Assembly: GCA_964599785.1 (NCBI GenBank)
Contig: CAZRHW010000001.1
Location: 1 to 40,720 of the forward strand
DNA: 40,720 nucleotides
Origin: an uncultured Bacteroides sp.
GTDB lineage: Bacteria > Bacteroidota > Bacteroidia > Bacteroidales > SM23-62
Direction of reading: 5' to 3'
The translations under genes were made by a program, and so were the position numbers. The notes beneath the pieces are model-generated. The model was not told the origin of the DNA and did no database searches. It saw only the letters and a program-made list of their open reading frames with translations. This document shows positions 1 to 40,720 of the stretch, piece by piece. Positions within the stretch are counted from its first letter, which is position 1; the number at the start of each line of letters is the position of its first letter.

Positions 1-103
1 CCATCTAAGAAATCCCTCCTGTTTTCATTTACCAGGCTTCCTAATACTATTTAAAATCGATAAAACAGCTTGGCCAAAAATGGAAATAACCAAGGAGGAA
101 AAT

Positions 104-514
104 ATGAACAGAATGGACAACTGGATTGAATCACGGCTGATGAACGCTAAAAAAAATAAGAGTGCGGTCAGCACAAAGGATTTGATCGCGGAGATCATCG
201 GGATATTTAACTTGAAGACAAATCGGCAGTCAATAAGGAACTTGAAAGAAAAAATCAAAACCATACGAAATCGAGTGAACAAAAAATTCGCCAGGCGGAA
301 ACAAACATTCGAACGATATGCCCGGAAATTGTTCGTGCCGACCGAGATGATACAGCGGTGGGTGGAGAACGGTCTGTTCCCTATTCAAAACCCAAGGAAG
401 ATCGAAAGAATAATGAAGGTCATCGAGGAGAGAGATTATTTCAGAGAGGTGCTAAGTCATCAGGAGGGAGGCTTTACAATTCCTATAAAAAAAGGAACGC
501 GACTGATAAAGTGA
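104..514 (+). CDS. Hypothetical small basic protein (136 aa from ATG 104; the ORF track starts at 80)
   Basis: Open frame 80-514. AGGAGG at 93-98 lies 5 nt upstream of ATG 104. No motif recognised. The gene is followed by a conserved hairpin. Confidence 0.55.
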   Translation: MNRMDNWIESRLMNAKKNKSAVSTKDLIAEIIGIFNLKTNRQSIRNLKEKIKTIRNRVNKKFARRKQTFERYARKLFVPTEMIQRWVENGLFPIQNPRKIERIMKVIEERDYFREVLSHQEGGFTIPIKKGTRLIK

Positions 515-534
515 CGTCACGTCATGGACACGGA

Positions 535-561
535 CCCGCAAAAAGTATTTCTTTTTGCGGG
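535..561 (+). repeat. Conserved stem-loop element, copy 1 of 3 (11-bp stem, 5-nt loop)
   Basis: CCCGCAAAAAG-TATTT-CTTTTTGCGGG, 21 nt after the stop of the 104-514 gene. There is no U-tract on either strand, so it is not a canonical intrinsic terminator. Confidence 0.7.
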
Positions 562-761
562 TATGACATCAACTCAAGGACACACTGGGCAAACATTTAA
601 CATTTTATTATGAGGGATCAGATTATCTGCTCGACCTCAGGCCTATCATCCCATCATAAGTTCCCAATCTATATGTCTAATCAATCAAGGATGTAACCCA
701 GTTCCCAAATTGTGTGAAGGTTTTAAGGCTTTAATCTCATTATATTAAGAAGTTCCTATGG

Positions 762-1673
762 TCAGCTCCATTGTTTTAAAACTGCTTGTTGTTTTTGCTT
801 TTCAGTTGTCGAACATATAAACTCGTTAACTTCATCCGCATTTTTTAAAATTATATGCTGCTCATCTGGATTCCGCTTCTCATGATCTATAGAGAACCCA
901 AACCGCTTTTTAAAGTAGAAAATAAAGGCACCTTTAACCGAAATCTTTAATTCACTGTTTACCATTCCATAATCAATCTCAATTGTCTTTTTTTTTGAAT
1001 CCTTAAGATTCGGGTGAGGTGCTATTATAAAATCTACTTGAGTATTCCAAAAAATATCATCTTCAGAAGAAATGTCTGTGGGTTTCTCTCCAGATATTTC
1101 AAGAATACGACCAAATATAAAATCTTTAAAAAGCTTCGTTTTGTGACAAAAAGCCCGAACATGCCATCTAAAACCGTCATTTCCAAACGCAGTAGGTGAA
1201 ATCCAGCGCCATACTGGATTAGGACGAGTTATTGATTGGTACTTAATATGAATCGCAATATTATTCTTAATTACTTTGACAATAGTTCTGAACACATTTG
1301 GAACAATTGAACGCTCTGGAAATGGAATAGAGTAACAAGGGGCCAATAGACTAATTGGTACAGCAGATGGATCTAATCGACCAGATGATATTTCGGATAG
1401 TTGATTCAAATAGTGCTCTGGAGAAGGATTAATCAATATTGGCTTAAACTTAGGGGATGGAAAATAGAATTTACCACTTTTATCGTATTCTAAATTTTTT
1501 GGTGCAAACTCTTGGTACATTCGTAAATCTGATGAAGCTTGAGGAACTGATATTCTGAAATGGGCCATTAGATCCTTTCGATTAATTCGCTCCTCCCAAA
1601 GGATTTTTTGTTCTATAAATTCTAATCTCCGACTTACCCCCCAAGATATACTATTTATTTTCTTAAATATCAT
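762..1673 (-). CDS. WYL-domain transcriptional regulator (wHTH-WYL-C-terminal extension; CapW/BrxR-like)
   Basis: ORF 762-1793 trimmed to ATG 1673 (MIFKKINS...). HTH-like segment: RRLEFIEQKILWEERINRKDLMAHFRISVPQASSDLRMY. WYL-type core: RWISPTAFGNDGFRWHVRAFCHKTKLFKDFIFGRI. Divergently transcribed from the Ubl operon. Confidence 0.8.
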   Translation of the reverse strand: MIFKKINSISWGVSRRLEFIEQKILWEERINRKDLMAHFRISVPQASSDLRMYQEFAPKNLEYDKSGKFYFPSPKFKPILINPSPEHYLNQLSEISSGRLDPSAVPISLLAPCYSIPFPERSIVPNVFRTIVKVIKNNIAIHIKYQSITRPNPVWRWISPTAFGNDGFRWHVRAFCHKTKLFKDFIFGRILEISGEKPTDISSEDDIFWNTQVDFIIAPHPNLKDSKKKTIEIDYGMVNSELKISVKGAFIFYFKKRFGFSIDHEKRNPDEQHIILKNADEVNEFICSTTEKQKQQAVLKQWS

Positions 1674-1722
1674 ATGGTTAACCTTATTTGCAATATTTTT
1701 CAAAATGGGTATAAAAATTATA

Positions 1723-1750
1723 TTGACATAGAAACTATACGCATTATATT
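1723..1750 (+). promoter_or_regulatory. Putative sigma70-type promoter of the Ubl-E2-JAB-E1 operon
   Basis: TTGACA (1723-1728), 16-nt spacer, TATATT (1745-1750). Lies 69 nt upstream of ATG 1819 in the 145-bp divergent intergenic region. Confidence 0.5.
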
Positions 1751-1780
1751 TAATACTATATCCGTATAATAAATATACGC
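1736..1780. promoter_or_regulatory. Candidate operator for the WYL regulator (repeated TATACGC motifs and an inverted repeat)
   Basis: TATACGC occurs at 1736-1742 and 1774-1780. Inverted repeat CGTATA-ataaa-TATACG at 1763-1779. These overlap or lie just downstream of the putative -10 element. Confidence 0.4.
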
Positions 1781-1818
1781 GATTGTAAATCAAATTTTAA
1801 AAATAAAGGGGAATTAAA

Positions 1819-2079
1819 ATGAAAAATCGTGAAAAACATGAAATTACAGTGACCGTTTATGCTCCTAGGGCAGTGGAACCTAAAGAATTTACATGGCCCA
1901 AAACTAAAAAAGTGGGGGAAGCTGCTCAAGAGGCTGCAATAGCTTTTGGCTATGAGCCTTCTTCCCCAACCTTTCAAAACGAAAACGAAGAAGTCCTCGA
2001 CAGGAACAAACCTCTAGTTGCTGAAAAGGTAAAAGATGGAGATACTCTTGAGCTGGTAGATAGCGGGGGAGGGGTTTGA
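1819..2079 (+). CDS. bilA: Ubiquitin-like (beta-grasp sized) protein with a C-terminal Gly-Gly-Gly-Val tail
   Basis: 86 aa ending ...DTLELVDSGGGV. Purine-rich RBS AAGGGGA at 1806-1812. First gene of an operon followed by E2-like, JAB and E1-like genes. Confidence 0.7.
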   Translation: MKNREKHEITVTVYAPRAVEPKEFTWPKTKKVGEAAQEAAIAFGYEPSSPTFQNENEEVLDRNKPLVAEKVKDGDTLELVDSGGGV

Positions 2080-2564
2080 ATGTAATGATTCCTGATGAGA
2101 TTACCATTCAATTAGTTGAGCATGAACTTGAAGGGGCAAGGGCATGGGGAAACCGAAAAGGCATTAGTTTTATATGGCTGCCTAAGGACCTTCTAATCCG
2201 TATAACAATGGTACAGCCTTCGACAGAAGAATCATTTTTCTTACAAGGAGATATTAAAAAATATAAGGCTGTTCCACCAGCTTGGACCTTCCGGAATTCA
2301 GATTGGTGCGGCGAATTTGAAAAAAAAAATTACCCCGCACCTTCTCAAACACCATGGGGGTCTTCTATTTTTCATGGAAAACCTGTGCTGTGTACTCCCT
2401 TCAACAGATTAGCATACGGAGAAAACAATGGACCACACAGCGATTGGGGAGGGGCAACTAATTGGTTGTCTGCTGGGGGGAACCATATAAAAGCTTATAC
2501 AATCGGCGATATGCTCCAGGCAATCCGGAGAGATTTTTTGCTAACTAAAGGGAGGATGAAATGA
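2076..2564 (+). CDS. bilB: E2-like (UBC-fold) conjugating enzyme candidate
   Basis: 162 aa. TTG 2076 overlaps the Ubl stop (TTGA); the alternative start is ATG 2085. Candidate catalytic Cys in HGKPVLCTPFNRLAY. Sits between the Ubl and JAB genes as in Bil-type operons. The fold assignment is inferred from context. Confidence 0.55.
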   Translation: MNVMIPDEITIQLVEHELEGARAWGNRKGISFIWLPKDLLIRITMVQPSTEESFFLQGDIKKYKAVPPAWTFRNSDWCGEFEKKNYPAPSQTPWGSSIFHGKPVLCTPFNRLAYGENNGPHSDWGGATNWLSAGGNHIKAYTIGDMLQAIRRDFLLTKGRMK

Positions 2565-3118
2565 TGATATCTGAAACTTGGTCTGTTCATCGAATTTCCC
2601 CGCTACCAGAAAACAAGATACGCGGCTTCTTTATAATTACCGAACCAATCATAAAAGCAACATGTGAGGCCTTAACTGATATGGCTTTACAGGGGATTAG
2701 GGATGGTGGCCATGAGGCCCTTGTTTTTTGGGCAGGTTTACAAGCAAATGAAAAAACTGTGTTTACAACAGTACTGAGACCATCCACTGAGAACTTTAAT
2801 CAAAAAGTTACAGTTAGCGAAAAGGAAGTCGGTAGATCAAGCAAACTGGCACGCAGCTATGGTCTAAGTCTTCTTGGTCAGGTTCACTCTCATCCAGGAT
2901 TTGATGCACGACATTCAGAAGGCGACGATCATATGATAACTATGCCATATGAGAATATGCTCTCAATAGTTGTTCCGAATTTTGGAATTGGCTTCAAAGA
3001 TATTTTTGGAGCAAAAATACATCAGTTTCAAAATGGAAGATGGGTGCTATGCAGTCTATCATCTATAAAGAATAATATAAGTATAGTACCGATAATGGCT
3101 CAAAGGAAAAATGAATAA
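2561..3118 (+). CDS. bilC: JAB/JAMM metallopeptidase (deubiquitinase-like)
   Basis: JAMM motif HSHPGFDARHSEGD (HxHx7Sx2D) with an upstream Glu (GGHEALVFWAG). GGAGG at 2551-2555. ATGA overlap with the E2-like stop. Confidence 0.85.
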   Translation: MMISETWSVHRISPLPENKIRGFFIITEPIIKATCEALTDMALQGIRDGGHEALVFWAGLQANEKTVFTTVLRPSTENFNQKVTVSEKEVGRSSKLARSYGLSLLGQVHSHPGFDARHSEGDDHMITMPYENMLSIVVPNFGIGFKDIFGAKIHQFQNGRWVLCSLSSIKNNISIVPIMAQRKNE

Positions 3119-4460
3119 ATACGAATTTTATAGTCTTCGCGATAGCAGGACAAATCAATATAGCAATCGGGCGTTATCTTTTAACAATCAAATTCACGTC
3201 GGTATTGATCCCGAGGTAGCGCAAACTGCTGTAGGTCAGCATATTTTGATAAGTATCTCTAACATGCTTTCCAGAGTGCATCGGCGCATAAGTTTTGATA
3301 TCCCGCCAAATATTGCCCTGAAAATAAATTCTATTTTCGAAGGGAATGATTTGCAAGAAGTTGTAATCAATGGTGCAAAAATCATTGACCCATTTATATT
3401 CTCTTCGATAGCCCCTTCGAACAATTCATCAAAATTCTCAATAGGGATAGGGCAAAATTTAGAATATAAATGTAACTGGTACATAGGGGCGTCAAACTCC
3501 ATAGCGATTTTAAGTAAAGAAGCGGTTCCAGTTTCATATGAGAATAATGGATCGATGATTGGAGGCGGCCTTGCTGCATGTTTGGGTGCCTCGGCATCAT
3601 TTAAATCTATTGCAGGAATAAAAGTAAAGCCGAGGTTAATCTCGGCATGGAACTTTTCAGAAGATCAAAATGCGGAAGCTGGTGCAACGTCTTTACCTGA
3701 GTTAAATATTGGAAATGTACTAATTATTGGTGCTGGTGCAGTAGCCTCATCTATGGTTTATTGGTTGTTTTCATTAGGTTCAGCAGGTACATGGACCATT
3801 GTCGATAAGGACACTGTAAAACTTCACAACACTAATAGGTCATTACTGTTTACACCATACCATGCTGGCTTTAGAGGTTCAAAAGTCGAATATAAGTCTT
3901 CAATATTGTCAAAATATTTGCCTAATACAACAGCTTACACACAATGGTATGATAAGATTAAAGAAGTGCAAACCAATCGTTACGATGTTGTATTAGCGCT
4001 TGCAAACGAGCGAGATGTTAGAACCCACCTGGCTCATCAAAATTATCCAATAGTTCTTCATGCGACAACAGGAAAAAACTGGCTAAGCCAAATGCATCGT
4101 CACATACCAGGGTACGATGATTGTATCGTATGCCGTATGGAGGACTTAAAGGAATTAAATTTCGAATGCTCAAATGGCGTAATTGGTCAGAAATTAGAAG
4201 GACAAAATAAAAATAATGATGCTGCTCTCCCTTTTCTTTCAGCGTCTAGTGGCTTGATGTTGGCAAGTACGTTGTATAAGCTCCAAACAGAGGCTATTTT
4301 AGATGATCCGTGTAATGACTGGCGGATAGATTTTAGTTCTGAATACAAAATGGCATCGAAAGGAAAAAGAAAGTGCAGAGCAGAATGCAACATATTATGG
4401 CCAAAAAAAATTAGAAAAAACGTGAATAAAAAAACGAAATGGGCATCGCTAGAACCATAA
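3111..4460 (+). CDS. bilD: E1-like ThiF/MoeB-family adenylating enzyme
   Basis: Rossmann loop NVLIIGAGAVASSMVYWL followed by DKDTVKLHNTNRSLLF. Cys pair CIVCRM. The start overlaps the JAB stop by 8 nt. Confidence 0.85.
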   Translation: MNKYEFYSLRDSRTNQYSNRALSFNNQIHVGIDPEVAQTAVGQHILISISNMLSRVHRRISFDIPPNIALKINSIFEGNDLQEVVINGAKIIDPFIFSSIAPSNNSSKFSIGIGQNLEYKCNWYIGASNSIAILSKEAVPVSYENNGSMIGGGLAACLGASASFKSIAGIKVKPRLISAWNFSEDQNAEAGATSLPELNIGNVLIIGAGAVASSMVYWLFSLGSAGTWTIVDKDTVKLHNTNRSLLFTPYHAGFRGSKVEYKSSILSKYLPNTTAYTQWYDKIKEVQTNRYDVVLALANERDVRTHLAHQNYPIVLHATTGKNWLSQMHRHIPGYDDCIVCRMEDLKELNFECSNGVIGQKLEGQNKNNDAALPFLSASSGLMLASTLYKLQTEAILDDPCNDWRIDFSSEYKMASKGKRKCRAECNILWPKKIRKNVNKKTKWASLEP

Positions 4461-4518
4461 ATGATTTGTTCTTAACAACAAAATAGGCGGAGAATAGTGC
4501 CTCATACGCTGTGCTATA

Positions 4519-4913
4519 ATGGATATTGATGGCACATTCGAGCCTACTCTCATTTGCGAAAAAAATTTTAGATACTTTCTGTTAGCTATAGTATCCCGGG
4601 TGAAGGATAATAAGTCGGATGAGATCCATTCATTCGCTGATATCTTTTGGCACAATTTTATCGAACTAAAAATAGCACCCCATCCCAAACTTGAAGAGAC
4701 TCAGAGGAGAATGATAAAATAGTATCACGGGATGAAAAATGGAATTGGTTCAATACAGGTAAGGTAAGGACTGCCCTATATTTTAATTTAGAAAGACGTC
4801 TAGGATTAGATGAAGGTGGTGAGTTCAGGCCACAAAACGAGCAACAAATCGTTCTTGTCATTAGGGATGAAATAAAAAAGACCGTTGATATTTACAAATC
4901 TGATAATTCATAG
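4519..4913 (+). pseudogene. Decayed 3' remnant of a second WYL-type regulator gene
   Basis: Remnant ADIFWHNFIELKIAPHPKLEETQRRMIK*YHGM matches intact-regulator DDIFWNTQVDFIIAPHPNLKDSKKKTIEIDYGM. After a frameshift, remnant VRTALYFNLERRLGLDEGGEFRPQNEQQIVLVIRDEIKKTV matches intact VKGAFIFYFKKRFGFSIDHEKRNPDEQHIILKNADEVNEFI. Lesions: in-frame TAG at 4720-4722, a 5-bp tandem duplication GTAAG/GTAAG at 4759-4768, and loss of the HTH and most of the WYL domain. Confidence 0.75.
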
Positions 4914-5010
4914 TTACGCTTTTCCGAGCGTATCATTAATGGATTCCCCAGGAAAAGGGAGAAAGGTTCGGCCTTAATTATCTATGTTGTCTAAAAAGGA
5001 GGTATGGCCT

Positions 5011-8000
5011 ATGCAAAAGAATAATGGAACTCTTTTATTCTCCGCCAGCGATTTGACAAACTTTCTGGATTGCAAACATCTCACCACGCTTGATCTTAAA
5101 AATCTGGAAGCACCATTGCCAAAAGCTGATGAAGACGCTCAAATTAAACTGATCCAGGAAAAGGGGTTCCAGCATGAAGAAAGATACCTTAATCTGCTGA
5201 TGCGTGCAGGAGTCCGTGTGGCGGACCTAAAGTCGGAAATGCGAGATTCTGACGAAGCAGTCTTGGCTACGATTGACGCGATGACGCAGGGATTTGAAAT
5301 CATTTACCAGGCATGTTTGCGCTCCGCCCCCTTTTTTGGATATGCGGACTTTCTTCGCCGGGTGGAAAGGCCCTCCAAACTTGGCAGCTTCAGTTATGAA
5401 GTGGTGGATACCAAGCTTGCAAGAAGCCCCCGGGCTAAGTACATCATTCAGCTTTGCGTTTACTCTCAAATGATAGAAAAGGTACAGGATGCTTCTCCAC
5501 GATCAATGCATTTGGTCCTGGGTGACGGTACTGAAAGGAAATTTAGGGTAGCGGAGTTCTTTCATTATTATCGACAGGTCCAATCCCGGTTTTTGAAACA
5601 TGTAAGCGGGGAATGTGAAGAGACTTATCCTGAAATGTGCGATCACTGCGTTCAATGTCATTGGCGTGATATCTGTAAAGACCAATGGGAGAAGGATGAT
5701 CATCTCTGTCGAATTGCCAATATTACCCGAGTCCAAATCGAAAAACTGAAGACCCAAGGGGTAAAAACAATGGCCCAACTGGCCAAACTGCCCCAGGGGC
5801 AGCGGGTGCAAGGAATTCAGCCTGCGACTGTAGAGAGACTTCGGGACCAAGCTAGGTTACAGAGACATAAACAGGAAACCGGAGAGGATCGCTTTAAAAT
5901 CTTACCCGTGGATCCCGATGGCATACGAGGATTTTGCCGTCTGCCGAGACCGGATGCCGGGGACATCTTTTTCGACATGGAGGGAAATCCCTTAGAAGAA
6001 AGAGGTCTTGATTATCTATTCGGGGTTCATCATCTCGAAGATGACACACCCCGATACCGACCATTCTGGGCCCACAACTCGCAGGAGGAGCAGCAGGCAT
6101 TCCAGGATTTCATCTCATTTGTCACGGAACGTCTGATAAATTATCCGCAGGCTCATATTTACCATTACGCTTCCTATGAGGAGGCTGCGTTAAAGCGACT
6201 GATGTCTCTTCATGGAACATGTGAAGCAGAGGTGGACCATCTTTTACGAACCGGGAAGCTTGTGGATTTGTACAAGGTGGTCAAAGAAGCCATTAGGATC
6301 TCCGAGCCCAGTTATTCAATCAAGAATTTGGAGATCTTCTACGCTGGCAAACGGGAAGGCGAGTTGGCTGACGGCGGAACTAGTATTGTTTATTATGAAA
6401 AATGGAAACAAACCGGTGATTCGAATTTCCTGGATGAAATCCGTTCCTATAATGAAGTCGACTGTCGGTCTTTATACCAATTAAGAAATTGGCTGTTGAC
6501 ATTTAGACCAAGGGGAATCTCTTGGTATGGAGAGCAAGCGCAAAAGCAGGTTGTGTCCGAAAAAAGCGAGAAAGTGCGTGAGCATGAAGAACGCCTCGAA
6601 AAATACAAGAGCAAACTGCTTTCCAAATTTTTAAGTGAGCGCTTATTACGTGATCCTGAGTACAACCTTCGTGAAGTCGTTTTTCAACTCCTTGATTTTT
6701 ACCGCCGCGCTGCTAAGCCGGAATGGTGGAACATGTTCGCCCGAAAGGAAATGGACGAGGAGGAGCTTTTAGATGATCCCGAGTGTATCGCTTCTCTGAA
6801 AATAGTAGGTTACCCTCAACCGGTTAAGCGGTCCTTTCTGTATACGTATAGGTTTCCAGATCAGGAATTCAAATTGAAGGCAGGTGACAGCTGCTTACGG
6901 GCTGATACTCTGGAGAGAGCTGGCACCATAGAGGAAATAGACGAAAAAGATCGTCTCCTATGCCTGAAACTCGGCAATAAAAGCAGCTTACCTGAACGCC
7001 TATCAGTCATCCCCACTGGACCCATCTCGACGGACACTTTAAAGGAAGCATTATTCCGTTTTACTGACAGTCTCATTGCTGGAGATGGACGATATCAATC
7101 AATCCTGGACTTGTTACTACGTGAGCGGCCTCGTATAAAGGAACACCGGCAAGAAAATACAATCGTACGCCCGGACCATGATCTCATTGCAGAGATAATT
7201 GACGCGGCAAATAGACTTGACAGGAGCTATCTCTTCATCCAAGGACCGCCTGGGGCGGGAAAAACTTTCACTGGCTCTCACCTGATCACGGATCTGATAA
7301 AGAAAGGCTTTCGGGTGGGAGTATCCTCAAACAGTCACAAAGCCATCAACAACTTGTTAGAGGCTATCGAGAAGCGAGCCCAGGAGGAAGGTTTCAGATT
7401 TACTGGGGTCAAGAAATCTACCTTTGGCGATCCAGACAGCTTCTTCAATGGAAAGATCATCCGTGACGAAAAAGACAAGCAGTCGGTTATCAGCTCACGG
7501 GCTAACCTGCTGGCAGGAACAGCCTGGCTTTTTTCTGATCCAGATCTTGACCAAGCACTGGATTATCTTTTTGTGGATGAGGCGGGACAGGTTTCGCTTG
7601 CAAATCTGGTTGCCATGTCTACCAGCGCCAAGAACATCATTTTACTCGGCGATCAAATGCAACTCCAACAACCCATACAAGGTATACACCCGGGACACTC
7701 CGGAGAATCTGCATTGGACTACATGCTTCAGGGGGAGGCGACCATCTCTGAGGATCGAGGGGTGTTCCTACCGGTCACGTGGCGGATGCACGAAAGCATT
7801 TGCAGATTCATTTCAGACGCGGTGTACGATGGCAAACTGAAGCCGGCACATGGTAACGAAAACCAGAGTCTCGTTCTCGGACCGAATGCACACCCTACTT
7901 TGCAGAAAACCGGTATCCGATTTATTCCTGTGGATCACGAAGGGTGTTCTCAGCGAAGCGAGCAAGAAGCGAATCTGGTGAAGGAGATTTACCTTAACCT

Positions 8001-8385
8001 GCTTAAGCACTCTTATACGGATAGAGAAAGCGATCAACACCGGATGGAGGTCAAAGACATCCTTGTTGTCAGTCCTTACAACATGCAGGTAAACCTTTTA
8101 AAACAAATGCTGCCAGAAGGTTCCCGCGTGGGTACAGTTGACAAGTTCCAGGGCCAGGAAGCGCAGGTGGTTATCTTTTCCATGGCCACATCGAGCGGTG
8201 AAGACCTCCCAAGACACCTGGGATTTCTATTCAGCAAGAACAGGCTGAATGTCGCCCTGTCGCGCGCAAGGTGTCTTGCCATACTCGTAGCCAATCCCAA
8301 ACTCCTGACCATCAACTGTAACACTGTGGAACAGATGGGACTTGTAAATACGCTCTGCTGGGTGGAGGCGTACTCGAATGTCTGA
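5011..8385 (+). CDS. Fusion protein: RecB/Cas4-like PD-(D/E)xK nuclease, RNase H-like exonuclease domain (TM0106-type) and SF1 DNA2/Upf1-like helicase
   Basis: AGGAGG at 4997-5002 lies 8 nt before ATG 5011 (the ORF track starts at 4984). N-terminal segments: FSASDLTNFLDCKHL, VVDTKLAR and Cys cluster CDHCVQCHWRDIC. Middle segments: IFFDMEGNP...YHYASYEEAALKRL. Helicase motifs: GPPGAGKTF (Walker A), FVDEAGQ (Walker B), VDKFQGQE, NRLNVALSRAR. Confidence 0.85.
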   Translation: MQKNNGTLLFSASDLTNFLDCKHLTTLDLKNLEAPLPKADEDAQIKLIQEKGFQHEERYLNLLMRAGVRVADLKSEMRDSDEAVLATIDAMTQGFEIIYQACLRSAPFFGYADFLRRVERPSKLGSFSYEVVDTKLARSPRAKYIIQLCVYSQMIEKVQDASPRSMHLVLGDGTERKFRVAEFFHYYRQVQSRFLKHVSGECEETYPEMCDHCVQCHWRDICKDQWEKDDHLCRIANITRVQIEKLKTQGVKTMAQLAKLPQGQRVQGIQPATVERLRDQARLQRHKQETGEDRFKILPVDPDGIRGFCRLPRPDAGDIFFDMEGNPLEERGLDYLFGVHHLEDDTPRYRPFWAHNSQEEQQAFQDFISFVTERLINYPQAHIYHYASYEEAALKRLMSLHGTCEAEVDHLLRTGKLVDLYKVVKEAIRISEPSYSIKNLEIFYAGKREGELADGGTSIVYYEKWKQTGDSNFLDEIRSYNEVDCRSLYQLRNWLLTFRPRGISWYGEQAQKQVVSEKSEKVREHEERLEKYKSKLLSKFLSERLLRDPEYNLREVVFQLLDFYRRAAKPEWWNMFARKEMDEEELLDDPECIASLKIVGYPQPVKRSFLYTYRFPDQEFKLKAGDSCLRADTLERAGTIEEIDEKDRLLCLKLGNKSSLPERLSVIPTGPISTDTLKEALFRFTDSLIAGDGRYQSILDLLLRERPRIKEHRQENTIVRPDHDLIAEIIDAANRLDRSYLFIQGPPGAGKTFTGSHLITDLIKKGFRVGVSSNSHKAINNLLEAIEKRAQEEGFRFTGVKKSTFGDPDSFFNGKIIRDEKDKQSVISSRANLLAGTAWLFSDPDLDQALDYLFVDEAGQVSLANLVAMSTSAKNIILLGDQMQLQQPIQGIHPGHSGESALDYMLQGEATISEDRGVFLPVTWRMHESICRFISDAVYDGKLKPAHGNENQSLVLGPNAHPTLQKTGIRFIPVDHEGCSQRSEQEANLVKEIYLNLLKHSYTDRESDQHRMEVKDILVVSPYNMQVNLLKQMLPEGSRVGTVDKFQGQEAQVVIFSMATSSGEDLPRHLGFLFSKNRLNVALSRARCLAILVANPKLLTINCNTVEQMGLVNTLCWVEAYSNV

Positions 8386-8390
8386 TGCCT

Positions 8391-8410
8391 TCGAATTCAA
8401 CAGAATTCGA
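8391..8410 (+). terminator. Weak terminator-like hairpin after the nuclease-helicase gene
   Basis: TCGAATTC-aaca-GAATTCGA begins 6 nt after the stop at 8385. Only a weak T-rich stretch follows (ccctttatttg). Confidence 0.3.
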
Positions 8411-9340
8411 GCATATTCCCTTTATTTGTCTGTTAAGAGCTTTGGGGTTCATTTTCGAGGTCTAATATCCTTGAGAGCCTTTGGAGGCTGCAGGTCCAAT
8501 TAAGAATTTTTGTGGGGATAAGGCCTTAAAGTGGAATACGTTCGTGTAGAGCGTACATAAAATTCACCTAAAGTTAATAACTTTTCGACCTGTGTTATCT
8601 CCGACAAATCACTCTCCCGCTAAAACCTTTGAGAATAATAAACCATAGAAACCATGCTTTTTTAAATATTAGGTGATCAGTCATGGTAGGAAATTCATTT
8701 AACTAGTATATATTAAATTCGAACCGTAAATATCATGACACAACTGTTATAATGATATCGTTTTCTGATCTTTGGTGCTGTTCTATCTTGCATTTCTAAA
8801 AATAAAAATCGTTAATGGCCGGAAAGAACATTTAAAAGGTATAAGGAGAATACAAAAAGGTATGAACGGCTATAGCAATGGTTCAGAAGATCCAATACAA
8901 AGACAAACAAGAACCGGAAATGGCATAAAATTAAAACTAAAAAGGAAGAATTGGCCTGGAAAAGGCCTGAGAAACGGTTAAATTTGATGAAATACACCTC
9001 CGGCTTCGATATTAAAATCGGCGTGGAGCAGGATCTGAAATCTCTAATCCCTTCCTTAGAGTCAAATCGGCAGTGTCCTCGATATCATGATCGTATCTCT
9101 TGAAAATGATAGCAAATAAAATGATAATACGGATAAAACAAAAGAGAAAAATGTCGTTAAAAAAATCGTTTGGAAAAGATTTGTCCTTCAAAATGAATAT
9201 AAAATTTAGTGAAATTAATCAGTGATATTAATGAGATATGGACCACTCTTTTGAATAAAATAGCAAAAGATAGTTCTATAAAAACGGTCGTTTCCCTCAC
9301 TCAATACATTATATATTATATATGCAAGACACCGCGCCCA

Positions 9341-9621
9341 AAAACCATTCCGTTTTCATTTACCATCCTTCCTAATACTATTTTAAATCGATGATTCAAT
9401 CTGGCCAAAAAGGAAAAAAACTACGGAGAAAAATATGAACAGGATGGACGACTTGGATAGAATTAAGACTGATGAACGCTAAAATAAAGAACGCACCTGA
9501 TACAATGACGTCTTGGGCACGGCCCCGCAAAAAGTATTTCTTTTTGCGGGTATTGGCAGCAACTCAGGGTCATATTAGGCAAACCTTCAACACTTTATTA
9601 TCAGGAATCAGATTCATCTGA
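9341..9621 (+). repeat. Copy B of the long direct repeat: degenerate and internally deleted, so a pseudogene of the 104-514 gene
   Basis: Aligns with 11-160 and 489-632 and lacks about 330 bp of coding sequence, with A-runs at the junction. The residual frame ATGAACAGGATGGACGAC... stops after 15 codons. Confidence 0.8.
9524..9550 (+). repeat. Conserved stem-loop element, copy 2 of 3
   Basis: Identical CCCGCAAAAAG-TATTT-CTTTTTGCGGG inside repeat copy B. Confidence 0.7.
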
Positions 9622-9640
9622 TCTAATACGCCACAATCCG

Positions 9641-9667
9641 AGCGCAAAAAGTATTTCTTTTTGCGCT
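9641..9667 (+). repeat. Conserved stem-loop element, copy 3 of 3 (variant with compensatory stem changes)
   Basis: AGCGCAAAAAG-TATTT-CTTTTTGCGCT. The two outer base pairs differ from copies 1 and 2, but pairing is preserved. Confidence 0.65.
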
Positions 9668-10054
9668 ATTACAGATGAGTCCGAATGAAACGGAAACACG
9701 GAAAACTTATGCAAATTTACACCAACACAAAATTATATATTATCCAAGTCAAACTTGTATGGGATCTCTCTTTTGTACTCAGATGGATGGTCTAAAAGAT
9801 ATGATCTTTTTGTTACAATTAAAATAATTGAAACAGTCTAAATTCCCACTAATAATTCTTAATCATCCATTCCATTCCCCTCCCTTCTTTAACCATATAG
9901 ATTTCTTGACATTTCCTAATTATCAATGTATTCGATTGGAATAACAATCATTTAGAAGACTGCAGATAAACAAATTGGACTTGATTGAAGCACTCAAAAC
10001 TGAAACGAAATTGGGGAAAAGGGATAGAAAGGATAAATAGGGGATTAAATTGCT

Positions 10055-13000
10055 TTGATATTAAACAACGAACCGGATAAAGCTCAATTTAGGTTTGCGG
10101 AAAAGGTCATCAAAAAAACCATTGGAGAAATTCGTACTTTCCTGGACGAACTGGCCAATGGAACATCAAACTACAAAAGTCTGCACAATCTTACAGAACA
10201 AGTCGAACACCAATATCATGGAAGGTTTTTAATCGAGCTCATTCAAAATGCTCACGATGCACTTTTTGATATTCCAAAACAAAGGGATTATGATGACAAC
10301 ATATCAGAAGATGAGGGGCGCATTGAGATTGTAATATCTGATGAGCCACCATTTGGAGCTCTTTACGTGGCCAATGATGGGTCGCCTTTCACGGAATCAA
10401 ACTTCGAAAATCTATCCCGATTTGGTCAAAGTGATAAAGATCCAGAAAAGCATATTGGAAATAAAGGCATAGGGTTTCGTAGTGTTTTGGAAATCACACG
10501 AGAGCCGGAGATTTATTCACGAAAAGAAATATCTTCCACCTCATTCAATGGTTTTACCTTTTGTTTTACTCCGAGGATCATTCGTTCATTTGAACAGCCC
10601 ATTCATGATCTATTAAACGGGCATAATAGTCCTAAATTGGAACTTGCTAGCGATACTCATTTGGTGGAATGGGGAAGCGAAAAATTACAGGCTTTTCAAG
10701 ATCGATTTCAGTTCGATGGATTTGAAGGAGTTGTTTCCGAACTCAAATTTCTTTCTCCATACCTTTTGCCAGTACCTATCAGTGCCGAAAACAAAATGGC
10801 CATGGTTAGGCAATTTGAAGAGAAAGGATTTGCCACAGTAGTTCGGCTTCCATTTAGCAGTGAGGAGGCAAAAAGGCTGACTATCGAGAAAGTCGAAGAA
10901 CTTGATGAAAATACTATTCTATTTCTGAACAAGGCTAAAAGCCTTTGGATAGAAACACCAACTAATATACGGTACGTTACAAGGAAGACCCAATCTTTGA
11001 CGGATTTAGGTAATGCACAGCAAATTGATATAGGTGTTCTCCTTGATGAAAACAATTATGCTAATACAAAGCGATATTGGCTATGGGAATGGATAGTTGG
11101 TGGTAAAGAATATCCCCAAGAATCGGAAAAAATTCGTGAGGCAGTATCCAATCTTCCCGGAAAATGGCCTGATGTAAGACGGGCTGAAGTTGCCTTAGCT
11201 ATTTCTGTAGAAGAACCCCCCGATCAGGGTTTAATAAGTATTTTTTTGCCTACTGAACAGCCAAGTGGTGCGGCCTGCCATCTAAATGCACCCTTTTATG
11301 GGGACATCAGCCGAACCTATGTGGACTTTGATCAGCCATTCAATAAACTTCTCATTGAAAAAATGGCAAAAAAAGCCACTGATATAATTTCTATGTATCT
11401 TGCCGGCAAGGGCATTTATGAGGCCCGGGCGATTCAAGATATTCTGTGTCCCTTGACCCTCCAGGATTCTGACGACAATCATTGGCTTTCCCTGATCGAG
11501 GCTGCATTTGAAGATCGTGATCAGAAACTGGAAGAAGAACCGCTTATTCTAACCAACAACGGATGGAACGTTATTGGAAAAGCAAGATTGCTTCCTGATT
11601 GTTCCGCGACTGAATTAATTTCGGATGAGATTATTTATAAAGAAGCGACTTACCCTGTTATTGATAAGAGCCTTTCTTCTCGATTAAACCAGCTAAAAAA
11701 CTTGTATATTTTTTTTCGGAAACCTTATTCCCCTCAACCCGATTGGATAGCGGCTACTCTGGAAAAAATTGCGGCCTATTTTCATAGAGAATTTGAAAGT
11801 GTCGATTGGAATGGATTTTGGCATGATGTAATGGAGTTGTTGCCAAAACAAGCATCAATGCTCCAAGGGAAAAAAATTCTTTTAGGCACCGATGGTGAAC
11901 TCCATGCTACCGGTAAAAACATGTCTGTGTTTTTCAGACCGCGAAGCACTGGTGATGATGAAGAGATACTCCCGAACCGTGCTGTGGACGATATTCCACA
12001 GGAACTTCGTTCTTACATCGCCTTTCTCAATGAAGCTATTAATGTCCATGTGCATAGAGAAGGTGGAGGCATCCGAAACCATCCCCTTCATGGATATCTT
12101 GCTTCTTCTTCTTTGGTTCAGCCTTTTGGGGTGGAATCGATTCTACGCAATGTCCTCATTCCAGCTACTCCAGACCTTCCTGTCTCTTTGAATAAAGAAA
12201 AAGATTCGCTTTGTCGGGGCATCATTAGCTGGGGACTCCGACTTGTTGAGGGCTTGGTTGCAAAAGATAAAGGAGAAAAAACACTCCAGTACCTTGGAAG
12301 GCTTCCCGCTCCTTGTCATGGAGGTTGGTACCCACTTAGTGAAACCTGTTTTGGCCCTGGGTGGGATGATACCGTTGGCAGAGAACTTAAATCATATTTG
12401 GATGCAGCAAGAACTATTGAAACAAAAGAATCTGCCAAAAAACTCCTTTTGCCGCCTTATGACGAACACTGGAGCAACAATGTGCCGGCAAATCGTAAAT
12501 TACTTGAAAGAGCTGGGGCTATTGATGGAATAAGATTGTTTGAAAATAATCCAGAAGATTGGGCTCCCAGTTTCCAAGTTACCAGATGGAATGGTGTCAG
12601 GCTTCCAGAAAAAGCTCCGCCTGGAATCGATTCAGAAATATGGAAGCGATTTATAGATAAAGTCCACTCTAATTTAAAACCACGATATGATGGGCCGTTT
12701 CCTTTCAAGGTTGATAACTTCTTTGTCATTCCCGGAACCGAACGCTTTTCATCTTTAAGTCTCGACGAGCGCGAAAACTTCATGAATGTGTTATTGCGAT
12801 CAATTGTTAAATGGGTTGTCTCGTGGGAAACTATTTGGATTTCAAAAATTGGGGGAATGATTGATTCCATGCCCCACGAATCGCCTTTAAAGCATTGGCT
12901 AAAAGAAACTCCATGGTTAGTTGATAGGGAAAAAACACCGCCCGAATTTAGGCCTAAAGATAGATGGTTTATCCCACCCAAGACGATTGTAGGTCGCGCT

Positions 13001-15598
13001 CATCAATTTAGACATTTGAACCCTGTGCCCTCAAAAATATCTTGGTTTCTGGATGAATCCCTTGAACTCTCGAAAGAACTTGAAAACCTGGGGATGCCTC
13101 GGTATCATCCAGAAAACAAAACAAGCAGTACAAGATTGCTTGATGATTTATCTCTCTCTTTGGAAAACCCAGAGGAAATAGCCAACTGGGATATATTTTT
13201 AGGGCAGGTTCGATCCGCTTGGAGTCTTTTTGAACCCCAAGAGGAAGGAGCATTTCCACAAAATCTAATTGTAAAAAGAGGCTCTGGGCTCCAGGCCATA
13301 ACCCCATCTGTGGAAAACCCTGTATTCCTACCCGATGACACTTCATCCTTTCATCATGGCTTGGAAAGCTACGTTAAAAATATCTTGGCAATAGAATCAA
13401 AAGATGCCAAACGACTTGGCATGATTTTTAGAAAGGCCTTCGGACGTGGGGTTCGCTTTATTTCAGAATTGAGAGTGCAGCCTCTTGTGGATGGTGATCC
13501 TTGGGAAGAAGGTTTGATAGAGGAATTTTTCTGTGAAAGCGACCTTTCATGGATCATCCCCATTCTGTTGTGTTGCCATGCCCACGCAGGTATTCAGGAT
13601 AGAGGGGCACATACGAAGGCTTTTTCCAATGTTATGGAAGGCATAAGAAAGGCAAGGCTATATTGGGCTGACAATTTAGAAATAGGTATATGGGAAAAAG
13701 ATCAATGTGTTCCCGTGTCTAAAATTGATGGTGTGTGGTTGACAAAATCCTTCACGCTTCTTGCAACTCATAAAGCAAGAGAAAAGGTTAGTGTTTTAGC
13801 TGAAGCTTTTTCTTCCATGATGGAACGTTCAGACTTGGAGGTACCTTTAAAACTGGCATTAAGCAAATTTGATGGTTATGACGACCCTACTCGCGAAATA
13901 ATTGAGGGAGCGTTAAAGGAACTAAAAATAGACTTTGAGCATATTGCTGAAATTGAACAGTTGTGGTTGGGTGATTTGGGGTGGTCAATTCGTCTCTTGA
14001 GACCTCTATTATTGGTTTTACATCCAAAGTTAGACTTTTCTGGATTGACAGAAATTTCGACAGAAGATGCTCTTAAACAATTTTTACTTAATTTTAATCT
14101 TTCTCCCCTAAATCTGGATCAGGCTCTTTCAAAAGTGAGAAAGTCGGACGGATTCTATAATCTCGGCCTTTCTTTGTATGAAAGTTTCGGTGATGCATTT
14201 CAGTTGGGCCAATGGAATATAGCTTTGAAGATGGCCGGAGAATCAACTATAAAAAATCGCGAAGCATCTGATCAATTTCAAAATAATATCGATTCTGCAC
14301 AAGTGCCATTAAGGTCGATTGTAAGGGAAATAGTTAAAAATAATAAAGAAATAGGTCAATACACGGATTTGATAGAGCAATTAGAGTTGATGTCCGTTCC
14401 AGAAGACCAGAAAAATCTATATTGGGACATAAACTTTAATCAAACAATGGAGATCATAAAACCGCTCTTTATTTCATGGGAGGCGACGTCCGAAGCGATA
14501 GAGGCGATTACAGCATCCCAAAACGTTTCAGAACTTATAGAAAAGCTTGAGGCTTTGAATTTTGATCCAACTTTAGACCCCGTAGAAATATATGCAAAAA
14601 ACAGAGTACGTTGTTTGATTCTTATCCAAACTATACAAAAAGCCGGGATCATTTGGTGTTATAGAAATGATACTCCTTTAGCATTCTGGGATCGGGATAC
14701 AACTGATTATCTTGAGTTTTATGATGATATTTTAAAAGATGTGGGATATCTGGATATCTGGAATGATGAAATGATTTTTTCGATCTCTAAAAATCTTCCC
14801 TACGATGAGCAGATGAAACCTTTCTTTGATGCTTTGAGTGAGTCTAAAAATATTGATAATTTTTTAGAATTAGTAGACATCAGAAGTGAAGAAATCGATA
14901 ATGCTGAAAAGAAACTTGAAGAAATAAAAAACAAAGCGGAAAAGCAAAAAAGAATTGTAAACGTATGTGGAAAGGATTTTGACAACACAGAAGACAACCT
15001 ATCACAATTATTCAGCCATATTGAAGGTGAAATCGAAAATGATTCTCTTCCAGACGTGGATTTAACCGATATGGCCAGGCTTAACGAGATAAAACAAAAA
15101 AGGAGTAAAAGGCCGGGAATACCAACTAAAAAAAGGCAATCAAAACCTAAAGGCCGGATGACACAAGCGATGAAAAATCTTGTTGGCTTAGCAGGCGAAA
15201 TTCATGCTTATAGGGTTTTAAGAAAAAAATATGGACCAATAATTGTTAATCCCGGTAGTTGGATATCTGAGAATAGTACTTTCAAATTTCCAAATAATTC
15301 TGTAGCCGATGATTATGGATGTGATTTTAAAATTAGACACAATAAGAACATATTCTTTATAGAGGTGAAAGCCTCACAGGGTGATGAGGAGGTTTTTGAA
15401 TTAGGTGTTTCCGAGATCAAAAGAGCAGTTGAAGTGGCGAACAAACGGAAAGAAAGATATATTATTTTTCATATCACGGATGCTTTATCAAACAACCCTA
15501 AATTCCAATTTCTGCCGAATCCTTATGATAGAAGATATAGTAAATCATATCGAATTTTTAATGCTGGTCTAAAAATTCAATATCAGAAGAAATTATGA
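10055..15598 (+). CDS. Giant (1847 aa) GHKL/sacsin-like ATPase with a C-terminal DUF3883-like PD-(D/E)xK nuclease-fold domain
   Basis: Bergerat-fold motifs at the N-terminus: RFLIELIQNAHDAL, YVANDGSPF, GNKGIGFRSV. C-terminus: GLAGEIHAYRVL...DDYGCDFKI...IFFIEVKASQGDEEVFELGVSEIKRA...YIIFHI. TTG start at 10055, since there is no in-frame ATG before the ATPase motifs. GGGGA at 10040-10044. Confidence 0.75.
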   Translation: MILNNEPDKAQFRFAEKVIKKTIGEIRTFLDELANGTSNYKSLHNLTEQVEHQYHGRFLIELIQNAHDALFDIPKQRDYDDNISEDEGRIEIVISDEPPFGALYVANDGSPFTESNFENLSRFGQSDKDPEKHIGNKGIGFRSVLEITREPEIYSRKEISSTSFNGFTFCFTPRIIRSFEQPIHDLLNGHNSPKLELASDTHLVEWGSEKLQAFQDRFQFDGFEGVVSELKFLSPYLLPVPISAENKMAMVRQFEEKGFATVVRLPFSSEEAKRLTIEKVEELDENTILFLNKAKSLWIETPTNIRYVTRKTQSLTDLGNAQQIDIGVLLDENNYANTKRYWLWEWIVGGKEYPQESEKIREAVSNLPGKWPDVRRAEVALAISVEEPPDQGLISIFLPTEQPSGAACHLNAPFYGDISRTYVDFDQPFNKLLIEKMAKKATDIISMYLAGKGIYEARAIQDILCPLTLQDSDDNHWLSLIEAAFEDRDQKLEEEPLILTNNGWNVIGKARLLPDCSATELISDEIIYKEATYPVIDKSLSSRLNQLKNLYIFFRKPYSPQPDWIAATLEKIAAYFHREFESVDWNGFWHDVMELLPKQASMLQGKKILLGTDGELHATGKNMSVFFRPRSTGDDEEILPNRAVDDIPQELRSYIAFLNEAINVHVHREGGGIRNHPLHGYLASSSLVQPFGVESILRNVLIPATPDLPVSLNKEKDSLCRGIISWGLRLVEGLVAKDKGEKTLQYLGRLPAPCHGGWYPLSETCFGPGWDDTVGRELKSYLDAARTIETKESAKKLLLPPYDEHWSNNVPANRKLLERAGAIDGIRLFENNPEDWAPSFQVTRWNGVRLPEKAPPGIDSEIWKRFIDKVHSNLKPRYDGPFPFKVDNFFVIPGTERFSSLSLDERENFMNVLLRSIVKWVVSWETIWISKIGGMIDSMPHESPLKHWLKETPWLVDREKTPPEFRPKDRWFIPPKTIVGRAHQFRHLNPVPSKISWFLDESLELSKELENLGMPRYHPENKTSSTRLLDDLSLSLENPEEIANWDIFLGQVRSAWSLFEPQEEGAFPQNLIVKRGSGLQAITPSVENPVFLPDDTSSFHHGLESYVKNILAIESKDAKRLGMIFRKAFGRGVRFISELRVQPLVDGDPWEEGLIEEFFCESDLSWIIPILLCCHAHAGIQDRGAHTKAFSNVMEGIRKARLYWADNLEIGIWEKDQCVPVSKIDGVWLTKSFTLLATHKAREKVSVLAEAFSSMMERSDLEVPLKLALSKFDGYDDPTREIIEGALKELKIDFEHIAEIEQLWLGDLGWSIRLLRPLLLVLHPKLDFSGLTEISTEDALKQFLLNFNLSPLNLDQALSKVRKSDGFYNLGLSLYESFGDAFQLGQWNIALKMAGESTIKNREASDQFQNNIDSAQVPLRSIVREIVKNNKEIGQYTDLIEQLELMSVPEDQKNLYWDINFNQTMEIIKPLFISWEATSEAIEAITASQNVSELIEKLEALNFDPTLDPVEIYAKNRVRCLILIQTIQKAGIIWCYRNDTPLAFWDRDTTDYLEFYDDILKDVGYLDIWNDEMIFSISKNLPYDEQMKPFFDALSESKNIDNFLELVDIRSEEIDNAEKKLEEIKNKAEKQKRIVNVCGKDFDNTEDNLSQLFSHIEGEIENDSLPDVDLTDMARLNEIKQKRSKRPGIPTKKRQSKPKGRMTQAMKNLVGLAGEIHAYRVLRKKYGPIIVNPGSWISENSTFKFPNNSVADDYGCDFKIRHNKNIFFIEVKASQGDEEVFELGVSEIKRAVEVANKRKERYIIFHITDALSNNPKFQFLPNPYDRRYSKSYRIFNAGLKIQYQKKL

Positions 15599-15731
15599 TT
15601 TTTCGTATGAAAAACGAAAGGGCAGAAAATCAATTTTTTGGGGCAATAGAAGTCATGAACAATACTTGATTTGACAGAAGTAAGATCCTTCTGGATGGCA
15701 AAGATAGTTAAACTGCCCTAAGAGTTCTACC

Positions 15732-16949
15732 TTAAGTCAGAATGCACCCGTGTTTCGTTTTGCCCGCAGAAAGAATTTCATCCAGATCCTCTATCCAAAG
15801 CATTTCACGTCTTCCTTTCTCGTTCTTGAAATTCATCCCGAGCGCATAACCAAAGCAGTAGCTGTTGTAGAGTGCTATGGCCTTTTGTTCTTCTCGGACG
15901 GTTCGACATCGCAGAAGCGCATAATAGAGCATCATTTTGACCGCGTTTCGGCCAGCTTCTGACGGCGTCATTTTCTCCCAAGCTTTAGGCATTGCCTCTG
16001 AGTAGATGACTTCACCTACCTTTGCCATATACCAGAATGTCATCTCATAGGCAGCTTGAGCAAGCGCCTCCCTGGACCATTTTAAGGTAATATACCACTC
16101 GTCATTTTCGATCTGCGTAATTTTGTCGTCATCTAGTGGTTTAGCCGGTTCGACGTGAAGTATGCGTCCGGTTTCTGAATTTTCGAATCGAAAAGTTCTG
16201 AGTAATTTCCAACCACTGGGCACAACAAATATGCGAAAAATACGTCGTTCCGATCCGTAGCCTATTTTCACATTCTCCTTGGGATAATCCACGCCATCGA
16301 CTCTCAAGCCTAATTTTGTCCGTCGAAGATGGCGGTCGAGTTGTTTGCGCAGACGCCTATGAGATGGGATGTATGATTTGACCTCCGTCACCCCTGCCAC
16401 GGTTATACTGGAATCCTCACCAGCCCTGCCCTCTTCTATCAGTATATGCTGGTCCCCACCCTTGAGGAGGCCTTTTCCACCGACACGATGAACTTTTACC
16501 GAATCTCCAATGTAAAACCGAGCGTTTGATGGAAGCTGGCCGCTCCGCTGTAACCGCTTCACAAGTTGCACGCAGATTTTTGTCGCAAGAAGCTCGGTTA
16601 CCGCGCCCTTGAAGCAATTGACCATGTGCGAGTAGATGAAAGTGATGGCTGAAGCTGTGTCGGCATCTGAAAGACGTTGTTCCACCAATTCCGCTGGAAT
16701 TTCCCCTGAATCCTCATAAGGGCCTTTTAGCAAGAATTCTTGAAATAGCCGGCCCCGCGGGTGTGTTTCTATATCAGTAATGGAGGAAGCAAGGGTATTT
16801 CGAAAAATGACCAACGGATTGGTACCGTCCGGAAAAACCGCTCCGCCTTCCATCGCCGACTTCAGAGCAGACTCAACGTCATAGCCAAGGTCAGGCCCAA
16901 GGAGCTCAAAGCCAACAGTATCGGCAAGTGATTTTGTATCTGAGGACAT
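15732..16949 (-). CDS. Hypothetical protein (405 aa), GC-richer than its flanks, with a possible PD-(D/E)xK-like core
   Basis: Long ORF convergent with the giant gene. Weak motif series GAVTELLA ... GGDQHILIEE ... GVTEVKSY. No confident family assignment. Confidence 0.6.
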   Translation of the reverse strand: MSSDTKSLADTVGFELLGPDLGYDVESALKSAMEGGAVFPDGTNPLVIFRNTLASSITDIETHPRGRLFQEFLLKGPYEDSGEIPAELVEQRLSDADTASAITFIYSHMVNCFKGAVTELLATKICVQLVKRLQRSGQLPSNARFYIGDSVKVHRVGGKGLLKGGDQHILIEEGRAGEDSSITVAGVTEVKSYIPSHRRLRKQLDRHLRRTKLGLRVDGVDYPKENVKIGYGSERRIFRIFVVPSGWKLLRTFRFENSETGRILHVEPAKPLDDDKITQIENDEWYITLKWSREALAQAAYEMTFWYMAKVGEVIYSEAMPKAWEKMTPSEAGRNAVKMMLYYALLRCRTVREEQKAIALYNSYCFGYALGMNFKNEKGRREMLWIEDLDEILSAGKTKHGCILT

Positions 16950-17210
16950 AGCTTCTCTTTATTTATCTTCAAAGACGTCCTTGTTGTTCTAAAGAAGAGA
17001 AATGAAAAACTCTATTAAAGTTTTAATATTTTTATTCATCAAATTGCTTATAATATCTGTGTACCAATTATTCAGACAAAGCAGCAAACATACCCTTTCC
17101 GATAGCATATCTGTTTGAATATTCAACAATAAATATTTTTAAATTTCATACAACTCAGTTTTTTGATACAAGTTTAGAAAAACCCTAATAAATGATAATG
17201 GAAATAATCC

Positions 17211-18419
17211 ATGAATAATCGTTTCGTCAGAATTGATCGGAAAACGCTCTACGAGGAAATCTGGAAAATACCAACAGCTCAACTGGCAAAGAAATATGGC
17301 ATCTCTGATGTGGCGCTGAGTAAAATCTGTAAAAAATTGAATATTCCAAAGCCACCTCGTGGATATTGGGCGAGAAAAAGCGCCGGGCAACAAGTTCATC
17401 GGCAAAAGTTGCCGAAATTAAGATCCGGGCAACCCTTTGAACACCATTTCGAGATAAGATCCGGATTATCAAATTCAAACGAAGAAAAGGAGAACGATAT
17501 CTCTCCTGAAACGAAAAAAATCATTTCGAAAGCAAACACATTGGTTCCGATTCATGTCTCAAAAGCACTCAGAAACCCGCATCCTCTTATTCAGCAGGCT
17601 TCTGAAGTTCTCGAATTGTCACAGCCCAATGACATCGGAATTATAAAACCATCTTCTAAAAATTGCCTTGATATCTGCGTTTCAAAGGACTGTCTTAGAC
17701 GAACCCTCAGGATAATGGATGCACTCATTAAGGCATTATCTAATATGGATTTTGAGGTATTCCTTTCAGATGGATCAACCCGAGTCAGAATTTTCAACGC
17801 GGAATTGAGCTTTGAAATCAGTGAAGAAACGATAATGAAAAAGGTTGAACCCAAGGATATGGATTTGAACGGCTACTACGAATTTGGTCATAGTCGTTAT
17901 GATCGGAAACGTGTTCCATCCGGGAATCTGTGTCTAACGGTACACGATTCTCGCTCCTTTTGGAGCAAAAGTATGCAGCGCAACTGGCGGGATACCAAAC
18001 ATAAAAGATTAGAAGAGAATCTGGATAGCTTTGTAAAAGGCCTATTGAAATTAGCCGTTGAAAAGACTGAACGCCGGCGCCGAGAACAAGAGAAAGAGCG
18101 CCAGAGGATTGAGATGTTGAAAAAACGCGAGGAGGAGGCGCGACGACGAGCTGAATTGGAGCGTCAAATCAAAAATGAACGGCAAAAAATCTCTCAACTC
18201 ATTCAAGATGCTGAAAACTGGGATAAGAGCAAGGTGATCAGAGAATTCATTGCAGCGGTTAAAAAAGAACATTTCTCGGGCAACCAAGTTTATGAAGTTC
18301 AGGGTGATTTTGACTCCTGGCTCAAATGGGCAAATGAGCAGGCCGATCGACTGGACCCGTTAACCCCCAGTCCTCCATCTATTCTTGATGAAAATCCATA
18401 TTTTTCAGACGATGGATAA
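17211..18419 (+). CDS. Hypothetical protein with an N-terminal HTH-like segment and a charged coiled-coil
   Basis: N-terminus: LYEEIWKIPTAQLAKKYGISDVALSKICKKLNIPKPPRGYWARK. Coiled-coil: RRRREQEKERQRIEMLKKREEEARRRAELERQIKNERQK. Confidence 0.6.
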   Translation: MNNRFVRIDRKTLYEEIWKIPTAQLAKKYGISDVALSKICKKLNIPKPPRGYWARKSAGQQVHRQKLPKLRSGQPFEHHFEIRSGLSNSNEEKENDISPETKKIISKANTLVPIHVSKALRNPHPLIQQASEVLELSQPNDIGIIKPSSKNCLDICVSKDCLRRTLRIMDALIKALSNMDFEVFLSDGSTRVRIFNAELSFEISEETIMKKVEPKDMDLNGYYEFGHSRYDRKRVPSGNLCLTVHDSRSFWSKSMQRNWRDTKHKRLEENLDSFVKGLLKLAVEKTERRRREQEKERQRIEMLKKREEEARRRAELERQIKNERQKISQLIQDAENWDKSKVIREFIAAVKKEHFSGNQVYEVQGDFDSWLKWANEQADRLDPLTPSPPSILDENPYFSDDG

Positions 18420-18442
18420 TAGCCTTCTTTTTGGTGTGAAAA

Positions 18443-19639
18443 GTGAACAGGGCAAAAACATACGATGAAATAAAACCGTTAATCGATATGTGCAAAGCCG
18501 GAAAGGTTTTTGAGGTTCAGGATTGGATTGCAGCCGGCAAGCCGGTAAACCCACCACCGCCTGAAAAAGGGATCAGGCGAAAGCGACCGCTGGAAGTTGC
18601 CATCGACCGCGGAATTCATAGCCTTGTTCAGGTGTTGTTGGAGGCTGGAGCAGATATAGATGATCCGGGGTACAATGCCCTTGAACATGCACTTTTTGAA
18701 CGCCGACTGGATTTGATTAAGCTGCTTGTGAATCATGGTGTCGATATTCATTCAGTAGCGATGATTCTGGTATTCGAATCCTGGGATCCAAAAATAATCG
18801 AATATTTTATTGAACAGGGAGCCGATGTCGAAACCGATGGTCCGTTGGCAACTGCATTGTGCTGGAAAATCCGAACAGCTCTCGGTGTTTTCAAGCGTCA
18901 TAAACATCAGTATCCCAGCTTTCAGGAGCAAATTAATATCGCACTTCGCCACCACTGCAATGAAGGCAATCTTAAGTGGGTGTCACTGATGTTGTGGGCC
19001 GGGGCTGATCCATACGCAAAGGGTTTGGATTCCCCGGGTGAGGAACCAGACCCTGACGAGGATATTTCTGCATTAGAGTATGCGGCCCTGGGCGGCCATC
19101 TCGATATTTTCAAACTCAAACAGATCCAACTGGATCCAAAACACCCTATTGCAAATGATCTTCTTCAATATGCCTGCTGGCCTGGAAAAGCAGACATCTT
19201 GAAATTACTTATAGAGAAAGGATTTAGCCCTAAATATTGCCCTAATAGCGGAACGTCTTTGATTCAGTCCTGTCTGAGAAACATGAGCTGGTCTGTTGAT
19301 TTCTTTTACCGCAACAAAAAAAGAGATCTTGATTCAACTCGATCAAGGGAAAAAATAAAAATGATCCATATGTTGGTAAAGTCCGGTGGCAAATGGATGC
19401 CCGAGGAACGGTATTCGATCAATGATGCCAGACGAGAGTTGCTAAAAATGACCCCGGATTATACTTTAGAATTCATTTGGATTCTGACAAAATATAATGC
19501 CAGCACCCGTAAAAACCTCGAACAACTCGTTCGCACACCCACAATCCGAGCCCTGGTTGCAGTTCATCTTCCCAAAATACAAAAAATGATCGCATCGATG
19601 AATCCTGATAAATCTGACATGAAATCCCCGACTGACTGA
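18443..19639 (+). CDS. Ankyrin-repeat protein
   Basis: Repeats of the type PLEVAIDRGIHSLVQVLLEAGADID, NALEHALFERRLDLIKLLVNHGVDIH and SALEYAALGGHLDIFKL. GTG start at 18443, 23 nt after the upstream gene (the alternative is ATG 18488). Confidence 0.75.
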   Translation: MNRAKTYDEIKPLIDMCKAGKVFEVQDWIAAGKPVNPPPPEKGIRRKRPLEVAIDRGIHSLVQVLLEAGADIDDPGYNALEHALFERRLDLIKLLVNHGVDIHSVAMILVFESWDPKIIEYFIEQGADVETDGPLATALCWKIRTALGVFKRHKHQYPSFQEQINIALRHHCNEGNLKWVSLMLWAGADPYAKGLDSPGEEPDPDEDISALEYAALGGHLDIFKLKQIQLDPKHPIANDLLQYACWPGKADILKLLIEKGFSPKYCPNSGTSLIQSCLRNMSWSVDFFYRNKKRDLDSTRSREKIKMIHMLVKSGGKWMPEERYSINDARRELLKMTPDYTLEFIWILTKYNASTRKNLEQLVRTPTIRALVAVHLPKIQKMIASMNPDKSDMKSPTD

Positions 19640-19779
19640 TGGTTGGGCTTTAAGGCGAAAAAATGGATGGAGAAAGGTTCCGCTATAGAATTAGGCTCTC
19701 TAATATTTTCTCAAAAAAATTGTTTTCAATAGGTTTCTCACCTCTTTTTACGTGATCAAATTTTTCAAATTAAGAAGGG

Positions 19780-19812
19780 CAAAATTGAGTTTTCGAGAGG
19801 GGGTCAATTTTG
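19780..19812 (-). terminator. Hairpin downstream of the minus-strand small-gene run
   Basis: On the minus strand: CAAAATTGA, a 15-nt loop, TCAATTTTG, then CCCTTCTTAATTT. Lies 18 nt after the stop at 19830. Confidence 0.4.
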
Positions 19813-19829
19813 GGTTGTCGTTTTTTTTA

Positions 19830-20243
19830 TCATTGTGGGAGCAAATCGTATCTGTCCTCGTAAGGGTGCGGCTGCGTCCAGTTGAGACCCCAGATGCTAT
19901 CTTCCCCTAATCCTCTACCCATCGCTTTCTTTTTATACTCACGCCAGAGGCTCATAGTAGTTCCGCTGTCCATCAGGAAAACTCTGGGAGTTTCTTTCTC
20001 CGGCACATACACAAAAGCAAAATAAAATTCTTGATTTGGTTCTCGCTCGTTAAACCGCCAAAAATTTCTTGTACGTTGCCCCTTCACATCAATCTCAAAG
20101 TGTTTGCCAGATGGACTGACAACAAGAAGATCGACAGTTGGAAACCGACTATCCGTGATTTGAACATTGTATCCTCTTTTGGCAAGTTGGTACATGAGAT
20201 ATCCACGTGCCATTTGCTCCACATTGTGTCGTGATAGTTTCAT
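19830..20243 (-). CDS. Small PD-(D/E)xK-like (Hjc/restriction endonuclease-like) protein
   Basis: 137 aa. Motifs FPTVDLLVV ... HFEIDVKGQ (D ... ExK-type). Confidence 0.5.
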   Translation of the reverse strand: MKLSRHNVEQMARGYLMYQLAKRGYNVQITDSRFPTVDLLVVSPSGKHFEIDVKGQRTRNFWRFNEREPNQEFYFAFVYVPEKETPRVFLMDSGTTMSLWREYKKKAMGRGLGEDSIWGLNWTQPHPYEDRYDLLPQ

Positions 20244-20313
20244 GGTTTAGTCCTAACCCCAATCGCCTGGCATAAAGCGAAACGTCGCTTTTCCGTCAGT
20301 GTTGAGCGGCTGG

Positions 20314-20826
20314 TTAGCCAAGAATTTCATTTTCAATTCGTCTAAAATCTACTCTTAGTTGATCTATTATTCTTAAAAATTCAATTGGTTCAAAAGCAAA
20401 TGCCCCTTCCCATTCATTACCTTTTTTGTCAGTAGGATATTTGTGTAGTTGGTCAGATGGTGGTTGTTGCTTTTTAACAAGTTCAACTATTTCTGGTTCT
20501 AAGCCTAAATATTCAGTCCTAAACGGTAGACCAAATCTATATCGCTCATTAGGATACAGACTATTGTATCGCCTATAGTAACCATCGATGTTATGGCTCA
20601 GTTTTTCTTTTGGATTTTTAGCAAGAATAGCTCCCTTCAGGAAAAGCTCTACCGCATGGAATGTTAAATATAAAACAACACAACCTCTTGTATATGTTGC
20701 TTTTTTAGTAAATCTTTTAAGGACAACACAAAGTCGTCTTGCTGAATCTAAATATGCTTCTGAAAATGAGAAGAATTGCTCTGTTAAATCTTTTCCTGAT
20801 AGCTCCCAATTTCCATAAAGTTTCAT
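20314..20826 (-). CDS. HEPN-like domain protein
   Basis: ORF trimmed to ATG 20826 (MKLYGNW...). The pattern HAVELFLKGAILAKNPKEKLSHNIDGYYRRY resembles the classical HEPN (A.E..LKA ... H.L) signature. Confidence 0.45.
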   Translation of the reverse strand: MKLYGNWELSGKDLTEQFFSFSEAYLDSARRLCVVLKRFTKKATYTRGCVVLYLTFHAVELFLKGAILAKNPKEKLSHNIDGYYRRYNSLYPNERYRFGLPFRTEYLGLEPEIVELVKKQQPPSDQLHKYPTDKKGNEWEGAFAFEPIEFLRIIDQLRVDFRRIENEILG

Positions 20827-20933
20827 ATTTAATTTTGTCGAACAACTTGGGTTACCAGCAGCGACGCCCAACTAACCGCATCAGCGCTGCCGCGCTTCTC
20901 GCTGTCTGGTTGACCCTTTTATTGGGCAATGCC

Positions 20934-21512
20934 CTATTTTATCAATTTTTTCCGTGATCCAATTCTGCGGACCATACCTAAATTTTTGATTTTTGATCGA
21001 CCTTTTTCTGGGCTATAAAACCTTGAGCCAGCAAAACTGAATAAATATGAGCCACTTGTTAATTTCAAAGAGCCAATATTCGCTCTTTGCATCACTCTGC
21101 GAAGCATACTCACCTCAGACATAGAGTATTTATTCCTTTCATCATGTTTGTATTTGTGCTCAAAATCGTAATCGAAAAAAAGCTGGATATCCGGATAGAT
21201 TACAATGAAATCAATGAATTGGTTTTCATGTGTGCAAAGCGTATATGAGTGGGCTTGTGACATACAATCAAGGAGCTTTTTAACACTTTCGTTTTTTATT
21301 GGCGATTTTACCTCAATAGCAATTTTGAATGCATCGAATCCAGCGTCAATTAAGTGCTGTTTTGGTTCAAGAATGAAATCAACTCTGATCATTTCGTCGT
21401 TTATTGGCCATTTAATCCATTGCTCTGGCTTGATTTCAAAGTCATTTGCGAGGGCACTTTGCTTGATATCTCTTTTGTATTCAGGTTCTGTTTTGTAAAT
21501 ATTTACTGTCAT
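20934..21512 (-). CDS. Small PD-(D/E)xK-like nuclease-fold protein
   Basis: ORF 20934-21566 with probable start ATG 21512 (MTVNIYK). Motifs MIRVDFILE ... FKIAIEVKSP. Confidence 0.45.
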   Translation of the reverse strand: MTVNIYKTEPEYKRDIKQSALANDFEIKPEQWIKWPINDEMIRVDFILEPKQHLIDAGFDAFKIAIEVKSPIKNESVKKLLDCMSQAHSYTLCTHENQFIDFIVIYPDIQLFFDYDFEHKYKHDERNKYSMSEVSMLRRVMQRANIGSLKLTSGSYLFSFAGSRFYSPEKGRSKIKNLGMVRRIGSRKKLIK

Positions 21513-21670
21513 AGGAGACAATGTATGTCGATGATTAACTGATATCCTGCTTCTCCCGCCCAACAAATAATTATATATTTCTGTATATCATTTAATTTGT
21601 AATGATATAGAGAAAAGTTATAAAATGTGATGTCCGCACATTTCAGATACTAATCAGTAATTTCCAAAAG

Positions 21671-21707
21671 AGAAACCCCGCCTCTCTCTGTGAGAAACGG
21701 GGTTTCT
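21671..21707 (-). terminator. Intrinsic terminator candidate for the small membrane-protein genes
   Basis: On the minus strand: AGAAACCCCG, a 17-nt loop, CGGGGTTTCT, followed by CTTTTGG. Confidence 0.55.
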
Positions 21708-21908
21708 TATACCATCATAAGCCATCCCTTTGTTCAAAGTTAAAGAAAATATCTTGAATGATTTTATCAATTCACAGAATTAACCTAATATGTCAAGGAA
21801 ATTGCTAAAAACGCCACGTTGTAACGGGAAAAGCTATACTGTAGATTTTTTTCAATTCCGCTTGATCTCTAATTTTTACCTCATATGTGGCTTGTAATTA
21901 TGATTCTC

Positions 21909-22187
21909 TTACTTATTAAGTGCGTCATAAAGCGCCTTGAACACAACAGAAGCATTATCTTTAGGATCCCCATCGATATGTTTGGCGATATTTTTCGATG
22001 TTTTCTTCAGTCGGTATATCCAGTGCAGCCATACTACAATTATACCGATTACAAATAGCAACGAAAGAATACTCTCATACAGACCGCTTTTAATCGGATC
22101 CGAATATGGATATTCAGCAAAACAAACCGAACTCGAAAATAGAACAACGAGTTCGGAAGTAATTATCTTGTTAAAAATCTTCATCAT
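21909..22187 (-). CDS. Small secreted or membrane protein (92 aa)
   Basis: Signal-like N-terminus MMKIFNKIITSELVVLFSSSVCFA and one further hydrophobic helix, ILSLLFVIGIIVVWLHWIY. Confidence 0.55.
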   Translation of the reverse strand: MMKIFNKIITSELVVLFSSSVCFAEYPYSDPIKSGLYESILSLLFVIGIIVVWLHWIYRLKKTSKNIAKHIDGDPKDNASVVFKALYDALNK

Positions 22188-22342
22188 TAATTATCCTTTT
22201 TCCCGGAATTCTTTTTCTTAGACAGTTCAACAATCCCTATGCCCGCCTTCTCTATAAAGCTAAATGTAAAATGGTTGTACGCCAGACAAATAACGATAAA
22301 TACAACAATTGCAATCGCTCCCATTATGTATTCGATATCCAT
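22187..22342 (-). CDS. Untracked 51-aa single-pass membrane peptide
   Basis: MDIEYIMGAIAIVVFIVICLAYNHFTFSFIEKAGIGIVELSKKKNSGKKDN. AGGAGA lies 5 nt upstream of ATG 22342. Its TAA overlaps the next ATG (TAATG) at 22187. Confidence 0.5.
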   Translation of the reverse strand: MDIEYIMGAIAIVVFIVICLAYNHFTFSFIEKAGIGIVELSKKKNSGKKDN

Positions 22343-22421
22343 GGTGTTCTCCTAAAACTTATCAATAATAGATGGATGGAATCAGCATATTGTATATAAA
22401 AATTGCTCAGTGCGGTTTTTT

Positions 22422-22745
22422 TCAGATCAGCACCCGTTGGCGTATCGTTTCCCGTATGTTACGGTGACCGTCTATAATGCCGTGAATGATAACTACTTTT
22501 CCGATGATTTGATAGATGATTCGATAATTTTTAATGACAATTTGGCGGCATAACGTTTCGATGAGACCTTCGAGTTCAGATGGAACATCGCCATGCCCGG
22601 TTTTTTTTGACAAGCTATCACAAGCTTGGAAGAGCGTTTTTAATAACTGCTTGGCTGTTTCAGGCCTGCCATCGGCTTTGATGTAACGATAAATTTTTAA
22701 CAGATCTTGCTTTGCCCCGGTTGTAAATTCGACATCGAATTTCAT
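22422..22745 (-). CDS. Type II toxin, RelE/ParE family (ParE-like)
   Basis: 107 aa. Segments AKQDLLKIYRYI ... NYRIIYQIIGKVVIIHGIIDGHRN. 4-nt overlap with the upstream antitoxin gene. Confidence 0.8.
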   Translation of the reverse strand: MKFDVEFTTGAKQDLLKIYRYIKADGRPETAKQLLKTLFQACDSLSKKTGHGDVPSELEGLIETLCRQIVIKNYRIIYQIIGKVVIIHGIIDGHRNIRETIRQRVLI

Positions 22746-23029
22746 TTTTTAGAAAAATCCTTTGAAATCGTGTCTTCAAATTCTTTAAGCAACTTTTTGG
22801 CCGGGATGGTTTTTCCTTCTTCAAAGTCCTTTTGCCCTTGAGCGACCATTTTCAGCAGAGCCAGAGTCTCTTGAATCCGCTCATACTCCGTAATATCCTG
22901 GATGACCGCTTTCGCTTCTCCATGTTGGGTAATGATCATAGTGCCGTGCTGCTCGTTAAGCTCGCGGATCACATCTGCAGCATGCGCCTTGAAATAGCTA
23001 ATCGGTTTTATGGCTTGACTAAACTTCAT
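22742..23029 (-). CDS. Type II antitoxin, Phd/YefM family
   Basis: 95 aa. Segment ISYFKAHAADVIRELNEQHGTMIITQHGEAKAVIQDITEYERIQETLALLK. Confidence 0.8.
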   Translation of the reverse strand: MKFSQAIKPISYFKAHAADVIRELNEQHGTMIITQHGEAKAVIQDITEYERIQETLALLKMVAQGQKDFEEGKTIPAKKLLKEFEDTISKDFSKK

Positions 23030-23049
23030 TTTAAAGTCCTTATTTAGTT

Positions 23050-23079
23050 TTTAAATAGTCTATTAATAGACTATTTAAA
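23050..23079. promoter_or_regulatory. Perfect 30-bp palindrome, probable Phd/ParE operator
   Basis: TTTAAATAGTCTATT|AATAGACTATTTAAA, 21 nt upstream of the antitoxin ATG (23029). Confidence 0.6.
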
Positions 23080-23441
23080 GTTTTTTGTCAACCCACAGAT
23101 TGATCCTTTTTTATAGAAATCTGTTTAACCTCAATTAAGCAGAAACAAAACGGTGATGAACATTAAATTTTCAATAATGCAGGGTCTTGTTCGCCCTCAA
23201 ATTTCAGAAGATAATGTATAATGAATCTTTTATGAAGAAATCACGGTAGGTTTTTCTCAGATCTCAAAAGGGATGATTGGATGGTATTATTCTCATATTG
23301 CAAGTCTGAATTAATTTGTAAACTCTAGAAGATATATTAGGTTATCGCATCATGATTTTTGGCTTAATATACGGTTATTAAAACTAAAATCGGCACTCTA
23401 AGCCTTTTTTGCGCAAAAAACAACAATGGCAGCATTAAAAA

Positions 23442-24104
23442 TCAAACTTTTGGCGAGGTCTGCCTCGGCTTGTTGTCCCATTTTTTTTCATAATAAGATG
23501 TTACCAAAAAGTAAGAAATCCAGTGGATAAATAAACTAATTATTGGGATGGCAATAAAATAGCTTGTTTTTGGAAATTGATTGCAAAAGCTTAGAGTAAT
23601 ATATAGCCACAAATAAAAACCATCAATAATAGAAAAAGTCAATACTATGAACAAAAACCCATGAAATCCGTTGAATTTAGGTTTTTTATTATCAGTTGGA
23701 AGAACTTTTATCTTCGATCTGTCAATCTGATTATTTTTTAAATATTTATAAAAATACCACCGGATACCATTTACTTGCCTTGCGTAAAGTAGTGCATCTA
23801 TTTGTAAGCCAGTTATATATAGCATAACAACTAAACCAACAAAGAAAAGAAGAAGTGAAACGATAGATACAACGTTAACGATTAATCCAAGTGTATTTAA
23901 TTCAGATAATTTCGTAAATAAGAATGCCGAGAATGGTGCAGGTAATGCAATAATGAGAAGGTAATATCTAAAAAAAGCAGTTAAAGTTTGTTTAGTGTTG
24001 AAATGAGCCTGAGCTATATTGTCATATTCCTTCAAAAGAAAATCGTTGAATTCCTTTTTTGCAAAAGCTTCTATTGCATGCTCGTTATATGAAGTATTCA
24101 TCAT
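23442..24104 (-). CDS. Multi-pass (about 4 TM) membrane protein of unknown function
   Basis: Soluble N-terminus of about 45 aa, then hydrophobic helices YYLLIIALPAPFSAFLF, VVSIVSLLLFFVGLVVMLYI, FHGFLFIVLTFSIIDGFYLWLYI and YFIAIPIISLFIHWISYFLV. Lies 152 nt downstream of the radical SAM gene. Confidence 0.6.
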   Translation of the reverse strand: MMNTSYNEHAIEAFAKKEFNDFLLKEYDNIAQAHFNTKQTLTAFFRYYLLIIALPAPFSAFLFTKLSELNTLGLIVNVVSIVSLLLFFVGLVVMLYITGLQIDALLYARQVNGIRWYFYKYLKNNQIDRSKIKVLPTDNKKPKFNGFHGFLFIVLTFSIIDGFYLWLYITLSFCNQFPKTSYFIAIPIISLFIHWISYFLVTSYYEKKWDNKPRQTSPKV

Positions 24105-24256
24105 AAAATCGATAGCTCCGTAAGATTTTGATTATTGAGAAAATGATTTTAATTTAACAATCAGAATTCTGCTAGTTGCTATCTTTTTTATAAAATTAGA
24201 ACCTATTAATCCTAATAAAAAGTAATGTGATAATATCTAAATTAAAAATACAAACC

Positions 24257-25642
24257 CTATCCGTTTCTTCTATTTTCCTTAGTAATACGATCGGCCTCAA
24301 GGTAATGTTCCAAAATTCGACGAAATCGCGGAGATTTAGAACGCTTATAATGAACGTTGTTGACTGGCCCTTCAGAATGAATATTATAAAGCATTTGGCG
24401 TTGGTTTTCAGTCAATGAATGATAAATACGAGACCAATCAGCAGCGCCATTATTTTCGTGGAGCCTTCTATGAATTATATATTCATCAGGCATTAATGCT
24501 ATCTCGATAAACTGTTGCGGGGATTCTCCAAAGGCAGCTTTAAAAAATTCCATCCGGGGCGAAACCATTCCGCGCGTAGCTATAAGAATACATTGGATGC
24601 CTCGAAGGAGTTTCCTGTTCCAATTTTTCCCCACATGGCTTCGGTCCTTTGATGTCAAAGGAATGTACTTCATTGGGAAAGAGTATATTTTTGTTCCTAA
24701 TTCTTCATTAAGCGCACAGTTAATCCGTAGACGTTCATAAAAGTCAGTCGGTGTGTCTGTATAATTGTACAAGACGTAGTTGGATAAATTTAGTAATTCA
24801 TATTTGACCGCTAGCCTAATACGTGATACATAACGGTTTTTCATTGTGATATGGTCGAAAGCGATTCTTAGTGGCCTAATAGCTGTTTCTGAAAGCAATG
24901 CCATCTTCTTTTCTGAGAGTTCGCGCGCATCAACACCTTGATTGAAATCGACACATCTCATCCGCCCCCGGAGCTTGGCACCGCGTTCGAAACCCAATGC
25001 TTTAATATCGTGAATTATCCTTTTAAAAAAACGTGAAGCTAACACATTATTATCCAGAAGTATCAAATCCTGTTTTGCCCCATATACATCTTCTATGCCT
25101 TTGATTTGTCGTTGCATGGGTAAATAATGACGAAAACATGGTTCGATTTTATGAACAGCACAAAATTTGCACCGGTTGGGGCAACCACGCGTGGCATAGG
25201 CAATATAGGCATCCTGAACACCATAAATATAGTCGATTGACTCCAAGATTTGGTAATCAGGAATGAGCGCATCAACAATAGTGGGATTCCCTTTATCCAA
25301 CATACCGGGCTTATCTATAAGCCCAGGTATGATAGTTACTCCTGTTTCCTTGCGAATATCGTCCTCCAATAAGGTCGCCATAACCCCACCTACAATCACA
25401 TTTTCTGATTGAGCTACAGATTTCTTGTAATACAATATGGTCCGGATTGTTTTCGACCAAAAAAATGTAAATAGAGTGCTAATATATATTCTATCCCAGC
25501 TTTGACTTCGAAATGAAGCTCTGCGACCTTTTACAAATTGGACTTCATCGCCTAACAGCTTGTGATAAGACGATATCTTCATAAGCCCAAGAGGTGGGTA
25601 TTTGTTCTGGTATCCTGGTTCAACAAGCAATATTCGTCTCAT
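24257..25642 (-). CDS. Radical SAM enzyme with an N-terminal Rossmann/B12-binding-like domain
   Basis: Cluster motif YATRGCPNRCKFCAV (CxxxCxxC). N-terminus MRRILLVEPGYQNKYPPLGLMKISSY resembles class-B-type radical SAM proteins. Last gene of the coupled operon. Confidence 0.8.
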   Translation of the reverse strand: MRRILLVEPGYQNKYPPLGLMKISSYHKLLGDEVQFVKGRRASFRSQSWDRIYISTLFTFFWSKTIRTILYYKKSVAQSENVIVGGVMATLLEDDIRKETGVTIIPGLIDKPGMLDKGNPTIVDALIPDYQILESIDYIYGVQDAYIAYATRGCPNRCKFCAVHKIEPCFRHYLPMQRQIKGIEDVYGAKQDLILLDNNVLASRFFKRIIHDIKALGFERGAKLRGRMRCVDFNQGVDARELSEKKMALLSETAIRPLRIAFDHITMKNRYVSRIRLAVKYELLNLSNYVLYNYTDTPTDFYERLRINCALNEELGTKIYSFPMKYIPLTSKDRSHVGKNWNRKLLRGIQCILIATRGMVSPRMEFFKAAFGESPQQFIEIALMPDEYIIHRRLHENNGAADWSRIYHSLTENQRQMLYNIHSEGPVNNVHYKRSKSPRFRRILEHYLEADRITKENRRNG

Positions 25643-25657
25643 TTGATTCCCTGCAAT

Positions 25658-26101
25658 TTATTCACCGGCCTTCTCATAAACATATGCGAGCAGCACTTTC
25701 GGTAGTTCCTTTGAGCAACTTGGGTCTAACCGCAAATCGTCTCCGCGAGATAAGGTATATTCACCCAGCACATCTTCCAATAAAATATTCATACCAGCAT
25801 TTGCATATTCCTCGATCGTCGCGATTACAACCCTGTCATCTGCTATAACCGAGAAATCCATATCATTGGTTTCTATCAACATGGCGTAATAGCTTGCATA
25901 TTCTTCCGGAGTAATTGTGCTTGACCAAAAGCGGTCATCACCATTCCGTCCAAGGGGTTTTTTCTTGCCTTTTCGATAACCCAGACACGCACAGAGAAAA
26001 AATATTTCGTGCATATCTTTTGCCACGAAGTTCTTAAAATCGTTATAAATGGTACGATAGCGCCTATCTGTTCGAACACGAATATCGCCAGCAAGTTTCA
26101 T
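25658..26101 (-). CDS. Hypothetical 147-aa protein (Dnd-neighbourhood-like small protein; not DndE by eye)
   Basis: Starts 2 nt after the DndD-like stop. GGAGG lies 10 nt upstream. No motif recognised. Confidence 0.6.
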   Translation of the reverse strand: MKLAGDIRVRTDRRYRTIYNDFKNFVAKDMHEIFFLCACLGYRKGKKKPLGRNGDDRFWSSTITPEEYASYYAMLIETNDMDFSVIADDRVVIATIEEYANAGMNILLEDVLGEYTLSRGDDLRLDPSCSKELPKVLLAYVYEKAGE

Positions 26102-26103
26102 GT

Positions 26104-28146
26104 TTATTCTACCTCCGCTTCATCTCTCAATAGCCCGTTTGCTTGCTTTACATCCACAGCCTCAATCTTTGTGGTTCCTGCTCCTGCCCCTTTTAGTGCA
26201 TAGAACTTGCTCCACTGATTTGTGCCGCGCAAAATCTGTGCTTCAAAGCGGCCGAATTCAGTATCCGTCGCAAGAAGCACCCATTGTGTGCACCATATAG
26301 GCACATGCGTCAGAAGATTTCGACGGTGCTCGTGCGAAAGGCGCCCAAACGGCGTATCCATGAATAAAGGCATTTCAAGGATATCGGTACCGGCTGCGGC
26401 TCCCGCAAGTGCCGCTATAAATGCAATCGACATAATTTGTCTTTGCCCTGCTGAAATATTGGCTAAAAAGGGTTTCTGCCAGCGATCATATACTTGAATG
26501 GTGTAATCCGAATCAACAACAACGTCTCGAAGGGTCTGTTTTCCTTCACCATCAAGAAGTTCACGAAAATATTTTGTTGCGCTTGCGCTGATAAGATCTC
26601 TAGTTTCCCCTGTAAACTCTTCATGGATACTTCTTAGTGCATCACTAGTGGCAGCTGCAAGATCAGCGCGTTTGGACATCTCATCACGAATGCCTTGCTC
26701 TCTTTCTATTTCTTTACGTTGTTGTTGAAGGCGTTCGTGTTCATCTTTTAGAACGATAAGCTCTTCCTGAGCGCGTGTTCGTTCTTCCTCCAGTTTGAAT
26801 ATTTTGCGTTCTATTTGCTGCCGATGTTTTTCTAATTTGGCAGCATCAGCGCGTTCGGAAGACCCGATTTTTTGCCGTAAATCTTCTAGCTTTCGAAGTG
26901 TCACCTGGAGATCGTTCTTCACGATAGCGAATTTCTGAAGAACTGTCTCTGTGGCTACCCCGATATCTTCATAATGGCTTCGGACTCCGCTAAGATACCT
27001 CCATAGGTTGAGCATAGAGTCCTCGGTCAGTATATCCCTTGTTCGATCGCGCCAGAGCAAGATGCTTCGATGTTCATCTGTCCCAGGCTTGATTGGTGTT
27101 CCACAAATGCAATGGCCTTCTGATATTAGACGATCAATCAAATCGCGTCGTATTTCCGATGGAATTTCATGTTTTTGTTTTCGCTTATCTATGTTTTTAA
27201 ATACCTTTTCGGCAGTTTTCCTGACAAGGAGAAGCGCAGTTTTGCCAGTCCGGTTTTTCATGTCTATCAGCAGATCCTCAACCTGAGCCTCAAGGTCTCT
27301 CTCTTTTTTTTCAAGGTCCATCCTTGCCGAAAGCAGATCCCGGATATCTCGTATCTTTTCCAGCTCAACATCGACTTGCTTTTTTTCCTGCGCAGCGCGA
27401 TCCAGCTCATCGTCAATGACTGTTGTCCTGTCATCTAGTTCGTTCGTCCTTTCATCATTCTCTCGCAACTGTTTTATCACACGAGCATGCTCACCGGTTG
27501 CACGTGTCTCTACCTCAGAATCGAGATACTTTTTTAGGCGTTTTGTTGCTCGCATAGCAGTTTCAAGGACATCGATGTCAAGGAGCTTCCGAACACCCAC
27601 GGACACTTCCTTACGCTGGTCCGAGCTTGCACGTGTGAGCCTTTCAATCTTCTCCCCATCAAATAAAAAATATTCTCTCAACCCACGGTCAAGGATGCCT
27701 CCAACAACATCGGCGATTTCATTGGGATCTCTAATGGTTGTTGCGTTTCCGTCCTCGTTCATCGTTACCAATCGAACGGACTTGTCCTCTTGAAGAACCT
27801 TTCCATAGTCTATTATTCCGAGTATGTTTCGCTCAATTTGATATGTCTTACCAAAATGTCTGAATTCCAAATAGACACTTGCTTCAACAGGTTTCTTGTC
27901 TCCAATCCTGGCTTCCATCTCCGGATAATTTACCAAGTATAACTCGCGATCATCGACTTGTGCATCCTGGGTTAATCGTTTCTCTCCATAAAGGCAGAAT
28001 AATAGAGCACGGTAGAGCCCAGTTTTGCCTCTGCCATTTTCCCCAAAGACAACAGTAACGTTGCCGGTTGGCCCCCTCGCAAATTCAATTTCCTGGGTTC
28101 CTCGGAATTGCCGGAAGTTGGTAAGTTTCATTTTATGGAGAATCAT
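26104..28146 (-). CDS. DndD-like SMC/ABC-type ATPase with a long coiled-coil insert
   Basis: N-terminus KLTNFRQFRGTQEIEF...VTVVFGENGRGKTGLYRALLFCLYG (Walker A). About 350 aa of charged coiled-coil. C-terminus ISAGQRQIMSIAF (signature) and LFMDTPFGRLSHEHRRNL (DndD-type DTPxGRL..HR). Confidence 0.8.
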   Translation of the reverse strand: MILHKMKLTNFRQFRGTQEIEFARGPTGNVTVVFGENGRGKTGLYRALLFCLYGEKRLTQDAQVDDRELYLVNYPEMEARIGDKKPVEASVYLEFRHFGKTYQIERNILGIIDYGKVLQEDKSVRLVTMNEDGNATTIRDPNEIADVVGGILDRGLREYFLFDGEKIERLTRASSDQRKEVSVGVRKLLDIDVLETAMRATKRLKKYLDSEVETRATGEHARVIKQLRENDERTNELDDRTTVIDDELDRAAQEKKQVDVELEKIRDIRDLLSARMDLEKKERDLEAQVEDLLIDMKNRTGKTALLLVRKTAEKVFKNIDKRKQKHEIPSEIRRDLIDRLISEGHCICGTPIKPGTDEHRSILLWRDRTRDILTEDSMLNLWRYLSGVRSHYEDIGVATETVLQKFAIVKNDLQVTLRKLEDLRQKIGSSERADAAKLEKHRQQIERKIFKLEEERTRAQEELIVLKDEHERLQQQRKEIEREQGIRDEMSKRADLAAATSDALRSIHEEFTGETRDLISASATKYFRELLDGEGKQTLRDVVVDSDYTIQVYDRWQKPFLANISAGQRQIMSIAFIAALAGAAAGTDILEMPLFMDTPFGRLSHEHRRNLLTHVPIWCTQWVLLATDTEFGRFEAQILRGTNQWSKFYALKGAGAGTTKIEAVDVKQANGLLRDEAEVE

Positions 28147-28316
28147 CGAGAAACCTCTTTCTCTTTAATGATTTGCCGTACAACTCCCTTAAGTTGCTCA
28201 GTAACTGACATTTCCGGCATCGATTCAGCAAATTCAAGGGCACGGGCTGCTAACTCCTGAACATCTGATGGGTAATTTTTGAGCTTATCTCTAATAAGTT
28301 GATGTGTTTTGACCAT
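28143..28316 (-). CDS. Untracked 57-aa ORF, translationally coupled on both sides
   Basis: MVKTHQLIRDKLKNYPSDVQELAARALEFAESMPEMSVTEQLKGVVRQIIKEKEVSR. AGGAG lies 6 nt upstream of ATG 28316, which is 2 nt after the helicase stop. Its TGA overlaps the DndD-like ATG (ATGA). Confidence 0.6.
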   Translation of the reverse strand: MVKTHQLIRDKLKNYPSDVQELAARALEFAESMPEMSVTEQLKGVVRQIIKEKEVSR

Positions 28317-28318
28317 AC

Positions 28319-30457
28319 TTAGCTCCTATCCTTAATCTCAACCGATTCCATAACTTCGTGATAAATATCCCAAGGCCTGCTATCAAAAAGATGCAACATC
28401 TGAAATGCGTTTACAATTTCCCATATAACGGCTCGAGCCTCGAATTCATTTTCAGCACTGGCGGCGAATTCCGCGAATCGAGGCATCTCTCGACGAAGCA
28501 TGCCAAGATCTGAATCCCTGCGCAAATGCGCATAATTAATATCGGGCACAACGACAAAATCAAATACATTCGCTCGAATTTTCCCATCGCATTTTCTTAA
28601 GATTCGTCCTCGGCGCTGAACAAACTCTTTTGGGTTAGTCGTGCTGGCAAGAAAAAATGCAGTCTGTGTTGAGGGGATGTCAACCCCTTCGTCAAGGCAA
28701 TGGATCGCGATCAGCACCTGTATATCTCCGATAGCAAACTGCCTCAATACTGACTCGCGATCATTCATTGAAACGGTGTGCACAAATTCGTGGCAACGCA
28801 GCCCCAAAGCCGCCACTGCTTTAAGCACTTCTCTATGCTTGCCAGGCGCGCAATAGATGAGTACATGCTTGAGCTCAGTTTCAACTTCTTTGCATTCGAC
28901 TATTAATTTTTGGAGTTCCCTAATCAATAACGGAATCTTTCTCTCAGCCGCTGAAATTATTTGAGCTCTTTGTAAAAGGAGTCTCTTCAAGCGTTCCTCG
29001 GCTTCTGCATCATGCTCTATTTCTCTACCGGCAAGCGAGGCAATCTTCCTTGATAGATTCTCATAATTCTCGCTTTCATGGTCTGTAAGCAATGTCAAAA
29101 TCGGAAGATAGCGATAGGGTGTCAGATACGGCCCAATGGCTTGATCCAAAGGATATTCAAAACAGATATCCGTGAAGTAGTCCAAAAGCGTTTGTGTACC
29201 TTCCTGGTCATACCACCGACGTGGAGTAGCTGACAGACCTAAACGCATAGCGGCTTGCGGTAGCAGAGCATCACGCAGGCGTGGTGCACCCAAACTGTGG
29301 ACTTCGTCGGCAATTAATATGGTGCTTTCAGATGGAAGCCCTTGTATCGCTTTAGTGAATCTTTTTGTCGCTGCGGTCTGGTGAACAGCAAGAATGCAAA
29401 TACTTGGCAACACGCCTAAGCGATAGTCCTGGACCTTGGAACGTACATCAGTTGACCACTGATTATGATTGCCGCTACATAAAATAGGAAAAAAACCAAA
29501 TTTTTCACAATGCTGCCGCCATTGTTCCAGTAAGTGAAGATAAGGTACGAAAACTAAGACGGCCACATGCTTTAAAGCATCCCTCCTCTCTGCGGCTGCA
29601 GCAAGTGCCGTAAACGTTTTTCCTGTCCCTGTGGCCATTTCAAAAATGCCTTGGAAATTCTGTTGCTTCCAACTGTCTATTGCTTCTGTCTGATAGGGCC
29701 GCAATGCAAAAACAGGCTCACACATCTCTATTGAAGGTTGTGCATTATCGCTTTTACGTTTTTTCCCCGCATAAACCCATGGCCGCTCAACTGTTCTTAA
29801 ACGCACGATCTCTTGCCTTATTGCCTCAGGCAGTAGGAGCACCTGAAATTGCTCGTTTCCGTCGCACCAAAGTTTTACCAACCGTTTATAGTGCTGTTTA
29901 ACATAAGGACGCTGCCCCTCCTCCCATGATTTAAAAACTGAGAATGCCTCTCCATTGAGAGAGCCTTGCGCCGAATCATTAAATGAGCCGTGGATCGCGA
30001 CCATTTCCTCAATTTCGTCAATAAAGACACCAACTTTGTCATGATAGTCACCTGCTGAATTAAAATCCCTTGTTATTGCAAAACGGAATTCAATGACACC
30101 ATCAGCGACCATCCATGCAAGAGCATTTAACGTGTCTTTTGAGACTGCCTGAGCAAGGTCTACAATTTGTTTGCGCAGTATTTCGCGTAATACACTATCG
30201 CGTTTCGCTCTATTGCCAAATTGCAGGGCTTCCCAGTCTGCCATCTGCATTATGGGAGAGGTAACAATATGAGCTCTTCCCCCATTACTGACAAGTTTCA
30301 CAACTCCTTTGCATGCTGTTTTCAACCAACCCGATGTAAAAAAACCTACACCCCGCCAATATTCATGCGACTCTGCAAGCAAGGGTGCGATGAGTTCCTG
30401 CACAAGATCATACTCAGCACTATCATAGACAGGATGTAGCTCAAGGTCTCTAAGCAT
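28319..30457 (-). CDS. PLD-family (HKD) nuclease domain fused to an SF2 DEAD/DEAH helicase (type III restriction Res-like)
   Basis: HKD-type motif YHDKVGVFIDEIEEMVAIHGSFNDS. Helicase motifs RPYQTEAI...EMATGTGKTF (I), LIADEVHSLG (II), GLSATP (III), QRRGRILRK (VI). Confidence 0.85.
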   Translation of the reverse strand: MLRDLELHPVYDSAEYDLVQELIAPLLAESHEYWRGVGFFTSGWLKTACKGVVKLVSNGGRAHIVTSPIMQMADWEALQFGNRAKRDSVLREILRKQIVDLAQAVSKDTLNALAWMVADGVIEFRFAITRDFNSAGDYHDKVGVFIDEIEEMVAIHGSFNDSAQGSLNGEAFSVFKSWEEGQRPYVKQHYKRLVKLWCDGNEQFQVLLLPEAIRQEIVRLRTVERPWVYAGKKRKSDNAQPSIEMCEPVFALRPYQTEAIDSWKQQNFQGIFEMATGTGKTFTALAAAAERRDALKHVAVLVFVPYLHLLEQWRQHCEKFGFFPILCSGNHNQWSTDVRSKVQDYRLGVLPSICILAVHQTAATKRFTKAIQGLPSESTILIADEVHSLGAPRLRDALLPQAAMRLGLSATPRRWYDQEGTQTLLDYFTDICFEYPLDQAIGPYLTPYRYLPILTLLTDHESENYENLSRKIASLAGREIEHDAEAEERLKRLLLQRAQIISAAERKIPLLIRELQKLIVECKEVETELKHVLIYCAPGKHREVLKAVAALGLRCHEFVHTVSMNDRESVLRQFAIGDIQVLIAIHCLDEGVDIPSTQTAFFLASTTNPKEFVQRRGRILRKCDGKIRANVFDFVVVPDINYAHLRRDSDLGMLRREMPRFAEFAASAENEFEARAVIWEIVNAFQMLHLFDSRPWDIYHEVMESVEIKDRS

Positions 30458-33224
30458 CGACTATCAACTCCTTTAGAATAATTTCTCTATCTTTTATCGC
30501 AACAATCTGACCAGTACCGAGCATGACTGGTGTAAGACTTTTTTTAATGACCCCATCCTTTACAAGCGAATTTTCAAATGCCGCAAGATTTGCCGACCCG
30601 TTCCAATACCGAACTAGAAGCGTGCCGATAAGAGCTTCAAAACTTTGAATTCCGTGCTCATTGTCCCTCGGTAAAAAGGCTTCCCGGGAGTTTCCAAAAA
30701 TCAGGAAACGCTTCCCTTTTGCTAATAAATCCGCAATCATGGTGTGTGACCAATACAACCCAGACGGTAGCTTTGGCATCGTCGATGATTCTAACAGATT
30801 GGAAATGCGTCCAAAATACCTACCAGCCCGTGCCGCGCTTTGATATATTTTGAGTGCGAGGCGTTCAAGTTCCTGCTGCTTGGATTCATCCCACTCAAGA
30901 GTCTGTTTATGGATTACGCATCCAGGATGATATATACAAATATTGCCATCGTGACTGACTGAATAAACTTGCTGTTCCTTATAACCGAGCTTTTCAACGA
31001 AGCGCTCCTCGAGAACCTCATAAGGACACGGCTTTTCAAAATCACGAATAAAATCGAGAATGCGTCTTTTTATCGAAAGTTGACTCTTTTCTTGACTATC
31101 ATGGTTTCTTGCCAAACTTGGATAGCTCCGAATGGAAAAAAAATCCTCGGTGAAATGTTGCATTACGGAATATAGCATTACCGGACCATCAATGCCCAAG
31201 GATTTGCAAGTTACCAGCTTGTCGTGAAAAATCCTGTCAACTGAACAGTGTTCTTCTTTAGTAAGCACATCTTGAATATGCCTAATCAATGGCATTACAA
31301 ATATTGGATCAAGTTCAAAATTGTCGAGATGAAGGTAACCCCAGTCAGCTGTTCGAATCACGTTGGATACTCGCTGGGTGAGGTTGTAGAGCTGATAATC
31401 CTTAAGGTAAATCCTCTCAAGACAAAACTCTCTGACATCCTTTTGTGAAACAGGCCCACCTGCATCGCGTACAAAGTTTTCGAGAGCAATCGGTACAGGA
31501 ATTCGCTCTGTGAATCCTTTTTTTAGATAGATAAAAGGCAACCTTGGATAAGCAAGCTCAGGATGTGTTGATTGTCTCAAACATGTGTAAAGAGCAATTT
31601 CAGAGGGGAATGCAGCTTGTTGGCATCGGGTCGAAAAGTGTGTGAATGCGCCATAGGCTGAGACGAACGGCACATCTTCTTGGAGCACTTTAAGGAGCCA
31701 TGTTTCCACGTCATGTATTAGGCTTAGAGGGATGACAATTCTATCTTTATGCACGAACGTTCCGCGGTCCCAAAGCAGTGCATTTTTACTGCGATCTAAT
31801 GCCGCATGGATATTTCGTTCCAAAATACCAGGACGCCATTTTCTCGCATGTTCTGTTATCTCACTAAAGTGCGCAGGCCTGCCTATCTGCTTAAGCACTG
31901 TATCTAACATTTGAGTAACACTGCTAAATCGAATTCTCCATAAACCCACCGAGTAGATACGATCTTTATGAGCCCTGAGTCGTCTCCTGCAATTTTTTAC
32001 CACGGCGTCCAACAAGGCATCAGATATATTTTCTAAGTGCAGTTTTTCGGGTACTATCATAGCTCTTTTGATTAGAGCATTCTTCAGGTGTTCACGTTCG
32101 ACACTCCAAAGGTCATCGGAGTGTCGTTCATCTGCGACGGCTATAGCAACATCCACAACCATTCCAACCAGGTAGCGTATCAGCGACTGGGAATCAACAT
32201 GACTGATAATCCCGTCCTCTTGGAGTAGAAGGCTGGCATCTTTCCAAACTTGGAGTTCGGAGAAGAATGAAATTAATTCCGTAGCATAAATGAGTTGATC
32301 ACCGCCCTTTCCTTTACATAGCAGGGTCTTGGTCAATTCATCTAATGCAACCATCCCACCGGTCTTTTGTACAAAGGCCACAGCTGCATTAATCAGAGGA
32401 CGCAATCTTTTTTGTTGAAATTGTGTAGCTGCTTTTTTCCCCAACGACCTATCAAGCTGACGTACTCGTTCCCTGGTCAGCCCACCGATTCTTTCACCAA
32501 TGCGATCTAAAGTCATTGGGGCGCAACCCATCATCCCCTTGCGTAACATGAACGCATTAGCTTGCTTCTTAGACCGGCTAAGTTCGTGGATCCACTCAAC
32601 AAGCCACAAAGCTGGATTTTCAACATCAGCGAAGATACCTTTCTGGTTGGAATTACTTGTTTGGTCAGTAGAAATGCCCCTGAGGCACGGCGCAGAAAGT
32701 AGCTTTAATGGATTAAAATCAAGGCAATTGTCTGAAATCTCAAAAGCGAATTCCTTTATCCCCGCCTGAATTCTAAGTATTTCATTTGCCGTTTTTCGTC
32801 CGCAGTTCCGACAATTGAGTAGCTGTTCTTTATCCAGCTTCATATATGACGTTAAACAAGTTACGTCCAGATCATATAATACGTGTGCGCCTCTGACGCT
32901 CAGGATACCCAAAATAGCGTCAAAAATTTCAGTAGGAGCATTATCGAAATCCAATGCAGCTCTCGGTGCCTGAGAGACTTCATGCTTACATTGAGGCCGA
33001 AGCTTTAATTGAAGGCTCTCAATTTCAGCAATCGTCTTTTTACCGCAACTCCATGCCTGCATGAGATCATCACGTGTCAAGTTTAACAAAGCATCCAAAT
33101 CTTTAACATCAAGATCTGCCAAGACCCGCTTAGCCCTGACGGATATCTTCTTAGTTAAGCTGTCAAAATCATGGGTCGCCGGACCGATTGCCCTATTAGC
33201 TCTGCAAGCAGATGATTCTTGCAT
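30450..33224 (-). CDS. 924-aa multi-HTH DNA-binding protein: two RNAP alpha-CTD-like HhH repeats, a sigma-70 region-4-like HTH and an uncharacterised C-terminal two-thirds
   Basis: HhH repeats VRAKRVLADLDVKDLDALLNLTRDDLMQAWSCGKKTIAEIESL and VRGAHVLYDLDVTCLTSYMKLDKEQLLNCRNCGRKTANEILRI. Sigma4-like segment MTLDRIGERIGGLTRERVRQLDRSLGKKA. wHTH-like segment GRPAHFSEITEHARKW...ALLWDRGTFVHKD. 8-nt overlap with the helicase start. Confidence 0.65.
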   Translation of the reverse strand: MQESSACRANRAIGPATHDFDSLTKKISVRAKRVLADLDVKDLDALLNLTRDDLMQAWSCGKKTIAEIESLQLKLRPQCKHEVSQAPRAALDFDNAPTEIFDAILGILSVRGAHVLYDLDVTCLTSYMKLDKEQLLNCRNCGRKTANEILRIQAGIKEFAFEISDNCLDFNPLKLLSAPCLRGISTDQTSNSNQKGIFADVENPALWLVEWIHELSRSKKQANAFMLRKGMMGCAPMTLDRIGERIGGLTRERVRQLDRSLGKKAATQFQQKRLRPLINAAVAFVQKTGGMVALDELTKTLLCKGKGGDQLIYATELISFFSELQVWKDASLLLQEDGIISHVDSQSLIRYLVGMVVDVAIAVADERHSDDLWSVEREHLKNALIKRAMIVPEKLHLENISDALLDAVVKNCRRRLRAHKDRIYSVGLWRIRFSSVTQMLDTVLKQIGRPAHFSEITEHARKWRPGILERNIHAALDRSKNALLWDRGTFVHKDRIVIPLSLIHDVETWLLKVLQEDVPFVSAYGAFTHFSTRCQQAAFPSEIALYTCLRQSTHPELAYPRLPFIYLKKGFTERIPVPIALENFVRDAGGPVSQKDVREFCLERIYLKDYQLYNLTQRVSNVIRTADWGYLHLDNFELDPIFVMPLIRHIQDVLTKEEHCSVDRIFHDKLVTCKSLGIDGPVMLYSVMQHFTEDFFSIRSYPSLARNHDSQEKSQLSIKRRILDFIRDFEKPCPYEVLEERFVEKLGYKEQQVYSVSHDGNICIYHPGCVIHKQTLEWDESKQQELERLALKIYQSAARAGRYFGRISNLLESSTMPKLPSGLYWSHTMIADLLAKGKRFLIFGNSREAFLPRDNEHGIQSFEALIGTLLVRYWNGSANLAAFENSLVKDGVIKKSLTPVMLGTGQIVAIKDREIILKELIVDA

Positions 33225-33279
33225 TAGCGACCTCTTGAATCAAATGATTTAATTGCGTAATTTCGTTCCATCGCTATGC

Positions 33280-33468
33280 CTATTTCCCGAAATTTTCATG
33301 ACGCTTCAGCCACTCGTCAATGGATTCTCTATGGAAACGCAGGTGACGACCCACTTTCTGGAAGGGAACTTTACCTTCTCTTACCAGCTTGTAGAGGGTT
33401 GATTTTGGGATTTTCAGATAAATGGATAGCTCGTCAATGGTTAAGACGTTCTCGGGTTGATTTTCCAT
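33280..33468 (-). CDS. Excisionase/MerR-type HTH_17 DNA-binding protein (62 aa)
   Basis: LTIDELSIYLKIPKSTLYKLVREGKVPFQKVGRHLRFHRESIDEWL. Lies 55 nt upstream of the 924-aa gene on the same strand. Confidence 0.75.
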   Translation of the reverse strand: MENQPENVLTIDELSIYLKIPKSTLYKLVREGKVPFQKVGRHLRFHRESIDEWLKRHENFGK

Positions 33469-33520
33469 GAGAAATACCTTTGTTCGGGAATATTAGAAAC
33501 GTTGAAAAGATATCGTTTAT

Positions 33521-33549
33521 AAATTACAGTTAGTGATAGTTCTTGTCAA
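33521..33549 (-). promoter_or_regulatory. Putative promoter of the minus-strand operon
   Basis: On the minus strand: TTGACA (33549-33544), 17-nt spacer, TAATTT (33526-33521). Lies about 50 nt upstream of ATG 33468. Confidence 0.45.
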
Positions 33550-33894
33550 TTGATTTATGTTAATAAAACCAAGATTGGAATTTGCTATGTCCGAAAATGC
33601 TTGTTGACGTCAGATTATAAGTTTCCGTGGGTGTAAGCTTTTATCCTCCATGGTTCTTTCACAAATAGCCTTTTGTTTTCACCACCTGCGAATTCAATTT
33701 GAAGTGATTTTTATAAATACGTTCTATTAAATAGAGCTATACTTAACCTTAAGTGTAAATTATGAGTTTTCGTGTCCTTGTACGATAGGAAAAGTCAAAT
33801 TTATGGTCTAATCGGAACCTTATGCTAACTATCACCATCATCCTGAAATTCCATGTGATTTCTATCAAAGTGAATAAATATTTTTTTTAATCTG

Positions 33895-34095
33895 GTGATT
33901 CGTCTGAGTTTACATAGCATGTACAAGACCCGTGAACTGGAGGGTGAATCAGTTGTCACATTTTTTGCACCAACTGGCGCCGACGGGAAGATTTATCAGG
34001 TGGAAGCCTTCAACCTCTATCCCATAATTTTTATCGGATACCGATTTAATTTCAAACGTGGTAATCACAGACGTCAATATTCCATCAATTTCTGA
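33895..34095 (+). pseudogene. Internal fragment of a RhuM-family gene
   Basis: LSLHSMYKTRELEGESVVTFFAPTGADGKIYQVEAFNLYPIIFIGYRFNFKRG resembles the RhuM core (..ISLHI.NIF.EGEL.ENSV....TTAADGK.Y....YNLDAIISVGYRVNS.RG). Truncated at both ends. The 3' end is overlapped by the 223-aa gene. Confidence 0.6.
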
Positions 34096-34745
34096 GCAAG
34101 GCGATGGAGCTCCGGATTGGCAAGGGCGGCGACTTTCTTTTTTACGGTGCGGGAAAAATATTCTTTTTCGGTTTTAGTTAGCAATTCGCCTTTCAATTTC
34201 TTCTGGAACAATTCCTTTTGTTTCGGCGAAAATAATTGAGACAGGGCGTATTCAAGTGATAGCTCCTCATGCTTATTTTTTAGCTGTCTTGACTTTTCAG
34301 CATCTTTTTCAAAATAATTGTTGAACATCTGTTTCAGCCTGGATGGGTCAAGGCGCCGCTTGCCGAGACGGACCTCATTTCCGTGCGCTAAAAGATGTTT
34401 CAATTCTTTCATGCGGGCTGACTCTTTCTGTGATAAGGTTTTTTTTAATTGGTTCGACCAGGCAAACGACAGATGGTAATATTGATATAGGGCCAATGAT
34501 AATAACAGTAAAGACCTAAAATCTTCTAATTCCCTTTTTTTTGTGAAATGCGTTTGGACCTGTTCGTAATCAAAATGATAGTCCCTGGCAGCATTGGCCA
34601 GCAAGACGGCAAATCCCTCCCATAGTCGTGTGTCGTTGCTTTTAACGACCTCGGCCAAGGTTTTATTGGCGTCAACTTCCGGCAGGGCCTCCATCAAAGG
34701 AAATCCCAGTTGATTTAAGTTGTCCATTAATTTTTGGTCAACCAT
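34074..34745 (-). CDS. Hypothetical 223-aa partner of the nucleotidyltransferase (possible HEPN-like protein)
   Basis: 8-nt overlap with the upstream NTase-like gene. Helical sequence with a single R-x5-H (RMKELKH). Weak evidence. Confidence 0.5.
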   Translation of the reverse strand: MVDQKLMDNLNQLGFPLMEALPEVDANKTLAEVVKSNDTRLWEGFAVLLANAARDYHFDYEQVQTHFTKKRELEDFRSLLLLSLALYQYYHLSFAWSNQLKKTLSQKESARMKELKHLLAHGNEVRLGKRRLDPSRLKQMFNNYFEKDAEKSRQLKNKHEELSLEYALSQLFSPKQKELFQKKLKGELLTKTEKEYFSRTVKKKVAALANPELHRLAQKLMEY

Positions 34746-35325
34746 AAGGCGATTCTTTTCTAACTTGATTTAAAAAATACTCAAGATTTACGATAATCCG
34801 ATTTTCGGAGATGTCGTAACTTGCAAGCTCTTTGACATGCTCTTCAACCCGCGGAAGATCGATGCTTTCTTTACGTGATCTCATCAACACCAGGCAATCT
34901 TCAAAATCAACCGCTGTTCCACGAAAAAGTTTGCTGGCGATCAGATCATAGGGATTTAAAATACCGATATAAAGATGAGAAAACTCCTTAAATAGCGTAT
35001 GGTTTCCCTTTTCCAGGGGAGATTCCAATAAGTCTGTCGTATGAATACGTTGCCCCATAAACAAATCAAACACAAACAGGTTTCCACTTTTGTGCCAACC
35101 GGACCCTGTTTTCTGTTTATAGCCTAAATCCTTCAAAATTTTGATCAAATACCGGTACTCCTGTTCAATCGGGACTATAAAATCAACATCCTTAGTCGAT
35201 GGCTTGATATCCATCAAAGTCAAAGCGGTTCCACCGCAGGCAACCAGATGGACTTTACGTTTTAAAAACGCATTCCATTGTCCCAACAATTCTGTTAATG
35301 TCTGTTTGTTTAGCCTATATTCCAT
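34738..35325 (-). CDS. Minimal nucleotidyltransferase-fold protein (MNT/AbiEii/DUF6036-like)
   Basis: HLVACGGTALTLMDIKPSTKDVDFIV (GG..A...x...S.DvDf NTase signature). 195 aa. Confidence 0.6.
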   Translation of the reverse strand: MEYRLNKQTLTELLGQWNAFLKRKVHLVACGGTALTLMDIKPSTKDVDFIVPIEQEYRYLIKILKDLGYKQKTGSGWHKSGNLFVFDLFMGQRIHTTDLLESPLEKGNHTLFKEFSHLYIGILNPYDLIASKLFRGTAVDFEDCLVLMRSRKESIDLPRVEEHVKELASYDISENRIIVNLEYFLNQVRKESPYG

Positions 35326-35665
35326 TTATTGTACGTTTTAATACAGTTTTATGTATATATCAGTACAATCAATTGTATCAATACATACAACATAAGTTTA
35401 GTTTTGTCAAGACACATCTTTTATATAATCGAATCCATTAACCCACGTTTTCTTTGTGGGTTTCGAGTTCATTTTTTAAGCACCTTGTATTCTTGGGGTC
35501 GAATTGCATTTCGAAGATGATATCAATCAGCTAAAATGAGAAAATAAGGACAACAACAAATTGCTGCAATAATTTTGAATAAAACCGGATTAGATTATGT
35601 TGAGCCTGGCGCTCATCTTGAGAAGAGCGAATGCAGTTAAAAAATATGGGCATCCTTCTCAAAGG

Positions 35666-36538
35666 TTATGCAGATCCAGGAAGCGGTTGTGTATCACGAA
35701 TCAACTCCCCGTTCACCCAGATTTCAAGGTTCTCAAGTCTCCCACGCTGCTTTTCAAGCTCCCGTCTTGCCCATGGTGCCCATTTCTTCAACTGTGGGAG
35801 TAAGAAATATCCGCCGTTCTTATCTCCGATTGCAGTATATTTTCCCAAAACTACCCCTCCGGCAGTCAGCACACATACGAGGGCAGCCCGCTCCTCATGG
35901 TTGGCACAATTCTGACATTCCCTTAATAAAGCTCCCGATGGGTCCAGCTCATTAGTAAATTCACCAAAAGCATCAATTTCAAGCCATTGGTCGTACAGCC
36001 AGTCAAACTTTTTACCGCGTCGAAGATGTGGCATCATCTCGTAGCGGGTCACAGGCACTACGACCCCCAGGAATGCATTCGGAAATGCCTCGACGATATT
36101 TGTACCGGCCCAGACTCGAGGAAACTGAATTTTGCCATTAGAGTCGGAACAAATCGAAGCAATCTGGTTACCGGTATCAAATCCAGCCTTCCGGAGTTGT
36201 CTCCCAGTTCCACGGACATGAGAGAGACCAGGTTTGCATCTGCGCTGAAAAGCCCCGAAAGTGAACAACCTTTCGCAGGATCGGGCCTCCCAATGCAGTT
36301 CGGACAAAATCGGCGCATCAATTGCTGCGACCTCGGTTTCACCACGACAACCCAAAATCTCAGCCCGGCTTTCCCAGAGAGAGCTTGCTAGGCCAAGACT
36401 TAGTTGGCCATTTACAAGCCGCGCAACTCCAGTGGTTCGTCTAGTCGCTGAAAATCCTACATCCAAACCGATAATATCCAAACCTTGTCTCTCCAAATAA
36501 CTGCCATGCATCAAGGGATACTGCATAACGCCGGCCAT
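35666..36538 (-). CDS. DUF429-like RNase H-fold protein (predicted nuclease)
   Basis: GLDIIGLDVGFSATRRTTGVA ... EVAAIDAPILS pattern. Lies in a GC-rich patch with many shadow ORFs. The start is uncertain (ATG at 36538, 36526 or 36511). Confidence 0.5.
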   Translation of the reverse strand: MAGVMQYPLMHGSYLERQGLDIIGLDVGFSATRRTTGVARLVNGQLSLGLASSLWESRAEILGCRGETEVAAIDAPILSELHWEARSCERLFTFGAFQRRCKPGLSHVRGTGRQLRKAGFDTGNQIASICSDSNGKIQFPRVWAGTNIVEAFPNAFLGVVVPVTRYEMMPHLRRGKKFDWLYDQWLEIDAFGEFTNELDPSGALLRECQNCANHEERAALVCVLTAGGVVLGKYTAIGDKNGGYFLLPQLKKWAPWARRELEKQRGRLENLEIWVNGELIRDTQPLPGSA

Positions 36539-36625
36539 CGCGGGGACACAACCACGTGGCAGATGAACTTCACACTGTCATTTCCAGAAAATCTCGGCAT
36601 GGTTGCATGTCTGCGTGAATGGAGA

Positions 36626-37423
36626 TTATGCCTTTCCCCTAGCATTATCCCGACGAATGAGCGCTCTCAGTTCCTCTTCAATCTCCTTCGGGTTCCCAGA
36701 CCATTTCACGTATCTCTTGTCTCTTTGAATTGCCAACTCATTAACCATTTTAAGGATTTCCTCGGATGAACCAACCATGAGCGGAAGAACCCTTGTCATT
36801 CCCGAATCGATCTCTTGGCTCAGAGCGGCGTTCATCTCTTTCGTGGCCCAAGTTTTTCGGAGAAGAGAAGGCGAAACGACTACAATCACGAATCGAGAGC
36901 ATCGCAATCCTTCGTTGAGCTTTCCAACAATGCTGTCTCCCCATAGAATTTCGCCGCGATCATACCAGCATCTAATTCCAACCGAATCAAGATGTTTGTA
37001 CAATGGTTCGGCCACACTGACCTTTTCTTCACTCGCATGACAGATGAAGACATCCCAACGTTCGGGAGATACATGCTTCAGGTCAACAACAACGAAGCGG
37101 ATATAGGGACCAATCTCGGTCAAGACCGTTGCAATTTGACGGAACGCACGTTGGGCTTGGGCTTGGCTAGTTAGGATGCGAAAACTCTCATATTCTTGAA
37201 GTGGTACGTGGGCGAACAAGATCTGGAATTCGTCATTGAAGTGATTCGTTCCCTCACATATACGAAATGGGGCACGTTCGAGATACTCAACGGCAAGGTC
37301 TTCTCCTCGGGCGCGCAGGATCTGACGAGCATTCAGCATAAGGGATTCGTGCTCTTGTTCTTCAAAGGCATCCTCATGGATCTCGAAATCGCCAGCTCCG
37401 CTTCCTTGATATAGAGTAATCAA
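36626..37423 (-). CDS. TIR-domain protein (C-terminal TIR; about 125-aa unknown N-terminal domain)
   Basis: WDVFICHASEEKVSVAEPLYKHLDSVGIRCWYDRGEILWGDSIVGKLNEGLRCSRFVIVVVSPSLLRKTWATKEMNAAL, with the conserved W...E catalytic-Glu region present. Confidence 0.85.
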   Translation of the reverse strand: MITLYQGSGAGDFEIHEDAFEEQEHESLMLNARQILRARGEDLAVEYLERAPFRICEGTNHFNDEFQILFAHVPLQEYESFRILTSQAQAQRAFRQIATVLTEIGPYIRFVVVDLKHVSPERWDVFICHASEEKVSVAEPLYKHLDSVGIRCWYDRGEILWGDSIVGKLNEGLRCSRFVIVVVSPSLLRKTWATKEMNAALSQEIDSGMTRVLPLMVGSSEEILKMVNELAIQRDKRYVKWSGNPKEIEEELRALIRRDNARGKA

Positions 37424-37496
37424 TCTGACCTCCCCTTTCTTTTAGGCATAACAATTTTCACCGCGACGAGGGAGTCGAGTCCGCTGGAGAAAATGG

Positions 37497-38138
37497 TTAC
37501 ATTCGCTTATTATGTTTACATCTAAACCAGCGGTAAAGCGCATTCAAATTAAGGCCTATCCCAGCAAAGTTTGGTTTGACTTCAATAACATCTTCTATAT
37601 CATTACCATTCCTGGAAGGAGCTGATATTTTTCTTAATAAAACCACGTCAATTTCTTTATCAATACAAGAGTACATTGATTCAACATTTTTAGAGACATC
37701 CTTTTTTTCCACACTATCTGGGAATCCATTCCCCCGCAAGACCTGATCTGTCTGTGAAATTTCCTCATATAATCTGGATACCATTATTTTCAGAAGCTCT
37801 GCAGCCTCCAAGACGTATTCTTTGGGTTCTAATCCGCGATTTATACATTCTTGAGTTACTTCCTCTAAAACCTTCGCAATTCCGTGAGTGAAAAAAGGAC
37901 CAAAGTAATTCCAATAAACTCGTCGTGGGCTCCCCTCAAATTTTATCCCAGAATACGAAATATCTTTACCGTAAAAGTCTTTAATCTTTAGCTTCCATTC
38001 TGCACAAAACATTCGCCATTTAATTATCCGGTCTAAAATATCTTTATCTAAACTTTGAACAATGCGTTTAGTCCAAGGATATAGTGCAGTTCTATTCCCT
38101 ATTATCTCAAGAATTTTCAAAATACACCTTAAAAGCAT
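37497..38138 (-). CDS. Hypothetical 213-aa protein between the two TIR genes
   Basis: Intact ORF on the same strand as its neighbours. No motif recognised. Confidence 0.55.
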   Translation of the reverse strand: MLLRCILKILEIIGNRTALYPWTKRIVQSLDKDILDRIIKWRMFCAEWKLKIKDFYGKDISYSGIKFEGSPRRVYWNYFGPFFTHGIAKVLEEVTQECINRGLEPKEYVLEAAELLKIMVSRLYEEISQTDQVLRGNGFPDSVEKKDVSKNVESMYSCIDKEIDVVLLRKISAPSRNGNDIEDVIEVKPNFAGIGLNLNALYRWFRCKHNKRM

Positions 38139-38291
38139 TTAATCTCGGCAGTCAGTGGCAGCCAATGTTTTTACAACTCTTCATAAAGATAAAAATGGCT
38201 GATTTCCAAAAAACATTCTAAACCGGCCGAACACAACCTATAAAATGCATTGCAAATTAACTTAGCCAATATTGTTGGAACATTTTCCAGA

Positions 38292-39254
38292 TCATTCGAG
38301 AACCTGGAGAATTTTTTTAACAAGTTCCGGCACCCCATCTTCTGATCGCCCTGCCAATCTATCAGCTAGAGATGGTGAATGTCGTAGTAATGTTTCACGA
38401 TCTAACTCATGCCATATTGGCAGAATCGCTTTATCGCCATTTGCGGTTTCTTTCGCAACTAAACCGTCCAATTCTCTTTGTGGCCACTCTTTGGAAAGGA
38501 AATGAGGGCTTAAAATGACAACACCGTACTTGCACTTGCTGAGCCCATCATCTATTTTTCTCCTTAAACTATCACCAAGTTTTATGACGGCTTCATCAAA
38601 CCAGACTGAGATGCCGCTATCAATCAAGGCATTATAAAGAGGGCGCGCTATGGCATCTTTATCCTCTGATGCGTGAGAAATAAAAATATCATATATCATA
38701 TTATCATTATGGTGTTCCGTGGGATGTGATTCTTTTTCTAATAGCATCCAACCTTCAGCTGTAATCTCGAATTTAAAAACGAATGAATCATTAAGATCTG
38801 AAGGTCCATCAGTTCTACGGACTAAATTCCTCTCGATAAGTAATCGGAGAATGTAAATAAATTCAGCCTCATCAGACGCCCAAGCGAGAGGAAAGTCGAT
38901 TTTGGGGATAATTTCCAGTGCTTTGCCGTCAAATTCTGCCGATCTGCCAAAAGACCGTAGCAGGAGTAGCTGCTTATCTATAACACGGTATGTTGGCAGT
39001 GCAGGCTCAATGTCTTTAAGTGTACTCGAGTTGATTTCAGGGATATTATCACCCGAACCTTGTTGCTGTCGTATCCATGTTGAAAGCTTGGAACTCAGTC
39101 CTTTTCTTTCAAGCATTGCCACAGCAGTCCTAGTGATGGTGTACTTTCCACAGCGAGCACATTCAAGTGAGAAACGTTCACCATAATCCCAGATACGCAC
39201 ATTTTGTCTCTCAAGCTTGCATACTGGGCAAGACTCTATAATATTATTATTCAT
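38292..39254 (-). CDS. Zinc-ribbon, linker and TIR-domain protein
   Basis: N-terminal CPVCK...CARCGK (CxxC x19 CxxC). C-terminal YDIFISHASEDKDAIARPLYNALIDSGISVWFDEAVIKLGDSLRRKIDDGLSKCKYGVVILSPHFLSKEWPQRELDGL. Confidence 0.85.
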   Translation of the reverse strand: MNNNIIESCPVCKLERQNVRIWDYGERFSLECARCGKYTITRTAVAMLERKGLSSKLSTWIRQQQGSGDNIPEINSSTLKDIEPALPTYRVIDKQLLLLRSFGRSAEFDGKALEIIPKIDFPLAWASDEAEFIYILRLLIERNLVRRTDGPSDLNDSFVFKFEITAEGWMLLEKESHPTEHHNDNMIYDIFISHASEDKDAIARPLYNALIDSGISVWFDEAVIKLGDSLRRKIDDGLSKCKYGVVILSPHFLSKEWPQRELDGLVAKETANGDKAILPIWHELDRETLLRHSPSLADRLAGRSEDGVPELVKKILQVLE

Positions 39255-39342
39255 GATTATATCGTCAATTACCTAATGATCGCCCGGGCTGAATAGTGTG
39301 TGGCTTTTCTCACACATCCTCGTCCAACCCAATGTTGTCGAT

Positions 39343-40236
39343 TTACCTACCCTCAAGAAAAATCAAATATTTTTCCACCATATTCGAGGCAGACTTTCTT
39401 GCTATATCAAGCTCATGATTCTCAGCAGAACGAAGTTTACCTACAGCCTTACCTCTATGTCGTCCTTCTTCCAGCGGCTGGGAATTTGCGAGATCCCCTA
39501 TAATGTCCCACTCCTTGTTTGTAATGTACAGTTGTTTCATGGCATTTTTTTTCTTACCGAATCGAGCAGATAGAGCATCCCTGATTTCATATAGGTGCAC
39601 CAGCTCATTTTTTGGATCTTTTACCGCCATCTGGTAGCTTTTGAGCATTTGATCAAGGGTGCTGTCTATACTACGATATTTAGCTACTGTTTCAGAAAAC
39701 CACCTTTGCTTATCCAGTCTCTCTTTCTTCGAATCCGAGACAATATTTCCATCTTTGTCTCGAACCATTAAATCCACTGGCTTAATGGACACTTTCATTA
39801 CAATGGGTTCAACTTCTAAAAATGTATTCTTAGTTCCATCATTCCGCAATTCACTGCGACTCGGCTTATTTAAAATAAAATCTCGATGAGATATAAGTTG
39901 TACGGCTTGCAACCTAGTTTCAATCAAACGGGTTAGATACTCATTGATTTCTGGATGCTGCGAATAGAATAACGGTTCTATTTTAGCAAAAGCGACACCA
40001 TCACTTATTGAGAGCTCAAACCTCTCGTCTATAATATGTATTGGCTCTTCAAAATAGTTTTTTGGTGTATATTTCCACTCAAGTTGAACTTCAACGACTT
40101 CAAGCATAATTTTTACCGGTAACAAATAAGAATTTTTGAAACGCGAAGCCGTCACAAAAAAATCGAGTTGAACAGAAACGCTTCCGTCTTCACAGTTAGT
40201 GTGGAATTTTTTCTTATCATGAATAGGATTTTTCAT
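39343..40236 (-). CDS. Hypothetical 297-aa protein with a possible C-terminal HEPN-like motif
   Basis: C-terminus: LYEIRDALSARFG...EEGRHRGKAVGKLRSAENHELDIARKSASNMVEKYL. It contains R-x4-H (RSAENH) just before a terminal helix. Lies 88 nt upstream of the Zn-ribbon TIR gene. Confidence 0.5.
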   Translation of the reverse strand: MKNPIHDKKKFHTNCEDGSVSVQLDFFVTASRFKNSYLLPVKIMLEVVEVQLEWKYTPKNYFEEPIHIIDERFELSISDGVAFAKIEPLFYSQHPEINEYLTRLIETRLQAVQLISHRDFILNKPSRSELRNDGTKNTFLEVEPIVMKVSIKPVDLMVRDKDGNIVSDSKKERLDKQRWFSETVAKYRSIDSTLDQMLKSYQMAVKDPKNELVHLYEIRDALSARFGKKKNAMKQLYITNKEWDIIGDLANSQPLEEGRHRGKAVGKLRSAENHELDIARKSASNMVEKYLIFLEGR

Positions 40237-40405
40237 CCGGATCGAGCTGATTTTTGAGGGTAAGTATAGTCAGATTTGATTTCAATTGCAAGAATAAGGG
40301 ATATTGAGCTATATGGGTTATATTTTCATTTCAATGGCGCACTTTTTCTGTCACTGCGAGACCATCAATTCAGTGGGTTAGGCCACCCTGTTTGGGCTTC
40401 ATTTT

Positions 40406-40466
40406 TTTGCCAAAAATTTGCCAAAATTTGAAAAAAGATGGGTAAAACCCGGTAAAAATGGTGAAA
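40406..40466 (+). repeat. Two sets of short phased direct repeats next to the tRNA fragment
   Basis: TTTGCCAAAA at 40406-40415 and 40417-40426 (11-bp period). GGTAAAA at 40441 and 40451, and GGTGAAA at 40460 (9-10-bp period). Confidence 0.6.
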
Positions 40467-40559
40467 TCAGCGGAAGCGATGAAAGTTTATAATTGGTTGA
40501 TTTAATTGTTTTTAATTTACTTTTCGTTGCCTATTCTTACCAGTTCTTTTTGCCCTGAA

Positions 40560-40609
40560 ACCGACTTCGAATCCGTAGGCCGCAGGTTCGAATCCTGCCG
40601 GGCGTACCA
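40560..40609 (+). tRNA. 3' fragment of a tRNA gene (anticodon arm through CCA), not a complete tRNA; candidate att repeat
   Basis: T arm GCAGG-TTCGAAT-CCTGC (40582-40598), acceptor 3' strand CGGGCGT, discriminator A and CCA (to 40609). Possible anticodon loop CTTCGAA (anticodon TCG, Arg) whose stem has one mismatch. No complementary 5' acceptor strand (ACGCCCG) or D arm is found upstream. Confidence 0.65.
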
Positions 40610-40625
40610 TTTCTATTTAATGATT

Positions 40626-40670
40626 AAGGGATATTAGGATTATAACCTGATATCCCTTTTTTATTTTTTT
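40626..40670 (+). terminator. Rho-independent terminator following the tRNA fragment
   Basis: AAGGGATAT, a 15-nt loop, ATATCCCTT, then TTTTATTTTTTT. Confidence 0.8.
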
Positions 40671-40720
40671 CTCAGAATGCGTCAATTTTGCATCAGTTAA
40701 GAACAGATTCTGTACAAAGG

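Follow-up and report, generated by a model that had tools for sequence, protein, structure and literature searches.

The operon described here is probably (at about 0.55) a PbeABCD-type defence operon, i.e., a restriction-like system anchored by a CxC ABC-ATPase and DndE, and would represent a conserved, apparently undescribed subtype in which a radical SAM enzyme supplies the self-mark. The self-marking enzymes of related systems, DndCDEA for phosphorothioation or cytosine methylases, would here be replaced by the radical SAM enzyme together with a protein of 924 residues (P924), which may amount to a novel chemistry for labelling DNA as "self". In CxC systems, phosphorothioation is known to be swapped for cytosine methylases (PMC10853773). 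Furthermore, 165 of 553 PbeAC pairs have been classed as "solitary" for lack of a known modification partner; their pairing with other modifications has been proposed (PMC6459918). The original prediction of an undescribed system was too strong, as four of the seven genes belong to PbeABCD according to profile searches; the named system accounts for this core only, and not for the radical SAM enzyme, P924, or the helix-turn-helix (HTH) protein. The radical SAM enzyme and P924 were found in no described system, and an earlier mention in the ABC-ATPase survey literature is possible.

Operon layout and the PbeABCD core

The genes and sites are as follows, with positions referring to the window, the whole 40.7-kb stretch of DNA that was analysed.

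33521-33549, minus strand: promoter-like site upstream of the HTH gene, TTGACA (33549-33544), 17-nt spacer, TAATTT (33526-33521)
33280-33468, minus strand: HTH gene, 62 aa
30450-33224, minus strand: P924 gene, 924 aa
32430-33167, minus strand: N-terminal module of P924 (residues ~20-265), two RNA-polymerase alpha-CTD-like helix-hairpin-helix domains and a sigma-70 region 4 HTH (LTRERVRQL)
30453-32423, minus strand: C-terminal part of P924 (residues ~268-924), about nine tandem winged-helix domains
28319-30457, minus strand: PbeA gene, 712 aa
28143-28316, minus strand: gene at the PbeB position (SP57), 57 aa
26104-28146, minus strand: PbeC gene, 680 aa
25658-26101, minus strand: PbeD gene, 147 aa
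24257-25642, minus strand: radical SAM gene, 461 aa
23442-24104, minus strand: candidate accessory gene, 220-aa hydrophobic protein, 152 nt downstream of the radical SAM gene

A check of the ORF coordinates confirmed the positions first assigned to the seven tightly packed genes on the minus strand. The HTH gene lies 55 nt upstream of the 924-aa gene, and the coordinates of the remaining junctions give an 8-nt overlap of the 924-aa and 712-aa genes (30450-30457), a 2-nt gap between the 712-aa and 57-aa genes, a 4-nt overlap of the 57-aa and 680-aa genes (28143-28146), a 2-nt gap between the 680-aa and 147-aa genes (26102-26103), and a 15-nt gap between the 147-aa and 461-aa genes (25643-25657). 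The co-directional arrangement with near-zero spacing first described is borne out, and the gene order is beyond chance, recurring across many unrelated contigs. The hexamers of the proposed promoter do exist as described, but read directly the -35 matches at 6/6 positions and the -10 at only 3/6; because of this weak -10, the site falls below the threshold of the promoter scan and is not listed by it. The scan found no enrichment of promoter-like sites in the region (22 observed vs 25.5 expected).

The 62-aa protein is likely a transcriptional regulator of the excisionase/MerR type (Pfam HTH_17, E value 3.6e-16; NCBIfam TIGR01764, E value 2.8e-17), and expression of the operon would be under its control. 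It also matches PADLOC mad1 (E value 3.2e-10), and the MADS MAD1-like profile with 58 bits, under the 80-bit cut-off. A homologous HTH is present upstream in two related loci (L001 and L016), one of the Xre type in another (L003), and none is evident in three more (L018, L020 and L024); the HTH is a variable member of the operon.

The 712-, 57-, 680- and 147-aa proteins are PbeA, PbeB, PbeC and PbeD of the PbeABCD system, also known as the CxC-ABC-ATPase/DndE-anchored system. PbeA matches its PADLOC profile over the full length (E value 3e-216), TIGR04095 dnd_restrict_1 with 461 bits (under the cut-off of 600), and Pfam ResIII and Helicase_C. It is a fusion of an N-terminal HKD (PLD-family) nuclease (YHDKVGVFID...HGSFNDS; motif at nt 29972-30046) and an SF2 helicase (MATGTGKT, DEVH, and QRRGRILR), with both sets of motifs kept in 13 homologues, and is predicted to be the restriction effector. 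The ATPase had been taken for a DndD-type protein. This identity was rejected in favour of PbeC, whose PADLOC profile is matched with an E value of 3.8e-164, whereas TIGR03185 (DndD) gives only 143 bits, under its cut-off of 245.85. PbeC contains the Walker A motif GENGRGKTG, the signature ISAGQRQ, and DTPFGRL..HR, as well as a CIC hook that was absent from the first description; Walker A, CIC, signature and DTPFGRL are all conserved among its homologues. The HKD, helicase, ATPase and radical SAM motifs originally quoted could all be read in the proteins.

The 57-aa protein has no HMM match in Pfam, PADLOC or NCBIfam and is PbeB by its position between PbeA and PbeC, resembling the "small protein" of CxC systems. 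Its identity across related operons is 43-82%, and in distant operons the pattern LIxxKLxxYPxDV..LA..A.E is still recognisable. Direct matches of the 147-aa protein are weak (TIGR04062, E value 9e-5; PADLOC PbeD, E value 1.2e-3), but its identity as PbeD is supported by its family, 10 of 13 members of which match TIGR04062 (best E value 2.2e-15); PF27807 (DNA_S_mod_dnd_assoc_4) is found in homologues. Its sequence thus points to PbeD of the dnd_assoc_4 family, a predicted DNA-binding partner of the ATPase, and PbeD has been equated with the DndE cognate (PMC10853773). The earlier statement that DndE is absent is therefore wrong. The absence of DndA, DndC and methyltransferase genes was correctly noted, none being found in the window by profile searches.

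Based on the family literature, PbeC, acting as a dimeric ABC ATPase that carries a zinc hook, would load on DNA together with the DndE-like PbeD and scan it. They may then make sites available to the radical SAM enzyme for a covalent mark on host DNA, which would be made via 5'-deoxyadenosyl-radical chemistry, possibly a cobalamin-dependent C-methylation. P924 might provide DNA recognition or sensing via its alpha-CTD, sigma region 4 and winged-helix modules. DNA without the mark would be attacked by PbeA, through its HKD nuclease and SF2 translocase, with PbeB as a putative small regulator. The restriction step itself is debated, since viral DNA was reported not to be degraded in the case of haloarchaeal PbeABCD (PMC6459918).

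The radical SAM enzyme and P924

The 461-aa protein includes an N-terminal, cysteine-free Rossmann domain resembling B12-binding domains, a radical SAM barrel with the motif CPNRCKFC (nt 25160-25183), and a helical C-terminal domain. It matches Pfam Radical_SAM with only 19.8 bits, under the cut-off of 29.5, and belongs to a family of 281 clusters at 50% identity (E<=1e-30). The Foldseek neighbours of its AlphaFold2 model (mean pLDDT 89.9) are MgmA (best; E value 4e-11), TsrM, AprD4, MtaB/MiaB/RimO, and OxsB. The modelled fold is of the class of the cobalamin-type radical SAM methylases. Cobalamin binding is not readable from sequence, and AprD4, one of the enzyme's structural neighbours, is a dehydratase that does not use cobalamin. 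A housekeeping function is not indicated, as neither an NCBIfam equivalog nor a match to a PDB sequence exists, and the relatives sampled all occur in a conflict-system context. The protein is predicted to be a modification enzyme, and from gene context we reasonably infer that it occupies the modification slot. To our knowledge, no radical SAM enzyme has been shown to write an epigenetic self-mark on DNA.

The substrate might instead be one of the system's own proteins or peptides, with PbeB or PbeD, for example, undergoing RiPP-like maturation. Peptides and proteins are the substrates of many radical SAM enzymes with a B12 domain, MgmA methylates protein glutamine, and the operon encodes a conserved 57-aa protein; HXS offers a precedent for a defence effector matured by a radical SAM enzyme (PMC13128918). 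We nevertheless consider this quite improbable. Every CxC system includes a small protein of the PbeB type, and for most of these systems no radical SAM partner is listed (PMC10853773); tblastn with SP57, PbeC and PbeD of the window found no homologue in the DndB/GHKL, ParB/SNF2 and NurA-HerA contexts of the radical SAM family. In addition, no SPASM or RiPP-recognition domain was found in the enzyme, and invariance across the whole family is limited to the three cluster cysteines.

P924 is a non-catalytic DNA-binding protein encoded directly before PbeA. The two alpha-CTD domains and sigma region 4 originally described in this largest protein were recovered by Pfam (RNA_pol_A_CTD, two stretches, E value 1.4e-10), NCBIfam (RpoS/RpoD region 4), and a PDB profile search (sigma region 4, E value 5e-14); positions 812-987 of PADLOC PglW are also matched (E value 7.8e-6). 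Across an alignment of 40 sequences R251, R253 and Q256 do not vary, and conservation is at least 90% for E252 and R255. The C-terminal part has no Pfam or PDB sequence match and no detected catalytic domain. In the AlphaFold2 model (mean pLDDT 86) it forms repeating helix-helix-helix-strand-strand units, and the Foldseek matches are winged-helix arrays of UFL1, the SelB C-terminus, RNA polymerase III, and TFIIIC subunits.

Conservation and genomic contexts

The predicted co-conservation of the radical SAM enzyme and P924 with the nuclease and ATPase genes was seen in a neighbourhood comparison. The order P924-PbeA-SP-PbeC-PbeD-radical SAM is present in about 17 distinct, independent loci or contigs from several phyla, including Chromatiaceae, Myxococcota and Desulfobacteraceae MAGs, Kuenenia (without P924), and many metagenome contigs. 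In all loci whose radical SAM protein shares 56% identity or more across most of its length, PbeC-PbeD lie directly upstream. A P924 homologue, with identity down to 26-30%, is found in 8/8 intact loci that reach far enough upstream. The Kuenenia operon has an IS element in front, and P924 may be dispensable or this copy dead. The slowest-evolving component is the radical SAM enzyme (60-82% identity) and the fastest P924 (26-55%), the pattern expected if the former is the catalytic core and the latter a subunit for recognition or sensing. One degraded copy (L013) has lost PbeA and kept PbeD and the radical SAM gene, a decay pattern that fits a harmless modification arm.

PbeABCD has been defined as phosphorothioate-dependent (PMC6459918), and the view of this genome is limited to 40.7 kb, so that dnd genes may lie farther away. 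A "solitary" PbeABCD could accordingly read phosphorothioate, or another mark, written elsewhere in the genome, with the radical SAM enzyme and P924 in accessory or regulatory roles. This is very unlikely in our view. The loci differ in their flanks, which are unrelated and carry housekeeping genes, and the radical SAM enzyme, P924 and PbeABCD move into them as one unit, with which a trans-acting Dnd partner would not move. No dnd genes were found within 10 kb in any sampled locus, and neither the window nor the examined flanks of related loci contain a methylase or Dnd gene. Moreover, the radical SAM family also partners DndB-like proteins that occur without DndC or DndA.

Distant radical SAM relatives occur in at least four other conflict-gene layouts: PbeACD-rSAM-GHKL, DndB(DGQHR)-rSAM-GHKL, ParB-SNF2-ParB-rSAM, and NurA-HerA-GHKL-rSAM. 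The radical SAM family is the constant partner around which nuclease/motor modules and Dnd-type DNA-handling proteins change. In phage genomes, short orphan homologues lie between PAPS reductase and DNA methyltransferases; they are distant (26-32% identity over about half of the protein), and their context suggests only weakly a role in modification.

Viperins are radical SAM enzymes in defence. The present enzyme might likewise be part of an effector or sensing arm that acts on a nucleotide to yield a toxic or signalling product, or directly damages or alters invading DNA, upon recognition by PbeABCD and leading to abortive infection. Radical SAM effectors or maturases in defence also include Ophion (bioRxiv 10.1101/2025.09.30.679545) and HXS (PMC13128918). 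Suicide-type action of CxC systems was considered by Aravind's group (PMC10853773), and the radical SAM gene is repeatedly found next to members of a family of membrane proteins, the long forms of which have an NT5C-like nucleotidase domain. We regard such a role as rather unlikely. Among its fold neighbours the enzyme has B12-type methylases, AprD4 and methylthiotransferases, but not viperin; no PADLOC model matched the enzyme at E<=0.01; a nuclease and motor effector is already present in each of the contexts; the orphan phage copies sit among DNA-modification genes; and the radical SAM gene is kept in the locus that lost the nuclease.

The self-marking operon proposed here sits in a dense defence island with Tiamat TmtA, a Mokosh-like helicase, Bil-like JAB/E1 genes, TIR proteins, and a ParE/Phd pair, a setting that bears out the predicted restriction/modification-type defence function. 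Rad50/SMC-like ATPases and helicase-nucleases also serve repair, and one radical SAM enzyme, spore photoproduct lyase, has DNA as its substrate. A mobile repair or maintenance module, combining radical-SAM lesion repair, an SMC-like ATPase and a helicase-nuclease with no role in defence, is nonetheless extremely unlikely: besides the island, the antiviral phenotype of the PbeABCD core has been published (PMC6459918), the operon shows a patchy distribution with horizontal spread and a number of decayed copies, and spore photoproduct lyase is not among the Foldseek matches of the enzyme.

The 220-aa protein, in which four hydrophobic stretches were seen by eye, is possibly the product of an eighth, accessory gene of the operon. 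Homologues (28-40% identity) are neighbours of the radical SAM gene at 8 further distinct loci among 92, in four different context types, and the long forms of the family contain a C-terminal HAD/NT5C-like domain (DIDGVLN; Pfam NT5C, E value 6e-4).

PbeABCD core of the operon

The operon consists of seven same-strand ORFs on the minus strand, encoding proteins of 62, 924, 712, 57, 680, 147 and 461 aa, the coordinates of which agree exactly with the original prediction. The first gene encodes an HTH protein (33280–33468), the second the 924-aa protein referred to here as P924 (30450–33224), and the last a radical SAM protein (rSAM; 24257–25642). The first two genes are separated by 55 nt. The second and third overlap by 8 nt, and the remaining junctions are, in turn, a gap of 2 nt, an overlap of 4 nt, and gaps of 2 and 15 nt; every motif that had been quoted is present in the translated ORFs. 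No terminator was detected between genes in a scan of the operon. A promoter-like site had been proposed at 33549–33521. Its TTGACA and TAATTT elements, 17 nt apart, are readable, but the –10 element agrees with the consensus at 3 of 6 positions only and the site is therefore omitted by a consensus scan, in which promoter-like sites showed no excess. An A+T-rich non-coding stretch of ~600 nt (33469–34073), for which Rfam gave nothing at gathering thresholds, precedes the first gene.

The 712-aa protein matches the PADLOC profile of PbeA over its full length (E value 3e-216), and dnd_restrict_1 below the cut-off. It contains an HKD (PLD-family) nuclease fused to an SF2 helicase (Pfam ResIII and Helicase_C), and its homologues retain both the HxK..GSxN residues and helicase motifs I, II and VI. 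The 680-aa protein had been described as a DndD-like ATPase. Walker A, signature and D-loop motifs of an ABC ATPase are present, but by profile the protein is PbeC (PADLOC E value 3.8e-164), and it reaches only 143 bits against TIGR03185 (DndD), the cut-off of which is 245.85. C346-I-C348, in the middle of the coiled coil, is invariant (n = 16 homologues); a CxC zinc hook is the defining mark of the sister clade of DndD (PMC10853773). The 147-aa protein has weak matches to TIGR04062 (dnd_assoc_4; E value 9e-5) and PADLOC PbeD (E value 1.2e-3), and none to solved structures in a sequence search at E≤10. In its family, 10 of 13 members match TIGR04062 (best E value 2.2e-15), and homologues carry PF27807. 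By these family-level matches the protein is PbeD, the cognate of DndE, and the earlier statement that DndE is absent was wrong. The 57-aa protein, which looks helical and not disordered, has no match in the Pfam, NCBIfam or PADLOC profiles; its ORF occupies the position of PbeB between PbeA and PbeC and is conserved in every related operon. Profile matches, position and conservation together thus identify these four genes as PbeABCD, with the 57-aa protein as the putative PbeB.

PbeABCD was defined by Xiong et al. in 2019 (PMC6459918), and has been equated by Aravind's group with their CxC ABC-ATPase-DndE-anchored system, comprising an HKD-SF2 nuclease-helicase, a small protein, the CxC ATPase and a DndE cognate (PMC10853773). 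The four-gene core and its order are the same in this operon as in the DndCDEA-PbeABCD and CxC systems. The operon differs in lacking dndCDEA as well as any gene for a cytosine methylase or MTaX1, and in the fixed positions of rSAM downstream of PbeD and of P924 upstream of PbeA. The partners named for CxC systems in PMC10853773, which includes a summary of the 2020 work (Krishnan et al.), are limited to HKD-SF2, the small protein, cytosine methylases and MTaX1, and rSAM and P924 are absent from them.

DndA, DndC and methyltransferases are, as had been noted, absent among window ORFs of at least 90 aa searched with Pfam. The same search revealed no PAPS_reduct or aminotransferase-class V protein, and adjacent DndCDEA or cytosine methylase genes were found neither there nor in the flanks of the related loci. 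Among 553 PbeAC pairs, 165 have no known modification partner ("solitary"), and pairing with other modifications has been suggested (PMC6459918); surveys count such loci as family members (PMC6459918, PMC10853773). Judged from its sequence, the operon fits the structural features of PbeABCD membership, and what is missing is the adjacent Dnd or methylase module, which the surveys do not demand. There is some support for a system that depends on phosphorothioate made elsewhere in the genome, an explanation that fits the gene contexts of rSAM less well than does a self-mark written on DNA by rSAM itself.

P924 and the radical SAM enzyme

P924 includes two alpha-CTD stretches (Pfam E value 1.4e-10) and a sigma region 4, the latter recognised by NCBIfam and by comparison of a 40-sequence profile with sigma region 4 structures (E value 5e-14), the only solved structures matched by this profile. 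Within the LTRERVRQ helix, the 40-sequence alignment shows no variation at R251, R253 or Q256, and conservation of 90% or more at E252 and R255. The sigma region 4 retains residues equivalent to those with which sigma-70 contacts the –35 element. Residues 268–924 are modelled by AlphaFold2 (mean pLDDT 86) as approximately nine tandem winged-helix units, for which Foldseek returned the winged-helix arrays of UFL1, the SelB C-terminus, and subunits of RNA polymerase III and TFIIIC. These units are too diverged for the repeat to be detected by sequence, and internal comparison by BLAST gave only w5 versus w7 (E value 0.001). No catalytic domain was found by Pfam, in the model or by Foldseek.

The possibility that P924 is a named defence protein was rejected, as its profile matches were confined to alpha-CTD, sigma region 4 and, weakly, PglW. 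Residues 108–304 align to PglW 812–987 (PADLOC E value 7.8e-6), a region made up of alpha-CTD and then winged helices (PMC12839542). PglW, of type 2 BREX, consists of a NERD nuclease and a Ser/Thr kinase followed by alpha-CTD, three winged helices and an inactive STAND domain. P924 thus has in common with the C-terminal half of PglW, and with BrxA, an alpha-CTD-like domain followed by winged-helix modules in a defence protein. In contrast to PglW, it has no kinase, NERD nuclease or inactive STAND domain, and it carries sigma region 4, a much longer winged-helix array, and Pbe instead of BREX gene neighbours. Its score against NF033442 (PglW) is 14.5 bits, for a cut-off of 990, and the match is limited to the alpha-CTD and first winged-helix region.

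Relatives of P924 were found in further self/non-self systems. At the locus L093 (4089–9795), a relative fused to a SAM-dependent methyltransferase (1122 aa) lies beside an AbiE pair; after it comes a 775-aa protein that combines PAPS reductase with 4Fe-4S ferredoxin, an arrangement that resembles the logic of BREX type 4 or DndC. At the Paenibacillus locus L094 (2399–14296), a 1431-aa relative with sigma region 4 immediately follows a type I R-M operon that is complete (hsdM, hsdS, hsdR).

The 461-aa enzyme scores 19.8 bits against Pfam Radical_SAM, the threshold of which is 29.5. There is no NCBIfam equivalog; PADLOC, NCBIfam and Pfam gave only weak BchE and generic radical SAM matches, and a sequence search of the PDB (E≤1) gave none. 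In the AlphaFold2 model (mean pLDDT 89.9), a radical SAM barrel is flanked by a Rossmann domain on the N-terminal side and by a helical domain on the C-terminal side. The best Foldseek matches are the cobalamin-type enzymes MgmA (E value 4e-11), TsrM and OxsB, the cobalamin-free AprD4, and the methylthiotransferases MiaB, RimO and MtaB. On the basis of the cluster motif and the modelled barrel, the protein is placed in the radical SAM superfamily. The cysteines of this motif, CxxxCxxC (C154, C158 and C161), are the sole invariant cysteines in 74 family members from all contexts.

With MgmA, TsrM, OxsB and AprD4, the enzyme shares a two-domain build, a Rossmann B12-binding-like domain followed by the CxxxCxxC barrel (Foldseek E values 4e-11 to 8e-7; identity 12–16%). 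Pfam detected no B12-binding domain; the fold is like that of MgmA, TsrM and OxsB, but AprD4 shares it without cobalamin. The modelled N-terminal domain is described as a B12-binding-like fold, which need not imply cobalamin binding. None of these four enzymes is known to act on DNA or to lie within a defence operon. The methylthiotransferase folds prompted consideration of sulfur insertion. MiaB, RimO and MtaB bind a second [4Fe-4S] cluster by three N-terminal cysteines, whereas the N-terminal domain of rSAM contains no cysteine; together with the restriction of invariant cysteines to three, this excludes an auxiliary sulfur-donating cluster, and sulfur-insertion chemistry was ruled out for want of the auxiliary-cluster cysteine triad. 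A protein or peptide has some support as the substrate of rSAM, and would accord less well with the contexts of the gene than a mark on DNA.

A radical SAM enzyme within an anti-phage gene cluster is also a feature of Ophion, HXS and the viperins. The partners in those systems are, however, unrelated (PHP with PRTase, or an HxS-repeat effector), their radical SAM enzymes belong to other subfamilies, and there is no PADLOC match. A viperin-like reading of rSAM was rejected, with no PADLOC match at E≤0.01 and no viperin among the 50 Foldseek matches listed. An enzyme of this kind could also be an effector or modify nucleotides; such a role has some support, and again the contexts favour a DNA self-mark over it. 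With the Dnd module (DndA/B/C/D/E), the operon shares the logic of combining an iron-sulfur enzyme with an ATPase of the DndD family and a DNA binder resembling DndE, and rSAM relatives pair with DndB-family (DGQHR) proteins in sister contexts. In contrast, the iron-sulfur enzyme here has a true radical SAM barrel, where DndC is a PP-loop/PAPS reductase; a cysteine desulfurase is lacking, and the ATPase falls below the DndD cut-off. As originally proposed, profile and fold searches indicate that the operon is not a Dnd modification, BREX type 2 or viperin system; nor is rSAM a methylthiotransferase.

Conservation, gene contexts and proposed role

A word-indexed search with rSAM gave no fewer than 8000 family clusters at 90% identity; an exhaustive search of 50%-identity representatives gave 281 (E≤1e-30), 889 (E≤1e-10) and 1772 (E≤1e-3). 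A scan of genome contigs with a single protein yielded only 5 loci, a scan of metagenome contigs with an alignment was much more productive, and 92 loci (handles beginning with L) were compared by tblastn and ORF clustering. The full operon is also present in a Chromatiaceae MAG, a Myxococcota chromosome, a Desulfobacteraceae MAG and many metagenome contigs; in one further locus the P924 homologue is only 30% identical and has no alpha-CTDs. A neighbourhood search had been suggested with the original prediction, and the order P924-PbeABCD-rSAM does recur across unrelated contigs. Whenever rSAM reaches 56% identity over the greater part of its length, it lies directly after PbeC-PbeD, and PbeA with a P924 homologue occurs in all eight of the intact loci that reach far enough upstream. 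Identity to the window decreases from rSAM (60–82%) through PbeD and PbeA, then PbeC, to P924 (26–55%), and the flanks of the related loci are unrelated, carrying housekeeping or other defence genes. The 62-aa HTH protein is of the excisionase/MerR type (HTH_17), and resembles MAD1 of MADS below the cut-off of that model. Two loci have a homologue and one has an Xre-type protein, and a further three show no evident HTH gene; since the HTH gene is variable, the conserved unit is P924-PbeABCD-rSAM.

Decayed copies were also observed. In Kuenenia (L002, 14–2423), the operon is without P924 and lies behind an IS element, with a transposase gene upstream of a 5'-shortened PbeA. In the decayed copy L013 (5269–8309), fragments of P924 and PbeC are joined to each other and PbeA is gone, with PbeD and rSAM kept. 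In another decayed copy, L032, a 299-aa ORF stands in place of PbeB, PbeC and PbeD.

Relatives of rSAM with identity of 55% or less were found in four other layouts, to none of which PADLOC assigns a system name. The first is PbeA-PbeC-PbeD-(DndB)-rSAM-GHKL ATPase. The second is DndB-family (DGQHR; Pfam DndB E value 1.8e-11)-rSAM-GHKL, exemplified by Rhizobium pR132505 (L011) and Novosphingobium pNL1 (L012); this layout, with HATPase_c_3 as the GHKL protein, also occurs in L029–L031, L037, L044, L048 and L063, and often adjoins a PIN-like protein and an ATPase. The third comprises ParB-N, a 139-aa protein, an SNF2 helicase (ZorD/DpdE-like) and a second ParB-N, followed by (DndB)-rSAM-(GHKL); the ParB-N/SNF2 cassette lies directly upstream of rSAM in L023, L026, L033–L035, L047, L059, L060, L068, L097, L098, L101 and L131. 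The fourth is NurA-like, HerA-like, GHKL and rSAM, in which rSAM is 540–740 aa long, and is found in Bacteroidota, Victivallales and many (pro)viral contigs (L008–L010, L053, L058, L067, L071, L074, L079–L092, L109–L113 and L132). In Marinitoga camini virus 1, a short rSAM lies beside annotated HerA and NurA-like genes. A GHKL ATPase accompanies rSAM in 46 of the 92 loci and never occurs with P924, i.e., the two are mutually exclusive. That P924 is a homologous stand-in for this ATPase was rejected, since BLAST against the GHKL, HerA-like, NurA-like, DndB, ParB and c10 clusters found nothing.

Phages carry short orphan relatives of ~305 aa, which may have a DNA-modification or anti-restriction function. 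The one in Phocaeicola phage PV4-TP1 (L133) is located between PAPS reductase and DNA methyltransferase genes, and others occur in similar Bacteroides phages and in Clostridium phage phiCT453B. A 220-aa hydrophobic protein is encoded at 23442–24104 on the minus strand, 152 nt downstream of the rSAM gene. Members of its family adjoin the rSAM gene at 8 further distinct loci, which represent four types of context, and long forms (434–477 aa) add an HAD/NT5C-like domain (DIDGVLN). The gene may be an accessory eighth member of the operon.

Over these loci, a constant rSAM is coupled to Dnd-type DNA-handling proteins and to exchangeable nuclease/motor modules. This constancy, the phage orphans near DNA-modification genes and the retention of rSAM in the decayed L013 are as expected of a modification enzyme in an R-M-like system. 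Based on the context pattern and on the existence of solitary PbeAC pairs (PMC6459918), the operon is read as a Pbe variant. What had been called an undescribed system thus has a named core, to which rSAM and P924 add two genes that, like their fixed association, appear undescribed; a full-text literature search, which did not extend to the 2020 ABC-ATPase survey (PMC7544218), revealed no account of this gene set and no link between a radical SAM enzyme and Pbe, CxC, DndB or GHKL systems. We infer that PbeC-PbeD would scan DNA, on which rSAM would write a self-mark, that P924 may contribute recognition or sensing, and that PbeA would restrict DNA not so marked. A repair function of the operon has some support, and fits the same context data less well than does a self-mark.

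More broadly, the rSAM family (at least 281 clusters at 50% identity) might be a family of writers of DNA self-marks that serve at least five restriction back-ends and from which the phage orphans provide an escape, a joint reading to which we give roughly one chance in three. The back-ends would be PbeABCD with P924, PbeACD-GHKL, DndB-GHKL, ParB-SNF2 and NurA-HerA-GHKL, and the 461-aa enzyme would be the founding example of a DNA-modifying radical SAM family. The mark would be, for example, a cobalamin-dependent C-methylation of base or sugar, or a phosphorothioate-like change of the backbone, and the alpha-CTD and sigma region 4 of P924 might act as decoys sensing phage proteins that hijack RNA polymerase. 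About a third of PbeAC pairs are solitary and without known self/non-self discrimination (PMC6459918), for which a dedicated rSAM is a concrete candidate in a conserved group of such loci. If rSAM marks DNA, this would constitute a new self-marking chemistry beside methylation, phosphorothioation and 7-deazaguanine, and would give a handle on the action of PbeABCD, because there is dispute over what its HKD nuclease does. The family would then also explain other unnamed clusters, including DndB-rSAM-GHKL of rhizobial and sphingomonad plasmids and NurA-HerA-GHKL-rSAM of Bacteroidota, and new modification-dependent enzymes could serve as tools.

Surrounding defence island

The window is a defence island, and the location of the operon within it supports a role in defence. 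The other features are:

762–4460, regulator on minus strand: WYL-domain regulator, 162-aa ORF, JAB peptidase (weak BilC) and ThiF/E1-like protein (weak BilD, E1-E2)
4984–8385, plus strand: 1133-aa protein with RNase_H_2-like domain fused to SF1 helicase (AAA_11/AAA_12); helicase part like Mokosh MkoA (E value 1.9e-49)
10055–15598, plus strand: Tiamat TmtA, 1847-aa Sacsin/GHKL-like protein with NOV_C (PADLOC E value 3.5e-267, full length)
22422–23029, minus strand: ParE/Phd toxin-antitoxin pair, ~1.2 kb downstream of the operon, with the 220-aa gene in between
34074–35325, minus strand: DUF6036 nucleotidyltransferase and 223-aa partner, just upstream of the operon
36626–37423 and 38292–39254, minus strand: two TIR-domain proteins, resembling ThsB and the PADLOC candidate PDC-S66

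The genes at 762–4460 have the appearance of a defence cluster for Bil-like, ubiquitin-type conjugation. The 1.67-kb stretch that separates the helicase gene from TmtA (8386–10054; 34–41% G+C) lacks ORFs of 90 aa or more on both strands and has no Rfam or tRNA match; Rfam and tRNA scans of the whole window likewise gave nothing. Unannotated ORFs are located between and around the two TIR genes, and an ankyrin protein is also encoded in the window.
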